Part shown: positions 1 to 64,000 of the stretch, in pieces
How the letters are laid out: every line of letters starts with the position of its first letter
Numbering within the stretch: position 1 is the stretch's first letter
Source of the DNA: Barthelona sp. PCE
Taxonomy: Eukaryota
Assembly (NCBI GenBank): GCA_040285745.1
Contig: JAUFOR010000008.1
Location: 1,488,001-1,552,000 of the forward strand
Length of the DNA stretch: 64,000 nucleotides
Reading direction: 5' to 3'
Notes under the pieces: model-generated
Told to the model about the DNA's origin: nothing
What the model saw: the letters and a program-made list of their open reading frames with translations, nothing else
The model's database searches: none
Made by a program: the position numbers and the translations under genes

Positions 1-254
1 AGGTTCAACGGTGCCTCCCTCTGCTCATCGAGCACATCCTTTAGAATATGCATCCTCTTTGAGTATTTCACCCTGAAATCGTCAAGTTCGCTGAAATATG
101 CAGCAGTTGCAGGGCCCCTGTCCATTTCTTGTTCACATATATCAATCAACTGTAAAACTTGCGAATATTTTCCAATAGCACTCGGTATAATGCCCCCAAT
201 GTCGTTCTCCACGGCCTCCGTGGCTATCTTTCTGATGATTGGCAGGTAATCCAT
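1..254 (-). CDS. MIT-domain protein, 5' part only (runs off the window start; missing from the ORF track)
   Basis: Manual translation from ATG 254: MDYLPIIRKIATEAVENDIGGIIPSAIGKYSQVLQLIDICEQEM...LDDFRVKYSKRMHILKDVL. Open to base 1. The AVExDxxG...AIxxY...L...YxxRxxxLK pattern fits the MIT three-helix domain. Confidence 0.65.
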   Translation of the reverse strand, partial: MDYLPIIRKIATEAVENDIGGIIPSAIGKYSQVLQLIDICEQEMDRGPATAAYFSELDDFRVKYSKRMHILKDVLDEQREAPLN

Positions 255-312
255 GCCTAAGAGATGGGATAGAAACTGGTTTTTAATTATTTTTCCCCAA
301 TCCAGTCTATGA

Positions 313-3300
313 ATGTTGCATAGTTTGTATATTAAGCTTTTAAATAAGTTCTTAGGGCCGTATTTAAGCGAAGATCTCACCAAAGATCAAGTAGATGTTG
401 CTCTGGGTAGTGGGTATGTTTCGGCTTCGAATATGGACATAAACGTTGATGCCCTAAACAACCTGGGCCTTCCGCTCCTATTCAACAAGGTATCTATCCG
501 TAACCTCACAACCCAGCTTTCTCTACGTAATTTCTGGAAAAGTGGACCTAATATCGTCTTAGATGGTGTAGATATTGACGTAGATTTACTAGATCCTGCC
601 AATAACAAGGAGGAAACAAACAAAGAAGCTTCAGAAGAAGAAATTATCGAGGAGGCAGAGAAAAAAGCTGGCTTCTTTGTTAGAATGCTCGAGGGATTCA
701 TATACCGCCTAAAACTAAACGTATCCAACATCGCTGTCCGTGTTAATACGCGCTTTGGCCCTGTAACATTAAACCTTCAGAGTTTCAGAATCGACGACAA
801 AACAACTGAGTTTGTTGAGAAAGATATTATACTGTCAGGACTTCAGTTACGCCATGAGGCAGGGCTCGACTTTGAATTCGGGTTTAGTGCCAAAGTACAC
901 TACTTTATGGGAGAGGATGATGTTCTGCGACTTGTATGCGAGACTGAAATTGATACAGTTTCTTTAAATATTCAACATGAATTTTTCGCTGTTTTTGAAC
1001 GCATAAAGGGCGTTTTTCTCCCAGACACACGCTTGGGTGACATTGATGAAAGTCTGTTAACATCTGTTATCAACCGCATAGATACCTCGCTCGACACAGA
1101 CTTGTCATCGTTGGAAGAGTCAGTGCATGAGATCAATGCACAGATGCCGCACCGCCTGGCCACTGAGCAGATCGCCATCGTGCTATCAATGAAGCGCATG
1201 AATGTGACAGTGTGCGATGTATGTGTCTCGATAGACAATGCAATGATGGGAGTCTTTACAGGTGAGAGAAACATGTTTGAGTGTGAGCGGATAACGCTTC
1301 CGTTCGTGGAAGTTACCAATGTAGAAATCATGCAGGCAGATAAGATAGCTGTTGAAGTCGGTGATGTATCCATCAGTGTATCTCAACCTGAAGTATACGC
1401 TGTACTCAAGGCACTTGCCCCGTTAGAGCACCTGTACACAATTGATATTGTGGAGCGCGCTCTCACTCGAACGAATACTGACAGCCAGTCATCTGAGTTT
1501 GAAAAATCATCACTGAACGTTGATGTCGCAATTAAAAAGCTCACTATCGAGGCCACCAATGCAGTGGCGAGCCTAAAAATTACAACAGATGTTTTACTGA
1601 AGGACAATAAGATTATTTGTGAAACAGTCTACGGGTTTCTACGCTCAACAGTTTCAACAACTGCACGTATTCTGACTGTGGAGGGGGTTTCCGTTGATCT
1701 AACACAGCGGGCGGTTGCTGTGAGATCAATCGATGTCTCACTGTCAATGCAAGATTTGGGCGGTGTTATTGGTCTGGCAACCCACTTCTTGTACGTTGAC
1801 TTCTGTCCAGTTCATGTGGCCAACGTTGTAAGTTTAGTCACAAAGATATCTCCCCCGACTACACCGACTAAAAGCAACGTTTGTGCTGAAAGCGATGAAG
1901 GTTTTTTTATTGCAACTGGAAGTGTCAAGTGTGAGCTCGTGCTACCACGGTGCAAGGTCGGTGCTGACCTCGATGGTATTACTTTTAGGCAAAAAAAATT
2001 GAATATTGATCACTACCACATTTACCTCGCAGACACAGCTCTCAATCTTGGTGAAATGAGTATAGCATTCCCCAACGTGGCTATAGAGTGCACTGACATG
2101 CCGCATGCCGTAAATGTAACGCTCAGCGACGTTATCAGCGTCAAAATAGCACCAATCTTTGTTCGTGTTCCGTACCTCTATCTCAGCACATATATGCCGG
2201 ACTTTTCATTCAAGGTCCCCGAGTTCGAGCCCCTGTACGTGCCCGATTCGACAACATCTGTCTTTTTATCACTAACTGAGTCAGTCATTTCTCTACAGGG
2301 AGGAAGCAGCATTTTGTTCACACTAAGATCGTTTGAGCTAAATCTTGTACTTAACCCACCGGACGACGGTGTAGCTATGCTCATTGGCGTTATTTTGCCT
2401 AACCTCGCAGTTCATATCAAACCGTTAGGCAAAAATTTGAAACCCTCAGTACATCAGTCCGCGTATGATCACGCACTTGCTCTGGGCTACAGATCGTTTG
2501 CAAACGTGTCAGGCGTCAATGTAATGACTCATATGATGGATGACGGACGCATTGGGGTTTTCACACACGCCCCCAAGCACAATGCCCTAACAGTCTTTGC
2601 AAACGTGTACCCGGATGTCGTTGCACTGCTTGCCGCTTTTGCTGTCCACCGTGAAGACGAGAATAGTGTGGCTCTCGTTGAACAAGACTCTTTCTGTCTT
2701 GCTAATGAAACGGTAATTGACGAGGAACATTTTTACCCCCGATCTCTCGCACCTAGGAGCCAGCCACGCGTCTTCCAGAACAAGGAAACGCAGTTGGAGG
2801 ATGGTATTCTGTTCTCACCCATTGTGATCAACGCTGATCACTTCAATCCAATGCAGGCCCCGACATTGCCCGACAACGCAGTTCTTACCACGTCATTTGA
2901 TGCCGGGTACTTGTCTGTGGTCCTCCATGGTTCAAATTTATTTGGGGAAGATCAATCAAGCGACTCTGTGAGTATTAACATCGCAAACACATCCTTCCAG
3001 GTTCATATATCGGAAGATTCCGATGAGACAACGTTTTTGCTGACTATTGACGATGTAACGCTGTTGGACGGCGTTGGAGACTCGCTGTTCTCGCATGTTC
3101 TGAAGAAATTAGAGACGGGAAAAGACGCTGTACATGCAAAATACCGCCTCTTGAAGGAGGACGCCCAACGGCTATATGTGTCATTGGGTGGCTTTGAAGC
3201 ATGTATCAGTGGTGCGACCATTGGCTTTGTTTCAGGTGCTGTGCTGACAATCATGAGTGAAATTTCCTTGCTCGCTCCCGCCACTTCTTCTACTCCGGAT

Positions 3301-3927
3301 AAAGAGGTGCAGGAAGAGGAGGAGGTCGTTGCAGTTGACGAATCGTTCGTCCAGGCATGCACAGTCGCCCCCTTCAAGCTGAAACTGTCTCTATACCCTG
3401 AGGGTGCTGGCGCCACACTCAAACGATTCGGTCTGGGAAGTATACGCCCTCTTACCATACTGAGCATTACTGACGCGACGCTTGCGTTCCCGGAGTTCCG
3501 CGTTGAGGCAGGCCAAACGTGGACATTCACAGCAGCCGCGCTTCAGGATTTCTTTGTCAGGCAGGTAGCTAGACAATCACCAAGACTTGTGACTGCGCTC
3601 CCATTCCTGCGCTCCTTTGTAGGTCTGTCCGGTGCACTGCTTGGAGTATTTGTTCGTCCTTTTATTAGCGATAATTCATTTTTCGTAGAAATGTACTGTG
3701 CCTTCAATGATCTCTGGAAAACTGCGATTTCTGAGTCCTTGGGGTTGGGTGGGTCCGTGTTGCACTCCGCAAACGTTTTGTTTGACGTCATGGGAGACTT
3801 TATAGGATCAAAATCGAGATCATCAATAAGACGAGTTATATCACATCCTTTCAGATTCCTCAGCAGCGGAACAGCAAACATGCGCCGCTTTCTTCTCGTT
3901 ATGTCGCACAAATCACATAAAAAATAA
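313..3927 (+). CDS. ATG2: ATG2-like bridge-like lipid transfer protein (chorein-N family), 1204 aa
   Basis: Chorein-N start (LLNKFLGPYL...QVDVALGSG...NMDINVDALN), beta-rich repeats, and a C-terminal region (LKLSLYP...LPFLRSFVGLSGALLGVFVRP) resembling the ATG2 C-terminus. Confidence 0.7.
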   Translation: MLHSLYIKLLNKFLGPYLSEDLTKDQVDVALGSGYVSASNMDINVDALNNLGLPLLFNKVSIRNLTTQLSLRNFWKSGPNIVLDGVDIDVDLLDPANNKEETNKEASEEEIIEEAEKKAGFFVRMLEGFIYRLKLNVSNIAVRVNTRFGPVTLNLQSFRIDDKTTEFVEKDIILSGLQLRHEAGLDFEFGFSAKVHYFMGEDDVLRLVCETEIDTVSLNIQHEFFAVFERIKGVFLPDTRLGDIDESLLTSVINRIDTSLDTDLSSLEESVHEINAQMPHRLATEQIAIVLSMKRMNVTVCDVCVSIDNAMMGVFTGERNMFECERITLPFVEVTNVEIMQADKIAVEVGDVSISVSQPEVYAVLKALAPLEHLYTIDIVERALTRTNTDSQSSEFEKSSLNVDVAIKKLTIEATNAVASLKITTDVLLKDNKIICETVYGFLRSTVSTTARILTVEGVSVDLTQRAVAVRSIDVSLSMQDLGGVIGLATHFLYVDFCPVHVANVVSLVTKISPPTTPTKSNVCAESDEGFFIATGSVKCELVLPRCKVGADLDGITFRQKKLNIDHYHIYLADTALNLGEMSIAFPNVAIECTDMPHAVNVTLSDVISVKIAPIFVRVPYLYLSTYMPDFSFKVPEFEPLYVPDSTTSVFLSLTESVISLQGGSSILFTLRSFELNLVLNPPDDGVAMLIGVILPNLAVHIKPLGKNLKPSVHQSAYDHALALGYRSFANVSGVNVMTHMMDDGRIGVFTHAPKHNALTVFANVYPDVVALLAAFAVHREDENSVALVEQDSFCLANETVIDEEHFYPRSLAPRSQPRVFQNKETQLEDGILFSPIVINADHFNPMQAPTLPDNAVLTTSFDAGYLSVVLHGSNLFGEDQSSDSVSINIANTSFQVHISEDSDETTFLLTIDDVTLLDGVGDSLFSHVLKKLETGKDAVHAKYRLLKEDAQRLYVSLGGFEACISGATIGFVSGAVLTIMSEISLLAPATSSTPDKEVQEEEEVVAVDESFVQACTVAPFKLKLSLYPEGAGATLKRFGLGSIRPLTILSITDATLAFPEFRVEAGQTWTFTAAALQDFFVRQVARQSPRLVTALPFLRSFVGLSGALLGVFVRPFISDNSFFVEMYCAFNDLWKTAISESLGLGGSVLHSANVLFDVMGDFIGSKSRSSIRRVISHPFRFLSSGTANMRRFLLVMSHKSHKK

Positions 3928-3941
3928 AAATTTTTTGATCT

Positions 3942-6900
3942 TTACTTTTTGCGGTATTCCCGCACAAGGAGCCTGTTGTAGAATACGAAGCGGTAAAGCG
4001 CGGTATATGCGTACCTGGCCTCGTGTAAAGTCGGAAATTCAATCATTGTTTGTGTATCACCGCGATCTATTACAACCACACAATGATCAATGGTAATACC
4101 ACTAATATCCCACACGCAGAGACGGTCCATGAGCACCATGCGCTGCTCAGTGTTAATCTTGAGCACAAAACATCCCATCAACACGAGACAGGTGGTGTCT
4201 GTCAGACGAATACATGCAACTAGTGGGAGTCCATCAAAGATGCGCTTATTTTCAACCTTCATACGACGAACACTGTGTTGCATGCATGCGAGTCTGTAGT
4301 CCACCGGTGACGTAAAGCTGTCAATTGAGAACACACGAGCAGGCCGAACAACCCCAACAGTATTACTCACAACTGGTTGGTTCTTGAATCCCATGAAGAT
4401 ATTAGATATAGCAAGAGAAATTCCGCCCAAAGGTTTTGTAATAAGCCCCAGTAAACCGTGCCCGATGCCCGCACCCAGACGCTTGTGCCCCTCATCGTGC
4501 TCCATTTGACTCGGCACTTGAACAACCCCAGTAACACCGTAAAAAAATCCGTCTCTAACGGACTTCCATGCCGCTGCGGCACCAGATGCTGAACTGAGCG
4601 GTGGCCGCATGCGCCTGTTGCGCTCCTTTTTGATGATTCGCGAATCCCGACTTCCCTGAACAAGGCCTCTTCCAATGGCACCAAAAAATGAGTGGAATGG
4701 CACACAAACTCCGCGAGCAATCCTTTCCTGGGTTCCCTGTCTCTCTTGTAGTGTTCCTGGAGCTTCACGTATCAAATTCTGAGCGGTTTGATGAAATCTA
4801 GTATTTGATTTCGACTCGTAGTCAATATCAATGGCTCTACGACGACGTTCTGACTTGAACGCGCCTACGGGGTTGCCAAACACCTCCAGAGATCCTACTA
4901 CAGTCCACAGTTGTGCTGCCAATGATACTGAGACGAGTTCCTTAAAATTGCCCAAAAATATGCCCCAATCCTGTACCGACTCTACCACCTCGTACGAGGG
5001 GACGACAAGCGGTGCGCGCTGTACACTGGCGAGGAATACGCTCAGTGCAGATGATACGGAAGATAAAAGAGAGGGTGGTGGAACATCGAAACGCTGAGCT
5101 ACACCAGCGAAATACGCCGCCAGTGCATCTTCCAGGACAAAACGGGACCCAAGAGGGTCCATCTCAAACGTTAGGAAGAGTGTGAAAGCCGAAAGTCCCA
5201 CTTTTTCGAAAAACACCTGAACTTTTTTCTCAGCTTCACTCACGTCACAAACATCCCACACCGCAGCGAACGCATGGTCTGCCTGTAGTACTAGATCGAA
5301 TGGGAGCACGCTTGTGATGTTGTTCATCACGGTCACTATATTGCTTCCGATATTAAGCTGGGAATCCTGCACGTTAACTACCAAGCATTCGAGCCATTCG
5401 GTCACAGGGAGAAAGCGCGTATCTCTCATCATAAAAGCGTGAATATGACAGTGGCTGCGACGGGCACATGCATCAGAGTTGGGGTCGATGAAAGACCAGT
5501 CCGGTTCGTTACAATCGTCAAATGCCGTAGTTGGGTTGACGAATACTGGTGAGAATATGACGGGCCAGGGTGTACCTGGGGTGAGATCGTCGAGTTGAAT
5601 ACGCTCGACGCCAGCTTCCAAAGCGACACGGTTGTCCCTGAGTTCAAAACAACCAAAAACATTGACAACAGAGAACACAAAGACCTCGCTTGGTACCATC
5701 GTGATGACGCATGCCTGGAGAAGAGGTGCACGCATCGCCAAAGTTAATACGTGCTTTCTTCTTGGCCGTGAAGATCGTCGCATATCCCAAAACGACTTAA
5801 CCCCCCGCAGAACCTGCAGTGGCTCTGCTAGCAAACGCTGCTTCTTTTCAACGAAGTCGGTCACCGACACGTACAGATTCTCACCCCTGTGCACTCGTAC
5901 AATCAGCTTAACACCATCATTGAGCTCGAACACCAGATCATTTTTCAGTTCGCTGTAGGACAGTTTGATTGGCGAAACCTCGTATCCGACGGCAGTCAGA
6001 ACAATTATTTCAGGGGTGTCAATGATCCTGTCAAGGCTGTAATACAAGCGATCGCCCTGTTTGATTATGTATGTTGGTGAAGCGTGATAATCTTGACGCA
6101 TACGCAAACATAAACTGCAATTATTCCATATAGAAAAGAGAGGTAAGTTGGTTCGGATGAGGACGCGGATACGCCCGTTAGAATAACTCACATACATTCC
6201 CATGAAACGTGTAGGGTGGGCGCTTATGTGTACCAGCTGCTTGGAAACGAACTTGAGCTCGTGAAATCCGGGTATGCTGAAGTCGAACTCTGCTGTGGGA
6301 CGGTAACCTTCATCAAATGATAATAATGACATTCGTGTGTTTGTGGGTACAACAAGCAGCGGCACCTCCGCACCAGGTTCTACATAGATACAGCTATTGT
6401 AGACGTCGGTGTCCGGGCCACTGAATACAATCATTACGGGTTGTGCTGTTAAGTTACAGAACGAATATCTCTCTGAAACGGTTACAACGCTGAATCCATA
6501 AGTAGGATCCGCACTCACAGACATGGTTACGGAAGCGACAAAAGCGTCACTTTGTTTAATAGCGTGCACCGAGCAAATAGACACATTCAAAACTGATATG
6601 GGATCTGAAAAGTCGCCGACGTGTTTCAAACGAAGCGCTTCCTCCTCATTGTGGATATCTGTTGTCGAAAGTGGGGCAGATTCGAGAAACTCGGTCGTTG
6701 CAAATAATGTGAACGAACTAATTTCAGTCATTGTCTCCCTCACAATCGATCGCGGATCAGCCATTGCGAAAACCAGCTTCAAATCTTTCCCGAGCGTCGA
6801 GCCAGCCACTGCCTCACCTGCTTTGATAAAGAGAGGTGCAACCCTCCCACATCCCTTTAACTGCCGTTTCAACTCCTTTGCAACAATATCGTCACCTATA

Positions 6901-9900
6901 AAGGAGTGTGGTGCTTGAGGGAGCGATGTTCGGGGCACAACATGCTTCTTGGGGAGAGAAATGTGCAACATCAGGGGGAAAGGCAGCATGTTTTCAATGC
7001 TGTAAGACTGTACAAGCGTCACTATATGAGAAGCGTGCACAGCCCTGCGTTCGTCGAACGAAATATCACAATAGCCGCTGTCGATAAACTCTATGTCATC
7101 GTGCGGTGTGTACTCAACATTTACCTGCGTTAGAGGGGCTGTTGGGGACTGAAACAACACTGCAGAGTCGCACTCATCGATGTTCGAAGACCATACACAG
7201 AGAGACGAAGCCTGACGTGGCATATCCGCGATGGAGACACTTGCTAGAACGTCACAAGATGCATCAAAATGGTATATATGAACTGGATCTCCTCCTAAAA
7301 GCATCCTTTCTGAAGGGAGTGGTGATACATCACTTTTTCTACCCTGATAAACAGAAAAAAAAGTTTGAGCTGGAAGCCTTGAGCATACTGAGAGCAGTGG
7401 AGTGATCTCAATTACGGTCTCGGTTATGCCCACGTTGATCTGGATGTTGAGCACACGCATTGCAAATGAGAGATGCGATAAATCAAGCACGTCAATGCTA
7501 CACTGCCCAATTGGAAGCTTTGATCCTGGAGCCTGCACAAACTGCAGTACCGTCGAGTGAATAAACTGGCCCTCTGGCACGTAAACCTCGTCAGCAAGTA
7601 TGTATCTACAGCCGTTGTACTGAATTGGAAAAATGTTGATTATCATTTGACCAGATCCAGCCATGAATCCCACGTTAACGCACTCACCGGCACCGACAGA
7701 GACGACGCTCTTGCGCTCGCCTACCCACTTGACACCTACCCGTAAAGGAAACGCAACGTGGCTTGACACTCTCAGCAACCCACGCACTGCGATGGAAACG
7801 ATGTCAGTCTGGTGAATCTCAACTGCAACGCGGCCTAGAATCTCCCCGCCGTGCAACGGAACCACGTCGGCGTGGTCTTCAGAAAGAGGACGATTAAACA
7901 CTGCTAGTGGGTGCAATTCTTCAACTATATTGAAGTAACTAATGCCGAGGCGTGACAGACGGACGTGTGGTAGAACACCGTCGCAGAAAACAAGCTTCAA
8001 GTAGCAAAACTCGAGATCTACATCGTGTGGAATCGTATCAAGTGCTGAGCCGCCAAAGTGTAACTCGTTCAGGAACAAACACCTATCATCTACTTCACCG
8101 TTCACGTTGCACGTGCGGGATCGGACCTCGTAGTAGACAGAAGAAGATATGCCGTTCGAAAACTCAACAGTGATGTCCCTCGGCACTGTATCCATGAAGA
8201 TGATGCTACTGATGTCCTCCCGTGCTTCTGCAATGCATTTGCCGTGTGCATTGACTAGGGTTGCGCACGAACGCATAAAATAAGCGCTGATGTCGATGAT
8301 GAATGGTGTCTTTAAATGGAAGAGCATTCGTATCTTCCTAATTGCAGAAAACCTCTCCAGCAGCGCGTCTGCACGCTTGATGAAGTCGATGAATGCGCCG
8401 GAGTCCAGGTCTACACGAGCAGAATCCAAAGTAAACATGGACTGCTCCAGCTCCGACGGAAGATCCAACTTTGTAGCTTTGAATATGTCATTGGTACTGA
8501 TAGGGTCGCTGGGCTGGCTGCAGAACGAAAGCGATGCGCCCACTGGCTCCAGGAGCAGCACTGTATCAGAATATGACACGGGAACTACACTAGCTGAAAT
8601 GCTGAGATCTAACGTCAAAAACTGCGCATTGCGGAACTTGATGAGATCGGCCAATGCTCCCATTACCTGCACCGAGAACAAAGTCTGCGCTGTTCCGGAG
8701 GATATTATACCAAAATCTAAAGATATGTCGCCAAACGTTAGCACATATCGGATCTGGTTGGATCTGAGCAGCTCGCTTGCCCGGCGGGCTGCGCCTGGGT
8801 AGTACGACTGGATGATGTCTCCTACCGTGGGTTGCGTGACAACCCTAACAAAATAGGCTTGTGCCAGTCGCAGTCGATCATAACCGGTTTCGTAGAACCT
8901 ATCAACGGCAAGATGTGTAAGCGAAGCGGCCATTTGAACGAGCGACACGCTACAGACGACGCGCCGAAGTGCACCTGCTAACAAAACAGCATCATTGATG
9001 AATATGGATATTTCTGTGTTTGAAACATCAAAGAATGTGTTCCAAATGACATTAGGTGTGTCAGTTAGTGCGTGAAAATCGTCGATGGCCTCCTGTAAGG
9101 AGTGGTCATTGATTTCCGGTGTCTCCGTGAATTCACACTCGCTGAGGGAAGATGCAGTATCATTGTCAATTTCCAGCAGTTCTATATCGCTAACCGATAG
9201 TTCGACAGGGTCAGGAGTGGGTGGTACAAAACCAGAACGGTACTCCGGTGTCATGCGGATATGGACAGACGAAGGACGTACGATATGCCTCTGCTGTGAT
9301 GTGGGAAATGTGATGGCGCCTCTAAAAGCAGACGGTACCGTTATAAATACTGATAACGAGACATCAGCGGAAATTGTGGGTTCTCGTAGGAGAAAAGAGT
9401 GTAGCCTGCCTGAAACGTCACACATGAGACAAAATACTGCACCCTTTCCATCACAATAATCGCCTAATGCCGTGGAAATCGCTACTCCGACGTTGGTGAC
9501 AGAGCACGCAATATCAAGAGCAATTTTTGCATCCACAAGTGCGTTGAGAATTGTTGACGAGGGCTCAATATCGTTAATGGCAGCAGTCAGCGGGTTTGCA
9601 GCCGTGGAGTCGTTCAAAAACAAAAGCGTACCAACCAAATTGATGAGTCGGATAACGGCAGATGAATCAAATAAAAAAAAAAAATCGCTTAGCTTGCTCC
9701 TGACGCGATACGACTGCATGTCCCCATGTTGTCGTGTGCACTTGACTGAAAACATAGGGGTGCCAACTAACAGCTCGCATTTTTCATCGAAAACATCAGT
9801 CACGAATGATATGTCTTCAACACATGCATTGACCTGTGTCATTCCGTGGAAGAACAAAACATCGCCCTGTAACCGGAAAGAAATGGTGCCCATATGAGCA

Positions 9901-12900
9901 TTGTCGTGAAACTCAATCAAGAATTCCCCCTTTTGCCGAATTAAAAACTGTGGACAGCTCTTTAAAGGTGGGTAGAGTGGGTAAAGCGTCTGCTTCGGCG
10001 TTGAAAACGAGAGAAGTCCTCTCTGCAGTGCCTTAAGCGAGATGTATCGGTGCGCTGCGAGAGCTGCCGACAGGTATGCCACGAGACAGTGTGTCACCAC
10101 GAGGTTCATACTGATATCAGCATCAAGCTCGTTGCGGCCACCTCTACCATCCACAGTGGCCAACAGATGACCAGAAACTAAAAGACTTAATTTGAGCAAA
10201 ACTTGATGATTAACAAAGCCCTCCAGCTTCGTTATACTCAATTCAACGCTCTTTTTGGTCGGCTTTCCGCTCATTAGTGCCTTGAGAAGCTGGATTCGAT
10301 AAGTAGCAATAGCTGTACAGCCACATAGTGTAATAAGTTCGTCAACAACCTCAACATAACTCACCGTCATAACAACACTGTTAATCCCATCATATGACAG
10401 AGGCTCTGTGGGGTAATCGACAGCTGAGTATCGCTGCCCCGATATGTAGCCCAAGAATGAGGCAGGAAAAAGTCGACCAGGTAATGCATATAACAACGGA
10501 CATGTTACAACACGCATATTCTGTATTCTTGCAGTCAGTGCTGAATGATGCAACTTCAGATAGAAAGATGCTGTGGTGGAAAAATCATCTTCATTTTCTT
10601 CCAATGAAGATGAGAGCCGTATAATACTTCTTCCGCTTGAGTTCTTCACCGTTAGATCCTGTACTGATGCGCAAAGCATGGAGTTGGGGTCTTGGCAGGA
10701 TTTCTCCACAGAGAGTTGGCTGATCCCAGCGTGCATGGAGGCTGTGTGGCCCATTTCGTCCCAATCGCTGCTCAACTCCTCAGGCAATACCAGCCCAGTA
10801 CTCAAGACCTGTAGGTCAAAACGCAATGAGCCCTCTGATTGCCTTTCGACAATGACTGGTGGAAGGAAAGAAAACCAGCAGGGTGGTAGAGCGTAGAGTA
10901 TGTAATGGCATAACAATGAGTATAGCTTTTCTAAATCGGCCAAGATATCGACGCAGGACATAAACATGCCAACTGTCGTTGTTCTATGTCCGTTTGCAGC
11001 ACCCAGACGAACTCGCAGGACAAATGAAGAGTCAGGTCTATTTTCAAGACACCACTGTGAAAACAGGGGCATATCAGTGTGCGAGATGGTTGTTTCAAAC
11101 TGTTGAAGAGGATCAATGCGCTCTCCGTCGATGATAATACTGTCTCGGTTTGAAACTGTTATCAATGGGGCGGTCCTTTGTTGGTTGATGCACTGAATCT
11201 TTCTCTGTTTATCCCTGTTCTTGAGTATAAACTTCATGTTCGAAACAACGTCACGAAACGAGAACCTGTGACTTACCGCGCCTCTCTGAACAGTGAGAGA
11301 TCGGAAAAAGGTTTCAAAAATGGTGGTGACTGGCTTAAAAACAAGAAACATCGACCAAAACGCAACACGGAGCATGAAGTCCGCGTTTGGTGCGGATAAA
11401 TGATCGAGAGATGGGGCTGAGCAGAGGCAAATGTCCATACGCTGCACGTCGATAGCCAGCCTGAAAAGCTCCAATTTTGATATTCTATCAATGAAACTGA
11501 CTGACAGTTGATCAACAAACGCTGCTATTCCCTTCTTAAGCACTATTTCAGAAGCTGATTCGGGTTCGAAACCTACGATATCAGAAATCGTGCTCAGAAG
11601 AAGGCGGAGCGAGTTTGATGTGCACCTGATATCGACGTGGTGCGATGCAAGGAAAAGAACAGCTTTTGATACTGAATTTGGTGGAAAGAGAACACTAAAA
11701 GTAAACTGAGACGGACACATCAAAACATGAGACGGTTCCTCCAGCCCGACTTCCACCGAGCCGATGTCTCCCTGCAGACCCTCGGGATGCTGCCTGACGA
11801 AAATCGAACCAACCTCTGCTAGAAAAACTCCACCCTTGACTTCGAGTCGAGCATCTATTTGGTTGATTCGAGCAGCCACGGTGAAACGCGGTGACGGGGT
11901 CGGAACGCCCTTGAATGAGGTTGTGTTGCTTAGAGCAAGCAAAGAAGTCTTGAAATCCCATAAAGGATCGAAGGTTGTATCCCCTACGCATTCCGAAATC
12001 ATAGATATGAGAAATGCAACATTCTTGTCTGACACGCGCAACGAAAGGTCTCCGATGCGCACTGATAACGTTGCGTTTCTGTTAACCGAACTGTAAATCA
12101 CATTCAGAAAGTCAGTGCTCTCGACAACATTATTCACAAACAATTTGGGAACGGACGAGACTGCATTGATACTCATGCCGTTGAGCGATGCTTTTGCAGA
12201 CACAAGAGGCACGACAAGAGACAGTGAACCTGTTGATCCCAGTAAAGAAAACGAAACGTTGGTGACCCTAAACGACATGCGAAAAAGAAAATTTTTCACC
12301 ATTTCGGGTACCCTCTCTATGCCGAAACGCCGTAAAAACAACGACGACCCCCACTGCTTAACCGCTATTAATGGTTTTAGAAACAGTTTTCCAATATTAC
12401 CGTACAGAACACGACCATGGGCGCTACTCAGCTCCCCACTTTCCATCTTACGACGCGCAATCATCCTGAAAACAATGAGCTGCTCTACGGGAGTATTCTT
12501 CTCAATGAGTTGTAGCAACCGCCGCCTTGATCCCGTCATCTTGTTATACTCACACCCGGATGCCACAAAGTTGGCGTACAGTACCCCGTACACACGCCTT
12601 ACCTGTGCGTTCTTCGAAAGTGACAAATTCCAAAGGTTCCGTTTCCGAGTGACAATAAGGTGCACCGCGTTAAACGCATACTTCAACCAAGCACGACGGT
12701 CTTCTAAAACTGGCACAGTGGGGCGTAGATGGATGAAACGACGTATCCTAACAATCCTTGACATCTTCTCCCTGAATGCAGAAAAAAAAGTAATCAACTT
12801 TGTTGGACATTCGAAACTCGCCCCAGACGCCTCAAGCTCAATATCAAAAGAGGGGATAGTATCAATATAACCAAAATAAATGCGTACAAAACCTTGCAGC

Positions 12901-13634
12901 ACAAAGTCGCTACAAACTTTGAAATTGTTAAAAACAAATGATGATAGATGGATTGTAAGCTTCTTCGTCACAAATTCATCTACAAACGCATCATATAGTG
13001 CACGATCTGCTGCGCTTTCATCAAGAGACTCCATTAATATACTGTATACTCGCTCAAAGCACTCATCGATACTTGACAGGGTACCCTGCTCATCTGTGGT
13101 ACCCAACGATATCTCATCAATGGTTATACGAAACGTACTGTTTCCATCTTGGAATTCCAGCGAAATATCCCTAAAAAGGACCTCACAGTTTCTCAAAATC
13201 GCGTCCTTGAGGTTCTTCGCTGTGTAGTTAAGCTTTTCCGCCTCTTTAGGATCCTTCAGCGCATTTGCAAGCTCATATTTGCTCAAGATGCCTGCTTTCA
13301 AAACATCAGCATCTATGTGACTAGCCTTACGCACTGACTCCCACACCTCCTCAATCGGTGGAACAGACGCATTTAAAGTAATGCCCGAGACCTGAATTAG
13401 CGTCCGCTTCTCCAAAAGGTTTTCCCACGGTATATGCATTAGTACATTTTCTACAGTACCGTCTGATATGCGCAGGAAGGGTATGATCTCCTGGAAGAAC
13501 ACTGGATCGAGGTTAAGTTGAGTCAACTCCACGATTCCAGCCAGAAGCTGAACACTAATGAGGTCAATATCAAAATCGGAGAAAAAAGGACCAATAAGTG
13601 AGCCCACTACTCTTTTTGCAACAATGGATAGTAT
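3942..13634 (-). CDS. VPS13: VPS13 family lipid transfer protein, ~3230 aa; proposed non-AUG (ATA) start at 13634
   Basis: Chorein-N (LIGPFFSDFD...IPWENL, WLKYAF), VAB-like repeats, VGSLEVFGNPVG, ATG_C-like GVTGVVQVP...GIGHGLLGLITKPLGG and a PH-like tail. The frame is open upstream of the track's GTG start up to a TAA, with no ATG in between. Confidence 0.9.
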   Translation of the reverse strand: MLSIVAKRVVGSLIGPFFSDFDIDLISVQLLAGIVELTQLNLDPVFFQEIIPFLRISDGTVENVLMHIPWENLLEKRTLIQVSGITLNASVPPIEEVWESVRKASHIDADVLKAGILSKYELANALKDPKEAEKLNYTAKNLKDAILRNCEVLFRDISLEFQDGNSTFRITIDEISLGTTDEQGTLSSIDECFERVYSILMESLDESAADRALYDAFVDEFVTKKLTIHLSSFVFNNFKVCSDFVLQGFVRIYFGYIDTIPSFDIELEASGASFECPTKLITFFSAFREKMSRIVRIRRFIHLRPTVPVLEDRRAWLKYAFNAVHLIVTRKRNLWNLSLSKNAQVRRVYGVLYANFVASGCEYNKMTGSRRRLLQLIEKNTPVEQLIVFRMIARRKMESGELSSAHGRVLYGNIGKLFLKPLIAVKQWGSSLFLRRFGIERVPEMVKNFLFRMSFRVTNVSFSLLGSTGSLSLVVPLVSAKASLNGMSINAVSSVPKLFVNNVVESTDFLNVIYSSVNRNATLSVRIGDLSLRVSDKNVAFLISMISECVGDTTFDPLWDFKTSLLALSNTTSFKGVPTPSPRFTVAARINQIDARLEVKGGVFLAEVGSIFVRQHPEGLQGDIGSVEVGLEEPSHVLMCPSQFTFSVLFPPNSVSKAVLFLASHHVDIRCTSNSLRLLLSTISDIVGFEPESASEIVLKKGIAAFVDQLSVSFIDRISKLELFRLAIDVQRMDICLCSAPSLDHLSAPNADFMLRVAFWSMFLVFKPVTTIFETFFRSLTVQRGAVSHRFSFRDVVSNMKFILKNRDKQRKIQCINQQRTAPLITVSNRDSIIIDGERIDPLQQFETTISHTDMPLFSQWCLENRPDSSFVLRVRLGAANGHRTTTVGMFMSCVDILADLEKLYSLLCHYILYALPPCWFSFLPPVIVERQSEGSLRFDLQVLSTGLVLPEELSSDWDEMGHTASMHAGISQLSVEKSCQDPNSMLCASVQDLTVKNSSGRSIIRLSSSLEENEDDFSTTASFYLKLHHSALTARIQNMRVVTCPLLYALPGRLFPASFLGYISGQRYSAVDYPTEPLSYDGINSVVMTVSYVEVVDELITLCGCTAIATYRIQLLKALMSGKPTKKSVELSITKLEGFVNHQVLLKLSLLVSGHLLATVDGRGGRNELDADISMNLVVTHCLVAYLSAALAAHRYISLKALQRGLLSFSTPKQTLYPLYPPLKSCPQFLIRQKGEFLIEFHDNAHMGTISFRLQGDVLFFHGMTQVNACVEDISFVTDVFDEKCELLVGTPMFSVKCTRQHGDMQSYRVRSKLSDFFFLFDSSAVIRLINLVGTLLFLNDSTAANPLTAAINDIEPSSTILNALVDAKIALDIACSVTNVGVAISTALGDYCDGKGAVFCLMCDVSGRLHSFLLREPTISADVSLSVFITVPSAFRGAITFPTSQQRHIVRPSSVHIRMTPEYRSGFVPPTPDPVELSVSDIELLEIDNDTASSLSECEFTETPEINDHSLQEAIDDFHALTDTPNVIWNTFFDVSNTEISIFINDAVLLAGALRRVVCSVSLVQMAASLTHLAVDRFYETGYDRLRLAQAYFVRVVTQPTVGDIIQSYYPGAARRASELLRSNQIRYVLTFGDISLDFGIISSGTAQTLFSVQVMGALADLIKFRNAQFLTLDLSISASVVPVSYSDTVLLLEPVGASLSFCSQPSDPISTNDIFKATKLDLPSELEQSMFTLDSARVDLDSGAFIDFIKRADALLERFSAIRKIRMLFHLKTPFIIDISAYFMRSCATLVNAHGKCIAEAREDISSIIFMDTVPRDITVEFSNGISSSVYYEVRSRTCNVNGEVDDRCLFLNELHFGGSALDTIPHDVDLEFCYLKLVFCDGVLPHVRLSRLGISYFNIVEELHPLAVFNRPLSEDHADVVPLHGGEILGRVAVEIHQTDIVSIAVRGLLRVSSHVAFPLRVGVKWVGERKSVVSVGAGECVNVGFMAGSGQMIINIFPIQYNGCRYILADEVYVPEGQFIHSTVLQFVQAPGSKLPIGQCSIDVLDLSHLSFAMRVLNIQINVGITETVIEITPLLSVCSRLPAQTFFSVYQGRKSDVSPLPSERMLLGGDPVHIYHFDASCDVLASVSIADMPRQASSLCVWSSNIDECDSAVLFQSPTAPLTQVNVEYTPHDDIEFIDSGYCDISFDERRAVHASHIVTLVQSYSIENMLPFPLMLHISLPKKHVVPRTSLPQAPHSFIGDDIVAKELKRQLKGCGRVAPLFIKAGEAVAGSTLGKDLKLVFAMADPRSIVRETMTEISSFTLFATTEFLESAPLSTTDIHNEEEALRLKHVGDFSDPISVLNVSICSVHAIKQSDAFVASVTMSVSADPTYGFSVVTVSERYSFCNLTAQPVMIVFSGPDTDVYNSCIYVEPGAEVPLLVVPTNTRMSLLSFDEGYRPTAEFDFSIPGFHELKFVSKQLVHISAHPTRFMGMYVSYSNGRIRVLIRTNLPLFSIWNNCSLCLRMRQDYHASPTYIIKQGDRLYYSLDRIIDTPEIIVLTAVGYEVSPIKLSYSELKNDLVFELNDGVKLIVRVHRGENLYVSVTDFVEKKQRLLAEPLQVLRGVKSFWDMRRSSRPRRKHVLTLAMRAPLLQACVITMVPSEVFVFSVVNVFGCFELRDNRVALEAGVERIQLDDLTPGTPWPVIFSPVFVNPTTAFDDCNEPDWSFIDPNSDACARRSHCHIHAFMMRDTRFLPVTEWLECLVVNVQDSQLNIGSNIVTVMNNITSVLPFDLVLQADHAFAAVWDVCDVSEAEKKVQVFFEKVGLSAFTLFLTFEMDPLGSRFVLEDALAAYFAGVAQRFDVPPPSLLSSVSSALSVFLASVQRAPLVVPSYEVVESVQDWGIFLGNFKELVSVSLAAQLWTVVGSLEVFGNPVGAFKSERRRRAIDIDYESKSNTRFHQTAQNLIREAPGTLQERQGTQERIARGVCVPFHSFFGAIGRGLVQGSRDSRIIKKERNRRMRPPLSSASGAAAAWKSVRDGFFYGVTGVVQVPSQMEHDEGHKRLGAGIGHGLLGLITKPLGGISLAISNIFMGFKNQPVVSNTVGVVRPARVFSIDSFTSPVDYRLACMQHSVRRMKVENKRIFDGLPLVACIRLTDTTCLVLMGCFVLKINTEQRMVLMDRLCVWDISGITIDHCVVVIDRGDTQTMIEFPTLHEARYAYTALYRFVFYNRLLVREYRKK

Positions 13635-13938
13635 GTTAAGTAATTTTAAGAAAAAAGAAGAGACAAAAGTGAATTACAGTTCCACTGCGTTTGTATTTCA
13701 AATATAAGTAGGTTCTACCGCTGTTCGCTTACATTTTATGCTCTCTGTTTAGTAATAAAATCATTCTAACAGCACTTAATACAGACCTGCTACTTGTTCA
13801 TTCATATTATGATTGAAAATCACATATTAGACTTACATTCTGTTGTAAAACTTTTACTTTAGCCATCATAGACCTTAAAACTAATCCCTTCCACTGCATA
13901 CATAAAAACCTCCCTTTTCCTTCAATAGACAGTTTAAA

Positions 13939-15000
13939 GTGCAATTAAAGACGCTTAGTCTACCTTTCAAGGGGGCATCTACCCGGGACTTGGTTAAAAT
14001 TGGCTTTATTGTGCCGCATGGCAGTCGCTTTGAGAGTGCTCTCGATAGAGGCAAAACACACTTTGTTGAACACCTGTTGATGCGCGGAACCAACACTTTC
14101 CCAGCAGAAAACGTTATCAAAAATGCAGCAGAACTCGGTTTTAAGTTTGACGCACAAACTGGGCGAGAATTCAGTGTTTACCATATGTCCTGTCTACCTA
14201 ATGCACGTGAATATGCTAAATCTGTACTATTGGATATGATAGAGACACCTTCATTTGATCATGATAGGGTTGAGCGAGAAAAAAAAATTGTCTTTGAAGA
14301 AGCTTCACTCATTGATTCTATACCTCGGGAAAAGGTATTTCAGCAATTACACGCCGCCGCCTATGGACCCAGGGGGTTGGGAAATACAATATTAGGGACC
14401 GATAACGTAGATTCATTTACAACATCCGATCTGAATTCTTTCTTCGAACAACACTTTAAAAATGCATATTTTTTTGATTCCACGTGTTCTACTGCTGAAT
14501 TTGATACCATAGATCTCCCTTCTGATCCCAACAGCATGTTAAAAACGGGATATACGCACTTTGAAACAGAGCACACAGATGGAAGAGATCGCTTTGGAAT
14601 TTTATTTGAGACTGCTAGTAAGGATGAGGCCCACCAGTTTACGTGGCACTTGGACCAGCAGCTTAAGCATCTTAGGTCTGATAACTTTGAAAACGTAACT
14701 GGATTCATGTTGCAATACAGTGATCGTTGCGTTTTTGGATTAATGGGTATTCTAAAACGTGATAACTGTGATTTGAATGAGATATTGAACGTTGTTAAGA
14801 GCAACTATGAAGATTTTAGAAACGATAAATCTAATTCCTTGAATTTGGAAACTTTGGAAGCAATCAATTCAAACACACTTTATTTAATTGAAAAAGCTCT
14901 CTCAACTCCTCATATAGACGCACACATATACTCTACTGTTCAAGAAAGTCTATACAACCCATGTATTATCACGAGTGGAAAAAAAAGTATCTGGTATTAA
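13939..15000 (+). CDS. M16B zinc metallopeptidase (mitochondrial processing peptidase beta-like); start uncertain
   Basis: GSRFE...GKTHFVEHLLMRGT (inverted HxxEH zinc motif), FDAQTGRE, EREKKIVFEE (third ligand), LGNTILG. The first in-frame ATG lies after HxxEH. Confidence 0.85.
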   Translation: MQLKTLSLPFKGASTRDLVKIGFIVPHGSRFESALDRGKTHFVEHLLMRGTNTFPAENVIKNAAELGFKFDAQTGREFSVYHMSCLPNAREYAKSVLLDMIETPSFDHDRVEREKKIVFEEASLIDSIPREKVFQQLHAAAYGPRGLGNTILGTDNVDSFTTSDLNSFFEQHFKNAYFFDSTCSTAEFDTIDLPSDPNSMLKTGYTHFETEHTDGRDRFGILFETASKDEAHQFTWHLDQQLKHLRSDNFENVTGFMLQYSDRCVFGLMGILKRDNCDLNEILNVVKSNYEDFRNDKSNSLNLETLEAINSNTLYLIEKALSTPHIDAHIYSTVQESLYNPCIITSGKKSIWY

Positions 15001-15584
15001 GATTAAATCAATAAAAATCACTGTTTCGCACTAAAAGTAAGATAATTCAATTATTATCGGGCTCAGACAGTACGTCAGCAATTCATTTGTCATAATAAAA
15101 TTTTGTATTGGAGACTCTGCATAAAAAGTTTCTTCGATCATCGCCCATGTGGATACACATACACATTCAAAGTTGCAAAAGAATGAATAAAGTTGAAAAC
15201 TTAAAAGCAAATTTTGTGTGTTTCTCTTTTATTCCACACCATTTACGCACACATTTTGCTGCGTGTCAACTCATATACTGATCAACCCACACCTAAAAAC
15301 GAAGCAAATCCAAAAAATTTTTCTCTCCCACGATAAATTCTTATTATGTAGTCTTTGCGTCCTGTATCCGTCTCATTGGACATGGTGACGAACAAAAATA
15401 AAAATATAACAAAACACAGTGCAACCTGCACATTTTTGACGTACTGAAAGCAGTGCGCACACATCTCAGAATACTGCAACGAAATTTTACACAACTGGCA
15501 TCACTACAGACAGAAGCAATAAAGCAAACAACATGATATCACGATTTACCACCCTTTCAACACATGAAACAATTTCATTGATAA

Positions 15585-17897
15585 ATGGCAACGAAAGTCG
15601 AGACATTCCTAAGAATCAGGCCGACAAAGTGCGTGAAAGATCACTATGAGCTTATTGAAGAAGATAACGAAATCCATTTCCAGCTCCACAAGAATGTCAG
15701 CAGTTTTAACAGTGAAATGGAGCAGACACAGATGTACAAGTATGGTTTTAAACATATCTTTAATGAGGATACCCAGCAAGATGAAATTTTCAGTGTTGTT
15801 GGTGAAAAAGCCATAGATAAAGTCATGTCAGGCTATAATGCCACCATATTTGCGTATGGACAGACTTCTTCGGGTAAAACACACACACTAACGGGACCTC
15901 CTGATGGACAATATGAAGACAGGGGATTGGTTCCCAGAAGTATCCTAAATTTGTTTCAGAAAATCAGCGAACAGAGCAGCGAGAACACATATGAGGTCTT
16001 TGTTAGTTACTTACAAATCTACAAACACCGTATTCATGATTTATTGACTGGTATAGGTCATGAAGAGGAACTAAAACAGAACTTAGATGATCTGAAACAA
16101 GTTCAGTTTTACAACACTAGTGAGGGCTTTCAGTTTCCTGACTTATCCCTCCACAGAACGGAGAATGCAGCACATGCAACAAAACTGATGTGGCAAGGTG
16201 ATACACAAAGAATCATTGCTGAAACCCCAATGAATAAGACATCCACCCGTTCTCATTGTATATTTTCGCTGTACGTACAGAGGCGCAATAACAACAGCGC
16301 TGTCTTTATGGAGAGCAAGCTGCATCTTGTCGATCTGGCAGGTTCAGAGAGGGTTTGGAAAAATGATATTAATGGTGATGTCTTACAACAAGCAAAATTC
16401 ATCAATGGTTCTCTTTTCAGCCTCCAGCGTGTTGTCTCTGCGATTGTCGCACAACAACAGGCGAAGGATGATACAATTTTTGTGCCTTATCGGGACTCTG
16501 TTCTGACAATTTTTTTGAAAGACGCTCTTGGTGGAAACTCCTTTACGCAAATGATTGCTACAATCACGTCAGACCCGCAGTACATTATGGAATCGCTGTC
16601 TACGTGTGATTTCGCACGTAATGTCAACAGTATCAGCAATGTTAGCAGAAGAGTACAGAAACTGGACATCAAGGAGCTTGTGAAGCATCTAAAGCAGCAA
16701 GTTAAGGAGCTCAAGCGCGAAAATAATATGCTGAAAGATAAACTCGGTCATAATGTGCAGCGTGGTGCTATCACGGAAAGTGAAAAAGAACGATTTAAGG
16801 AAAAAATTCTGGGATTCATTGCTGCAGCAGATCCAGAAACAGACATAGAGCGGAAAAAGTTGATGGATTGGCTTCCGTTCAACATGGAATCTCTTCATGA
16901 GGTTCAGTATATATGGCGCTACTTGATGCTCGCTAAAGGTGGTGTTTCGGTAGCTGCAGTACCGCTTCCCCGTGATGATGACGATTTGAGAGGGCTGTTG
17001 GAGCAGCGAGACACTGAAATTGAGGTGCTATGTGATCTTAATAGAAAACAATCACAAAAAATTTTCGATTTGGAAGAGACGATGAAGAATAGCGGAACTG
17101 TTACCCCTCCTGCTGCGCGCCCCAATTCTCAGCCGTCCCCAACAAAGCAGAAACCAGCGAAATCACGTCGACCATCGTCTCTAAGAACAAAAGCGGTGGA
17201 TAAAGAAGTGTTTGGTCCTAGGTACGCCAGTGATCTCATTGAGGGTACTGTTGAGTATAGGCTCGAGTTCCTCGATGATAAGAAGGCTGCCTTTGACTTC
17301 TTCCAAAACTCTTACACAAAGATGACCAGTGTTAAAAAAGATAAGGACGCACTAAAGAAGCTAGTCATTGACGCAAAGGCGCTAGGAGAGGTTGCTAGGG
17401 AGCAGCATACAATGTTCCTTCAGGCCAAAAACGAGTATGCGAAGGTGAAGAAGCGTGAATCAATTACAGGTGAACAAGAGCCAAAAAGTATGATCATGCT
17501 TGCACAGTTGCAAGAGGCTAAGCGAGAGGTCAGTGAGAACGCGAAGAAGTTGAACCAGGCAAAGATAGAGGTGTCAGCCTTAACACAGACCATTGAAGAG
17601 AAGCGGAAGCAGATGCATAATCATTTTGCTATATGGTTTAGGAGGCAGACTGATCTGATACAAGCAGAGATAGATGGGGAGGAGGAAGACCCGGGCCACC
17701 CAGCAAACTATCTGCCGCCAAAACCAATGGTACAGCAGGCTGTTGCACCACTCAAATTGGAGAAAAATACTGATTATACAACACCAAATGTGGACGGTAT
17801 CGTTGTAGGTGATGAAGATGCAGATAAATCTATAGCTGAGTTTATGAAGCTCAAACAAATGCTTCTTAAAGGATCAAAAAGAGAGACTCCCCAGTAA
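15585..17897 (+). CDS. KIF6: Kinesin-9 family motor (KIF6-like)
   Basis: P-loop YGQTSSGKT, IAETPMNKTSTRSHCIF, LHLVDLAGSERV, VPYRDSVLT, a coiled-coil tail and C-terminal GDEDADKSIAEF. Confidence 0.85.
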   Translation: MATKVETFLRIRPTKCVKDHYELIEEDNEIHFQLHKNVSSFNSEMEQTQMYKYGFKHIFNEDTQQDEIFSVVGEKAIDKVMSGYNATIFAYGQTSSGKTHTLTGPPDGQYEDRGLVPRSILNLFQKISEQSSENTYEVFVSYLQIYKHRIHDLLTGIGHEEELKQNLDDLKQVQFYNTSEGFQFPDLSLHRTENAAHATKLMWQGDTQRIIAETPMNKTSTRSHCIFSLYVQRRNNNSAVFMESKLHLVDLAGSERVWKNDINGDVLQQAKFINGSLFSLQRVVSAIVAQQQAKDDTIFVPYRDSVLTIFLKDALGGNSFTQMIATITSDPQYIMESLSTCDFARNVNSISNVSRRVQKLDIKELVKHLKQQVKELKRENNMLKDKLGHNVQRGAITESEKERFKEKILGFIAAADPETDIERKKLMDWLPFNMESLHEVQYIWRYLMLAKGGVSVAAVPLPRDDDDLRGLLEQRDTEIEVLCDLNRKQSQKIFDLEETMKNSGTVTPPAARPNSQPSPTKQKPAKSRRPSSLRTKAVDKEVFGPRYASDLIEGTVEYRLEFLDDKKAAFDFFQNSYTKMTSVKKDKDALKKLVIDAKALGEVAREQHTMFLQAKNEYAKVKKRESITGEQEPKSMIMLAQLQEAKREVSENAKKLNQAKIEVSALTQTIEEKRKQMHNHFAIWFRRQTDLIQAEIDGEEEDPGHPANYLPPKPMVQQAVAPLKLEKNTDYTTPNVDGIVVGDEDADKSIAEFMKLKQMLLKGSKRETPQ

Positions 17898-17934
17898 ATA
17901 CCTGTTCTTATTATACCTTTGTTTTTTCTTTTCT

Positions 17935-18732
17935 ATGATGCCAAAACATGTATACATTACTGATATTCACCCCCTACTACTCGAGAAAAACGATGCAATC
18001 ATATTTCATACTGAATTCTTTTCTATCTTCCTTTTCTTTTCCATCCTGTTCCCATTTGGGCTAATCTTGAAAATATTCCAGTTTGATTCGTCACAAAAGG
18101 TTTTTAAGAAGTACCTTGCAGTCCTTGACAATCTTATTTTTAATGAAGAATTACGGTATAATTTGGGCGCTAAACTACCATTATTGGAGGAAAATTTCCA
18201 CGAATTCGTGCACTTTTCACCGCAACTACGCATTAATGGAGAATCTGTGAAGCAAATTCAATCTAGAAACTCTAGACCGAATAGCGCAGAGCACAGGAGC
18301 ATGCAAGAACGTAGATTCCTCAAGTTCTGGGCGGATGTCATCAAGGCGGCTATCCCAATTGTCATCAATCAACAGATAACGGCTAATCCAATACCACAAA
18401 AAACGCCAGGCGTTTTGGAATTTTTTAACACCGACAATCATCATTTACTAGCAGATTTCCATGGAGTGCGGCGTAGTAAGCTTCGCACACGGAACACAGT
18501 TGACCTGGCACCTATGGAAAACGTTGAGAATGAAAACGAGAACGATTTGAAATTACAACGAATCTTAACAGCTGTACCATCCCCCCGTAAGTCAAGCAAC
18601 CTCCCACGCCTGACAAAGACGTTCCAAAAGTTCAAGAAAAGACAAAGTTTTACACCAGGGACTATAAGACAGTTATCATATGAAAACGATTTGAGTATAA
18701 GTGGGAACCGTGTTTCCTTTAGTATAAAGTAG
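17935..18732 (+). CDS. Hypothetical protein, 265 aa
   Basis: ATG-started ORF filling the space between neighbours; one hydrophobic N-terminal segment and a low-complexity C-terminus. Confidence 0.7.
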   Translation: MMPKHVYITDIHPLLLEKNDAIIFHTEFFSIFLFFSILFPFGLILKIFQFDSSQKVFKKYLAVLDNLIFNEELRYNLGAKLPLLEENFHEFVHFSPQLRINGESVKQIQSRNSRPNSAEHRSMQERRFLKFWADVIKAAIPIVINQQITANPIPQKTPGVLEFFNTDNHHLLADFHGVRRSKLRTRNTVDLAPMENVENENENDLKLQRILTAVPSPRKSSNLPRLTKTFQKFKKRQSFTPGTIRQLSYENDLSISGNRVSFSIK

Positions 18733-18736
18733 TATG

Positions 18737-19288
18737 CTAGGCCCAGCGTCCCTTGATTTGGAGGACACCAATGTACATACGAACGCTATAAACACATACG
18801 ATAGGTAAAGCTACCAGATCCACGATAGTTGTAATTAAAATGATGAATTGGAACAGGAAGAAGATACGGGGTGTGAAACATGCCTTGAACAGGTTCCATG
18901 CGGCCCAGTAACCCACAATGCCAAAGATTGAAACTAGAGCAATACCAACATAATACATTGTCTGGAAAAGACTATCGTTTGAAGCTTCTGATGTTGATGA
19001 GAAGAAGAAGTAGTAGGCCAGCACCATCTTTAGGCAGAAAATAAACACAGAATAATACCTTGTGAAACGTGAGAAGAAGAATACTTCAAAAAGGTTAATA
19101 ATGAACGTGAATATGGTTGCCATTATCACCCAAAAAAGCTGAGTTCTTCTTTTGATGGGAATTTTATGTGCAAACAACTTAAATCTCCTTGATGTGTGAG
19201 AATTAAAACTTTCTTTAACTTTCTCAATGAAAGAGTTGGCAACAACACCTACCGTGGACTCCTTTTGCTCAAATAGTGGATCGCTCAT
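18737..19288 (-). CDS. Hypothetical four-TM membrane protein
   Basis: First ATG at 19288 (MSDPLFEQ); four hydrophobic segments. Confidence 0.7.
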   Translation of the reverse strand: MSDPLFEQKESTVGVVANSFIEKVKESFNSHTSRRFKLFAHKIPIKRRTQLFWVIMATIFTFIINLFEVFFFSRFTRYYSVFIFCLKMVLAYYFFFSSTSEASNDSLFQTMYYVGIALVSIFGIVGYWAAWNLFKACFTPRIFFLFQFIILITTIVDLVALPIVCVYSVRMYIGVLQIKGRWA

Positions 19289-19705
19289 GTGAAATGGGTT
19301 AAATTTCTGAAACAACCAAATGAGCAGAATCTGTGAATCATGTTGATTAATCCATTCCAGATAACACAGAACCCTCTTATCTCACCAATATACACGTAAT
19401 TCGCAAATCATTTATCCAAAAAAATATGCTATTCAAATAACTAAAAAGGACAGGGTTTTTGTTTTACAGCAAATGGTAATATTCTCTTAATTTGAGGTGT
19501 AGTCCTAGAATTTATCCGAACTAAAGTAGTAAAATAGTTAATTGCACAATTCTAAATCAATTCTTAAATTTTTTCTCTTGTTGCGTTCATATTTATGCTT
19601 TTCATGCCTTTTATGATCTTAAACGACTATATATAATGCTAAATTTTCGGTCGCAAATCTTTGAAAAATTGGTTAACAAGATACAACTAATATCACAGTG
19701 GTTTG

Positions 19706-21130
19706 ATGAGCATTCACTCTTCAGAAGCATCGTCCAAGCCATCGCTGCCACACTCCTATGAGTTAGCCAGCTCATTGGCGAGTGAGGTAGAATCAGGGCA
19801 AGAAGATCTAGGTATTCTCGATAAAAGGCGCTCATTGCGGACAAAGCCTGTTGTACATGCGCCGGTAATTGAGCCTCGCAAGTTCTCGTTTGATGACTTC
19901 ACAGTCAGAGGTGAAATTGGCAGGGGAGCTTTTGGTGTTGTGTATTCAGCAATCAATAAGGTAACTGATGACCAGGTCGCTCTCAAGGTACTGTCAAAAC
20001 GCGTCATGATTGAACGTAATAAGGTAGAAGCCGTACGCAACGAACGAAATTTACTCGCTCTAATCAGTCCAGAGAAATGTCCTCAAATATCCAATGTAAT
20101 GTATACATTCCAGAACCCAACAAAGCTATACATCGGATTGGAACCTGCTGAATGTGGAGATTTGTGGTTCCAGGTGAAGAAGCAGGGACCCTTCCCGCTC
20201 CATGCCGTATCATATTACATCAAAGAATCCCTCCGCGCGGTACGTTTCTTACACGAGCACGGCATCTGTCATCGCGACATCAAGCCTGAGAACCTGCTCG
20301 TAACAAGAGAAGGTCAACTGAAACTGGCAGATTTCGGCTGCGCTGTTCTGAACGGAGGAAAGCACGAATTTGCAGGTACAACTGAGTTTTGCGCTCCAGA
20401 AAGCCTGCAGCACAACCAGTATTCAATCGCAAGTGACTTGTGGAGTATCGCAGTCACGGCCTTCTATTTATTTTTCGGAAAACGGCCATTTACAGCAGAA
20501 AATGAATTCCAGACCATGAATAACATCGTCAACCTCAACTACAGGTATCCTTCAGTCTCACATCCCATTTTTGAAGACTTTATCGAACGTATTTTTGTTC
20601 TTGATCCAATGAGGAGGTTGGGCGTCAGTTCCTTTGATGATATCATGTCTCACCAGTTCATACAACTCTCAGGCGACGAGCCCCCGCCGTTCTGTTCGCT
20701 TGTTCCTCTTAACGTCCTCTTCAGAAAGTATGATGTAGAAGACATGAGTGAACTGGTGTTGATCATTGAAGATGAACAGTACGAGGACGCTACCCCGGAC
20801 AACGATGCGCTGGGGGTGTGCAGGAGCACCGCAGTGTATTCCCATTTCAGTCCAACTGAAAAAGTACTTCATGTTGAAATGTTATTGAAGAGACATCATG
20901 TGTCAGTGAAAAGGAGAGTGTTTGTTTTGACTGATAAACGTGTGTTCTATTTTGATCCTGTCACAAATGAGTTCAAGGGAGAGATTCCATTCGATTTATT
21001 AGTTGAATTCAAAAAGATTAATGAAACAAGGTTTGATTTAGTTACGCCCTCAAGGAATTACCATCTGACTGGTAACGATCAGAGCTTCTATAGGTTTAGT
21101 GAAGCATTTCGCAATTACAAGTATTTGTAA
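19706..21130 (+). CDS. PDK1: AGC kinase with C-terminal PH domain (PDK1-like)
   Basis: GRGAFG, VALKVL, HRDIKPEN, DFG, GTTEFCAPE; C-terminal KRRVFVLTDKRVFYFDP..FKGEIP resembles the PDK1 PH domain. Confidence 0.85.
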   Translation: MSIHSSEASSKPSLPHSYELASSLASEVESGQEDLGILDKRRSLRTKPVVHAPVIEPRKFSFDDFTVRGEIGRGAFGVVYSAINKVTDDQVALKVLSKRVMIERNKVEAVRNERNLLALISPEKCPQISNVMYTFQNPTKLYIGLEPAECGDLWFQVKKQGPFPLHAVSYYIKESLRAVRFLHEHGICHRDIKPENLLVTREGQLKLADFGCAVLNGGKHEFAGTTEFCAPESLQHNQYSIASDLWSIAVTAFYLFFGKRPFTAENEFQTMNNIVNLNYRYPSVSHPIFEDFIERIFVLDPMRRLGVSSFDDIMSHQFIQLSGDEPPPFCSLVPLNVLFRKYDVEDMSELVLIIEDEQYEDATPDNDALGVCRSTAVYSHFSPTEKVLHVEMLLKRHHVSVKRRVFVLTDKRVFYFDPVTNEFKGEIPFDLLVEFKKINETRFDLVTPSRNYHLTGNDQSFYRFSEAFRNYKYL

Positions 21131-21150
21131 AATATTTTCTTTTCTTTTCA

Positions 21151-21828
21151 ATGTATAAGGGACTTTTCATTCTTTTCATCACGTTATTTTCCGTGTATTG
21201 CAAGCGCTATGGTGTAGATATTTCACAACCATGTTCACAAAACGCTTTTACTGAAATGCGAACCAAAAACGGTGTAGAATTCGTCATTGTCCGCTGTTGG
21301 AGATCCCTGGACACAACAGATCCCAACTGTGCAGCATCTGTCCGAGCAGCTCACTCAGCAGGAATGGCAGTGGGTGTGTACTTCTTCCCTTGTCCTTATA
21401 ATTGTCGTAAGACACCGCAACAGCAGGTAGGTGAATTCTACCAGTATATTAAGAATAACAACCTTGAGGGGATGATTGGCGAAGTGTGGTTTGACGTTGA
21501 AGGTGAACAATATTGGAGTCCTGATAAATCACAAAATTTAGCCATATACAACGATTTCTTGAAGAATCTTCTTCAACAGGGCTATAAACAATTCACTGTT
21601 GGTGTTTATTGCTCTCATTACCAATGGAACCGAATTTTTGAGTCAAGCGCAAAGAACGCCTATTCTTGGATGCCACTCTGGTGGTGCAGATACGATGGAC
21701 ACGACTCCTTGTTCTATAACTGGCAAGACTTTGGCGGTTGGACAAAGGATTCGAACGTAGTCATCAAACAATACAGAGGTTCTTCGGTCTTACAATCGTG
21801 TGGCGTTGATCTAAATGTTATGGCCTAA
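21151..21828 (+). CDS. Secreted GH25 lysozyme (protist type)
   Basis: Signal peptide, GVDISQ, FVIVRCWRS, VYFFPC, WFDVE (DxE), FGGW..IKQY, GVDLN. Confidence 0.9.
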   Translation: MYKGLFILFITLFSVYCKRYGVDISQPCSQNAFTEMRTKNGVEFVIVRCWRSLDTTDPNCAASVRAAHSAGMAVGVYFFPCPYNCRKTPQQQVGEFYQYIKNNNLEGMIGEVWFDVEGEQYWSPDKSQNLAIYNDFLKNLLQQGYKQFTVGVYCSHYQWNRIFESSAKNAYSWMPLWWCRYDGHDSLFYNWQDFGGWTKDSNVVIKQYRGSSVLQSCGVDLNVMA

Positions 21829-22115
21829 TTTTCCATTCACTTTTTGTAAACTGACTTTTCGACTTGAGAGCAGATAGCATCACTTGAATGTGGACAAATA
21901 TCAATTTAACACTCTAAAATAGTGTGTCAAAGCAAACAATGTGATCCTGCTCAATAAAAATTGTTCTAGTCAAGCCGCACTGTTAGTATCTCACACTAAT
22001 TTGTGCTATAATCAATAATAAGCGTGTTTTTGTTAAAATAAAGTTGATAATTCACTATCAAAAAATGTTATCACATTTTTCACTCCTTCCTTTTTATTGC
22101 ATTTTTATAGCATAT

Positions 22116-25100
22116 ATGGAAGTCACTGACTTGCTCAACCTCGATAGTGCAGAGCAAATCGTGTGTCTCTTTGATGGCGATGGTGTAGCTTGCCCTTTGT
22201 CTTTTAATAAGCTCCGCGAGTCACAATTATACTCACCTGCACGCTTTAGTACCCCTAATCAGAACCGTGCTCCAATACCTAGCTCTATACAACTTCACTA
22301 TGGGTTTATTTCAACATCATTCGACGCTACATACTTTTTGGGTTGTGTTCACAATGGAGACATTATGATATACAACCACAGCACCGAAAAAGCAATCCGC
22401 ATCGCACGACCGCCACTGGCTGGCGTTGAAGACGAGGCACAGGCAACTGGATGTGGTTTTTTCTCATGCTTCAGGCCCCATGCCCTGGCCTCCATTGCCG
22501 CCCGCTTTGCATGCCTCACGCAGGACAACAAACACCTCGCAATCATCACCCACAACAACCAAATTTGGCTGTTTGCCAACGCGTTTGAAAACGATGGTGA
22601 GGATGTTTCAAAGTGGATATTTGTAGACTCGGTGCAGGACTTCACACGATGTGAGCTTGTTTTTTGCCGGGATAAGCTGTTTGGCTACACTCTCTGTGGT
22701 TATATTGCTAACGATACACACTGTACATTATTTAAAGCATTGTTCAACTCATTGTCGTCGAAAGCTACTGATAAAAGGCATCTGAGCGTCAAAAGACCCC
22801 AGTCAATCACAACATCGTCAGTCGTCTTGCAGAAAGTTCCAATGTATATTTGTATTTCATCTGGAGCCGAGATTTTCCTCGTTTTCAACGATAACACAAT
22901 GAGTACCCACGCAATTCCAAAGACTTTCGATGGCATTGATGATGGAAAGTTTTATTCCTCTGCCGTCGTTACGAAACCAATGAACACAAAGCATATGCCC
23001 AAGAACAGTCTCATGGCAGGTTGCAGCATCATATATTGCACAGAGAGCGGAGATGTCATCATCCGTGATTGGTTTTTGAACTTGATCAAGATGAAGATTG
23101 GTATGAACGTAGCTTCTTTCCAAAGAACGCTCAATCCTTTTTCATTCCTTGCGCTACATAACCCTACCGAGGGCCTGCTCACAAACAGCGTTTCTGTTCA
23201 GGCATTAACAATTGCCGATCAGGGATTCCAAACACTCCTACAGAACTACATATCAGACAAGTCGCTGCCTATTCCCGACCGAATGCGATGTGCATTGCGC
23301 CTTGCCGTGTTATGTGAGGAGGGTGCTCTTGTATCGCAGGAGGTTCTGAACCAGTTTTTGGTTCTCATGAGTAGGATTCCCAAAATTTCTGGCAAAATTA
23401 TTCAAGAAGTGACTGAAATCGACAGGTATGATCACATGAGGTACTTTACAACGCTGTTTAACCCAGAGATTCCTTCCAAAACACCCCGAAAGGTCAAGAA
23501 ACCGTTAATCACCATTCCACTTAGTGATGATGCTGCTGCACCCACCGCTATGTGGCCCACGAAGCCTGCCAACGCCGCAGCCCTCCCGTTAGAGAGTTCT
23601 AAGGATATTGATGACGCTTTGGATCTGATTTCAAGCGTTCTACAACGCTTAGGACTTGATGTTGATCACAGCATCAGTTTACCCTTTCCTTGGGGGAACT
23701 GGACAGCAGACATTGTTGTGGCGCCACATCTGGAGGAGCAGCTATGGGCTATGAAAGACGAAACGTTTACTGATGAAGAGACTTTGAGACACCTGCTGAC
23801 GTGGGTTTTCTCCAGACTATTTGTCTGTTGGTCACTGCAAACGTTCTCTTCCAGCGAGCAGAGACTGTTGGTTCGGAAAAAAATGTATCCAATGTCCAAT
23901 GAACAAGAATTCCGGTTTGTGCGTATCCTCTTCTTCATAAACGTAAGGGATCGTATCGCAACTATTATGCGCCAGTCTCCTGTCAACTCCAGCGCCCTCG
24001 CAATCACGTATGCCATGCTCACACATTACTACGACCTTGTGAACTGGACGAGTCTCATGCACAAGATCATGGCACTCCTGAGCGGTTGTGATTCCGTACA
24101 GACTGTACAGTCTGTTCTTTCTGTATTGCGCGAGGACGAGCTTATGGGAAAGCTACGCGTTCAGTTCCGTCAACTGTCTGCTTTAGTCGCCGATCAGTCG
24201 GATTGGGTGCCTAGTAAGAGCTCCAGGCTTGTGTTCAACAGCAACCTCATCGGTGTTGTAGATAGGAAACTGCCCACTTATGATGCAGCAAAGAAAGACT
24301 CACTGCTGGAGGCTGTTCAGCAACAGAGAGCATTCCAAAAGCTGGTTGAACGCATGACAACAATCAAGGACGAGAAGCAACAGAAGTTTAGGAAGAGCCT
24401 TAGTCTCCGTAAGGTTCCGCGTATTAAGCGCAAACCAAAGAAGGAAGGTGAGATTAAGAATATTGATACTGTTGAAGAAGTTATTGTCAATTCTGATATC
24501 AGTAATGTCACGATTGAAGAGGAGGAACATAAAAGTGAACCTGTGAAAGAACCTGAACACAAGAAAGTACTTGTGAAGGAACTTGTTGAAGAACATATGA
24601 AGGAACCTGTAGATGATAAAAGTGAGAGTGAAGAAGACGAAAGTGAGAGTGAAGAAGACGAAAAGGATGTTGTTGAGGTAAAAGAACCCTTTAAAAGGTC
24701 TCCAAAGAAGAATAGACCAAGATTATTCCATCTTCCACCCATCCAAGACGCCAGAATCGTCGGTTCCAAGCCCAAGATTGACCCTGTAGTCCCTGAAAAG
24801 CCTAAAAATATCGAAGAGGTTGTTACCCAAACTGACCCGATTCCTGAAACACCTATGCCTCACAATAATATGACATTGCATGGCACTGATACGGATCAAA
24901 CTCCCCTTGAACAGCTCGTTTTCGCAATAACAGAAGCTGTTAAGCGCAATCTACCCACACCAAAAAAACAAAAAGTAGAAAATGCACCTGTTACAGTGGC
25001 ACCCATCACAGTGGAACCGATTCCAAAGGATAAATACGTCTTTTTAAAGGCTAACAGCCTGGATAAGGCCTTCCCTTCTCAGAAAAAGACAAAAAAAGCT

Positions 25101-26435
25101 TCTTCGGTAAAGATGTTTAGAATTCCCTCAGAAAATCGCAAAAAATCCAAAAAAACTGTGCGTTTCTTGCATTATGATCCGATACAACGACAATTCGCAA
25201 GCGAAACGTTTGTTAAGCTCCCAAAATCAAAGCGCAATGCAGTTGAGAATCGATCAAGATCTTCTTCCCACACATCTGTAAGTTCATTTGTTTCAAATGC
25301 GCCACCATCCTCTGCCGCTAGCACGCATGCTTTTTCAGAATCCAGCGTTTCACGCCCTCCAAGCTCAGAGCCAACCCGTCAAGTTATTGAGCCATTACCT
25401 CAAGTGCAGGAAAAACCACGTACAGTGACTGCCCCGAAAACGGGACGTACATTGCGCAACGCACCACAAACTGCCACAATCAACCTCGACATGCCAACTC
25501 TAATGAGCACCACAGGCGATGTTGTGTCAACCCGAACTGATAAGGTTTTATTCCCGCCTAAGCGCTCTAACATCACTACAGTTACGGAAACGATCAACCT
25601 AGACCTAGTAACAACGGCAACACAAGCTGGTATTTCACATCAAACCCAGGATTACCTCAACCGTCCTATAAAGGGTACACCGATCGTAATAGAGTCGCCT
25701 GTCAGGTTAAATCCTCCCCCGCGCCCCATTGAACCGATTTCTTCTGTTGCAGAAGAGGAAACGAGCAAGAGATCAGAGAGAAAACAGTACAGACCAAAGC
25801 AGCGTCTGAAATCACTGTCGCTGGACATTGCCGCAGCATCTCACACAACTGATGAGCACATGTCTTCGATTCTTTCGAGCATCAACGACTCTTCGTTGCT
25901 TTCAGTTTCTGAAATTCCGCCGAGAGACATTAACGTTATTTACAGCCATGCTGGAGCTCTCCCGCAGTCGCCTATCTCGTCTCCCCCACTCCCTGAGCAC
26001 CGCCATTCTCCAAAAACACAAATTGAGACACAATCTCCAAAAAGGGAGGAAGAATCTGGACCAGTGGATGATTATGATTTGTTGTATCATGAGCTCAACA
26101 GCGCTACCAGCCTCAAGGACGTCCTCAAGGTGATGGACGGTATGCGCGCGCTTGACCCATATGAAGGATATCAAAAAAGCCCTGCATTGCAAGAACACGT
26201 AACAAAATATGTTGATGAGCTTGAACAATCCCTACGTGGATTGGAAGACGGTACATCAGAAGTTACAGACAGCCTTTCGATAATGAATTCGTTTATCGAC
26301 GACACGCTACGCAAATGCGATCTCAGTGTTGCCGTCCCTCTTGACCGCATCCCAGGCAGCGATGCTGAACTGGCGCAACTCCTTGATATGAACCTCGCCA
26401 ACGTTGACCTAACCGATGTATATGCGTTAATGTAA
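22116..26435 (+). CDS. Large protein with N-terminal beta-propeller-like region, CPLANE1/JBTS17-like; disordered C-terminal half
   Basis: Likely ATG at 22116 (MEVTDLL) after a T-rich tract. ISTSFDATYFLGCVHNGDIMIYN, LTQDNKHLAIITHNNQIWLF and LVFCRDKLFG recall the CPLANE1 N-terminus. Confidence 0.5.
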   Translation: MEVTDLLNLDSAEQIVCLFDGDGVACPLSFNKLRESQLYSPARFSTPNQNRAPIPSSIQLHYGFISTSFDATYFLGCVHNGDIMIYNHSTEKAIRIARPPLAGVEDEAQATGCGFFSCFRPHALASIAARFACLTQDNKHLAIITHNNQIWLFANAFENDGEDVSKWIFVDSVQDFTRCELVFCRDKLFGYTLCGYIANDTHCTLFKALFNSLSSKATDKRHLSVKRPQSITTSSVVLQKVPMYICISSGAEIFLVFNDNTMSTHAIPKTFDGIDDGKFYSSAVVTKPMNTKHMPKNSLMAGCSIIYCTESGDVIIRDWFLNLIKMKIGMNVASFQRTLNPFSFLALHNPTEGLLTNSVSVQALTIADQGFQTLLQNYISDKSLPIPDRMRCALRLAVLCEEGALVSQEVLNQFLVLMSRIPKISGKIIQEVTEIDRYDHMRYFTTLFNPEIPSKTPRKVKKPLITIPLSDDAAAPTAMWPTKPANAAALPLESSKDIDDALDLISSVLQRLGLDVDHSISLPFPWGNWTADIVVAPHLEEQLWAMKDETFTDEETLRHLLTWVFSRLFVCWSLQTFSSSEQRLLVRKKMYPMSNEQEFRFVRILFFINVRDRIATIMRQSPVNSSALAITYAMLTHYYDLVNWTSLMHKIMALLSGCDSVQTVQSVLSVLREDELMGKLRVQFRQLSALVADQSDWVPSKSSRLVFNSNLIGVVDRKLPTYDAAKKDSLLEAVQQQRAFQKLVERMTTIKDEKQQKFRKSLSLRKVPRIKRKPKKEGEIKNIDTVEEVIVNSDISNVTIEEEEHKSEPVKEPEHKKVLVKELVEEHMKEPVDDKSESEEDESESEEDEKDVVEVKEPFKRSPKKNRPRLFHLPPIQDARIVGSKPKIDPVVPEKPKNIEEVVTQTDPIPETPMPHNNMTLHGTDTDQTPLEQLVFAITEAVKRNLPTPKKQKVENAPVTVAPITVEPIPKDKYVFLKANSLDKAFPSQKKTKKASSVKMFRIPSENRKKSKKTVRFLHYDPIQRQFASETFVKLPKSKRNAVENRSRSSSHTSVSSFVSNAPPSSAASTHAFSESSVSRPPSSEPTRQVIEPLPQVQEKPRTVTAPKTGRTLRNAPQTATINLDMPTLMSTTGDVVSTRTDKVLFPPKRSNITTVTETINLDLVTTATQAGISHQTQDYLNRPIKGTPIVIESPVRLNPPPRPIEPISSVAEEETSKRSERKQYRPKQRLKSLSLDIAAASHTTDEHMSSILSSINDSSLLSVSEIPPRDINVIYSHAGALPQSPISSPPLPEHRHSPKTQIETQSPKREEESGPVDDYDLLYHELNSATSLKDVLKVMDGMRALDPYEGYQKSPALQEHVTKYVDELEQSLRGLEDGTSEVTDSLSIMNSFIDDTLRKCDLSVAVPLDRIPGSDAELAQLLDMNLANVDLTDVYALM
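24619..24663 (+). repeat. Coding 21-bp tandem repeat (two copies)
   Basis: AAAGTGAGAGTGAAGAAGACG twice, encoding SESEEDE. Confidence 0.9.
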
Positions 26436-26450
26436 GTACAGCTATTTACA

Positions 26451-27731
26451 TTACTGAGGAGATACATCCTGAATTTGCTCAGGTGTCTCGCCGTTAGCCT
26501 CTTCAACGAGCTCAGGAACGCTCTCCTCTGCTACAGTCACTGGTGCCGGGTTGAGCACACTCCAGACATTTTTCCAAAAACCTTTGCTATATGACCTGAA
26601 CTTGTTTTTATCATATGCCTCCATCAATACCTTGCAGTAGCACTGTGCACAGCCGCAAATCTCCAGATAACGACGGCGCTGCTCGAATAAATCGTTCATC
26701 AAGTATCGCTCCCCTTTGAAGTTCTTAGCGTTCTTAGAACGCATACATTTCTCTTTCAGGAACGGATACTCCTTGTACAGTTTGCCAAGCTCCCTTGTGA
26801 TCTCATTCTGGCGCTTCTTCTTTATCTTCATCTTCTGCTCCTTGACAAGCATAACAAACTTAGTGAGGATAGCCATGAGCTCCTTCTTCTCGGCGATCTT
26901 GCCCGTTTCCATTGTTGGTGTGTTACGGCCGACAAGATAAAGGTGATATAAAAAGAATATAAATACAACTGCGCCAATGGAGGCAGCAAAGAGTGATAGA
27001 GCCAGGTTGAACGTGCGGTAGTTGAGCATGACCAGCATTGTGCGCGCCCATGTGACTCGCTCCGGAGGTACTCCTCGCTTGATTATGGAGGCCATCAGAC
27101 CTGGTACGTTCAAGCTCCTGTATGTGATAAAACAAAGATACATGAGGATTAAGGAGTGGTGCACGAGGAAGTAGAGGAAGTAGCGGTAGTTGTTGTGGCC
27201 GAAACAGTTATTGAACCATACACAGTGATGATCGTGGCGTGCGTAACACTTATCGCATAATCTGCAATGACGGCTACGTGCAGGACGTAGGATCTTGCAC
27301 GTTTCGCAGCTCTTGAACATGTAAAGCGCAAAATCAGGTTCATAAATCTGCAAATACGATGCGACTGTTTTCCTATCAACAGTACCAGGGTCGGAGTTGC
27401 AGCAGATGATGAACCAGATCCAGCAGATAACGTACATAATCTGGAAGACTAAATCCTGTAACGGATCAACGTATTCACGTCCTTTCCACATGTATGAAAT
27501 ATAAATTCCACCAACAAGCAACACATAGAAGCCTTGAAATAAATGGTTTGGCTTATTTGCAGCATAATCAGCGAAGTTAACCAGACGTTTTCTAAGCGGT
27601 GCGGGGATTAAATAACGTACCGAAAAAAACATTCTTCCGAATGCGGACTCACGCAAACCCTTCATCTGCCAGACGAAAATGCCCACGAATAGCACGAAAA
27701 GTAATATGATTGGAAGATATACTAATCTCAT
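26451..27731 (-). CDS. DHHC palmitoyltransferase (SWF1/ZDHHC4-like)
   Basis: SDPG, CETCKILRPARSRHCRLCDKCYARHDHHCVWFNNCFG..NYRYF, several TMs, YSKGFWKN; ATG at 27731. Confidence 0.92.
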   Translation of the reverse strand: MRLVYLPIILLFVLFVGIFVWQMKGLRESAFGRMFFSVRYLIPAPLRKRLVNFADYAANKPNHLFQGFYVLLVGGIYISYMWKGREYVDPLQDLVFQIMYVICWIWFIICCNSDPGTVDRKTVASYLQIYEPDFALYMFKSCETCKILRPARSRHCRLCDKCYARHDHHCVWFNNCFGHNNYRYFLYFLVHHSLILMYLCFITYRSLNVPGLMASIIKRGVPPERVTWARTMLVMLNYRTFNLALSLFAASIGAVVFIFFLYHLYLVGRNTPTMETGKIAEKKELMAILTKFVMLVKEQKMKIKKKRQNEITRELGKLYKEYPFLKEKCMRSKNAKNFKGERYLMNDLFEQRRRYLEICGCAQCYCKVLMEAYDKNKFRSYSKGFWKNVWSVLNPAPVTVAEESVPELVEEANGETPEQIQDVSPQ

Positions 27732-27778
27732 GCTCTGAATGGTGTAGGAAAAAATACAACGCTTTTTCAATTTTCTCA

Positions 27779-28816
27779 ATGTCGCACAATGAGATAGAAC
27801 AGAGGGGGCGTCTTCTTTCGGGTGCAGAATCCATGGATATGGAACTAGAAACCATTTCCCGCCAAGCTAGTACATCAGATTGTCTCGATTTGACTATAAA
27901 TGATACAGAAATCTTTGTTCCAATCTCTTTAACACCAAGCCCACCGATCACGAAGCTCGTATTTGAGAATCGAACATTTTACATTTTCGTTTACATACTC
28001 GCGCTTTTCACATTAGGAATTACTATCCTAAGCTTTGTAAGATATCCACACAGTCTTTTGTACGACCACTTTGTCGAACAGAGGCAACAGTTCATCGAAC
28101 GTGACCTTGTATCCATTAGGTGGCCTAGTGTACTGTCAACATTTAACGGACCATCAACCGACACCTCAAAGCTGCGGTTTTCGATCAGGGCTGACCATAA
28201 CGAGAGTGCTGCGATTGGGATTGATCCTTCGAAGCATGGAATTGTAACGACTGTTTTGAGTGAAAAAGATGCTCTTTCAGCCGCGAATTTATTTAAATCT
28301 TGTGTCTTGGCTGGATCTCGTGCATCTTTCCATGTTATTTTTAACGAAATTGAGTTTGAAATCGATACAAATGGTGATTTTCAGTATCAGACACATTTTT
28401 CTCACGATCCTTTCACATACACCTTTAACATGTCATTATACCAGGTTCTACATCTAAGCCCGGACAGCATTGCAGTGAAGAACCCGGACCCCCTTATATT
28501 AACAGCAAGACCCGTTTCATGGGCACCAAAAACAGTCGACACACAAGGATCGGCCAACGCTGGTGCTTTCGCAGTGAAGCCGTCCCCCATTGCGTTTGCA
28601 GATATGCAAAGGATCAAATCACAGTATGGTGGCACCAACGACCAGCTCCTGTTCTCACTCAATTATATCGCAGCATTCTTATCTTTTTCGAGTATCTGCA
28701 GTGTTGATACGTTCGCTACGTCCTCTATATGGATAAATATCGACTTTTTAAGAGTTATTCAAGGTGTCAGTTACACACATCCCCTTTCCACATTTGTTCT
28801 CGAAGTTTTACAATAA
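27779..28816 (+). CDS. Hypothetical single-TM (type II-like) membrane protein
   Basis: ATG at 27779 (MSHNEIEQ), head-to-head with the DHHC gene; TM FYIFVYILALFTLGITILSFV. Confidence 0.7.
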   Translation: MSHNEIEQRGRLLSGAESMDMELETISRQASTSDCLDLTINDTEIFVPISLTPSPPITKLVFENRTFYIFVYILALFTLGITILSFVRYPHSLLYDHFVEQRQQFIERDLVSIRWPSVLSTFNGPSTDTSKLRFSIRADHNESAAIGIDPSKHGIVTTVLSEKDALSAANLFKSCVLAGSRASFHVIFNEIEFEIDTNGDFQYQTHFSHDPFTYTFNMSLYQVLHLSPDSIAVKNPDPLILTARPVSWAPKTVDTQGSANAGAFAVKPSPIAFADMQRIKSQYGGTNDQLLFSLNYIAAFLSFSSICSVDTFATSSIWINIDFLRVIQGVSYTHPLSTFVLEVLQ

Positions 28817-28822
28817 ATTAAA

Positions 28823-29626
28823 TTACAGAACGGCGCTAGCGTTCAGCTTCACACACATGTCCTCAAAGAGATCGATGATCTCATCCTCTGTTTTCTGCCT
28901 CAGCTGCTTTTCGTTACGTAAATCAGCCTGAAGGCGCATAAATACCTCACCGAGCATGTTGACAAGGTGTTCCTCGGTGCTCTCGCGGGCAAGACGCTCT
29001 TCATGGATGGCCATAGCAATCGCTCCAAGCCTTTCCTCCATCGCGTTGATTACGTGGCCTTCTGCCTCCTCACGCTCCAGTCTGATACTGCTAAGGAGCT
29101 CGTTGAGCCTTGGGATCTCAATTGCAAGGGTGGACCGAATAGATTCAATATTGTGCTGCCTAGTTCTGTTCTCATGACCGAGCTGGTTCTTGAGGTCCTC
29201 AATACGGGTTTCCATGAGTGCAAGGACGCTGTGTTCCATGGTGTCGTAACGGGAAATACAGTTCTGGAGGTGCTCACGTCCTTCTAACAATAAATTTTGA
29301 ACTTCTTCAAGCAAAAACGTCTGCATCTCATCCATTGACTGCTTCTCACCTGCAAGTATGTCTCCGAAGCGTTGAATCTTATCGCGCGCTCCTTCAAAAC
29401 GTTTTTGTTGCTCTGTGCTACGATTTACCATGTCGCTTTCAATAGTCTTTAGGCGCTCAAACAGGTTGTCCCTCTTTAGACGCTTTTTGTTATCGATATT
29501 GCCCTGCAAACTGGACAGCTTGTTTGTTAACATTGAAATTTTGCTTCTATTGGGACTTTGCCTGGTGCTGGTGAGAGATGCACGTGTTTCGGCTAGTGTA
29601 CCCATCTTTCTCGGTGTAGAATCCAT
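28823..29626 (-). CDS. SF-assemblin / beta-giardin family striated fibre protein
   Basis: Short S/T/P head plus ~240-aa coiled coil with ERLARESTEEHLVNML and EKQLRQKTEDEIIDLFEDMC; ATG at 29626. Confidence 0.8.
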   Translation of the reverse strand: MDSTPRKMGTLAETRASLTSTRQSPNRSKISMLTNKLSSLQGNIDNKKRLKRDNLFERLKTIESDMVNRSTEQQKRFEGARDKIQRFGDILAGEKQSMDEMQTFLLEEVQNLLLEGREHLQNCISRYDTMEHSVLALMETRIEDLKNQLGHENRTRQHNIESIRSTLAIEIPRLNELLSSIRLEREEAEGHVINAMEERLGAIAMAIHEERLARESTEEHLVNMLGEVFMRLQADLRNEKQLRQKTEDEIIDLFEDMCVKLNASAVL

Positions 29627-30151
29627 TATAACTGTTTGAAAAGGAGAGAAAAATTTAAACAAGCGAAACCCTCAAAATATAGTTTACATGAATAGTTATG
29701 CGTGATGCAATGTGCTATAGACCTCAAAAGAGCAATTAATACATGTTTGAGTTATAAACAACCTCAATACACAATTCCATGCTTTATTTTCACAACAGAT
29801 AAGAATAACGTTCTACAATGAGGCCTTTTTTTGAAAAAAGGCACGCCTTCAACAAAATTTTCTGAGTAGACCAAGCAATAAGGAAGCAGAATAAAAAAAA
29901 ACCGAGGAAACACCATAACTTACATTTAATTATTGTAATTTCACCTGAAAAACTAATTTTATGCATAGAAAAGTGCAAAATAATTTACAATCCTCAAAAA
30001 GTTATGCAGGTTCCAACACCTGAACTAACATTCTCTATAATATGAATTACAAGGAGTGATACGTCTTTAACTGTGGTATGATGAAGTTTGTTCACATATT
30101 TTGCACTTTGAAGAACCTGTTCTGCAAACATAACCTTTTTCAACTTCTACA

Positions 30152-32230
30152 ATGCCACGCTGTATTAACAGGGAGATTGTTATTAAAGAAGATTTGGTTT
30201 ATACTCCGAACGGCAAGGATAGATTCAAAATTGAGAAAGTTGATAGAAAACCTATTAATCAAGCAACATTTCCTTTTGATGAAGACGGAATCCCATTAGC
30301 TATCGATATAAATAGCTGCCCAGTTGTCTATGAAAATGTGAAAAAGACTTTGGGCAAAGGTCATTATCATAGCTCTTTGAATAGATGTCTATTTGACACA
30401 AAAACCTTCTATATTGTGAAGAAAGAACGATTCTCCCCACGTGAAACAATTAATGTTATGTTTTTCGAGCAGGAAGGAGATGATATTGTTTTTACTGATA
30501 TGGAAAGTTTCGAGTATTCAGGATCAGAACGCATTAATTTTCATTTCCTGGACAGAAACACGACCATATCGAAGATGCCAAACGATTTTCTTATCATTAA
30601 CTGGATTGATGGAGTAATTCACAGCACAAAGTCTATTCACCGCTTAGACAACTTAAATCACTGCATCATCAACCGGTGTCTGCTGGTCCTCTGCGACGAA
30701 GCGCTAAGAGCCTATTCTATGGATGATCTAACACTCGATCAATTCACTGAAATTCCAATAGAGGAGAACGAGCACTTGGTTTGTTGGGTAGGTGAAACTA
30801 TCCATCCTAATGCGGCGTATCTGGTATCGTACCCGGAGCACGACATATGTCACTTGGGCATCATTTATTATACAGTTACTGAGGATAAGTGTAAGATTTT
30901 GTGGTTACATGAGCTTTTTCCACAAATTATGGATCTATCAAATGGGCTATGTAATATAAGGGTCTGGCACCTCTCCGTGGAACTATTGGAGCTGACCATG
31001 ACATTTCAAATACACAGCATGACGCTTTTATGCGTAATCAAGGAAGGTGAAATGAAAGAGTTTCAATTTCACTTTCCACAGACAGTAATCACTAACATAC
31101 CTCCTTTTTCACCTGAAATCAATCACCTGAGGTATCTTGAGGAGTGTTTCGGAACGCTTAATAACTCCATTTTGAAATACAACAAATTTTTTGTTCTGAA
31201 GGACCGTTGCCTAGAGTGCAGCAATTTTAATACTGATTTTATCTGTGCCTTCCCAAATTGCGCTGTTTTCAATTCTAAATTAGGGATTTTTGGATTCAAT
31301 TTTTATGAAAATATCGTCTTTTATGAGAAGAGATCATTCAACAAGTTTCATTACACAACTCGCTCTGTCAACAAGCTCAAGGATCACATCTCCGTGAGCA
31401 TGCGTTTTGGGTGTTTAAGTAGTGCTGGTGAGGATCAAATCATAGATCCAAGCACATTCAATTTGCAGGAAAATGAGTTCAACTCCATTCGATTAAAGTT
31501 ACCCCAATGTGTTAATTTGTTGCAAATGAAGGAAAAGGATTTGCTTTGGTATGCTGAACGATGGGATGATGATGATAATAATGAGATCATAAATATATTC
31601 ATCACCTCGTTGGAGACAGGTTGTACAGTCAAGATCATTGACATGCTATCGCAGGGCAGGCTCTCCCTTGTCCATTATGACGAGCGCAACATCATTCTGC
31701 GTCACCAGACCAGAACACAGCAGTATTGTCTCAACGATGAGGGTATTTGGGAATTGAAGCTTGAGGTTTTAGGAACTGCCCATTTCAATCCGTTTTTGAT
31801 GGATTTATCCATATCTGCAACGAAAGGGGGTCATGTGCATGTCCGTGATAGTACTCAAGACCTGTCTGTTCAAGCGAAAATTGGAAAATTCATTATGTTC
31901 CTCGCACCGCGCTTGGTGCTATTTGATGTTGGTATTTTCCGCATTACAAAGCGCTGCCGCCTCACGAAGCTGGTGGATTTCGACGGGTTCACTGTTGATG
32001 AGAGGAACTGTCACCTTTCTCATAATTCCGTGTCGATATGCGCTGTTTCTAATTATATAATCAATCGACACAGATATGAGTTCAACGACACTCACATTAT
32101 CGATACAGAGGTTGTGCAGCTTTCTCTCAGTGACTGGTTGCAACAAGCCGATATTGTCAAGGTGGACTTTTTTAGAGATATTGACGAAGAATCATGCAGT
32201 GATGACATCATTGAATTGACTGTTGAGTAA
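30152..32230 (+). CDS. Hypothetical beta-rich protein, 692 aa (lineage-specific family)
   Basis: Long ORF; shares the MPR start and a C-terminal LxxF/WLxxAxIV motif with the 35868-38033 ORF. Confidence 0.8.
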   Translation: MPRCINREIVIKEDLVYTPNGKDRFKIEKVDRKPINQATFPFDEDGIPLAIDINSCPVVYENVKKTLGKGHYHSSLNRCLFDTKTFYIVKKERFSPRETINVMFFEQEGDDIVFTDMESFEYSGSERINFHFLDRNTTISKMPNDFLIINWIDGVIHSTKSIHRLDNLNHCIINRCLLVLCDEALRAYSMDDLTLDQFTEIPIEENEHLVCWVGETIHPNAAYLVSYPEHDICHLGIIYYTVTEDKCKILWLHELFPQIMDLSNGLCNIRVWHLSVELLELTMTFQIHSMTLLCVIKEGEMKEFQFHFPQTVITNIPPFSPEINHLRYLEECFGTLNNSILKYNKFFVLKDRCLECSNFNTDFICAFPNCAVFNSKLGIFGFNFYENIVFYEKRSFNKFHYTTRSVNKLKDHISVSMRFGCLSSAGEDQIIDPSTFNLQENEFNSIRLKLPQCVNLLQMKEKDLLWYAERWDDDDNNEIINIFITSLETGCTVKIIDMLSQGRLSLVHYDERNIILRHQTRTQQYCLNDEGIWELKLEVLGTAHFNPFLMDLSISATKGGHVHVRDSTQDLSVQAKIGKFIMFLAPRLVLFDVGIFRITKRCRLTKLVDFDGFTVDERNCHLSHNSVSICAVSNYIINRHRYEFNDTHIIDTEVVQLSLSDWLQQADIVKVDFFRDIDEESCSDDIIELTVE

Positions 32231-32788
32231 ATTAATCAGATTATAAGGCGATACTCACATCATAAAGCACTACACGGTGCAAAACACAAAAACAAAGCAC
32301 CTTTTTACTATTTTTTCCGCTTCAAAAGGCCGTTCTTCGAGCACCTACCCTCCCTAGGTCCCCATATTTGATACTAAAACCACTCTAGCGGTTCACATCG
32401 TCGAAAAGCTTTTGGTGGGGTGTCCATTTGCTACGATTGTAGTAATGTCGCTACACAGAGGGATTGCCGGTATGCAATATTCAGTAGCATTTATTTTCAA
32501 GCAGTGCTTTTGAGTTATATACAGTACAGTAACTGTGTGTGCGTATATGATTAAGCTGTATAAATCAATTTAGGGGTTGTAAAATTTTTTGAAAAAAAAA
32601 TGTTAATTAGTAATTTTTAATCGATTTTGGGTCTCTACCGTTTGATCACAACACTATTTTCAGTATACTTAACCCCTAATTACGTGAGATGGGGGAGAAA
32701 ACTGACCGAAAATTGTGAATAACCAATACGATACTTGACACTTTGGCTCCAACATTTCCGTCTCAGAAGTCAAAATCGAGATATTGAG

Positions 32789-32861
32789 GCGCCTATAGCT
32801 CAGTTGGCAGAGCGTATGACTGAAGATCATAAGGTCCTAAGTTCAATTCTTGGTGGGCGCA
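32789..32861 (+). tRNA. tRNA-Phe (GAA)
   Basis: Cloverleaf: acceptor GCGCCTA/TGGGCGC, D arm GCTC..GAGC, anticodon stem TATGA/TCATA with loop CTGAAGA, T arm CTAAG-TTCAATT-CTTGG. No encoded CCA, no intron. Confidence 0.97.
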
Positions 32862-32866
32862 CCTCC

Positions 32867-32873
32867 TTTTTTT
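32867..32873 (+). terminator. RNA polymerase III oligo-T terminator
   Basis: T7 run starting 6 nt after the tRNA 3' end. Confidence 0.8.
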
Positions 32874-33051
32874 GTGGTTGTCATGCCTGTTTGCCTGCTT
32901 AACTTTGTTGGCTTTTTATCCATTTTCCGGTATCTGTTTCAGTCCAATTAGACACGCTTGCGAATAACACGCTATTTCGTAGAAGTAAATCTACCTGAGG
33001 ACGCGATCCTTCCTGAGTACTCCATTTCTTTCTCCCCTTTTCTTCAGTAAA

Positions 33052-33260
33052 CATGTTGAATGATGGAAGCATGTGGTTGACGGAACTCATGGGAGATTGA
33101 ATCTGTGAATAATGAATGTGCTGCGAAATACATCCCTTTCTTACATTCCGGATTTCTTTTTATTTGCTCGGGCAACAGGCAACGAAGAACTACGAAAAGC
33201 AATTAACAAGATGCCAGAAGAAAACAACGACATAACGAAGAGTTTAAATTTTTCAGATTT
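33052..33260 (+). mobile_element. 5' fragment of a related copy of the tyrosine-recombinase element
   Basis: 33052-33123 matches 33261-33332 (41 bp exact, 68/72 overall). A diverged leader follows, then an ORF start MPEENNDITKSLNFSDFM paralleling MSQTNIANNNEPKSLNFVEFM. Confidence 0.75.
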
Positions 33261-33401
33261 CATGTTGAATGATGGAAGCATGTGGTTGACGGAACTCATG
33301 GCAGAGTGAATCTGTGACTCATGAATGTGCTGTCCGAATTACGTCCTTTATCTTTAATTTTTAGTTCAAGAGCAACAGGTACTGAAGAACAACAAAGTAA
33401 C

Positions 33402-34493
33402 ATGAGTCAAACAAATATAGCAAACAATAACGAGCCAAAAAGTTTGAATTTTGTAGAGTTCATGGCAGCGAAGGACGTGCAATCCGTCACGAATGTAGTA
33501 TATTACACGGTCGGCTACGCAACGGCATGCTTTGACATTGACGAGAGGTTAGCAAGAATACCAAAATCTACCGATGAAGCGAATGCTATCTTGATGGCAT
33601 TAGTGGACACGGTGATCAGAGCGGCCACTGACAACACAACAGACTTAGATGAGCAACTTAAGTCACACTCTTTAAGAAAAATCGCAGATCGAATTTACAA
33701 CGGGCTGAGCGTGACAGGTGACCAGAAAGTGATGTTCGCGAAAACCAACATGAGATTTGTAATGAAGCACGATGGAATCGGAGTAGTGAATGACCCAATA
33801 GACGTGATCGATAACTTGATTGAGAGAGCGGGTAAGGGACAGACACAGGATGTCAAGATTAATACTACACTGAGAAGAAGACGTGAGGAAATCCCGACAA
33901 CCGCGAGATCCAGTGAGGGGCTGATGCAAATCGTCCAAGAGCTACAGAAGGATGAGGCAAGGATGTCTACCGGATATCCGTGCAACGAGGACCAAGTTAG
34001 ATGTATAATGGAGCAGGTCGCCAGGAGCGACAAACGTGAGCTACTCATATACTCACTAGGGAAGTTCGCAGCAACTCTGAGCGCCACAGCGGCCGTTGAG
34101 ACCGCTCACGAACTAGGATTGAACATGGAGAAAACCAACGAACTGATATGGGCCGCTGCCAACTTTGCACCAGAAGCAACAGCCTACAAAAAGGTAGTGT
34201 GGGAAGACGTACTTGCAGATGCAGCTTTTCACGCCGACTTGTATATCTCCCCGAAGCAGAAAGCTCCTGCGAGAGTGTACAACAACAAGAACCGTGGGAC
34301 GTACAAATCGAAGAAGAAGCGTAAGAAGATAAAAGCTGCATCTTCGAGGGATGATTGGGACAAAGTTCTCATATTCAATGACAGAGGTGGACTGCCGGCG
34401 CACGCGGAAGCTGATGCTATCATGCTCGACACTGTCCCAGACAGGTCAAAACTCAACGAGATGGTTGACGTGGCCCTGAATAAGATGCTATAA
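33402..34493 (+). CDS. Element ORF (putative Gag-like helical protein with basic tail, apparently fused to YR sequence)
   Basis: ATG at 33402; helical body, basic KSKKKRKKIK stretch; in frame with the HSLRSGG motif beyond its TAA. The Gag identity is inferred from position only. Confidence 0.5.
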   Translation: MSQTNIANNNEPKSLNFVEFMAAKDVQSVTNVVYYTVGYATACFDIDERLARIPKSTDEANAILMALVDTVIRAATDNTTDLDEQLKSHSLRKIADRIYNGLSVTGDQKVMFAKTNMRFVMKHDGIGVVNDPIDVIDNLIERAGKGQTQDVKINTTLRRRREEIPTTARSSEGLMQIVQELQKDEARMSTGYPCNEDQVRCIMEQVARSDKRELLIYSLGKFAATLSATAAVETAHELGLNMEKTNELIWAAANFAPEATAYKKVVWEDVLADAAFHADLYISPKQKAPARVYNNKNRGTYKSKKKRKKIKAASSRDDWDKVLIFNDRGGLPAHAEADAIMLDTVPDRSKLNEMVDVALNKML

Positions 34494-34726
34494 ACTCACG
34501 TTGAGAAAGAAGACGAGTTTACATTCACCCTACACTCGTTGAGATCGGGTGGTGTACTTCATGTTGAGAAAATCAGCAAAGATATGTCTTATTTCAAGAT
34601 GAAAGGTGGAGGAACGAAGCCACCTTCCAAGAATTCTGTAACCGATTACCTGCATTACGTGACAGACGAATCCAGACAGATGACATTTTGCTGAATAAGA
34701 CCGCGAGCTTCGTGGAATTCACTTAG
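34494..34726 (+). pseudogene. Degenerate tyrosine recombinase C-terminal catalytic region
   Basis: FTLHSLRSGG (HSLRSGG at 34533-34553), then in the -1 frame WRNEATFQEFCNR (W at 34607; Cys TGT 34637-34639 at the catalytic Tyr position); ends at TAG 34724-34726. Confidence 0.8.
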
Positions 34727-35138
34727 TGGGTGGGAACTCAATTACCCGACCTCAATCTTAGGAACTTATTCACGCCATTCAACTAGATATCTGTCAGTAA
34801 ACATGCATGGATCCGAGTGAACTCAGCCCCTGTGAAGTCAAAACTATGAGCAAAATCATTGGTTAATACTAAATAAAATTCTTGAAAAATAAAAAAATAA
34901 TCTTTCGTTCTTACATACATACTTAGCTAGTAACTGCACTCAATTTACCTTGTTCATTCACTATATTTAGGCTAGACTTCTGGTTTCAATATAATATCCC
35001 AAAAAACATGCAATAAATTTAACTAATTGTTAATGTGCTATTAAAAATTACATCATTTGTTAAATAAGAGCATCAATGTTCCATATGTGTAAAGCACGCA
35101 TGTGTATATTCATAAACACACCTTGGTATGTGTTTGTA

Positions 35139-35384
35139 TCACACATCCTCAAAATCGTTATATGCAAAACCAAAAGGAACTGGAGACTTGCGACTTTCAA
35201 CAAAATCCCCATACATTGTTTCTAGATTGATTGTATGAATGAATTCTTCGATTTCAGCTTTCTGCTCTGGGTTATCAGAGTCAAAAATGTTAAATGCAAG
35301 TTGTTGTGCTTGTGTAGAAAAATATTCAACAATTGAATTGTATAAGACAACTTTTTGGTCCATGTCGGACGGCTTTCTTGGCAT
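35139..35384 (-). CDS. Small hypothetical protein, 81 aa
   Basis: MPRKPSDMDQKVVLYNSIVEYF...; ATG after a pyrimidine-rich tract; protein-like composition. Confidence 0.45.
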   Translation of the reverse strand: MPRKPSDMDQKVVLYNSIVEYFSTQAQQLAFNIFDSDNPEQKAEIEEFIHTINLETMYGDFVESRKSPVPFGFAYNDFEDV

Positions 35385-35867
35385 AATAATAAAGCCCTTT
35401 TGAAAAGATAAAGAAGATAAATGGAAATGTGTGATAAATGGAGTGTGTTTTGACATATCAAAATGAGTTTATTATCTGACTAATATCTCTTTCACACGAT
35501 AGAAATGTCAGAAACTTATACAGTGGATATTTACACTTATAAATACACAGATTTCAATGTAGATGAGTTGTTTAAGATTAAAAGAATGAAAAGATTCCAA
35601 AACCAACAATAATGCAAGATTTTGAAGTATCTTGTATAAAGTTGGGTGTTTAACATCATCGATCCCGGGATAGGAGAGCCATTGTTCAACCTGATACCAC
35701 TTCAAAGACGCGTACAACTCGTTTTACCATGTGATCTAAGAAAGAAGTTTGAAGATCTTAGGCATTATGTTCTATATCAGAATGGTAATGTGTCGGTGGT
35801 TATATAATATAAATGGTCCTTAAATGGTCTTTTAGAGTGTTGCATTTGTGAAGCAAGCATGTCTAAA

Positions 35868-38033
35868 TCAATTTAAAGATTCATCATCATAACCCTCATA
35901 ATAATCGGGCATGTGGTACTCAACGATGGACGCCTCCGCCAGGAACGATGGAAGATGGAACGTTTCCACTGTGGGATTTATCGATTCCGGGTCTTCATCA
36001 ACGTTATATGTTATCAACACCATTGTCTTGGTCTCTTCTTCGTATGACATGTCTTGAACAACGTTGTTAGGCAGAGTTTGGTTGTGGAGATGATTTCTTA
36101 CAGATGGTAAGGTATCATTTGTGAAAAAACGCGTCTTAATTACACCGTCAACAATCTTTACCTTATATAAACCATTGCATACTTGAATGTACGAACCACC
36201 CACGAAATTTAAGAATCTGCCGCCCTCTATTTGCATATTTTCACTTTCATCATCATCACTTGATAACTGATACAGCAAAACGGGTTTCAAAAAGCTTCCT
36301 GTTGACCAGTCTAAACAGTGTAAATAATGCATCTGAGAATCTCCACTACACAAATAAGTGACAAAGAGCTGGTGGTTAATTTCAATTATTGGATTATGAT
36401 TGAAAAAAACTTGTAAAATTTCATCATTACAATCTGAGATAAAGTGCTTATCGAGCTTCACTCCATCATCATCAATCAAAAACTTGTAAAAATGTAATGA
36501 ATTGGTGCAATATATGCACACAGAGCCATCAACTGCAGCATAACAATCATTTACGTAATGATTATGTGGAATCTCTAAAATTTTTGAATTGCCCAGATAA
36601 CCATAGCAAGTACCGTCTTCTTCGTATTTGAGACAGAATGGCAACCCAAGAACCATGCATACAAAATCCAGATCCTCATCTTGATAATATTTTGTTACTG
36701 TGGGTTTTGTTTCTGTGTCCTCCCAGTGAATTTTAACGAGTTTAAGCCACTGTCCAGGATCGCAATTCTGTGCAAGCATATAAAAGTACTCTTCCTCAAC
36801 CGGATGAAAAGACAAAGTATTGTACATGCAATTTTTGCCAGTTCGATTCTTTATCATGACGATTTTCTTTTGTTTGAAGTAAAAGAAACACTGGCTGCTA
36901 TGATCAATATCTGAAAATTGTGCTACTCCATCGAAAAAAGAAATCGGAGACTGAAGATCACTCAAATGCATAATTTCACCACTAATATCTCTATACTTGA
37001 TAGGACCATATACTCCTGTACGACCGCAAACTCCATATAAAGTGCAGTATTCATCATGAAAAGAATTAGTTAAGTCAATATGCTTTGGTTCATCGCAGTG
37101 TGGATCGTAGCACCCCAAACTACCACTTGATGTCTTCAATTTCTCGTCTTCTATGTGAACAACGGTGCATAATAACCCGTCATAGAAGAGCGCTGAAAAT
37201 TCATCCTTGGTCAGTGTTAGTATGGCAAAACCAATAATAAATTCTGTTTTCAAGTCTAACTGTGGGAATCTTTCAATTAAGTCAAGACGGTTTCGTTGAC
37301 TATCGATTAAGATCATTTCTTTAAAGCCATCCTCATATTTTGAAAAGAGAACACAATTGGCATTGTAGCATCCAATACAGATATTCGGAATTGCCTCAAG
37401 CTGAACAATATCCGGTTCATGTGCCTCATCCATATCATCCGCTGAGAAATTGTAGTGATATAACGAAAAATCAAATTCATGTTTGCTCAGAATTATGAAT
37501 GAAGAAACTGTAGGAATGGAAAAATAATTATACTCTCCAAGGCATCTACACTGCCCAGTCATAATGTTTAGTATGTAACACAGCTGCAACTGACCGTTGA
37601 AATTGTTGGCTTCTATCTGGGTAATGGAGAATAAAATATGTTCTTCATCTATAGGAAACGTATCTCTGGATACAAATTGTTCTTGGTTGATCCCAAAAGG
37701 GAAAGGAATCTTTCTGTGTGTGTGTTCATCACTGTTAATTTCGTTGAAGAAGAGGATTTTGAACCCAGTTAAAATATTTTCGATTGAAAAATTTTGCTCA
37801 ACAATAATGTATCTTGTTCCAGCTTTTTGCTTATAATAATACTGAATAAATTTGCTATTTTCTTCGAGATAACCGCAAAAATCTTTGCCTTCTATGGTAC
37901 TTGCAATCAGACTTTTAATATCAAAATTATCTCTGGAATTGACTAGTGTAACACCTTTGCCCTTAAAAACAATTCTTCCCTCAGGATATGACTCAATAAC
38001 CAGGTCATCCTCAAATTTACGAACCCTAGGCAT
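35868..38033 (-). CDS. Hypothetical beta-rich acidic protein, ~721 aa (probable distant paralog of 30152-32230)
   Basis: ATG at 38033 (MPRVRKFEDD); C-terminal FHLPSFLAEASIV. Confidence 0.8.
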   Translation of the reverse strand: MPRVRKFEDDLVIESYPEGRIVFKGKGVTLVNSRDNFDIKSLIASTIEGKDFCGYLEENSKFIQYYYKQKAGTRYIIVEQNFSIENILTGFKILFFNEINSDEHTHRKIPFPFGINQEQFVSRDTFPIDEEHILFSITQIEANNFNGQLQLCYILNIMTGQCRCLGEYNYFSIPTVSSFIILSKHEFDFSLYHYNFSADDMDEAHEPDIVQLEAIPNICIGCYNANCVLFSKYEDGFKEMILIDSQRNRLDLIERFPQLDLKTEFIIGFAILTLTKDEFSALFYDGLLCTVVHIEDEKLKTSSGSLGCYDPHCDEPKHIDLTNSFHDEYCTLYGVCGRTGVYGPIKYRDISGEIMHLSDLQSPISFFDGVAQFSDIDHSSQCFFYFKQKKIVMIKNRTGKNCMYNTLSFHPVEEEYFYMLAQNCDPGQWLKLVKIHWEDTETKPTVTKYYQDEDLDFVCMVLGLPFCLKYEEDGTCYGYLGNSKILEIPHNHYVNDCYAAVDGSVCIYCTNSLHFYKFLIDDDGVKLDKHFISDCNDEILQVFFNHNPIIEINHQLFVTYLCSGDSQMHYLHCLDWSTGSFLKPVLLYQLSSDDDESENMQIEGGRFLNFVGGSYIQVCNGLYKVKIVDGVIKTRFFTNDTLPSVRNHLHNQTLPNNVVQDMSYEEETKTMVLITYNVDEDPESINPTVETFHLPSFLAEASIVEYHMPDYYEGYDDESLN

Positions 38034-38122
38034 TGATAAGGAAGGTGATAAACATATTAGCACGTTTTTCTCTTGTTCCAAATTTTTTATTCTCTTCCGT
38101 GGTTGTTATTAAATTTAACAGC

Positions 38123-38938
38123 ATGGTACGGGTATTTGAAAGTGAAGAAGGGCTTGCTTGTATTAAACGCTTCAATAGGGAGACTGAAATCATGAGTGAT
38201 GTTGTAATATCATCTGAACCCTTCAGCGGCATATTCTGGGAGTCAAAGGACGGTAGCACGGTGGCGACAGTGCATCCTACCTGTATCAACGTATTTTCTA
38301 TTCCGTCGTTACAGGAGATATATTCAGTGTCTGTTTCTTCTGCGGTTATTCATGGATGCATCAACGTTGATGGGCAGTTTCTTGCTTACCGCGAGGGAGA
38401 TCAGTATCACACACACAATATAGTCTCCAGGAGTTTGATCGCAAGTTTCGTTTGTGCTGATGGATTAACCTGCTGGGTTAATTCAGAAGCTGTTTTTATC
38501 AAGAAGAGAGATGACTGTGACAGAAATGTGATGAGGATGGTTAGGCATAGCGAAAACACGTCAATTGACGTGCCGGGTAGTTTTGCGGTCGAAGACGACG
38601 GGAGAATGTACGTATTGGACACTTCAGGGAGTGACGGGTTCATAAAGCTTGGTAGACACAACGATCTCACGGTGGAGGTATATAAAACAGGTCAGGATAT
38701 GTTTATTGCAGCTTGCGATGTATCACCACACTTTTTGTTGGTTAGTGACGGTGAAAGATTGTTGCTCTTTGATAGGATGGAGAGGAGGTTGTGCTTCGAA
38801 CGAGAAACTGAATGTGTCCAATTTGTACACATTACACCGGATGAAAAGTCTTTCTCTGTGGGTATGCAAACTGGAGTTGCTGAGGTTTTCAATGCTGCAG
38901 GCGAATGTCTCACTATTATACCAGCGTTTTATTCATGA
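38123..38938 (+). CDS. WD40/beta-propeller-like protein
   Basis: ATG at 38123; blade-like segments such as INVDGQFLAY and VHITPDEKSFSVGMQTGVAEVFN. Confidence 0.65.
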   Translation: MVRVFESEEGLACIKRFNRETEIMSDVVISSEPFSGIFWESKDGSTVATVHPTCINVFSIPSLQEIYSVSVSSAVIHGCINVDGQFLAYREGDQYHTHNIVSRSLIASFVCADGLTCWVNSEAVFIKKRDDCDRNVMRMVRHSENTSIDVPGSFAVEDDGRMYVLDTSGSDGFIKLGRHNDLTVEVYKTGQDMFIAACDVSPHFLLVSDGERLLLFDRMERRLCFERETECVQFVHITPDEKSFSVGMQTGVAEVFNAAGECLTIIPAFYS

Positions 38939-39324
38939 GAAGCTTGTGGAACAACCGTGCCAAATGAGCTTTTCGTTCAATAAATTCATTTGAGAATGGA
39001 GTAACCCAAAAAATGCGAATGGTTATGATTAGCTTGTGTAGAACCCACTTTTGTTACGTTTATTATGATTAGTCTCTTCATGGTTGATCTGATGTTTTAA
39101 TTAAAGGCTCAAAATTTGAGCCCTTCAGAACTCACCTATATAGCGTTATAGACATTATATTTTACAGTATCCATGTTTAAAATTATCAAGGAGCGAGGTC
39201 AAAATATTGTTACAGCAGAATTATCATCGAAAATAGCTGTATAAATAAAAATATCCTTTAACACAACTTTTTAAAGGTATTTATCAGTTTATATTTTTAT
39301 AATCTACAACAAAAACACTGAAAA

Positions 39325-40197
39325 ATGGATTCAAAAACATCAAAAATGAAAGTGGGAATAGTTTGCTGTTCCCTTTCGTTAAACACGAAAAGAGCGTTGG
39401 AATACGTTGCAAACGAAATTGGTGGAGAAGTGCACGTGTGTTTGAACTTTGCAGAAATTGAAAAGCGTGGGTTTGAGCATTATGAACCTATGATCCAACA
39501 GTTGAACGAATGTGATATTCTTGGTGTTGGCTCGCTCGCTTGGGCCGCCACAATACCTCTGTTTTTCGAGGAGGCTTTGAACAGTATGCCTTTCGACTCA
39601 TTAAACAAGCCATATTACCTTATCGCTGCACATGCAGGTGGTCCAGGTCGCGTATGTGCTCACATTCACCGTCTGTTCCGCTCTTACGGAAACGAAAGGT
39701 GCGCTGGTTGGATCAACGTTAAGGGACCGAACAATATGCCAGCTAATCTCCGAAAGTACCGTTTTGATCGTGTCCAGTGGAACTTCCCTCCAAAGAACCT
39801 CATGTCATATCCTGAGCAGGTGATAAAGAACCTGGAAGAGGAGAACTGGGTGGTACCACCGTACCGTGCAATTTTAAAACTAGTGCAGTGGGCCCGTCGC
39901 CCCGGTGTGATGCGCATGCTCAGCGCCAATGTGTCGATGGACCATGACAAGTGCATTGGATGCAACAAGTGCGTTGATGTCTGCATTGTTGGGTCGCTTG
40001 TTAAGAACGACGATCCCGACAATAAGGTCCCTATTTACGTTGCTGACACATGCATTGGCTGCCAATGCTGTGTGAACGTGTGTCCTGTTGATGCATTCGA
40101 ACACAATAACCGTGTTCGTTGGGATTATTGGCGTAAAGATGCCCTAGTGCAATTGACTGATGTTGATGATGAGCAAATCTATACAGGACCCCTGTAA
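39325..40197 (+). CDS. Flavodoxin-fold plus 2[4Fe-4S] ferredoxin protein (EFR1-family-like)
   Basis: N-terminal SLSLNTKRAL, DILGVGS, AAHAGGPG, GPNN; C-terminal CIGCNKCVDVC and CIGCQCCVNVCP. Confidence 0.85.
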   Translation: MDSKTSKMKVGIVCCSLSLNTKRALEYVANEIGGEVHVCLNFAEIEKRGFEHYEPMIQQLNECDILGVGSLAWAATIPLFFEEALNSMPFDSLNKPYYLIAAHAGGPGRVCAHIHRLFRSYGNERCAGWINVKGPNNMPANLRKYRFDRVQWNFPPKNLMSYPEQVIKNLEEENWVVPPYRAILKLVQWARRPGVMRMLSANVSMDHDKCIGCNKCVDVCIVGSLVKNDDPDNKVPIYVADTCIGCQCCVNVCPVDAFEHNNRVRWDYWRKDALVQLTDVDDEQIYTGPL

Positions 40198-40222
40198 TAT
40201 CTCCTTTTGAAATAAATATGGT

Positions 40223-43200
40223 TTACAATTGTGTTTCTTGGTCATTCAACAGAGGTTGAATGAGATTAGGTTCTTCGATCTGTGGTGAGGCATCGTTATT
40301 ACTGGTAGTGTTATCATGGTTAACACCACTATTGGGTGTGGGATCATCTATTGCGACGAATTTAACGGTAAGTGGTACTACACGTTTTTTGTTGCTGAAG
40401 AAGTACTTATTTTCAGTAAATTTAACAATATCAAACTCAGTGATATGCTCCAGCTGATCCTTGAAACGGGACTTTATATCACTGGAGTCTTTGGCAGCAT
40501 AGTGAACAATAATATATGCTTCACAGTATTCTTCATAAGCCAATTGTCGCTGAAGTGCATTGATACCATATATGTCATAGTTCTGAACCGAATCACGTTC
40601 TTGGTTGAAGAAACCCTTCCTCTTCGGCTTTTTGTTAACAAAATTGCGGTACGATGAGTATCGTACTTCTCCAGAACCAGTAAGAGTATTCTCGCTGTCG
40701 TTTTTTTTGAAAGGCCAGCTCCACGGACCTAATATGTTAAGAAATGGATACTGCCATATTTTGCGCTTTGTTACCATGATTTTTTTCACCTTTCTGAAAA
40801 CGGAACTAGTATCATCACTGCATATTTTGTATTCAATCCAGTTGAAGAAGTGTTTGTGGCCATCCTCACGATATATACGGTAATGATTTTGGTAATCAGT
40901 CACGCAATAGTTATCATCCAACTTAAATTGCACTAAAACATTCGGTGAACAATTGGTGTTGTTGTCATTCGGTGAGCGATTGGTGTTGTTGTCATTCGGT
41001 GAGCGATTGGGGTTTTCTTGATATTTACGATTCAAAAAAGATGACAGAAAAATAGTTGTTATTCCAATCGAACAAGTAAATATTAATATTAAACTTTTTC
41101 CACTTATCTTTTTTATATCGAATTCATCAAATAAGTAACACATTGCAGCGATACCAATAAAGTTGATAGATTCAAGGAACAAATCAATAGCTTTAGCAAC
41201 GTAGAAGCCGATGTATGAGACAATGATATATCCTTGAATAGCATTCAAGTATTTTGTCCAATCTGTTAACATTCCGAACAAGCAGAACTGAAACCAAAAT
41301 ATCAAGAATGACACTTTTCTCGAAAATATTGATACAACAAAGCATAAAATAAGACATGCTGAATGGAGCATCATTTTATCAAAGAAATTGTAATTCGCAA
41401 TAAAAATTGCAAGAAAAACAATAGTAATGGCTATTACATAAATTTTCCGTTTATCTTTAAATATTTCTAGTAAAAATGGCATGGCCGCTGAAAGAACAAT
41501 AGAAATAATAAAAAATGCCTTGCAATAACCTGAGTTGAGAAATTCATCACTTCTGTACACTTCATAATCAAAAAGTAATGCAAAATAACCTAATATACTC
41601 AAAAATGTTAGGCAAAAGAATATTGTATACGAAATTGTGATGCAGCCAAAGTGGTTAACCTTCTCAATATTTTTTTTCCAATTCTCATCAAAGGCCAAAG
41701 CGCTTGTGTTTAATGCAATATAATCAATTTTCTTTTTCTTTTCATTACTCACATCATTAATACTGCTTTTCACATTATCAACGTGATCAACATGGCAGTC
41801 AGAATAAACATAAAGCGCCTTTTGGTCTTCAGGAACCTGCTCAAAGTACTTAAGGTAGATGGTTCCAAATTTATGGAACTTTTCAAACAAATTAATTCTT
41901 TTTTCCGGCTCCAATTTTGACACATACTCACAAAGCAAAGCTCCTTCATCACCCAAATCATCCAAATTGGTCTCTGTGATGTAGCCAACACATTCTTTGA
42001 ATAAATCCTCTTTTTCCTCGTTTAAGATCGAATTAAGGGGATTGTGATACAGAGACATGAGGCGCCAAATTTTCTTTTTATCGATACCTTCATACTTAAG
42101 AATCTCAATAATACGGCTATGTTCTAGGTTAGCAAAGCTAAGCGGCTTGATAAATTTTTGGTGGGTCACTAAGATTTCCTTTTCAACAAACTCCATAACA
42201 GAAAAAACTTCACTGAACATGTTCCACAGATCTTTCTGTTCTTCGGTCATCAAAACTTTGAATATCAACTTGAACTGTTCTTGGTTAAGCATTCTTACGT
42301 CTGATATGCGAATATATTCAATGTAATCAACTTTGTTCAATTGCTCCTCAGGATTCAAATCATCGATGAAAAGAGATACCAATGGTTTTGGTAGTAGTTC
42401 TCAAGCTCGTTTTTTGTTGTTCTGAGTGAGCTTTAATATTTTGTTTTGTTGATCAAGACTGAGTGCTGCAAAATCTGAAGCATCCATAAGTGAAAAGAAT
42501 AAATTAAAAGCTTTAGGTTTGGTTATCAAGACGCTCATATACCCATTAAAACTTCTTGAAAACTTCCAAAACCTCTTCAAATTAACGTCATCAAATGGTA
42601 ACTCATCAAACTCAACAGACATTAACTTCCAAAACGTAAGATCATCCAATCCACGGAAGTTCAGTTCTGTGAAATACTGAAAATATTTTTCAATAATTTG
42701 CTTACCAAACAATCTTTCAAAAAGCATGGTAATTGGATTCTGATGTACCGAAATACATTTCCAAATATTTTTTAGGTCCTCACGTTGAGCAATTAGTAGC
42801 ATACATATTAAATTTTCATGTGAAATTGAGTGGTAATCTGATTTGGTAAATGCAAACAGATATTCCTGCAACCTTTCACCGTTATCTAAAACTTTGAAGT
42901 ATTCAACTGGATCAAGTTTTTGAGCAACAATGCGCCACAGTCTTTTACGCTTCTCCTCAGTACAATCTTTCATTTCAATAAATATTCTTCCAAGGTGGGG
43001 TTCAACAGCTGTCGTAATATGATTTGACTGAATGTATTGAATGAAGTGTGGAACAACCCAAAAATAATCTTTAACACACCACAGACTTAAAACATCTCTA
43101 ATTCGACTCCATCTTTTAAAAAACACATGTTTCACAGAATCAGGACAGTCACAAAGAGCTTCTTCCAATAAATTTATGTCAAAAGAAAAGAAATAATCCA

Positions 43201-43636
43201 CTTCATTTCTCAAAATGTCATCAGATCCGAGAGTACTAGAAAGAAGAATGAAAAATTTTTCAATTTCCCAACGTTTTCCAATACAATGGATTATATGACA
43301 TGCTCCTACAATATTCAAAGAAATGCCTCCAGGTAATAAAATTCTACCAGTTGCTCGATTATTCGAAGTCCACATATTTCTAATTGGCTCATGATTTTCA
43401 CTGAACTTCCTGCAAATGAATTTTGCAAAATCTGTGAACTTATCAGAGCTTCCGCGATATAAAATATCAATATTATTGATAAATCCTATGGTTGAATTAT
43501 CTTCGAAGACAAAAACATTTCTTCTACGAACAATCCCTATATAGTTAACTCCTGCTTCAATCTTATCATGGAATGCTCCATGGATTCTTTCATAATCTGC
43601 TCTAATAGCTTCATTATTATTATTACCTCTGTCCAT
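40223..43636 (-). pseudogene. ~1137-codon gene (helical repeats followed by a multi-TM region) interrupted by one in-frame TGA at 42403-42401; pseudogene or readthrough
   Basis: The two track ORFs are in the same frame and 18 nt apart: NKKRA*ELLPKPLVSLF. The downstream ORF has no ATG near its start. Confidence 0.7.
40939..41010 (-). repeat. Coding 27-bp tandem repeat (about 2.7 copies)
   Basis: Encodes NRSPNDNNT-NRSPNDNNT-NCSPN. Confidence 0.9.
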
Positions 43637-44577
43637 AAAGAAAAGAGTAAAGTAATGAAAAAGAATTCAAGATAATCAATAATAACTTTTGATAGCACCA
43701 TATTTAAACAATTTCAAGACGAATTTCAATAATAAAAATAACGTAAAGTCACCAAAAAAAGAGATTCAAAAAAGAAACTCAAAATCTATAATATACCATA
43801 AACACACATCATAAACCCGCCCAATATACACAAAAAATGCCCGATAGCAGTGAAACTAACACAATATTCCCTTCAACAAGAAATAATCCAATATACAATT
43901 ATCAGCTTCATAAAACGGTTTTATCCTCGCTTTAGAATAACACCCAACGATATAAGCACTTCCAGGAGCTCATTAGGATTGATATAAATCTCATTTAGGA
44001 AAGTTTCGCTTTTTTTTCGCTTCTGTTGATGGATTATTTAAGCAAATGACATCCAAAACTGTACAATCACAGTTTTTTATTAGTTTCAAGGGATACATTC
44101 CACATAATGCAAGTGTTTGAGCATTTAAAAAAAAATCCTATAAGATTGAGTTAATTTCACGATTTAGTACGTAAAGATAATGATACAGGCACAAATCAGC
44201 ATCAGTGGCGAGCTGTAGTTTTTTGAAAAATTTCTTAAATACCATTCTAAGCAATCATTGCCATTCTAAGAGATATTTCAACATTGAAAATGTATTTAAC
44301 TATAATTAAAAGCAGAAAACAAAGATAGCAAAGAATAGTGACAAGGCAGGTTTTTGCAGATGCATAATTTAGATAAATTTTCAGTGATATTTCGCGAAAT
44401 ACTGATGAATATCACCTTTAAAGCAACATTTTAAAGTATTAACGGGAGATTTGATAAATTTCGAGGATTGTATTTCTATGCCTGTGCAAGCATAACAGGA
44501 TTCCTTACAGCGGCATATATAGGCAAACGATAGACTTCAGCTTAAGGAATGAACCCATACAGTGACAGGCTTGGAAA

Positions 44578-46119
44578 ATGAACTTTCTCCCTTTTCTCCT
44601 CGTTTTGGTGCTTTTCACGCACATAACACGTGCTAAATACTACTACCCGCGGCCTCCATATGGTCGTCCGGCGCATTGCACAACCCCCCCTAACGATTCT
44701 TTATTGTTTGTTGAGTCAGATTTAGACAGTTTGAAAAACGTCGTCTTCACTTGCGGAAAGACGACAACCTTCACGATTCCACTCGTCAATACGACGTCAG
44801 GCATCGACCAGGATGAGATCACTGCTTTTCTTGTGCACAAAGACGGTGTAGATGAGTCTGGCTGTTTAGTACACCCAGACCACGCAGCAGGCGTCTATCG
44901 TGTGAGCTGCTTTACTTTATCTCATGGAGAATACTCGCTAATAGTGCGAGTTGGGCATCCTTTTTGCCATTCATTCACAATGATTGATGGCAGGTGCACG
45001 CCGCGCAACACACATCCGTTCCTGCGGTGTAACGGGCACATCAAGCCACAGTGGAAAGAGTATTATGAGGCCAATTATCGTAGTCGAGCTGGCACGTATC
45101 ACACTTTTTCCTACAACGTTACAGCCAGCACTGATCCCATGTGCGTCTCGCCTGAGCGCATCAGGTCAGCCCCCACATGCACAGAGACAGTGCATGATAC
45201 GAGCGTATATACATATGTTACTGGCGGGTTTACCACACCTCGTGAAGCACTTCTTTTTGAGAAGTACCGTAAGTTCCGCCGAAAGGGATGCTTCCTGATT
45301 CGCAAACCACACCATGTTGGCAAGCGCGGTCATCTTTTTGACAGGGAGAACCACTGTTTCATCGATCCCCAGATGAGCAAACTTAGACTCATGTACAAGG
45401 CGCCATCACACGGTCGCATATTGTTGGGGATGCAGGTTCAGCGCTATCGTTTTGAAAACAACATGGATCGTGCTTTTAAACACGTCTCTGACCCGCGCAG
45501 TCTTCGGATATACGACTGCCCCGTCAGCGAGAAGATGTTTAACTGCAAAAGCTTTGATCTCGACGATCTCTTCATTAAGCATGAGTGGTTGTTCCCGACC
45601 TCGCATCTGCCTAATTCATACAACACATACGACGAGTTCGATGCTGTCATTGTTATGACTGGTGGGTGGGAGATCATGATTGAAACCCACGCGTCCAGCA
45701 AGTACGGCAACGTCGGTAAGGTGATGCATTCTATCGTTTCAAATTCGTCTCCTCGTGTCTACATCATTGGTGATCCCAAGAACGAGAAGAGGCAGTACGC
45801 CTCACACCAAGTCTATTACGTTACGCGGGCGCTCAGACGTTCAGTTATGGATATTCAGAGTATTTGTGATAATTGCGTTGTTTATAGCGATACCGAAGCA
45901 TTGTCAAGGAATTTGTATTGGTCAAACGATTCCGATGACAGCCATATTAATATGGAAATATATAATGTGCTCCACGATCACATCAATAATTTAGTGAGGA
46001 ACCCTGAAGCTCGCAGCGATCTTTTATCGAGTCATTACAACTTCGTAGAGAGAAACTCGAAGGAATTTAACACGATTGATATGGTTGAGAGTAGCTTCTT
46101 CACTAAATTAACGACCTAA
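44578..46119 (+). CDS. Secreted NXPE/PC-esterase-like protein (Ig-like plus SGNH-like domains)
   Basis: Signal peptide; DHAAGVYRVSCFTLSHGEYSLIVRVGHP; DAVIVMTGGWE; C-terminal DDSH. Confidence 0.55.
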   Translation: MNFLPFLLVLVLFTHITRAKYYYPRPPYGRPAHCTTPPNDSLLFVESDLDSLKNVVFTCGKTTTFTIPLVNTTSGIDQDEITAFLVHKDGVDESGCLVHPDHAAGVYRVSCFTLSHGEYSLIVRVGHPFCHSFTMIDGRCTPRNTHPFLRCNGHIKPQWKEYYEANYRSRAGTYHTFSYNVTASTDPMCVSPERIRSAPTCTETVHDTSVYTYVTGGFTTPREALLFEKYRKFRRKGCFLIRKPHHVGKRGHLFDRENHCFIDPQMSKLRLMYKAPSHGRILLGMQVQRYRFENNMDRAFKHVSDPRSLRIYDCPVSEKMFNCKSFDLDDLFIKHEWLFPTSHLPNSYNTYDEFDAVIVMTGGWEIMIETHASSKYGNVGKVMHSIVSNSSPRVYIIGDPKNEKRQYASHQVYYVTRALRRSVMDIQSICDNCVVYSDTEALSRNLYWSNDSDDSHINMEIYNVLHDHINNLVRNPEARSDLLSSHYNFVERNSKEFNTIDMVESSFFTKLTT

Positions 46120-46278
46120 AAAATTTTCATTTCATTTGTTTGTGTTTTTCTTCTTATTTTTTCATTTTATGCATGACACCTTCGCGGATAGGGTTAAATA
46201 ATATACAATCCGCTAGTAAATTTCAATTTTTATCGTTGCTATCTCATTTATTCACTCTTTCTTATTTGGCACCATGGC

Positions 46279-49239
46279 ATGAGACTTATTCTTGTTTTAT
46301 TGGTTTTATCTCTCGCACTTTGCGATGAGAATATTGTTCAGTTGGACGATAACATACCTCAACTTTTTTCGGGTTACTACACATGTTTTTCCATTAATAT
46401 GACCCGCGAGGGATCGTTGTTTGTGTCCATGACCGGGGACAGCGACTTCATCATGTACTTCTCGCAAGTACAGTTCCCGAGCGATTTTGAAAATATGGCT
46501 TACACTCACGACAAGGAGATATATTTCCCCTATCACACCACATACTGGCTGCAAAACGTATCTGTCGTATATATAGGCGTACAATACCTAAATTATGAAG
46601 GTTCACCTTCAGGAAATATAACTGCGATTGGCACATATGCAGCCGTCAACGGTGCTCCAATCAACGATCACGGCACCCCCATGCATACTGACGGATACTT
46701 TTGCTTCCGTTTTTTGCCTATTGCATTTTATGATAGTATCAACGTGCTGTTAGGCAAAGTTAACATGAAATCATCAGTCCTGTTGGGCCAAACCGCCGGA
46801 CGTCCGATCTCCGCTGAAGATATAATATGGAGGAGCGACTATCAGAAAGGGCGGGGATTTAATATTTCTCTCCCCGATGTTTTCAATCCCCACAAGCTGC
46901 TCTTCTTCTGCGTTGGCGCTCACAGCGGCGTAAACATAACAGTGTACCAACCGGGGTACATGATTGAGACCATCGAAAATATATTCGAGAAAGCAATAAT
47001 TCCCGAACATCAGTGGCAGTTCTTTACCACCACCTTGTCGCCAAACACCGACAGGCTGTTTGCAATCGAGATTATTGAGTGCCCAGCAAGCATGTACGTT
47101 TTTATGATGTACAAGGACGGATATCCGTCGTTTGAAAACGCTCAGCAGATGTTGCACACAAACCACTTTGAGGTAATATCGCTCATGGTCACCCGTAGCG
47201 AGACACAGTTCTCACTGGGTCTTTTTAACCCGACAAAGGCGTTCTGTCGGCTTAAATTCGGAATCGTCGATGATGCTTCTTACTTCCTCAATGACATGTT
47301 CGAGCTACGCCCGCTGTTTATGGGAGGCGTGTCAAAGATTTTGTTTCACGTCACGTTGGATGCGTATCTGGAGTACCCCGACTATTTCACGGTTGCGGCT
47401 TCAAACACTTCTAATTTTTGGGTTTCAACAAAGTACACAGACCCGCAGATGCATTGCGAGTACTACGCAGAGAACGCAACAGCAATTGAAATGCCGATGG
47501 AGCAACTCCTCGAGTCTTTCATCATTGTTGTCGTCAAGCCTTCGGATGACCGCACCCCAAGCATCCGCGGCGGTTTAGTGAGGCGTATCCACCTCCATCA
47601 GCCGATCACGTTGCTTCTTTTTCACAGATATGCGTACTGGTACATACCCGCTATCGAGCTTGATTCTGACATTGTGTTGTCGTTTTTAACGCACGATAAG
47701 CTGACGCCAGAGGTGTTTGCGAACCAGGAGCAGTTGCCAGGCCCAGACTACGCACGGTGGTCATCGGAACTGCAGTCACAGTGTGCGTCTCATTTTGAGA
47801 TTAAGCAGGACGAGCTGGAACCGCACAGCAACCTTTATTTTAGTTTCAACCATTATGAACTGACATTCACGGCGACAAAGACGATGAGCATCATGCTTGA
47901 TCCCAAAACCCCCTTCACCAAGACGATGCACGTTGGTGACGAGGCATTTGTCCAATTCCTGACGATTAAGGACGCCCTGAAGAGCGACTATGGGTTCACG
48001 CTCGACGTACTGAGCAGAAACTCGACAAAGGCCCATGTGTTAGCTCTTTTCTCAGTCACGAACAGGATCCCGACGCTGGAAGACTTTGACTGGGCGCTGG
48101 CCGATTTCCAGCTGGAGAATGTCGCCGGCGGGGGGTCTTCGGTTGAGACCGGAGGCAATCTATTATTTATTCGTTACGATGAGGTTGTCGAGCGGATGGC
48201 GGGAAACCAACATATCAACATTGATGAAGTTCATTTCTTTATCAGGGTGATGATTGTTGAGGTGGACGAGGCTGGAAACATCCTGTTGACAAAGTCATGG
48301 GATACCATTTCGCTCAGCATTAATACTTTTATTATTCCGACCCTTCGACCAAAGCTTCGCCTTAGCTTCCTTGATAAAATGCCGGACAGTCCCGACAACG
48401 TTATACAGAAGCAGGTTAGGCATCTCGTTCGATATAATATCCGCACAAAGATGCTCGACCCTCTGCTTCTGATCCACACAGACTGCCCTGACTCGCACCC
48501 TGTCTCTCTTCTCACTAGCGGCAGCGGGAAGCCTTCACTGAAGCACTATGATCAGGTGTATAGACCCATCTCATGGAACAACACCGGTGGCGATTTTGGA
48601 TTGTGGAAGACAATTCCGCTTAAAGACACACAGGTGAACAGCATCGGAAACGTGTTCCTGCTCATCAACAATCCGGTGAAGTGCAACGTGTACATGAGGT
48701 TGATGGTCAACCAGATCCTTCCGAGATCAGTGAAAAAGCGGCAAATGTTTTTCAGCGGGGTAATATATAGCTATTCCATGAAGATTGCGACGTTTACAGA
48801 GTCTCTGAACCTGTTTGCCACCCTTCATAGCGAGGTAGGCGGTATTGGGGATTGCAAAATGAAGGCGCTCGTCAGCGTGTCTAATCACCAGCCGTACCCA
48901 CCTTTTGCTGCCGCAAACAGCATCCCCTCGCCAACAACAAAGACTTATCAGTGGGATTTCGTTTCTGAGGGGTCATTAATGAACATTTTAGTCGATCGCA
49001 CAACGCCAAGCGAGCCCAGTAATTCTTTTAGGGTTGGTAACTTCTTTGTGTCGCTGTACACCACATGCGACCTCGAGGCCAAGCTCTTATTGGACATCAG
49101 GCCCAGTGGTCTGACAGACTATGGATTTTTTGCAGTTATTCTCACTCTTTGCATTTTTATTGTTTTTGTCACTTATCACCGGTCTCTACGCGGATCTTCG
49201 AAGAATGCTAACGTGTTGGAGTACCATGGTATCGAATAA
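46279..49239 (+). CDS. Type I membrane surface protein with repeated beta-sandwich-like modules
   Basis: Signal peptide, one TM near the C-terminus, short cytosolic tail, and a recurring hydrophobic strand-P-x(3-4)-aromatic/D motif. Confidence 0.8.
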   Translation: MRLILVLLVLSLALCDENIVQLDDNIPQLFSGYYTCFSINMTREGSLFVSMTGDSDFIMYFSQVQFPSDFENMAYTHDKEIYFPYHTTYWLQNVSVVYIGVQYLNYEGSPSGNITAIGTYAAVNGAPINDHGTPMHTDGYFCFRFLPIAFYDSINVLLGKVNMKSSVLLGQTAGRPISAEDIIWRSDYQKGRGFNISLPDVFNPHKLLFFCVGAHSGVNITVYQPGYMIETIENIFEKAIIPEHQWQFFTTTLSPNTDRLFAIEIIECPASMYVFMMYKDGYPSFENAQQMLHTNHFEVISLMVTRSETQFSLGLFNPTKAFCRLKFGIVDDASYFLNDMFELRPLFMGGVSKILFHVTLDAYLEYPDYFTVAASNTSNFWVSTKYTDPQMHCEYYAENATAIEMPMEQLLESFIIVVVKPSDDRTPSIRGGLVRRIHLHQPITLLLFHRYAYWYIPAIELDSDIVLSFLTHDKLTPEVFANQEQLPGPDYARWSSELQSQCASHFEIKQDELEPHSNLYFSFNHYELTFTATKTMSIMLDPKTPFTKTMHVGDEAFVQFLTIKDALKSDYGFTLDVLSRNSTKAHVLALFSVTNRIPTLEDFDWALADFQLENVAGGGSSVETGGNLLFIRYDEVVERMAGNQHINIDEVHFFIRVMIVEVDEAGNILLTKSWDTISLSINTFIIPTLRPKLRLSFLDKMPDSPDNVIQKQVRHLVRYNIRTKMLDPLLLIHTDCPDSHPVSLLTSGSGKPSLKHYDQVYRPISWNNTGGDFGLWKTIPLKDTQVNSIGNVFLLINNPVKCNVYMRLMVNQILPRSVKKRQMFFSGVIYSYSMKIATFTESLNLFATLHSEVGGIGDCKMKALVSVSNHQPYPPFAAANSIPSPTTKTYQWDFVSEGSLMNILVDRTTPSEPSNSFRVGNFFVSLYTTCDLEAKLLLDIRPSGLTDYGFFAVILTLCIFIVFVTYHRSLRGSSKNANVLEYHGIE

Positions 49240-49292
49240 ACATGAGCCAATTGAAATTTTTCCCTTTTCAGTTTTGGGCTTAAGTGTGAAAT

Positions 49293-49895
49293 ATGTATTC
49301 CATAAAGAATGTACGGAAGATTCAGCAGAAACATGGGTTTTTAAGCGGCGGACGGTATTCAAGTCCTAACAAGCTTGATTTGTCACAAAAGAAGCTGGGT
49401 AAGGCGGTCACCAGAACAGACGAGGGCAAGTTGTACTTTAACAAAACACCAGTGACGAGCAGCAAGAAAAAGAAAAAGGCGCTTCCGTCGTTAACGGTGG
49501 AGTCAGGACTAGTGCGATGCCTTTTCAAGCGCAGTCCTGTGTCATCCCCGGTCCAATCACCTGAACAAGTGAAGAATGACGTCCAGCGTGAGAGAATTAC
49601 CAGTTCACTTGACGAAGACACAGAGATCATTGAGATAGACGATTACCCTACCGTGGCGACAACTGTCGACCCAGTGTATGTGGAAGAGGGCTTCACACGG
49701 ATGACTGGTTCATTCAAGAGTCCTGGGAGGTATTCTGACTCACCTCGAGGACGATACATGCTTTATAACTATACTGTTAATCAGTATCTCAAGGAAAAGG
49801 AAAAGAAGAAGCGATTACCGAATAAGAAGAAGCGATCTCCAGTGAAAAAAGCAAGAAAGTTCGGTCAAGCTGTTGTAAAACAGCCTTCTAAGTGA
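49293..49895 (+). CDS. Hypothetical basic low-complexity protein, 200 aa
   Basis: ATG-started ORF; Lys-rich NLS-like stretches and SP motifs. Confidence 0.65.
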   Translation: MYSIKNVRKIQQKHGFLSGGRYSSPNKLDLSQKKLGKAVTRTDEGKLYFNKTPVTSSKKKKKALPSLTVESGLVRCLFKRSPVSSPVQSPEQVKNDVQRERITSSLDEDTEIIEIDDYPTVATTVDPVYVEEGFTRMTGSFKSPGRYSDSPRGRYMLYNYTVNQYLKEKEKKKRLPNKKKRSPVKKARKFGQAVVKQPSK

Positions 49896-49969
49896 TTTCA
49901 AAGCCTATCAATCAAACATATTTACAGTTGGGGTGTATGTGCAAGCGAGTATTATCATCATGTTTCATT

Positions 49970-50299
49970 TTAACAACAACAGAAAATGGCAATAATAACA
50001 CCAAATAAGAAGACAGAGAGAAGCGCAGCGAGGAATACGAGCGCAGTGACTGTTTCTTCCGACATGACAAAGCGAGTACTCAAGAAATCAATTGTAGTAC
50101 TACGGAATTCATTCATTTCACGTGCATATGTACGGATAATGCTGTCTCTCTTATGTGCGTCCTTCGTTACGATGCGAATATCATCAATGATCTCTCCTGT
50201 AACGTTTTTAAGATCATCTGATTTTATGCCAACAGCTATGACAAGAATAAACAGCGACAGTGCTAATAAGAATCCAACAAACCTTCCAAACTTCTTCAT
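49970..50299 (-). CDS. Small membrane protein (signal/TM, C-terminal TM, ends CCC)
   Basis: Two hydrophobic segments; terminal Cys triplet is a possible palmitoylation site. Confidence 0.7.
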   Translation of the reverse strand: MKKFGRFVGFLLALSLFILVIAVGIKSDDLKNVTGEIIDDIRIVTKDAHKRDSIIRTYAREMNEFRSTTIDFLSTRFVMSEETVTALVFLAALLSVFLFGVIIAIFCCC

Positions 50300-50599
50300 C
50301 TAACAGGCGGGGGAGCTCTAAAACTTTGGAATATGGTGAAAAATCTAAATCTGGCTTTTTTTGTATGTTACTTTTTGTAGGACCTCTCGTAATCAATTTT
50401 ATTGTTGGTGAAGGAGGAAGGAGGAAGGGTGTAAATTAGTCGTAGGCTGTTATCACGCATACCTGTTTTACTATCATATTTTTTAGATTAACTTTTTAGT
50501 CAAAGAACACAAATGCACACATCAATGTACAGATCTCAAAATGCCAATCCACATAACTTATTATTGCATTTCTTTCTTCCTTTCAGCTTTTATATTTGC

Positions 50600-51211
50600 A
50601 TGAGCATTCCGAGCAAGTTCTCCAGCGCGGTTCTGGACTTCATTGAGGGCAAAATCGACACACATCACAAACATATAATCGATCTTGGTTGTGGAAAGGG
50701 AAATTTCTACTTTGAGAGTGTAGAACGCGGTCTGGATATGTACTATTCAGGCATTGATGCCAACGAGAAGGCCATCAACGAGTTCAAAGAAAAGATAATT
50801 GCTTTAGAACGTCAGTCTGGGTTAAGTCTTAATGTTTCTGTTTTTCCGGTCGATCTGGAAAGTGATGAGATGCTCCCTCCCGCTAACGCTGACATTTCAG
50901 TGTGTACATTGGTTTTACATCACATAGAAGATCACTCCAGTTTGATGGACAAGGTGTTGAGTAGTTCCATAGTTCGCAAGGAATCCTATCTTGTCTTTTC
51001 GGATTTGATGCCCGAAGAGGGACTCTTCCACCCGGAATCTATCCCTGTTGCACATAAGGGTGTAGATCCAGATATTTTCGCACAGCTGCTTGAAAAAAAG
51101 GGTCTTACCGTTGTTGATCGCACCGTTTTTGAAGGGTTCATGCGTAAATCACCCGTGGACGATGTTGAAAGAGAGTACAATCAGTGGGCTATCATTGCTA
51201 AGCGAGAGTAA
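50600..51211 (+). CDS. Class I SAM-dependent methyltransferase
   Basis: IIDLGCGKG, GIDAN, LVLHHIED, SDLMPEEGLFH; likely ATG at 50600. Confidence 0.9.
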   Translation: MSIPSKFSSAVLDFIEGKIDTHHKHIIDLGCGKGNFYFESVERGLDMYYSGIDANEKAINEFKEKIIALERQSGLSLNVSVFPVDLESDEMLPPANADISVCTLVLHHIEDHSSLMDKVLSSSIVRKESYLVFSDLMPEEGLFHPESIPVAHKGVDPDIFAQLLEKKGLTVVDRTVFEGFMRKSPVDDVEREYNQWAIIAKRE

Positions 51212-51219
51212 AAAAAAAT

Positions 51220-52263
51220 TTATTGTAGAGAAATTGCTCTCTGCAAAACCTGAATATCAATGTTGTCGTAGTCTATCTCCTCAGTTTCAACAGCAATCCA
51301 GTTGGGAGACTTGATTGACTTCAACCAATTGAAATCCTCGACGTTTCTGAAGAAATTTTCCTTCAAACAACACTTTTCGAATTCTCCTGCCTTTGTGGCA
51401 TATTCCATAACATAAGGAGAGAACTTGAGGCCGTTACAATGTTCAATAATGGGATTAGATCCAACAAAGACATAGAAATGAGTGTTAAACGTCTTGTGGA
51501 TCCTCAACTGATGACAGGCCATGTGCACTTCGCTGTTCCTCACGTTTGTGATATGCAGAGCACCAGACACCGGGCCAGAGTAGATATGGCAGTTCTCAAG
51601 CCCCTCAACCCAGAGGAAGGTGTATGCGCTTGGGAGTATGATTGTGCAATCCTTGAGATTTTGCAATGCAACGTCTTCGTTATCCTCTGTGAACTGGACG
51701 ATTGTCTCTCCCACGAGGTCAGCGAAACGGTACACGGCTTCAGGCTTGAAATCCTTCTTCTTATCTTCGACGTCGGCAACAACGATATCCTTACTCTTCT
51801 CCTTGTATTCAAGAGCCTTCTTTGACGTGAAACGGAAGCGCTTGGGGGGTTGCATACGGCCCTTTGTTCGGAAAAGAACAGTTTTTGATTTGTCAACAGC
51901 TTTTTGGCACTGACGCAAATCATAGCTTGTTAACTTGCCCGTCTGTGTGTTGAGCTCTTCCTGGAAGGCACGGAGGCGTGTGAAGAACCCATCAAAGAGC
52001 TCATCCAACACAGTATCCTCAGGGAGGGTTTCGATTTTAATGTCAGAAAGTAAAGTTGAAAATTCTTCGATTCTTTTCATAAATTTCAATGAGAATTCTT
52101 GGGCAGGAGGTTTGTGCTCGGCGACTGGGCGTCTTTGGCGACGTTTACGGAATCGGCGTTCGAAAGCGAGACGACGAGGATCCATTTTTTTCGTTTCGGT
52201 GTCCATATCATCGTTTTCAGGCGTGACAACGACAGATTTGACAGATTCAGTAGGAATTTCCAT
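51220..52263 (-). CDS. TBCC: Tubulin-specific chaperone C
   Basis: LTSYDLRQCQ, PPKRFRF, GPVSGAL, ACHQLRIH, PIIEHC, VEDFNWLK..SPNW. Confidence 0.95.
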   Translation of the reverse strand: MEIPTESVKSVVVTPENDDMDTETKKMDPRRLAFERRFRKRRQRRPVAEHKPPAQEFSLKFMKRIEEFSTLLSDIKIETLPEDTVLDELFDGFFTRLRAFQEELNTQTGKLTSYDLRQCQKAVDKSKTVLFRTKGRMQPPKRFRFTSKKALEYKEKSKDIVVADVEDKKKDFKPEAVYRFADLVGETIVQFTEDNEDVALQNLKDCTIILPSAYTFLWVEGLENCHIYSGPVSGALHITNVRNSEVHMACHQLRIHKTFNTHFYVFVGSNPIIEHCNGLKFSPYVMEYATKAGEFEKCCLKENFFRNVEDFNWLKSIKSPNWIAVETEEIDYDNIDIQVLQRAISLQ

Positions 52264-52573
52264 GACTGTTTGTATTTAGTACAGATAGAGGTTAAGAAAA
52301 CTCAAGCGGGTTATTTGCAACGCGGGAGTTCTCTTGTCATGCGCAACCATGTTCACCATTCTATTAGGGTGTGTTGAGTTGTGGAACATACTGTAAAATC
52401 ATGTAATGTTGATATTTTGAAAAATTATTCTAAGTGATGTTTACATGTAAAATATGATGTAAGTAAGGGCAAAATGAGTATAAAATCTCAAGCAACTTAT
52501 TAAAATGGGTATTATAAATCAGTAAAGGGTAGTGCAGGCAGGCAGATGTTTTTTCTTTTACACCTTATATCAC

Positions 52574-53518
52574 ATGTCGAAGTGCCACGTTGGTGTTTCA
52601 CTCAATCCTCCACCCCTCACACCTGAAGGAATGAGGGAATGGAAGGATAGTTCAAAAAATCACGCATTCCGGTCCACAGTTCTGTTCTACAAATGTGTAA
52701 AACAGAGCGGGTCCAAGTTTGACGTTCTCCCATTGCATCCATTAGACCTTACTATGACAGCAGACGATGTTATTATCGTAATGCATTCATATCTCACCGC
52801 ATCAACAGGTTTCTCAGCAGAGAAGGAGGCAACGCACATCCCAGAGAGCGAGGAGCAGGCCGAAATCGCAAAAGAAGATCATTTTGATCCTTTAATTCAA
52901 CAACAAGTTTGCATAACAGATTTGTTGGCTGAAATCAACCCCAAAATCGACGAAGAATGCATGAAAGAACCCTTCGTCAGTGTCAACGAACCGCTCTATG
53001 TTGTTTTCACGTTGCAAAATAATTCTCAAACAATCGACTTTTATTGCTGCACCGGATCTAACGCTGGAATGCTGAAGGGCTTTGCCACAGAGAAGCTCCT
53101 CCGTGTCCAACAGTATCTGGGTAACCTTTCATCAGAGGATTTGATGAAGGTTCACTGCGGGAACGGTGTTGCTGACGCCACTGACATATTCAAATGGGAC
53201 CTGCCTGAGATGGATGAGAACGACTTGGCTGCGTACGAATTGCTGGCAAACAACCACTTCTTGAGATTGTTGTATGTTAACAAGGATTATGAGAGGGTGG
53301 TAAGATCAGCGCTAGTTAAGGACGAAGCACAACAAAAGGAAGCAGAGGAACCAGTGGCAGACGAGGCAGAGAAAGTGGAATATAATTTCGAAGATAGTGT
53401 AAGCCAGGTCTTTGATATTTTGCTTCAGTTGAAGAACGAGTTTTTGTATGATTTGGAAAAAGACATTTTAACATCAATCCCAGCACTGGAGGAGGATGTA
53501 AGCATCCAAACCGAGTAA
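52574..53518 (+). CDS. Hypothetical acidic protein
   Basis: First ATG at 52574; no recognised motif. Confidence 0.75.
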   Translation: MSKCHVGVSLNPPPLTPEGMREWKDSSKNHAFRSTVLFYKCVKQSGSKFDVLPLHPLDLTMTADDVIIVMHSYLTASTGFSAEKEATHIPESEEQAEIAKEDHFDPLIQQQVCITDLLAEINPKIDEECMKEPFVSVNEPLYVVFTLQNNSQTIDFYCCTGSNAGMLKGFATEKLLRVQQYLGNLSSEDLMKVHCGNGVADATDIFKWDLPEMDENDLAAYELLANNHFLRLLYVNKDYERVVRSALVKDEAQQKEAEEPVADEAEKVEYNFEDSVSQVFDILLQLKNEFLYDLEKDILTSIPALEEDVSIQTE

Positions 53519-53547
53519 ATGTAATCAGTTAAGCAACAATTTTAATT

Positions 53548-54615
53548 TTACACAGATATCTTACCGTAGACATAACCAATGTTCATTGTATCGGTTTCCC
53601 AACCATAGTACATCAAGAATTCATCCCCCAATGCTTTAGCAGGATATAACATGACAAATTTCCGTTGGTCATCATCAAAAACTGGATTATCCATAACAGT
53701 AAACGATTTGACATGAGCAGTTGTTTGTTCACGGTCAATATGATCAATTTTGTATCCTATCATGCTTGTATGATCAACAAAATAATCTGTAATTGATGTA
53801 AAACCGTCAACATTCATGTATTCACCATCGTGTTGAACAAAGAAATACTGTGTCTCATATGATCCGTCGTCAGTAAAGGTCAATTCGATGTAATATACTT
53901 CATTCTCGTAACTTTGGGATGCAAAAAAGCAAACTTTCTCAGTTTCTTCGTTATAATCCATCAAAAGAGTTGCTGGGTTTAGGCTCAAGGGCAGCACCTC
54001 ACATTCACTGCTGTCAATCCTGAACAAGCACATCTGTCGATGTCCAATATAATTGATTGAGAGCATAACCCAGTCTTTTTTCAATATTCTTATGTCAATG
54101 ATTTCGTGACACATGGGGATGTTTTGGGTGGTGCGCTCACCAATACTTCCATCATCATTAATGCTGAAAATTTCCAAAGTGTTGTTGGTTTCTGTGTTGC
54201 CAAGTATGAGTTGATTTGAGGTGCAGTGCACAGACCAACTTTGGAAATCCCAGACGTGCTGCCCACCAAGCTCGATACATTGCGTTAATGGGTTGAAAAT
54301 CAATTCTTGAACAAATACGGATGCACAAAAGGCAAAAAAGTATCCTTTATCCCCATTAAACACAAAACAAGCATTGAAAGGTTCAGTATTAAGGATAGGA
54401 TGAGCTAAATAATGCTCTGTCTTTGTGTTAGAATTAAAATTGTGTAATTGAAGCATAATTTTCTTCACATCTTCTACAATCTCAAATTGTGCTGTCAGAA
54501 CGATGCCTGATTGGACAATCACTGAACTTTCTACATTTTCAAAAAGATGAAAGTTCTCTTTAACGTTTCTTTTAGCAGGAACATCCTCACTTGCAAGTTG
54601 GCTGACAGTAGGCAT
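53548..54615 (-). CDS. Hypothetical beta-rich (propeller-like) protein, 355 aa
   Basis: Long ATG-started ORF with a short beta-strand pattern. Confidence 0.75.
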   Translation of the reverse strand: MPTVSQLASEDVPAKRNVKENFHLFENVESSVIVQSGIVLTAQFEIVEDVKKIMLQLHNFNSNTKTEHYLAHPILNTEPFNACFVFNGDKGYFFAFCASVFVQELIFNPLTQCIELGGQHVWDFQSWSVHCTSNQLILGNTETNNTLEIFSINDDGSIGERTTQNIPMCHEIIDIRILKKDWVMLSINYIGHRQMCLFRIDSSECEVLPLSLNPATLLMDYNEETEKVCFFASQSYENEVYYIELTFTDDGSYETQYFFVQHDGEYMNVDGFTSITDYFVDHTSMIGYKIDHIDREQTTAHVKSFTVMDNPVFDDDQRKFVMLYPAKALGDEFLMYYGWETDTMNIGYVYGKISV

Positions 54616-54877
54616 TATATTTGATCTTATTAACTCTGAATGAAAGGGAAGAAAATTTTTTTACATGTTTTGGGTCAGTTTTTTGAGAATATACTTCGTA
54701 TAGTGAGTGTACATAGCCTTTATAAAAGCATTTTTTGTGTATTTACTGTATTAGAAAAAGGAAACGTAATCCCTGCTCAAAATAGATCCAATAGTGTTTT
54801 TCCTTTTAGCACATCAAATGAATGAAGTTTTTGTTATTGACACAATTTTCAAGAATACTCTAAAGTATTTACACAAG

Positions 54878-55213
54878 CTACAAGTCAGAGGTTGCTTCTT
54901 CAACAACTTTTTCTATTATACCCTTTTTACGCGAAAAAAACGATGAAAATAGTTCACCGATGACATCTGACGGGTCAGGGGCATTTGGAAATCCGATCAA
55001 AATGTACCACAAAACAATACCAATTACTAAGATAATCAGGTACACCATTATTGTGTGAATTTCATCGTTTAGCGAGTCTTTCACTGTGGTCACCTTCTTA
55101 TGGTGCGTAGTTGCGCGTTTCTGAGCGTTTCTACGGAGATTCTTCTCCATATTAAGATTTCTGTCCAGCTTTGGTCTGTAAATTGGCTTCTGAGGCCCTT
55201 TGCTTCGTCCCAT
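54878..55213 (-). CDS. Small single-TM protein with basic N-terminus
   Basis: ATG at 55213 (MGRSKGPQK); TM IMVYLIILVIGIVLWYILIG. Confidence 0.7.
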   Translation of the reverse strand: MGRSKGPQKPIYRPKLDRNLNMEKNLRRNAQKRATTHHKKVTTVKDSLNDEIHTIMVYLIILVIGIVLWYILIGFPNAPDPSDVIGELFSSFFSRKKGIIEKVVEEATSDL

Positions 55214-55460
55214 AACGCAGTTAAAAGTTAAATAGAGAGGATGAAAATCGAAAAACAAAAATTTTTCTTCTTTTCCACTGAACTGTATTTAAACTGTATG
55301 ACAGTGAACAATGAATAATTTTTACCCACAAAGCTCCAGCAGATAGCTTTTGAACGAGCTTCAGCATTCATTTTTTGGAGCTTAGCAAAATGCTAGTTTG
55401 CCATAATTTCAATTACTAAATTCTTTCTTAAACATCCAAAAGCCTTACATAAAACACTCT

Positions 55461-57839
55461 TTACTCTAAATTATTGATATTTCTCAGTAGGGATCTAATG
55501 GCCAATGAACTCTGATTCTTTCTAATGGTTACATGCTTTGTTGTCCTTAAAAGAGACCTCCTTTTGATGCCATCCATCCTGCGCACCACTCTCAACACTG
55601 TTTCCTGATTTGCTACCAACTTGTCGATGGAGCCGAGACTTACCTCATACTCTTCATCAGTCAGAAGCATCATTAATGACCTGATTGTGTTTTCGTTGAT
55701 CTCAAGTGCATCGAGGGCGTTCATCCTTATGGTTAAGTTGCGTTCCTTCAATAAGGCAGTTAACAGCAGCATTTCGCCATGAATACCCAACTTTGACAAC
55801 TGTTTCGCTGCGTATTTGGCGATGTCAGAGTTCTCCCTCATCAGACCGTAAACATACTGCTCAACACTACGTTCTTGTAGAAGAGAACAGTTACTCACTA
55901 AATGCTTTGAGAGATATAAGAGCGTCTGAATCGCGGTGGTCCTCAGAGAGTAAACCGGGGATGATGCCATGTCGTACATGAGCTGCACAATGCGGGCGAC
56001 TGTGCGGTGGTCTTCGCCATCCTTGAAACGTGCAAGACCACGAATAGAAGCCTGACGGAGTCTGGCTTGAGCAGCGCTATCCTCTGCTACGTCAAGGAGA
56101 TACTCTGCGCCGTTAGGGAACAGCAACAGCTGCTCAGCAATAAAGTGACGCGGTAGAGACCCCTTAATAAAGGCGTTCTGAACGAGATCAAAGTAAATTG
56201 GGTTTCTGCTCATGCATAGCCCAACAACAACTGCCTTTCTGGGTTTAACAAAGGAGTGGTCAAGGAGCTTTGTGATCACACCTATGTGCTCTTGGAACAC
56301 GCCAAGGGTTATAACACTTTCTTCGATTACCGTCAAATTAGTAGATTCCTCATACGTGTCAATGATCGCGACAAGGCGGGGCACATATTTCTTGAGCTGC
56401 AGTGACCTAATCAGTCGGATTGACTCAACTACGACGCGTGGATCTTCATCCGATAGTGTGTTCTTGAGGACCTGATCAAGCCAGTTGATTGCAATTTTAC
56501 GCACTGTCTTGGTTGTGGGCTCGGGGTTTGCTACCAGGTTCGTCAACAAAACTCTTAGATCAAAAGAAACAGAGATTTTCTCTTCGAAGATTGCGTTACA
56601 ATCAATGAGCTCAGGTACGTCCTCGATAAAGACAAATGGAACGTTGCGCATACCTCTTTTGACGGTGGAATCCATGCTCAGCTCCAATAAGCACGTATTT
56701 GACTCCTTCAACGAAATTTGCTTGAGTGCGCCGACTCGCATCTCGGCATCGCTTGAGTCAACCGCGAGCGTACACAACTCTTTCCCAGCACCGATACGGT
56801 GCAGCACACGGCAGGCCATACCAGATGGAATGGAGCCGGTAAGCGCAGCGTGGTAGACAATATGTCGAGACTCATGGGCCGCAGAGCCCAGCAATCCAAG
56901 ACCCGTGAGGCCGAGCATGCGTGTACTGATGTCGTTGGAGCGCAGCGCCCGGACAAATGATGGTCCTGTAAGCGCATGTATCAAATGCGAGTTTTGTGTG
57001 AGAACCTTGAGCACTTGCACTTCCTTTGAGGGATCGAGCTGGCTGGCAATGTCGAGCACGTATTTGATGGAGTCTAGCCCACCCATTAGTAGTAGAGAGA
57101 ATGCGTTTTCTGTAATGCTGTCTGTAGAGCCCAACAAGGCCTTGACTACCTCAACGGTCTCGTTGTATTGCAGGCACTCTATTCTTTCCTTGTAGAACGC
57201 AAGTACGCGGAGCACAACTGCCTCTTCAAACTCATCATCTTGGATTAAGAGCAAGAGAGCGCGTATAACGTCGACAGGAGTGCTTTCTGTAAGGAGCTCC
57301 TCCAGCGTGTCGATCGCAGCAATGACAACCTCGGGTCGCTTATGGTACAGATACTCAGTGTAGTGCTCTATTTTACCATTAAAACTGGCCTCCAGTGGTG
57401 GTGGTGGTATGATTGAGTAAGATTTCTGTGGTGATCTTGTCTGTAGCATGTTGTCTGCTGCGTGTGCGATCTCAAAATCAGCCATAGAACTGTCCATGTC
57501 CCGTTCAAATTCGTCTACATCTACATCTATATCGTTATATACATTATTAAGATTTGAAGTTGCCCTGGGCGGCTTTGTAAGAGTCTGTGATCGCTTCCTC
57601 GGGGAGAAAGAGGCGGTGAATGAGTGATCATACACCTCATTCAGAATAGTTGTGCTGTTTAAGTTAGTGCGCGTCAAGCTCTCATAGTCGTTACCAAAAT
57701 TTGGAGATGCAAAATGCGATGGAGATAGCGTTGCAAGCAGCTCCAACTGTGTTTTTGTTCGACTTGGGCTCGTTACGTGCGAAAATTTGAAGGAGTTTGT
57801 GAATTGCTCCATTTCGCTCAAAAAATTCTCGTCACTCAT
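55461..57839 (-). CDS. HEAT-repeat protein with disordered N-terminus
   Basis: ATG at 57839; repeats such as LSDEDPRVVVESIRLI, LLDHSFVKPRKAVVVGL, LLKERNLTIRMNALDAL. Confidence 0.8.
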   Translation of the reverse strand: MSDENFLSEMEQFTNSFKFSHVTSPSRTKTQLELLATLSPSHFASPNFGNDYESLTRTNLNSTTILNEVYDHSFTASFSPRKRSQTLTKPPRATSNLNNVYNDIDVDVDEFERDMDSSMADFEIAHAADNMLQTRSPQKSYSIIPPPPLEASFNGKIEHYTEYLYHKRPEVVIAAIDTLEELLTESTPVDVIRALLLLIQDDEFEEAVVLRVLAFYKERIECLQYNETVEVVKALLGSTDSITENAFSLLLMGGLDSIKYVLDIASQLDPSKEVQVLKVLTQNSHLIHALTGPSFVRALRSNDISTRMLGLTGLGLLGSAAHESRHIVYHAALTGSIPSGMACRVLHRIGAGKELCTLAVDSSDAEMRVGALKQISLKESNTCLLELSMDSTVKRGMRNVPFVFIEDVPELIDCNAIFEEKISVSFDLRVLLTNLVANPEPTTKTVRKIAINWLDQVLKNTLSDEDPRVVVESIRLIRSLQLKKYVPRLVAIIDTYEESTNLTVIEESVITLGVFQEHIGVITKLLDHSFVKPRKAVVVGLCMSRNPIYFDLVQNAFIKGSLPRHFIAEQLLLFPNGAEYLLDVAEDSAAQARLRQASIRGLARFKDGEDHRTVARIVQLMYDMASSPVYSLRTTAIQTLLYLSKHLVSNCSLLQERSVEQYVYGLMRENSDIAKYAAKQLSKLGIHGEMLLLTALLKERNLTIRMNALDALEINENTIRSLMMLLTDEEYEVSLGSIDKLVANQETVLRVVRRMDGIKRRSLLRTTKHVTIRKNQSSLAIRSLLRNINNLE

Positions 57840-57952
57840 GGGTCTATACGTGTTATGAATATAATAAGCAAAGTGAATTGGGTTAAAAACGTAGAACAAC
57901 TTGTTATCTCGTTAATCACGCAAATCAACCCTTGTTCACACTGCAAAAGCAA

Positions 57953-59302
57953 ATGGTACGCGATAAGTTGGATGAGGATAACCTGGGGCAAGGTGCCGTT
58001 GACTTAAAGACAATGTGCGATACAATTTATGCAGAGCTATCTGAAAGCAGTAGATCTGAGTATCTGAAGCAGGTGGATCTTGAAACAACCCCGTTTTACG
58101 AGCGGTTGGACATTCTGAAAGGCTTGAAGGATGCAGAAAGACAAAAAAATATGATTGAGCAATATGGTGGACGATCAACCACCCAGAACGAACCACAGTA
58201 CACTGCCGATGAGTTACCCAAGCAGAAGACAGAGCCTCGCTCCGTCCTCACGCAAGTTGCGACCGAGGAGGAAGAATATGAGTATGAGGAGGAAGTCGAG
58301 CAGGTTGAAATCGTTGGTGAGGGAAAGTACCGATCAAATTTACAGAAGGACGCCATCGAGGAGAAGAGAGGCGGAAATTCTGCAGTCGAAATAGCCGACG
58401 TCACTCGTTTTTATCTTACAGCAAGCGATGTAAGGAAAAGACTACACCAAACATACCCATCTGATCGTCTTGTTGGCTGGTTTGTCATTGTCAAGCCCCC
58501 GGAGCGCGCTGTCACACGCGGCGCCCCACCATATGTTATTGGTCAGATCAAGGAGTTGACCGAGATGCTTCACTTGAAGGTTCAGTTACCTTTTAGGAAG
58601 GATCCTTTGGAGATGGGCGTTAAATACCTGGTTGACAACATGCTGCCAAATCACATGATGTTCAGGAATTATGTTGAGGGTTTGCGTAGTTTTGATGTCC
58701 CTATTGCTGAGTTGGGTGAAGTGCAAGAGCTTAACACCAAAATATTCGACATTGCAGAGAAGGAGGCTAAAGATCGTGGGCGCCAAAACATCATGACGGA
58801 GAAGAAGGGTAAGCTATTTAGGAATACAGAGAATCTCATAGCAAAGTCACAATCGCTCCACACGAATATCAAATCATTTGCCAAGAGACAGTCCATATTT
58901 AAGAAAGAAATTAATGTCGATGACAGTATTTTCAAGAGGACCGAGATTCAAATCCAAAAGAAGGATAGCGTACGTTCTGTTGAGAACATTAACTTGGTTA
59001 ATGAATTGAGAAAAAGCCTAACAACATACAATATCAAGACAGATTTGACAGACGAAGATGTGGAGACCTTTTCGAAGGTCCTCCGTGATTATCAAAATGC
59101 TCTTGTCAACGTTACAGAGGAGAAGGACGAGCGTGTGTTTGGACAGTTTTTGACCGAGTTGGCAATGTCAGATATTAGTGCACTGGATAACGCTGAGGGA
59201 CTTTTTGATCACAGATGGGTGGATCTTTCACTTGAGGATGAGGATAAGTTGGATGAGAGCAAGATTGTAGATTTCGATGATTATTTACAAACGCAGCACT
59301 AG
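57953..59302 (+). CDS. RTF1: RTF1-like (Plus3 domain) transcription elongation factor
   Basis: HMD-like FYERLDIL segment and Plus3-like RFYLTASDVRKRLH..RLVGWFVIV..PYVIGQIKEL; divergent. Confidence 0.6.
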   Translation: MVRDKLDEDNLGQGAVDLKTMCDTIYAELSESSRSEYLKQVDLETTPFYERLDILKGLKDAERQKNMIEQYGGRSTTQNEPQYTADELPKQKTEPRSVLTQVATEEEEYEYEEEVEQVEIVGEGKYRSNLQKDAIEEKRGGNSAVEIADVTRFYLTASDVRKRLHQTYPSDRLVGWFVIVKPPERAVTRGAPPYVIGQIKELTEMLHLKVQLPFRKDPLEMGVKYLVDNMLPNHMMFRNYVEGLRSFDVPIAELGEVQELNTKIFDIAEKEAKDRGRQNIMTEKKGKLFRNTENLIAKSQSLHTNIKSFAKRQSIFKKEINVDDSIFKRTEIQIQKKDSVRSVENINLVNELRKSLTTYNIKTDLTDEDVETFSKVLRDYQNALVNVTEEKDERVFGQFLTELAMSDISALDNAEGLFDHRWVDLSLEDEDKLDESKIVDFDDYLQTQH

Positions 59303-59339
59303 ATAGTTGCTGTATTCTATGGATGAAAGTAAAACAAAT

Positions 59340-60248
59340 TTAATCTATCTTGGTTTTGCGACGATTACGGTGCTTTTCCAGTACATCTGTCACTCGTTCG
59401 AGTTCCTTATCGGCCAGGAGCGTACCTTTGCCCTTTGTGACCTTCATAACATACATTAAAGCGCAGTTAAAGGCAAACGGGATCAGTAACGTGGTGGCGT
59501 ATAAAGTTAATGCGGCCGTTGTTGGATCATTACTCAGCATCTCTAAAATAGTCAGGAGCAGGTTTCGCGTGTTGTACACCCATGACATGGAGAATATCTG
59601 AGCAAATCGCATGCCAAAAATGACGGCAAGAGCGGCGCTTAGAGAAACAAAAGCAAACATAAATGTAATGAATTTGGACCATCTGGGGCCACGGTTTCCG
59701 CGGCGGATGACTGCAAGCAGGTAATACATCTTTGATAGATACGTGACAGAGAGCACCATGAATGACATGGCAAATGTAACCATTGAAACAAAGGTGTGTG
59801 TGGCTTCACGGTCACCTACAAGCTTGAATTGCAAAAGATTGAGAAGCATGAAGCCGTTGAATGAGGTGTACTCCATAAATGCTTCCCAAACTTGTTTGGC
59901 TCCTAATAGTTTATGGGATGGGGGCGGTGTTGGGTTAAGCCATACGTTTGCAAGGTACCTCTCGCCCAGGTAGCATATGAAACGAGGCAGTGTGAACATT
60001 AAACAAGCTGCAATGTACGAGAAATTATTTACCCTGACAAAAGATGGGGTGGTGAAGTAAACAACAAATAACGTCCATGGATGTGTCAGTAGCATTGCAA
60101 TGCTGCCGAATATTAAGTTCAAAATACGAATAAAGAGCATCGTTAGCCTTCTTCCTTTTTCGACATCTATTTCGATTTTTGGCACTTCTTTGTCCTTTTT
60201 CTGCACACTCCGTCCCTGTACTCTTGTTCTATTCCGACCACGTGCCAT
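59340..60248 (-). CDS. Multi-pass membrane protein (~6 TM)
   Basis: Six hydrophobic segments with basic termini. Confidence 0.8.
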   Translation of the reverse strand: MARGRNRTRVQGRSVQKKDKEVPKIEIDVEKGRRLTMLFIRILNLIFGSIAMLLTHPWTLFVVYFTTPSFVRVNNFSYIAACLMFTLPRFICYLGERYLANVWLNPTPPPSHKLLGAKQVWEAFMEYTSFNGFMLLNLLQFKLVGDREATHTFVSMVTFAMSFMVLSVTYLSKMYYLLAVIRRGNRGPRWSKFITFMFAFVSLSAALAVIFGMRFAQIFSMSWVYNTRNLLLTILEMLSNDPTTAALTLYATTLLIPFAFNCALMYVMKVTKGKGTLLADKELERVTDVLEKHRNRRKTKID

Positions 60249-60424
60249 ATTTAGGTTAGAGAAGGAGAAAAACTATATATCGAGTATGCTAAACTTTTGA
60301 GAATGTTCCCACCATACATCAGGCGCAAATATTAGGGAATCGTACCTACATGAAACATTGTGAAGGCAATTGAGTGCTGTACCTTGGTTTTCCATTTTTT
60401 ACCATTTCAACCAACTTATACACA

Positions 60425-61834
60425 ATGGAGGACATCAATTATGACGGCGAAGAAGGCGTCTGGGACGATGAAATCGGCGCAGTTGCATGCTGTGTTTGCG
60501 GTATTCCTATAGAAGTCAATCCAACCAGCATGTGCCCACGTTGTCTGCAAAATCGCATTAACATCACCGAGGACATCCCCAAGCAATACTCAGTTTCGTT
60601 CTGTAACGGTTGTGGAAGCTATCTCCAGCCCCCTGCCAAGTGGATCTATGCTGAACGCGAGTCCTCTGACTTGTTACAGCTTCTCTTGAAGAAGATGCGC
60701 GGTCTCAAGTCAGTTAAACTCATCGATTCGCAGTTTGTATGGACAGAGCCTCACTCTAAGCGTTTAGAGATCAAGCTCACTGTTCAGAAAGAGGTTATGG
60801 GCAGTGCTGTCCTTGAGCAGTCGTTTTTGGTAATGTTTGTCGTTGAGAACACACAGTGCCCGAACTGTGCGCGTGAATACACAGATCATACGTGGAAGGG
60901 TCTTTGCCAAGTGCGCCAAAGCCGACCTGATGCCCGTGTCTTCTTCCAAATGGAACAGATGCTGCTGAAGGCCAGGCCCATCCTGGATATGGTCACGCAC
61001 ATCGAGGAAGACAAGTACGGTATCAACTTTTACTTTGGTTCAAAGTCTGATGCTCTCAAGTTCATTGCTTTTTTGAACCAAAAGTATCCCCTCAAGCACG
61101 AGCTCAACAGACAGTTAGTTAGTGCAGATTTCAAAAACAATACATACAATTATAAGTACACATTTTTGGTCGATCTCGTGCCTTTATGTCGTAATGATTT
61201 ATTATGGGTACCAAAGAAGATTAAAAATAGACTACCCGCCGACTGCGGACCCCTTGTTTTGGTCAGCAGAGTAGCCAAGACCGTCTCCGTCATTGACCCA
61301 GTGACGTGTTCTACCGGTGAGATCCGTGCCGCAGATTTCTGGAAGACACCCTTCAGACCCTTGTTGTACTTTGAGAACCGTTCTCTTACAAACTTTTTCG
61401 TTGTGGAAGCTCAGCCTGACTACAGTATGGATCACGGACAGAAGTTTTTGCCATGTGATATAGAGTGTATGCGTGATGACTTTGACGTTTCAGAATCGAA
61501 AGATTTCTCAACAAGCTCACATCTTGGCAGAATTGTTCACAGTGGTGATATAGTGCGAGGTTACGATCTTACAACCACAGAGGTTGTCGATGACGAACTC
61601 AACTTTGATATCTCAAAGGTTCCTGATGTTATTCTGGTGAAGAAAGTTTATGTTGACCGACCAGAGGTAAAGCGCATCTTTAAGGAGGGAGAGTCCCACG
61701 AGATCAACCAGATTCTTGATAACATGAAGTTCGAACAGGAATGGGCAGACGATGTTATCAATCCTGAAGTGGAAACGGAATTGGAGATGGAAACTGATGC
61801 TATTGATGATACCGAGATGGAAGCTGTTGAATAA
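60425..61834 (+). CDS. NMD3: 60S ribosomal export protein NMD3
   Basis: CCVCGIPIEVNPTSMCPRC, CNGC, FVWTEPHSKR, QCPNC, YNYKYT, SHLG, PDVILVKK; ATG at 60425. Confidence 0.97.
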   Translation: MEDINYDGEEGVWDDEIGAVACCVCGIPIEVNPTSMCPRCLQNRINITEDIPKQYSVSFCNGCGSYLQPPAKWIYAERESSDLLQLLLKKMRGLKSVKLIDSQFVWTEPHSKRLEIKLTVQKEVMGSAVLEQSFLVMFVVENTQCPNCAREYTDHTWKGLCQVRQSRPDARVFFQMEQMLLKARPILDMVTHIEEDKYGINFYFGSKSDALKFIAFLNQKYPLKHELNRQLVSADFKNNTYNYKYTFLVDLVPLCRNDLLWVPKKIKNRLPADCGPLVLVSRVAKTVSVIDPVTCSTGEIRAADFWKTPFRPLLYFENRSLTNFFVVEAQPDYSMDHGQKFLPCDIECMRDDFDVSESKDFSTSSHLGRIVHSGDIVRGYDLTTTEVVDDELNFDISKVPDVILVKKVYVDRPEVKRIFKEGESHEINQILDNMKFEQEWADDVINPEVETELEMETDAIDDTEMEAVE

Positions 61835-61838
61835 ATGC

Positions 61839-62261
61839 TTAAAATGATGTTAATTGAAGCAATACAGCGTACATACTAATCAATGCTTGTTGTCTTGAAA
61901 TATGAAAATTCCCAGCTATCGGGAGATGTTCAGTGTTGAAAAAGGGTTTTTTTAGGTTGTATTTCAAGTGCATAACCAGATACACGCTCACCTTTGCCAA
62001 TAACTTGTAAGCAAAGTTCAACATAGTTAAGAATTTCGTGCGTTTCTGTAGACGATCGCATTTCTGCTTACACAAATCGATTTCACTTTGATCCACACCC
62101 TCATCGGTGTACAGGGCCACCATTAGCTCGTCAGCTTGTTTCTTAAGAGTGACTGCATTGTTTTTAGAGTGTTTTAAAACTAGTGCAATTACCTTACCCA
62201 CAATGAATTGGATTAAGTACAGCCCAATTGCCCAGGCGCAGAAAGAAATCTCAGAGTGCAT
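61839..62261 (-). CDS. Small membrane protein with TM / coiled coil / TM / TM layout (possible GET1/WRB-like)
   Basis: Topology only. Confidence 0.45.
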   Translation of the reverse strand: MHSEISFCAWAIGLYLIQFIVGKVIALVLKHSKNNAVTLKKQADELMVALYTDEGVDQSEIDLCKQKCDRLQKRTKFLTMLNFAYKLLAKVSVYLVMHLKYNLKKPFFNTEHLPIAGNFHISRQQALISMYAVLLQLTSF

Positions 62262-62441
62262 ATATTCGGTTGATTTGAACGTGATGAAGGGGAAATTGAG
62301 GCAAACAAGGATAGATCTTCTTAATACCTATTTGTGGACACATTCCATACAATATGTTGTTAAACACTCGATAATTGAGCTATGGTACGTGGATTGAACA
62401 TTATTTGAACCGTAAACATACATCTTACTCTTCTCAACGCT

Positions 62442-64000
62442 ATGTTCTTCAATAGCGATAAAAGAACTTCTTTAGGTGGAAAAGAGCACACAGAGGATGA
62501 AAACCTTATGATAGATCGATGGTGGGAGGAATTCGTTCAGAATACATACCTGTCCTCGCCCACGTTTCTTGCAATCTATTTAATTTACTTCTCTAGGGCG
62601 TACCGTGTTGTTGATAGCGTGCCTATTTCACTCATTTTGTTTTGCTTGCATGTTTTGGGTCAGAGTTTTGTTAAGCGAACGTGGCAACGTCCATTTCTGG
62701 AGAGTTTGCACAATTTTGTATTTTTCACAGTCCTATATGTTTTACATTTGAGAGATGTTACATCTGTACTCTCCATATACTGTCTTTTTCGAAGTGTAAG
62801 ACCCTGTATTCGTTCGACTACAATTGCAATACTGAACGCTTGGTTTTTGGCCTTTGTAACAATAGTGGTTGTGAAAACACCATTGGGTACACCAATATTC
62901 GCTGCTATTGATGATAAAAATTTGTTTTTTTTCATAGCAACTAAATTATATAGTTTTTTACACGTTGACTTTACGATATACTATGGCTTCTCTATCACGG
63001 TGGTAGGCATGCGCAGGACCCAGCGGCGTATCAACAAGCTTTTGTTTGAAATAAGACAGGCTTCTTCACACATTAATGTTAAGAGAGTATTGTCTCGCTT
63101 TTCATCAAAATTGAGAACAGACGAGCAGATAAATGCATGTTTTAAGCGGCATAAGAGGTACGTAGATATATTTTTGAATGGAGATATTGAAAAATCAATG
63201 AATTTATTGAAAATATCAAAGACAGCCGGTTTAGGCATTCGTTTAAGCAATGTTCCAGTTTTGTTCGTGCATTTCCATGAAGAACAGGAGTGTTCTCTTA
63301 CGATTCGCTTCTTTCGCACGTTTTTTCTTTTTGTTCAGTCGTTTTTAATGGATTCTTCAGAACTTCGTAATGAAGTAGTACTGGAGCCTCATCCGAACGG
63401 CTTCGTTTTATTCCCTCTGTTTCTTACCAACGAGAAACCAGTCTGTAAGATGATGGCACTTGCTTATAACTACAATGATTTTTCACGAACCAAACGGAAG
63501 AAAATTGAAACATTGTTTTTTTCACTCTTTTATCGCATGGGTTTCTTCGTTAAGCAGATGGAAAAGACAAGACCGTGTCTTTCAATGGTGATGTTGAAGG
63601 ATGACGTCATAGTCTTGGATGCCTTCCGTATTTCCACTTGGCCAACCCGATATTTTAAATTGTTTTGTGATGTCCAAGAGTCTAGACCACTTTTTGCTGT
63701 AGAAAAAGGCCTGGATTTACCGAATTGGATTGACATAGAAGAGGAACAGCTGTTGCAACAAACTGGAAAAAAAGTGAGCATTGTTTTTTTTAGTTTTTTC
63801 AAATCAGTGGCTCCATCTCAATTCCACTCACAGTTTCGCATCTCACTAGAGGATTTATCCTTTCTAATGAGCTTTATCTTTTCAAATGGAGAGTGTGCGG
63901 ACGAGCTGAAACCTTTAGGAATTTTCTTAACTAGAAACAATGATTTGCGTGGTCTGAGCTTTGAAAAATCACGTAGAAACAAAGGTATGAAAGAGTTTAT
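62442..64000 (+). CDS. Multi-TM protein with cytosolic domain, 3' truncated (missing from the ORF track)
   Basis: Manual translation from ATG 62442 (MFFNSDKRTSLGG...) shows no stop to the window end (~519 codons); several N-terminal TMs. Confidence 0.8.
   Translation, partial: MFFNSDKRTSLGGKEHTEDENLMIDRWWEEFVQNTYLSSPTFLAIYLIYFSRAYRVVDSVPISLILFCLHVLGQSFVKRTWQRPFLESLHNFVFFTVLYVLHLRDVTSVLSIYCLFRSVRPCIRSTTIAILNAWFLAFVTIVVVKTPLGTPIFAAIDDKNLFFFIATKLYSFLHVDFTIYYGFSITVVGMRRTQRRINKLLFEIRQASSHINVKRVLSRFSSKLRTDEQINACFKRHKRYVDIFLNGDIEKSMNLLKISKTAGLGIRLSNVPVLFVHFHEEQECSLTIRFFRTFFLFVQSFLMDSSELRNEVVLEPHPNGFVLFPLFLTNEKPVCKMMALAYNYNDFSRTKRKKIETLFFSLFYRMGFFVKQMEKTRPCLSMVMLKDDVIVLDAFRISTWPTRYFKLFCDVQESRPLFAVEKGLDLPNWIDIEEEQLLQQTGKKVSIVFFSFFKSVAPSQFHSQFRISLEDLSFLMSFIFSNGECADELKPLGIFLTRNNDLRGLSFEKSRRNKGMKEF

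Follow-up and report, generated by a model that had tools for sequence, protein, structure and literature searches.

The analysed window is a stretch of 64,000 nt from Barthelona sp. PCE, a protist with a small genome, and all positions refer to this stretch. A VPS13-like gene on its minus strand and an M16 peptidase gene on its plus strand diverge from each other. The features at and around their 5' ends were as follows.

13673..3942, minus strand: VPS13-like open frame from stop to stop, 3243 codons (3230 counted from the ATA).
13676-13674, minus strand: in-frame TAA closing the VPS13-like frame upstream.
13669..13648, minus strand: pyrimidine tract of 22 nt with one G, a start-type context ending 14-15 nt upstream of the ATA.
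13634-13632, minus strand: ATA, candidate near-cognate start, homologous in position to the family's Met1.
13631..13607, minus strand: codons 2-9 and the opening base of codon 10 (LSIVAKRV), translated if the ATA is the start and intronic in the NCBI model.
13439-13437, minus strand: first in-frame ATG of the VPS13-like frame, codon 66 from the ATA.
13734..13447 (span), minus strand: stretch of 284 nt around the ATA that is free of ATG in any frame, bounded by the ATGs at 13734-13732 and 13447-13445.
13805..13787, minus strand: exon 1 of the NCBI model, 19 nt (ATG plus 16 nt, MNEQVA-).
13786..13607, minus strand: intron of the NCBI model, 180 nt, GT-AG, with donor AG/GTCTGT and a branch-like ACTTAAC 29 nt before the TAG acceptor.
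13906..15000, plus strand: frame of the divergent M16 (MPP-beta-like) peptidase; no ATG precedes its HFVEH zinc motif.
13909-13923, plus strand: pyrimidine tract of the M16 gene, 15 nt.
13939..13941, plus strand: GTG, the earliest strong near-cognate in the M16 frame, 15-16 nt downstream of the tract.
13624..13636, plus strand: ATGGATA followed by GTATGT, lying antisense to codons 1-4 of VPS13; candidate mini-exon and donor of the M16 gene.

Read along the minus strand, the 5' end of the VPS13-like gene consists of the TAA, 13 codons FTFVSSFFLKLLN, the ATA and LSIVAKRVVGSLIGPFFSDFD. After the TAA, 78 codons follow without an in-frame ATG, and of the 14 codons that separate the TAA from codon 2, the ATA alone is a single base away from ATG. 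The frame of about 9.7 kb contains zero internal stops and zero frameshifts. A first-pass annotation had described an intact 9.7-kb ORF with no in-frame ATG until about 65 codons into the chorein domain; both statements were confirmed by the stop-to-stop frame and by the position of its first ATG at codon 66. The gene is without an ATG where its protein should begin, and either the ATA serves as start or an ATG is contributed by a tiny upstream exon.

The Pfam family VPS13_N matched the protein with 54.8 bits (E 5e-15), below its 80-bit cut-off. An AlphaFold model (pLDDT 72.7) was compared with solved structures using Foldseek, and the best fold match was the Vps13 N-terminal fragment 6cbc (E 7e-15, probability 1.00), followed by Atg2 (6a9e) and LPD-3 (9cap). 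The chorein-N domain lies at the extreme N-terminus, and the frame encodes a single polypeptide of at least about 3000 aa (3230 codons from ATA to stop). In the middle and C-terminal parts no Pfam family was detected even at E <=10. In the ESM Atlas, the clusters closest to the C-terminal 900 aa bear VPS13_VAB/VPS13_C (score 0.96, with 215 of 256 features in common), these domains being present on 20-55% of the members of the top three named clusters; this link is taken as a lead only. The protein resembles VPS13 and the chorein-N lipid-transfer proteins in its chorein fold, its length of about 3200 aa and a domain starting from residue 1, a feature shared by 41 of 58 homologues. Unlike the VPS13 family it is very divergent, with a best non-self match 29-31% identical over the N-terminus, and its gene has no ATG at the Met1 position. 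A search for proteins of near-equal length returned Barthelona's own protein and one distant VPS13 only, and no shorter (transcript-derived) fragments were found among proteins of 30-1775 aa. One metagenome scan for orthologue DNA yielded two loci only, both taken as bacterial false matches: the first is high-GC bacterial DNA sharing one peptide word in a malic-enzyme-like ORF, and the match of the second is equally weak.

Colinearity of the N-terminus was judged on database proteins, not on the yeast Vps13 N-terminus used in the first-pass annotation, by phmmer against 1.84 billion representatives. The best stretch begins at query residues 3-9 in 45 of the 58 non-self matches, and the match starts at the same residue number, give or take one, in 41 (exactly in 25). 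The earlier placement of the ATA on Met1 agrees with this colinearity, and the noted identities at G15, F21 and D22 were recovered, for example against the database homologue P0003. A family N-terminal HMM was built from 51 of 59 homologue N-termini, eight that were non-colinear or fragmentary being left out. It gave 70.3 bits for the ATA start, 66.0 for the NCBI N-terminus, 65.7 for a start at codon 10 and 17.4 for a start at Met66; the alignment of the ATA-started sequence opens at profile position 3 with residue 3. Expressed as family homology gained, codons 1-9 bring 4.6 bits and the annotated NCBI exon 0.3 bits. The PSSM score of LSIVAKRV falls in the top 3.7% of 88985 stop-free 8-mers in the window (p 0.037). 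Codons 3-9 of the frame score as homologous to the family, which speaks for the ATA reading; the small size of the 4.6-bit gain for codons 1-9 and the PSSM p-value of 0.037 weigh against it. Residues 2-17 form one helix in the AlphaFold model (pLDDT 87-91), a result biased by the alignment supplied to the model. The measures of homology, of upstream context and of ATG-free length were all picked after the locus had been seen.

Upstream context was assessed in two ways. At least 12 pyrimidines out of 14 within the 45 nt upstream were present at 21 of 31 first-ATG starts and at 12% of 20000 random positions. The ATA is preceded by 14 of 14 pyrimidines ending 15 nt upstream, a level reached by 0.7% of random positions, and the tract is, as had been claimed, of the kind seen before the ATG of other genes in the window. 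A composition model was trained on the 31 first-ATG starts of the window with leave-one-out scoring. The context of the ATA received 9.5 bits, which exceeds all 31 true starts (median 2.3), is matched by 0.04% of 2421 other ATGs and makes it the most start-like context in the window. The ATA has A at -3 and C at +4; the window's own ATG starts display no strong preference of context. Downstream of the ATA no stable hairpin was predicted (z = +1.16). Gaps between ATGs as long as the 284 nt around the ATA make up 0.67% of 1195, and among 16185 coding windows of 187 nt, 518 lack an ATG; such a stretch is compatible with ribosomes scanning leakily past a weak start. The pyrimidine tract at 13669-13648 could also be an intron tract or the relic of an older promoter.

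The public model of the neighbouring M16 gene begins at an internal ATG (14080) and leaves out the catalytic zinc motif. No good intron model that would supply an ATG to this frame was found. Since the neighbour is ATG-less and has the same layout of a tract followed by a near-cognate codon, the prior for non-AUG starts in this organism is raised. The genome paper (PMC11316075) reports MPP/PreP homologues from Skoliomonas only.

A start at the ATA, encoding the VPS13-like protein colinearly from 13634-13632, is the reading put first here, tentatively and with less than even confidence. From the features described above we infer that the mRNA would have its 5' end at or just after the pyrimidine tract, as apparently for most genes here, that the initiator tRNA would pair with the near-cognate AUA to give Met-Leu-Ser-Ile-Val..., and that the public model with its 19-nt exon and intron would be the gene finder's device to obtain an ATG. 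The protein started in this way would keep the whole first helix of the chorein lipid-transfer domain. AUA is one of the weaker near-cognate initiators, and housekeeping genes with a sole non-AUG start are rare. Between the ATA start and the spliced exon of the NCBI model the choice is close to even, and explanations other than these two are, taken together, unlikely. The earlier claim of near-cognate initiation is upheld in part: the colinearity, the homology of codons 3-9, the start-type context and the intact ORF speak for it, and the public model with its spliced upstream ATG exon speaks against it.

The NCBI model is a possible account that falls short of being probable. It places transcription above 13805, and the intron is spliced out behind the ATG exon; the protein then begins MNEQVAVGSLIG, with ATG plus five and a third codons derived from exon 1. 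Codons 1-9 of the ATA frame are taken out with the intron, and their family-like score would be due to chance or to an older start mutated from ATG to ATA. The NCBI protein P0002 is exactly the translation of 13805-13787 joined to 13606-3945, the GT-AG borders bringing the ATG into frame. The first-pass annotation had itself named transcripts with a spliced-in upstream ATG exon as evidence that would count against its reading, and such an exon is what the NCBI model proposes.

Several observations favour this splicing. The donor AG/GTCTGT agrees at 7 of 8 positions with the generic AG/GTATGT, which may not be the consensus of the species; 147 of 3418 random anchors (4.3%) had, within 250 nt, an ATG in phase with a donor of this quality, and the donor is better than chance. 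The branch-like ACTTAAC lies at 29 nt from the acceptor, the ATG at 13805 has a context of 2.0 bits, typical of true starts, and AUG initiation requires no special pleading. According to PMC11316075, RNA-seq served to train the annotation pipeline and PASA to check it. Against these points stand the 0.3 bits of homology brought by exon 1, compared with 4.6 for the stretch it replaces, and an N-terminus three residues below the modal family length that puts the conserved glycine at 12 instead of 15. Instead of standing between the branch-like site and the AG, the pyrimidine tract precedes the branch-like site. As to acceptors, the earlier statement that no AG lies between the tract and the ATA is correct; it overlooked three AGs that follow the ATA at a distance of 21-27 nt (their G at 13612, 13610 and 13607), the last of which is the acceptor of the model.

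The remainder of the window also bears on the intron. No other intron is evident among its about 35 genes, no verified introns for building a consensus were found within it, and 27 of 30 first-ATG ORFs are identical to NCBI proteins (those at 22065, 50513 and 62261 are absent from the annotation). An Rfam search of the window returned tRNA-Phe only, with no snRNA for splice-site pairing. At the 5' end of the VPS13-like gene, 75 different in-frame ATG/GT-AG models can be combined; a gene finder that insists on an ATG will therefore always have one to choose, and the existence of one such model proves little. The same pipeline cut the M16 gene at an internal ATG, which argues that its starts are unreliable at this locus, and an mRNA of 9.7 kb selected by poly-A probably has poor coverage at its 5' end. 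Literature searches covering Barthelona and non-AUG starts in Giardia, supplements aside, turned up nothing on start codons or intron features of the PCE genome.

It is improbable that the full N-terminus is not made, owing to a later start, or that the start was lost very recently with decay just beginning. Candidates for a later start are the GTG at codon 10 (13607-13605, with G both at -3 and at +4), the ATT of codon 4 and the AUG at codon 66. The ATG-free stretch would bring scanning ribosomes to the ATG at 13439, but an out-of-frame ATG-TAC-TAA lies 8 nt ahead of it, and a start at Met66 retains only 17.4 of the 70.3 bits of the N-terminal profile. GUG flanked by a purine (-3) and G (+4) usually outperforms AUA as a near-cognate, which favours codon 10; the persisting homology score of codons 3-9 argues against this whole account. 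The genome is highly reduced (PMC11316075), which speaks for it, whereas the stop-free 9.7-kb frame argues for ongoing selection.

An error of assembly or polishing, or a strain polymorphism, at the A at 13632 (the true codon being ATG) is very improbable: although ATA and ATG differ by one base and PMC11316075 describes a nanopore (R9.5) assembly polished with Illumina reads, the paper also gives a k-mer completeness of about 98% after polishing, the 9.7-kb frame contains no frameshifts (which nanopore reads produce more often than substitutions), the locus has neither repeats nor inverted repeats by which the assembly might be misled, and the M16 neighbour would require a separate and different start substitution.

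Other readings were tried and rejected. An inversion swapping the starts of the VPS13-like and M16 genes was dismissed on the colinearity of codons 1-22 with the family, and no inverted repeats marking an invertible or misassembled segment were found at the locus. With an alternative code (TAA read as Gln), readthrough meets a TGA eight codons further up without encountering an ATG, and ORFs in the standard code tile the window. Spliced-leader trans-splicing at the tracts was discarded, several tracts abutting the ATG without an intervening AG (17935, 21151 and 43636). The motif GTATGT was of no use as an intron marker; 39 copies were counted on both strands against about 31 expected, which is no enrichment.

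Carried over to both genes, the ATA reading leads to a wider proposal, which is rather doubtful: PCE may use near-cognates as sole starts of at least two conserved head-to-head genes, with ATA starting the VPS13-like gene and GTG the M16 gene, each on a very short leader and preceded by a start region of the pyrimidine-tract type. A sharper variant is put forward as a candidate. In it, the M16 gene would have a 7-nt ATG mini-exon (13624-13630) with its GTATGT donor antisense to VPS13 codon 1. The T of this donor's GT (13632) pairs with the third base of the VPS13-like ATA, so that an ATG for VPS13 and a GT donor for M16 would be mutually exclusive, and the overlap of the two genes may have forced the change of start codon.

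If the ATA and the GTG are the true sole starts, a deep-branching and extremely compact free-living eukaryote would show lower start-codon fidelity than the textbook rule allows, and the near-cognate reading would mean that start-codon stringency is relaxed in the smallest genome known of any free-living eukaryote. Gene finders that require an ATG would then systematically mis-start or truncate genes there, a cost exemplified by the public M16 model without its catalytic zinc motif. If the intron is real, the locus is an ordinary one, save that its intron by chance encodes an N-terminus like that of the family.

Near-cognate starts are known from mammalian EIF4G2 (GUG) and from the N-terminal extensions of yeast GRS1 and ALA1. 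The Barthelona gene is like these in having conserved coding sequence upstream of its first in-frame AUG and, at the presumed start, a codon one base from AUG that has a purine at -3. It differs from them in that the candidate is AUA, weak and rarely used, and in the lack of a G at +4 and of a downstream hairpin; unlike the starts of GRS1/ALA1-type extensions, the ATA would be the sole start of the functional protein and not that of an isoform. The NCBI model, in turn, resembles the 5' mini-exon genes of intron-poor protists and yeasts in its 19-nt ATG exon, GT-AG borders, GTNTGT donor and TTAAC branch-like site. In contrast to those genes, the sequence removed by this predicted intron is open in frame for 22 codons with a family-like N-terminus and carries the strongest start-type context of the window.

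On the minus strand, the TAA preceding the VPS13-like gene (open frame 13673..3942) is followed by FTFVSSFFLKLLN, the ATA at 13634-13632 and LSIVAKRVVGSLIGPFFSDFD. Counted from the ATA, the earliest in-frame ATG is codon 66 (13439), and no stop occurs until 3942; the lack of a nearby ATG and the intact frame claimed in the first-pass annotation were both confirmed. No one-base variant of ATG other than the ATA occurs in the 14 codons that separate the upstream TAA from codon 2. The surrounding minus strand is ATG-free in all frames for 284 nt, a length reached by 0.67% of inter-ATG gaps; 3.2% of 187-nt coding windows lack an ATG. Translation from the ATA frame, in which the VPS13-like protein would begin at this codon, is tentatively preferred.

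The deposited NCBI model of the gene starts further upstream:

13805-13787, minus strand: 19-nt ATG exon, followed by a 180-nt intron (GTCTGT...TAG)

The deposited protein begins MNEQVAVGSLIG and is the exact translation of 13805-13787 joined to 13606-3945; the intron removes the ATA together with codons 2-9. A spliced-in upstream ATG exon was what the first-pass annotation had named as speaking against its ATA start, and since the public annotation already contains one, the question is which reading is right. AG dinucleotides shortly downstream of the ATA, ending at 13612, 13610 and 13607, had been overlooked.

The annotated splice is a serious possibility and ranks a close second. Its donor, AG/GTCTGT, agrees with AG/GTATGT at 7/8 positions, and an ATG, an open frame, such a donor and a usable phase within 250 nt were found at 147 of 3418 random anchors (4.3%), although 75 in-frame ATG/GT-AG combinations are possible at this locus. 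ACTTAAC lies 29 nt upstream of the TAG acceptor, but the pyrimidine tract is on the wrong side of this branch-like site, and TTAAC itself shows about threefold enrichment upstream of ordinary starts (8/31). AUG is the default initiator and AUA a weak one, position +4 relative to the ATA is C, no hairpin follows it, and an intron is a priori likelier than a non-AUG codon as the sole start; yet no signs of introns were found in the other genes of the window, and the same pipeline mis-started the neighbouring M16 peptidase gene, a case that raises the prior for non-AUG initiation.

Upstream of its gene starts the window has a G-poor, T-rich pyrimidine tract, for example:

17916-17934, plus strand: pyrimidine tract
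21133-21149, plus strand: pyrimidine tract
29638-29654, minus strand: pyrimidine tract
43637-43652, minus strand: pyrimidine tract
60258-60273, minus strand: pyrimidine tract

At least 12/14 pyrimidines were found within 45 nt upstream of 21/31 starts and of 12% of random positions, and TTTTC upstream of 19/31 starts. For most start codons the distance from the tract is 0-30 nt, and an A-rich spacer, in some cases containing TTAAC, often comes in between. Sixteen strong tracts fall outside ORFs, and at least 9 of these have a start codon or the ATA within the next 25 nt. The tract may act as a core-promoter or leader element in this organism; a role as splice acceptor was rejected. As previously claimed, the ATA has a tract of this type (14/14 pyrimidines, ending 15 nt upstream). 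In a composition model its context scored 9.5 bits, above all 31 true starts and matched by 0.04% of 2421 other ATGs; the annotated ATG scored 2.0 bits, which is typical for true starts and equalled by 8% of the null set.

Database matches were used in place of the yeast alignment of the first-pass annotation. Searched with phmmer against 1.84 billion representatives, residues 1-350 had 59 matches, including the organism's own protein. In 45 of the 58 non-self matches the best stretch starts at query residues 3-9; 41 of the 58 start within one of the query's residue number and 25 exactly at it, which bears out the proposed colinearity of the ATA with the family Met1. The N-terminal helix motif is conserved across homologues, and their conserved glycine is residue 15 in 24 sequences and 16 in 13; here it is residue 15, as had been noted. 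A family HMM built from 51 homologue N-termini gave 70.3 bits from the ATA, 66.0 with the deposited N-terminus, 65.7 from codon 10 and 17.4 from Met66; the gain is therefore 4.6 bits from codons 1-9 and 0.3 from the annotated exon. Ranked by a gap-free PSSM among 88985 stop-free 8-mers in the window, LSIVAKRV falls within the top 3.7%. A later start or incipient decay of the gene is improbable, and a base error or polymorphism at the ATA very unlikely; a small remainder of the probability is assigned to no reading.

The AlphaFold model of the N-terminus (alignment of 24 sequences, mean pLDDT 72.7) has one helix at residues 2-17 (pLDDT 87-91), and among solved structures it best matches 6cbc, the N-terminal fragment of Vps13 (E 7e-15), Atg2 and LPD-3. 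The nearest ESM Atlas clusters of the C-terminal 900 aa carry VPS13_VAB and VPS13_C. The name VPS13-like is therefore fair; Pfam VPS13_N scored 54.8 bits, below its cut-off of 80 bits, and no further Pfam families were detected on the protein. A second chorein-N protein (313-3927, plus strand, 1204 aa) has an ordinary ATG start; Pfam VPS13_N and ATG2_CAD score below their cut-offs on it, and its residue 1 aligns to the first profile position; the two genes lie tail to tail, with 14 nt between stops.

The divergent neighbour also lacks an early ATG:

13906-15000, plus strand: M16 (MPP-beta-like) peptidase frame, HFVEH zinc motif intact

Its earliest ATG is codon 59 (14080), where the deposited protein (306 aa) begins, leaving out the upstream zinc motif. 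Inclusion of the upstream frame raised Pfam Peptidase_M16 from 59 to 92.5 bits, and alignments with processing proteases of known structure (MPP-beta and bacterial ones) start at ORF residue 25-30 and at residues 19-29 of those proteins. A 15-nt pyrimidine tract (13909-13923) is followed 15 nt on by GTG at 13939. None of 57 possible intron models was clean; the best donor, ATGGATA/GTATGT (13624-13636, plus strand), is in frame with the third, poorest AG only. The whole of this element lies opposite VPS13 codons 1-4 and its perfect GTATGT opposite codon 1, with the T of the GT facing the third base of the ATA codon; an ATG there would therefore turn GT into GC, an intriguing candidate conflict between M16 donor and VPS13 start. 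At 14018-14082 (plus strand), the TGA of an out-of-frame 20-codon ATG frame overlaps the annotated M16 ATG (TGATG), a layout that would allow termination and reinitiation. The genome paper (PMC11316075) describes MPP/PreP homologues as identified only in Skoliomonas species; an M16 peptidase with HFVEH is present in Barthelona sp. PCE itself.

The metamonad Barthelona sp. PCE is anaerobic and free-living, and has a 10.2-Mb genome (40.3% GC) assembled from nanopore reads with Illumina polishing; gene calling used GeneMark-ET, AUGUSTUS and PASA (PMC11316075). Nothing on its start codons or introns was found in print, supplements apart. The window is extremely compact: standard-code ORFs follow one another along it with tens of bases between them, and 27 of 30 first-ATG ORFs checked are identical to deposited proteins. 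The VPS13-like translation is 100% identical to PCE1_003502 (hypothetical protein). The ORF from the first ATG at 22065 (plus strand, 1456 aa) is absent from the deposited set; a strong tract (22076-22095) sits between this ATG and a second at 22116, which suggests the latter as the real start. ORFs 50513-51208 (plus) and 61842-62261 (minus, with 62261-62430 upstream) are also missing; upstream of the former, 50333-50512 contains GTATGT and a pyrimidine-rich TAG, for which no in-frame intron model was found. At 40223-43666 (minus strand), two deposited genes (411 and 689 aa) share one frame, split by a single TGA (42401-42403) with 36 open codons before the downstream ATG. ARAGORN and Rfam gave one RNA gene, tRNA-Phe (GAA) at 32789-32863 (plus strand).

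Two of about 36 genes in the window lack an ATG, and they are adjacent and head to head. This suggests a common cause, either near-cognate starts tolerated by the organism or interleaved small 5' exons and introns of both genes. For the ATA and the annotated splice alike, one or two signals stand at about p = 0.04, all picked after the locus was seen. Non-AUG initiation and 5' mini-exons are each already known; if the ATA reading is true, a conserved protein of 3230 aa would depend on AUA as its sole start, at most an unusual case of a known kind.

Follow-up and report, generated by a model that had tools for sequence, protein, structure and literature searches.

A probable defective Ngaro-like retrotransposon in a pile of insertions behind a tRNA-Phe gene of Barthelona sp. 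PCE

Retrotransposons that carry a tyrosine recombinase (YR) fall into several classes, of which the Ngaro and PAT-like classes are taken here as defined in the accessible text of PMC4157794. The Ngaro element of Cafeteria burkhardae has the arrangement A1-ORFs-B1A2B2, with internal repeats behind the YR (PMC8547959, accessible text), and the five intact sister families described below are alike. Targeting of tRNA genes is known for TRE, Skipper-2, DGLT-A and Ty elements and not for DIRS-1, according to the accessible parts of two reports (PMC5006619, PMC5633606). In the literature searched, which did not reach most subscription papers, we found no description of tRNA-gene targeting by YR elements. 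The same literature gave no description of UGA readthrough in YR elements and no YR retrotransposon in metamonads, for which the supplements of PMC11316075 may hold repeat annotations.

We analysed a 64,000-nucleotide stretch of the Barthelona sp. PCE genome (contig JAUFOR010000008.1 of assembly GCA_040285745.1, positions 1,488,001 to 1,552,000; hereafter the window, with positions counted on its + strand). It contains a pile of insertions behind a tRNA-Phe gene, and within this pile the segment 33263-34840 is most probably a defective split-direct-repeat YR retrotransposon of the Ngaro-like type (Table 1). This long copy is without reverse transcriptase (RT) and RNase H and without an A2-B2 end. 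The piece at 33054-33262 is colinear with both long copies of the genome as far as the codons for N-F-S-D-F-M. Family F, also represented in the pile, is a dispersed repeat of 226 bp whose ends are fixed; it has a T/A tract in its middle and AGTAAA close to its end, occurs at no fewer than 28 loci and is often nested with solo repeats of YR families. The tRNA-Phe region has a near-identical duplicate at L052 (C3:1582855-1583595, corresponding to window 32577-33313; 99.4% over 514 bp), which shares the dyad discussed below and then runs into a different stack of short copies. Elsewhere in the window, a gene of the SF-assemblin/beta-giardin family lies at 28823-29662 on the - strand (E 2.6e-8).

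Table 1. Features of the insertion pile (window positions) and locations of the intact sister families.
Feature	Position	Strand	Remarks
tRNA-Phe(GAA) gene	32789..32863	+	Likely targeting landmark; 20/29 family sites lie behind a tRNA gene
Family F repeat, diverged 5' half, unrelated to the element, cut by a later insertion	32953..33043	+	73% to F positions 3-116
Left arm of the 'dyad'	33044..33053	+	10 bp identical to short-copy positions 194-203, inside B
Older sister copy, 5' piece (A repeat and first gag-like codons)	33054..33262	+	Ends N-F-S-D-F-M
Long copy with internal deletion (A1, gag-like ORF, recombinase-like tail, B1)	33263..34840	+	
A repeat, true left end, TGTTG start	33263..33352	+	90/90 identical to start of 240-bp short copy
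390-codon ORF, TAA at 34491-34493	33321..34493	+	Gag-like to about 34329, from there fused in frame with the recombinase-like remnant; probable start near 33402
Recombinase-like remnant, probable tyrosine recombinase C-terminus	34330..34694	+	G and Y downstream of H-S-L-R (34533-34544)
B repeat, true right end, finishes GAAGTCA	34728..34840	+	108/113 identical to short-copy end
TCAGTAAACATG 12-mer, 'right end' of the first-pass annotation	34794..34805	+	Internal to B; AGTAAA at 34796-34801
Sister family, L065	C3:956412-962524		
Sister family, L066	C8:777538-783623		
Sister family, L059			
Sister family, L062/L063/L064/L070/L071			
Sister family, L067/L069			

Other copies were sought in the organism's own genome assembly (10.2 Mb, 8 contigs). 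A search with the element gave 101 matches, among them a second long copy, L002, which matches at 71% over 1.07 kb and lacks its 3' part, and many copies of 240 bp. In the short copy, a T-rich spacer separates the first 90 from the last 113 bases of the element; the long copy shares these two termini with the short copy as A1 and B1 do with A2 and B2 in the sister families. In total, 54 left ends (TGTTG) and 46 right ends (GAAGTCA) are spread over 29 sites, where the family persists mainly as solo A-B copies. The B-to-A joint of this family, GAAGTCA/TGTTG (here and below the slash marks the joint), was found once, at C5:882/883, in a dimer of short units. A1...B1 is represented by the window copy and A2-B2 by the short copies; no complete B1A2B2 end of this family was seen. 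At L053 (C5:243113-245764), nine tandem 295-bp units of stacked short copies lie behind tRNA-Glu, and a single-unit duplicate of this array is found inverted at C5:238528-238811.

The first-pass annotation had delimited the element by a CATG-centred dyad, taken as the candidate recombination site of a circular form. This dyad, TCAGTAAACATGTTGAATGA, is present at 33044-33063, matches its own reverse complement at 16 of 20 positions, and is unique within the window when up to 3 mismatches are allowed. Such symmetry is uncommon, being reached by 1 of 267 CATG-centred 20-mers and by 39 of all 63,981 20-mers of the window. It is also correct that the first 12 bases, TCAGTAAACATG, recur at 34794-34805, and that TCAGATTTCATG occupies the inner junction at 33253-33264. 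The right end, placed by that annotation at 34805, lies further on: homology to other genomic copies continues to 34840/34841 and stops there. All 46 right ends identified by a genome pattern search finish GAAGTCA and are followed by 37 different 12-mers; the pattern itself contains GAAGTCA, and the alignments that stop at 34840 provide the independent test. Among the 28 loci examined, TCAGTAAACATG continues into a common 35-bp tail in 43 of its 46 occurrences, the others being the dyad, its C3 duplicate and one diverged copy. Because TCAGTAAACATG is internal and 35 bp short of the end, a circle closed at 34805, with the joint TCAGTAAACATGTTG, would lose this conserved tail.

A similar correction applies on the left, where the proposed starts at CATG are in fact starts at TG (33054 and 33263), the CA belonging to the flank. 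The bases preceding the 54 left ends are CA in 8 cases, TCA in 6 and TCAG-N4-CA in 3; half of the distinct left flanks (16/32) end in T, and distinct right flanks start with T in 22 of 37 cases and with TG in 3. TCAG-N4-CATG, which had been suggested as a preferred target, is accordingly limited to 3/54 left ends and two events, both at the window locus. Since the three cases (window 33054, its duplicate C3:1583332, and window 33263) represent that locus twice and its C3 duplicate once, the motif is private to them. Coding sequence of gag accounts for the TCAG at 33253, TCAGATTTCATG belonging to the codons for N-F-S-D-F-M, and the younger copy begins at TCA/TG of the older copy's coding sequence. 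Comparison of the flanks of other copies, the check put forward with the dyad proposal, shows that they end elsewhere and without CATG, a result named there as evidence against it; variable target-site duplications were named likewise, and the clean nestings showed no target-site duplication, which agrees with the proposal.

As an att site the dyad does not hold, as the true ends, when joined, give a 20-mer that is only 6/20 palindromic. The proposal of recombination at CATG survives in part: the real joint GAAGTCA/TGTTG has a central CATG, and it forms no dyad. Likewise, the most likely mechanism still involves a tyrosine recombinase that works on the junction of element end and element start, with a site, right end and target other than those first proposed. 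The underlying idea of a Crypton-like, YR-only DNA transposon that excises and integrates at TCAGTAAA-CATG-TTGAATGA draws on a dyad that is real and uncommon, on the HSLRSG motif, and on CATG at both left junctions of the window. We regard it as scarcely credible, given that the right end lies 35 bp further on in all copies, that the dyad is found only at the window locus and its segmental duplicate, that the ORF is mostly ORF1-like and not recombinase, and that the TCAG of the inner junction is coding sequence. The arrangement by which Crypton-like elements are defined, a single YR ORF with a short site closing into an inverted-arm att, was not found here.

Instead, the dyad is quite probably a by-product in which the fixed A start was joined to a 10-bp scrap of B at CA/TG. 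Its left arm is absent from the family F copies compared and is duplicated with its flank at C3:1583332; judged from its identity to B, it is probably a scrap from a nested or filler event, although chance is also possible. A head-to-head join of two element ends was considered as the source of the dyad and rejected, as family F has no such end.

A search of the genome for RT gave 24 matches, and the 15 stretches fetched contain five full-length YR families, one non-LTR family with a restriction-like endonuclease (RLE) and one telomerase. The non-LTR family (L058, L060, L061, L072) is young, carries RT, a CCHC finger and a restriction-like endonuclease motif, and clusters near contig ends; L068:4125-6866 is a telomerase reverse transcriptase (PF12009 over cut-off) and not a mobile element. 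The five YR families, which we term sisters, share the order A1, ORF1 (gag), TGA, pol, B1 A2 B2, with gag-TGA-pol in one frame. They are apparently intact and young, most having repeat pairs that are 100% identical. Their pol encodes an RT (PF00078 over cut-off) together with RNase H motifs and, at its C-terminus, a recombinase in which R, K, HxxR, GxW and Y are invariant; the profile of this recombinase matches Cre at E 2e-5. A stretch of 250-300 aa without an assigned domain lies between RNase H and YR. No Pfam methyltransferase match was obtained in the five pol ORFs or their parts, nor was a clear motif seen. The RT/RNase H region has 12 distant matches (21-28% identity), nearly all unnamed. 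The B1/A2 joints are TCA/TG, TCA/TG, TCA/TC, TAA/TG and TAA/GG, so that TCA/T is common to three sisters and the window family (TCA/TG). At the DNA level, BLAST detected no likeness between the short copy of the window family and those of four sisters, and a likeness of its B to the B of L065/L066 that had been noted by eye was unsupported by BLAST.

The ORF of the window copy is 55-56% identical to a 307-aa ORF of L002 up to residue 336. Beyond this point L002 has a TGA followed by an in-frame continuation of about 180 codons, and the tail of the window ORF contains H-S-L-R-S-G, with a Y further downstream, and is interrupted by the TAA at 34491. ORF1 of L002 thus ends in TGA and continues in frame, as it does in all five sisters. 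From this layout we read UGA readthrough. Splicing or separate initiation may operate at the gag-TGA-pol boundary instead; the public annotation bridges one sister case by a predicted gap and starts another later. Folding of the 90 nt after the gag TGA gave z values of -0.1 to -2.3, with no common structure. A host code in which TAA is read as an amino acid was ruled out, as 22 of 27 long ORFs of the window end in TAA, and the idea of an endogenised RNA-virus segment was abandoned when RT and YR were recognised in the sisters.

The window ORF had no Pfam match and, in a database search, no homolog outside its own genome, the only homolog, like two sister proteins, being labelled Barthelona sp. 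PCE; we infer its gag-like nature from its position within the element. When 684 sequences were scored with a profile of the five sister recombinases, the recombinase-like remnant ranked first, at a weak E of 0.012 with a decoy at 0.018. It has HxxR and the downstream Y, and the N-terminal R and K are absent. Searched against 1.84 billion representatives, the C-terminal part matched only itself; a PF00589 search of the genome gave 0 matches, missing the sisters' recombinases too. Neither an RT nor a complete YR of the window family was found in the assembly. The view that the window family is most likely a YR element draws jointly on its architecture, its B-to-A joint, the TGA layout and the recombinase motif.

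These observations suggest a course of events in which the intact form would have been A1 - gag - TGA - pol (RT, RNase H, YR) - B1 A2 B2, an order seen in the five sisters and presumed for the window family. Its RNA would be reverse transcribed and its ends joined B to A as GAAGTCA/TGTTG, and the YR would recombine this joint into the chromosome, 0-5 bp of identity with the core TCA/TG presumably being enough. The window copy would have lost most of pol and the A2-B2 end, and the 240-bp copies would be solo A2-B2 units. Target deletions and collapse between repeats would then account for the stacks of incomplete A starts and incomplete B ends.

Across copies, the ends are fixed and the flanks variable. 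For one sister the empty site is known, and ATCA, equal to its joint core, stands on both sides of the element; a joint core flanking both sides has been described as a signature of DIRS elements (PMC7192593, accessible text). We read 19 internal breakpoints, at which one copy meets the interior of another, manually from parsed copies, the dyad site included. They share a mean of 1.5 bp with the joint, versus 0.76 over all 224 positions (p about 0.005); breakpoints fall at both of the TCATG sites that the short copy contains, and 7 of the 19 have no base in common with the joint. Among ten two-sided nestings in the same known target, all families combined, 6 are clean and 4 lose 12, 25, 46 or 143 bp; many more nestings are one-sided, both window junctions among them. 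Plain conservative recombination predicts neither target loss nor one-sidedness. The pattern would be consistent with a YR whose core is short and lax and with later deletions or repeat collapse.

The same pattern could also arise if linear cDNA or RNA with fixed ends, of the same ancestry, were patched into breaks behind tRNA genes, each end independently. This might proceed by reverse-transcriptase template jumping or end-joining repair, possibly through the RLE non-LTR element, a family of which is present in the genome. Left and right stacks are mostly unmatched, and scraps of the element stand beside junctions (A starts of 7-12 bp, internal pieces of 10 bp at the window locus and L007, and 14 bp at L020); the target deletions at nestings fit such patching, and DIRS-1 cDNA is mostly linear and single-stranded according to the accessible text of PMC7192593. 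However, breakpoints recur at the two TCATG sites and, from both sides, at 84-86 and 170/171, 6/10 two-sided nestings are clean, there are no poly(A) tails, and 5'-truncated copies are few. We consider patching, by either of these routes, the main rival reading but an unlikely one, and favour recombination by the YR.

The family is associated with tRNA genes. A relaxed tRNA scan produced many false genes, and all counts rest on a set of 55 Rfam matches (from 63 candidates scored, a lower bound) and one ARAGORN gene. Of the 29 family sites, 20 begin behind a tRNA gene, at a distance of 21-408 bp and always on its strand, and 9 have no tRNA gene within 450 bp; viewed from the tRNA genes, 20 of 37 clusters have a family site. 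Two site pairs are duplicates, and after their removal 18/27 sites lie behind tRNA genes. In three control families (20, 13 and 26 sites, the last set obtained from 30 loci minus the window site, its duplicate and two repeats), 0/59 sites lie behind tRNA genes and 5/59 lie upstream (127-281 bp). The chance expectation is 0.12% per site, and the Fisher p is 3e-12. The tRNAs concerned are of many isotypes and lie at varying distances, and for this reason the tRNA is not part of the repeated unit. This link is an association among fixed copies, and not a measured insertion bias. A conserved module, possibly a Pol III upstream element, lies upstream of tRNA genes (window about 32600-32762; 75-88% over about 52 bp in L010, L028, L043, L049, L065 and L066), and the L067 element sits inside this module.

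We suggest that the family may be drawn to positions 20-400 bp behind tRNA genes in a fixed orientation, perhaps by tethering to the Pol III machinery, and that it may be attracted to earlier repeats there too, such that copies land in one another. Alternatively, copies might merely survive in the gene-free DNA behind tRNA genes, or the family might not be a YR family at all; it could, for instance, be a SINE-like unit that captured an ORF. The genome is gene-dense, 9 of the 29 sites are without a nearby tRNA gene, and the YR score is weak, all of which would suit these possibilities. Against them stand three other repeat families of like size that are never found there and occur upstream in 5/59 cases instead, an orientation that is fixed in 20/20, and a tRNA that is not part of the unit. 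We hold both to be very improbable, and retain targeting as the preferred reading.

The B repeat also appears to contain a candidate poly(A) signal. AGTAAA, TGTAAA or AATAAA occurs within the last 80 bases of 7/7 short repeats examined. Among 60 AT-rich ORF tails (3' ends of long ORFs in the window and loci), 17 have (A/T)GTAAA 1-60 nt after the stop codon versus 5.2 in shuffles, an enrichment reached in 0/500 shuffles; further downstream the count is 6/60. AGTAAA is the common poly(A) signal in Giardia (PMC3916229, accessible text). Given the repeat-wide motif, the enrichment after stop codons and the Giardia parallel, AGTAAA at 34796-34801 likely serves this role.

We give even chances to a broader view, in which these families represent a distinct YR retrotransposon lineage in a very compact metamonad genome, with an RT-RNase H-recombinase polyprotein made by readthrough of a single UGA after gag. 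One family would have evolved orientation-specific targeting to the DNA just behind tRNA genes, more than half of the tRNA clusters being hit, with a homology-tolerant recombinase that often deletes target DNA. If true, no earlier YR element would be known to target tRNA genes, and the copies would form a natural record of the products of YR integration; split-repeat YR integration has not been shown experimentally in the accessible parts of the literature covered. Dozens of near-identical copies nested in known repeats make joint cores, empty sites and deletion sizes testable. YR targeting would also raise the question of how a recombinase that should need sequence identity is steered, and the gag-UGA-pol layout in six families suggests retroviral-type readthrough control in the DIRS order.

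Among known systems, the element works like the Ngaro type. The split-repeat plan of Ngaro was found in five sisters; RT and RNase H are absent from the window copy, were not found for its family in the assembly, and are present in the sisters, which do not have the three-ORF plan. The element is not filed as a Ngaro member because RT is missing from its family, the ORF plan of the sisters differs and the absence of a methyltransferase is tentative. The Cafeteria Ngaro (PMC8547959, accessible text) has the order gag, RT/RNase H, YR, a length of about 6 kb and scattered solo AB repeats, and the elements here are alike; no methyltransferase was detected in it, nor in the pol ORFs of the sisters. 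It has three ORFs, whereas the sisters have two in one frame with a single TGA, and RT, RNase H and YR in one pol. The accessible portion of that report does not mention tRNA-gene association, which is present in the window family. PAT-like elements (Pat1, Toc, Kangaroo) combine split direct repeats with a methyltransferase (PMC4157794, accessible text); the sisters have the repeats, and a methyltransferase was not detected in them.

VIPER and SIRE of Trypanosoma cruzi offer a parallel for the short copies, as SIRE is a short, abundant repeat equal to the A2-B2 of VIPER, as here (PMC6681497, accessible text, for this and the following points). Whether SIRE is itself mobile or a remnant is an open question, which the short copies share. 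SIRE measures about 430 bp versus 240 bp for the short copy, and VIPER carries gag, YR and RT/RNase H in three ORFs; here the order differs, as the YR of the sisters is C-terminal to RT/RNase H and that of the window copy likewise comes last. DIRS-1 of Dictyostelium (PMC5006619, PMC7192593, PMC5633606, accessible parts) is a YR element that inserts into earlier copies and has its joint core on both sides, as here, but differs in having inverted repeats with an ICR, a methyltransferase domain and centromeric clusters. TRE3 and Skipper-2 of dictyostelids, like the family described here, inhabit a compact genome and insert downstream of tRNA genes, in their case at about 100 bp, but TRE3 is a non-LTR and Skipper-2 a Ty3/gypsy element, and they use an endonuclease or integrase and not a tyrosine recombinase (PMC5633606, PMC5006619, accessible parts). 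In compact genomes, targeting of tRNA genes has evolved repeatedly among integrase and non-LTR elements, and a YR case would add a third enzyme class.

Follow-up and report, generated by a model that had tools for sequence, protein, structure and literature searches.

The locus is best read, with a probability of about 0.55, as an ordinary protein-coding gene restricted to barthelonids, a small anaerobic protist group, with neither a DIRS-like nor any otherwise recognisable mobile element; it lies in a window of 64,000 nucleotides from Barthelona sp. PCE, the whole stretch of DNA that was analysed (Table 1). The gene most likely runs from the ATG at 33402 to the TAA ending at 34493 and would encode a mostly helical protein of unassigned function. 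A tandem duplication of 209 bp took in the promoter and leader as well as the first 18 codons, and the sequence past the TAA would be 3' untranslated or decayed. The hidden mobile element placed here by the original prediction is absent in every testable sense.

Table 1. Features of the locus and its flanks (window coordinates)
Feature	Position	Strand	Basis and remarks
tRNA-Phe (GAA)	32789..32863	+	ARAGORN; Rfam tRNA 69.1 bits; T run directly after
Copy A of the gene's duplicated 5' region (209-bp tandem unit)	33044..33252	+	Repeat search, blastn, alignment
Copy B of the 209-bp unit	33253..33469	+	Repeat search and alignment
390-aa ORF (P0001)	33321..34493	+	Without known domain; paralogue P0002 shares residues 35-337
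Stop codon of P0001 (TAA)	34491..34493	+	Frame-0 translation
Open frame-0 stretch past the stop, 66 codons	34494..34691	+	Translation; candidate dead recombinase C-terminus; TGA at 34692-34694
-1 frame of the original prediction (WRNEATFQEFCNR...)	34607..34723	+	Present; TGG start at 34607, open to TAG at 34724-34726
12-mer TCAGTAAACATG, second exact copy	34794..34805	+	First copy at 33044-33055; 2 exact matches

The codon-usage score of P0001 is 0.130, which lies at the 58th percentile of true coding windows. Relatives occur in a single genome only. Among 1,835,955,588 representatives, two proteins were recovered at E ≤ 0.001, namely P0001 itself and P0002, and a word-based search with 4065 candidates returned the same pair. 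P0002 (PCE1_000498), also from Barthelona sp. PCE, is 57% identical to P0001 over residues 35-326 without gaps and terminates at the Lys-rich patch that occupies residues 327-337 of P0001. It is encoded on a different contig, apparently of the same assembly, and is therefore regarded as a paralogue rather than an orthologue. Since both copies retain open frames at 57% identity, both are probably under selection as proteins. The N-terminus of P0002 (MSEDNNDAAKIFNFSEFM) aligns from residue 28 of the 390-aa ORF, and the true start of the gene is probably the ATG at 33402, not the annotated ATG at 33321. At the other end, TAA terminates 23 of the 29 large ORFs in the window (TGA 4, TAG 2), which indicates that the TAA of P0001 is a true stop, and the annotated protein also ends there. 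The ORF had been described as Gag-like; compared with family profiles, it matched neither Gag nor any other family. A search of the ESM Atlas with the 390-aa ORF gave no usable match (pLDDT of the Atlas model, 0.34), and blastn of the window detected no further copy of the gene besides the 5' duplication. In its lack of family and structure matches, its relatives in one genome, its normal codon usage and the openness of both paralogues across approximately 300 aa, the locus resembles protist orphan families, whereas the duplicated 5' region and the coding-like stretch beyond the stop are unlike typical orphan genes.

The tRNA-Phe gene is the upstream neighbour, approximately 190 bp ahead of the first repeat copy. 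As for the flanking genes, the left neighbour has no relative except itself, and the right neighbour has 36 relatives. Copy A of the duplication comprises a T-rich tract with TTCAG, a 15-codon uORF at 33053-33100 (MLNDGSMWLTELMGD) and a diverged version of the first 18 codons of the gene (MPEENNDITKSLNFSDFM), and copy B carries the uORF at 33262-33309 (MLNDGSMWLTELMAE) together with the annotated and the probable true ATG. The two copies were delimited by a repeat search (84 nt at 89% identity, spacing 209), blastn (89% over 94 nt) and an alignment with a mean column identity of 81%. A structured-RNA reading of the conserved 84-nt core was rejected, with fold z-scores ranging from -0.43 to 1.06, and Rfam, searched for structured RNA in this core, matched the tRNA only.

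Frame 0 reads ...DRSKLNEMVDVALNKML, the TAA and then THVEKEDEFTFTLHSLRSGGVLHVEKISKDMSYFKMKG, and its post-stop part includes ...GGGTKPPSKNSVTDYLHYV. It is possible, although doubtful, that the last ~120 codons of this read-through, from about VLIFNDRGG (residue 349) to TDYLH (residues 441-445), are a decayed and inactive tyrosine recombinase C-terminus, derived from a Crypton-like element or a captured integrase fragment, cut by the TAA and either fused in frame to the orphan gene or originally part of it. A box II H-x-x-R motif is present as HSLR (34533-34544), beyond the stop but in the reading frame of the ORF, and is followed by a Tyr at 34647-34649 (in TDYLH), 38 residues past the His of HSLR, and by a further His two residues past this Tyr, all in one frame. 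However, HSLR also occurs inside P0001 at residues 116-119, which makes the H-x-x-R motif weak. The strict frame-0 pattern H[ST].R.G...Y.H, which was set post hoc, is found once in the window and in none of 40 random copies. Codon usage past the stop is coding-like: the 37 codons from 34494 to 34604 have a score of 0.158, which only 1.7% of stop-free off-frame windows reach and which lies at the 68th percentile of true coding windows, and GC content remains at 0.42-0.46 up to about 34840, dropping to 0.25-0.30 thereafter. The length of the open frame was rejected as evidence for a relic, because post-stop frames of at least 63 codons are open at 4 of the 29 ORFs. In the ESM Atlas, the nearest named clusters of the 66-aa post-stop peptide were tyrosine recombinases or integrases in 30 of 30 cases, with a top score of 0.96 on a scale where, by the tool's own calibration, about 1 in 100 shuffled proteins attains 0.95; these neighbours are fragments of bacterial recombinases, 66-73 aa long.

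Searches against profiles and sequence databases gave a different picture. No tyrosine recombinase profile (PF00589 and relatives) from Pfam, NCBIfam or PHROGs matched at E ≤ 10, in searches where the HMMER filters conceal anything weaker than an E-value of about 0.1, and the stop-repaired peptide of the original prediction was likewise unmatched by recombinase profiles. The PDB sequence search matched no chain, tblastn of the 66-aa peptide against 50,697 phage records yielded no match at E ≤ 10, and nothing was found for it in the E. coli K-12 chromosome. Among the 1.84 billion representatives there is no relative bearing the tail. With our own profiles, constructed from 15 bacterial and phage recombinases and none from eukaryotic elements, three pieces of the tail scored 0.3-1.9 bits and the 457-aa read-through 4.7 bits in total, summed over three stretches; against nulls of real peptides, the tail ranked in the top 1.7-6.6%. 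The hhalign comparison gave a probability of 0.62% and P = 0.09; of 154 segments from real proteins, 15.6% scored as high. Its sole alignment, non-significant but collinear, places W.DV, K, lF, HxxR and Y in order. In this non-significant alignment, the column of the box I Arg, expected about 95-120 residues before HxxR, is occupied by Glu285, which is Glu in both paralogues, and the first catalytic Arg was not found.

In Smith-Waterman alignment with Cre, a member of the Cre/XerD type (PF00589), the HSLR of the tail falls on HSAR, GGG on GGW and Tyr on Tyr with a three-residue insertion, the spacing from His to Tyr being 38 in the tail and 35 in Cre. The score against Cre (z = 4.6) was equalled by 0.3% of 300 shuffles, uncorrected for 15 comparisons, whereas the best Smith-Waterman score of the tail was attained by 11.6% of ~818 real stop-free peptides; given the 15 comparisons and the real-peptide nulls, the similarity is non-significant. 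Overall, the tests with our own HMMs, hhalign and Smith-Waterman rank the tail no higher than the top 2-16% of the background, and the candidate had been chosen by its motif, so that motif-based scores are not independent. The AF2 models were unusable, with mean pLDDT values of 33.9 (428-aa read-through) and 41.1 (194-aa tail) that are too low for a fold search. Several sequence statistics lean, like the ESM Atlas look-up, towards a recombinase C-terminus, short of significance. As far as sequence comparison can tell, the likeness is a short motif (H-S-L-R with a Tyr 38 residues on) that is not statistically distinguishable from chance. Since the tail lies beyond a stop and no first catalytic Arg was found, nothing here could act as a recombinase. 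As the nucleophile, expected about 35 residues past the box II His, the frame-0 Tyr is a candidate without statistical support.

A broader version, in which the two-member family represents a domesticated tyrosine recombinase lineage of Crypton-like type, highly diverged and found in barthelonids only, is unlikely. Residues ~270-445 of the read-through would then correspond to the whole catalytic domain minus the first Arg, and either a recent TAA would have cut off the last 66 codons of the window copy, or readthrough would still yield a longer form. Like Cryptons and Crypton-derived genes (DUF3504; Gcr1/Cbf2-type), the locus combines a single ORF with a recombinase-like region and has no reverse transcriptase. 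One study (PMC3212892) describes Cryptons with terminal direct repeats of 4-6 bp and domesticated Crypton-derived genes that can lose residues of the R-H-R-Y tetrad, a loss that the H-x-x-R...Y stretch without a first Arg resembles. However, in contrast to Cryptons, the locus matches neither PF00589 nor DUF3504 at E ≤ 10, its recombinase-like stretch lies beyond a stop, two diverged copies are known, and a near-chance 12-mer stands in place of the 4-6 bp repeats described there.

It is very improbable that the locus encodes a longer, live protein, with the TAA bypassed through readthrough or through a tiny in-frame intron (a putative one of 36 nt, from GT at 34470 to AG at 34505, was spotted by eye) and some of the product carrying the recombinase-like tail with its Tyr. 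The 66 open codons past the stop, the first 37 of them coding-like, are consistent with such a protein, and readthrough of stop codons has been proposed for another metamonad, Trichomonas, in a 2026 preprint. However, the codon is the usual stop of the window and the end of the annotated protein, and the score over all 66 post-stop codons (0.096) ranks second of 10 genes with at least 20 open post-stop codons.

The original prediction itself is scarcely credible. It envisaged a DIRS-like retroelement reduced by internal deletion to 1.5 kb, in which a Gag-like ORF is joined to a recombinase tail and the stop and a -1 frameshift are signs of decay. The peptides that it quoted do exist in the sequence as written when both frames are translated, a 12-nt direct repeat flanks the proposed unit, and the tRNA gene lies upstream at the distance given above. 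However, the only motif shared with DIRS, Ngaro and VIPER elements is a short H-S-x-R-x-G...aromatic one. DIRS-like retrotransposons carry a reverse transcriptase and an RNase H, and DIRS proper also carries a methyltransferase. No Pfam match to a reverse transcriptase, RNase H, integrase or transposase was obtained in the 30 ORFs scanned of the 31 in the window with at least 200 aa, and no methyltransferase was found in these ORFs or in the 1.5-kb unit, which also has no reverse transcriptase or RNase H. Between 32000 and 36000, terminal inverted repeats and split direct repeats are absent, inverted repeats reach at most 18 nt and are non-terminal, and apart from the 5' tandem duplication there is no long direct repeat; the locus has neither the inverted terminal repeats and internal complementary region nor the split direct repeats of DIRS, Ngaro and VIPER elements, and it belongs to no multicopy family. 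A mobile element of any kind is unsupported, with a two-member family at 57% identity, no other copy in the window and a flanking 12-mer that is near chance.

The boundaries of the proposed unit do not represent element ends: 33261 lies near the start of the second copy of the duplication, and 34805 is the end of the recurring 12-mer. When local alignment was used as a null, 3.7% of random segments of the window scored as well as the 12-mer, whose match is near chance (p about 0.04). The 5' copy forms part of a promoter-like motif, T-rich with TCAG, that precedes many ATGs in this genome; a target-site duplication was considered and rejected as unproven. By eye, a third, deleted copy of the 5' core seemed to follow the 3' 12-mer, which local alignment did not bear out.

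The frameshift is unsupported, and it is unneeded, because frame 0 stays open for 66 codons. Codon usage in the -1 frame, which opens on a Trp codon (W), equals background: its log-odds (0.007) are no different from those of the continuing frame 0 (0.018), values that about 20% of stop-free off-frame windows reach. This frame places Phe at H+34 and Cys at H+35, an arrangement that is statistically unsupported, and the argument that a TGT codon had replaced the TAT of the catalytic Tyr is likewise unsupported. Frame 0 has a real Tyr. The joined, frameshifted peptide scored 1.8 bits against our own box II HMM, and four other loci in the window outscored its region. In a loose form (H..R, then 22-30 residues, W, then 8-9 residues, [YFC], then 1-2 residues, R) and with the parts in any relative frame, the motif of the original prediction averages 0.6 occurrences in Markov-1 random copies of the window and turns up at least once in 45% of 60 such copies, compared with 0.017 per copy for the strict form H[ST].R.G. 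On these counts, the motif would exceed chance only weakly.

Collectively, the locus amounts to a hypothetical gene of a compact protist genome and has little significance as it stands, and it provides a methodological caution in that a language-model look-up and profile methods disagree on a fragment of 66 residues. Among the papers searched, none described a metamonad tyrosine-recombinase element, and the genome paper (PMC11316075), in the portions concerned, mentions transposon homologues for Skoliomonas only, to which its supplements may add more. If the Crypton-like lineage were true, this deep branch of the metamonads would have yielded its first trace of a recombinase-type element. If the tail were a true recombinase relic, it would mean that barthelonids, for which mobile DNA is undescribed, once harboured recombinase-type elements.

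The 390-aa ORF lies in a gene-dense, eukaryotic region (~42% GC) of long, intron-poor ORFs, and its neighbors are ordinary genes, including those for kinesin, a protein kinase, NMD3, TBCC, DHHC, and SF-assemblin. A Pfam scan of the ORF yielded no family match, and an ESM Atlas query with it returned no usable neighbor. Its TAA is a genuine stop codon, since 23 of the 29 large ORFs in the window terminate in TAA (TGA, 4/29; TAG, 2/29). Our preferred reading, to which we assign a probability of roughly 0.55, is that of an ordinary orphan gene whose 3' flank resembles a tyrosine recombinase by chance.

Features of the ORF and its surroundings, in window coordinates
Feature	Position	Strand	Remark
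Long ORF	313-3927	+	1204 aa
Long ORF	3942-13439	-	3165 aa
Example locus, T-rich tract with TTCA(G) before the ATG	26451-27731	-	
692-aa ORF	30152-32230	+	
tRNA-Phe(GAA) gene	32789-32863		T-run terminator
T-rich tract with TTCA(G), example	33025-33055		
84-nt core	33040-33123 and 33249-33332		
Tandem duplication (209 bp), copy A	33044-33252		
Tandem duplication (209 bp), copy B	33253-33469		
12-mer TCAGTAAACATG	33044 and 34794		
390-aa ORF	33321-34493	+	Terminates in TAA
Second HSLR	33666-33677		ORF residues 116-119
105-aa ORF	35139-35456	-	
721-aa ORF	35868-38033	-	
T-rich tract with TTCA(G), example	49293		
Example locus, T-rich tract with TTCA(G) before the ATG	53548-54615	-	

Relatives were sought among 5.8 billion proteins with a word-based method and among 1,835,955,588 representatives by exhaustive HMMER with the 428-aa read-through as query. 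Apart from the ORF itself, each search recovered one protein, P0002 ('hypothetical protein PCE1_000498 [Barthelona sp. PCE]', 307 aa). P0002 is a paralogue on another contig of the same assembly rather than an orthologue, aligns without gaps over ORF residues 35-326 at 57% identity, and is closed by a Lys-rich patch whose counterpart is ORF residues 327-337. Among the other ORFs of the window, the 721-aa ORF lacks a Pfam match but is one of many related proteins (36 further Barthelona sp. PCE proteins of 663-732 aa, 43-53% identity, on six contigs), and the 692-aa ORF, also without a Pfam match, finds itself alone in the word-based search. The 105-aa ORF, with an acidic C-terminus and no Pfam family, sits in the AT-rich spacer separating the 390-aa ORF from the next gene. 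The 1204-aa and 3165-aa ORFs, arranged tail to tail, are probably bridge-like lipid-transfer proteins, given that each has a weak VPS13_N-type match below the Pfam cut-off.

Position 33261, which the original prediction took as one end of a mobile element, falls instead at the start of copy B of a 209-bp tandem duplication. Both copies contain a T-rich tract with TTCAG, a uORF of 15 codons (the first 13 nucleotide-identical between copies), and the first ~18 codons of the gene. The peptide of copy A, MPEENNDITKSLNFSDFM, matches the paralogue N-terminus, MSEDNNDAAKIFNFSEFM, which makes ATG 33402, rather than 33321, the probable start. An 84-nt core, in which the uORF (MLNDGSMWLTELM..) sits, is 89% identical between copies, the remainder of the unit being far more diverged (81% mean over all columns), a pattern suggestive of gene conversion or of a regulatory element under constraint; the core gave no RNA structure signal. 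Many ATGs in the window are preceded within ~40 nt by T-rich sequence leading into TTCA(G), which has the look of a promoter or initiator element in this genome. The 12-mer TCAGTAAACATG, with two exact occurrences in the window, was considered as a target-site duplication and rejected as unproven, because 3.7% of random window segments align equally well to the 3' flank and its 5' copy belongs to the promoter-like motif.

The main alternative, which we consider possible but doubtful, is that the stretch behind the TAA is the dead C-terminus of a recombinase. The peptides originally quoted exist as written: frame 0 reads ...NKML, stop, THVEKEDEFTFTLHSLRSGGVLHVEKISKDMSYFKMKG, and the frame from TGG 34607 reads WRNEATFQEFCNR... 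up to a TAG at 34724. The proposed -1 shift is unneeded, as 66 frame-0 codons stay open past the TAA and read ...HSLRSGG...MKGGGTKPPSKNSVTDYLHYV, with a Tyr at His +38 residues. Codon usage in the shifted frame equals background. With the unaltered 66-aa peptide, all 30 nearest named ESM Atlas clusters were tyrosine recombinase/integrase fragments (best score 0.96, where shuffled proteins attain 0.95 about once in 100; 166/256 shared features, flagged as rather low). Smith-Waterman alignment to Cre placed H, R, and Y correctly (z = 4.6); over 15 recombinases, the maximum was equalled by 11.6%, and the top-three sum by 4.2%, of ~818 real stop-free peptides. With HMMs of our own, the tail fell within the top 1.7-6.6% of real peptides. 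Codon usage is coding-like over the first 37 codons past the stop (codon score 0.158, a value that 1.7% of stop-free off-frame windows attain), all 66 score 0.096 (rank 2 among 10 genes with at least 20 open post-stop codons), and GC remains coding-like as far as ~34840. The open length itself is unremarkable, with at least 63 open codons in 4/29 ORFs.

Against a relic, no Pfam, NCBIfam, or PHROGs recombinase family reached E<=10 with any read-through or piece, and PDB sequences gave no match. Since HMMER filters conceal matches with E-values above ~0.1, our own profiles were built from 15 recombinases (lambda Int, P1 Cre, and 13 PF00589 loci of E. coli K-12). The originally joined peptide scored 1.8 bits; against 382,872 window peptides with one frameshift permitted anywhere, the region's best peptide reached 10.3 bits, from FTLHSLRS alone, and four other loci outscored it (maximum 14.0 bits). 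A collinear hhalign alignment (W.DV, Lys, lF, HxxR, Tyr) had a probability of 0.62% (P = 0.09), a score that 15.6% of 154 segments from real proteins and 4.3% of 140 shuffled sequences also reach; the first catalytic Arg column of the alignment holds Glu285, a Glu in both paralogues. Two AF2 runs gave unusable models. The originally described motif occurs 0.6 times per random window copy in loose form and 0.017 times in strict form, and HxxR by itself means little because another HSLR lies in the conserved core of the ORF, where the paralogue has HTLK. Collectively, the sequence statistics all lean towards a relic (p ~0.02-0.15) and one language-model look-up is clearly positive, but these tests are not independent because all read the same short motif used to pick the site. 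Were the relic real, its nearest known analogue would be the Cryptons, recombinase-only DNA transposons described with 4-6 bp terminal direct repeats, whose domesticated descendants lose R-H-R-Y tetrad residues (PMC3212892).

A live form produced by readthrough or splicing is highly improbable, some room for readthrough being left by a 2026 preprint that proposes it for Trichomonas. The DIRS-like element originally proposed is likewise highly improbable: DIRS, Ngaro, and VIPER elements need RT and RNase H together with hallmark repeats, and these are absent here. Neither the unit nor the 30 ORFs scanned, of the 31 that reach 200 aa, carries an RT, RNase H, integrase, or transposase domain; terminal inverted repeats are lacking (inverted repeats measure 18 nt at most, none of them terminal), the window has no second copy, and the family numbers two diverged proteins. 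In no case is a working recombinase or demonstrable mobile element present. Passages of the group's genome paper mention transposon homologues for Skoliomonas alone (PMC11316075). That both members of the family keep open frames at 57% identity suggests that selection acts on the ORF and P0002 as proteins.
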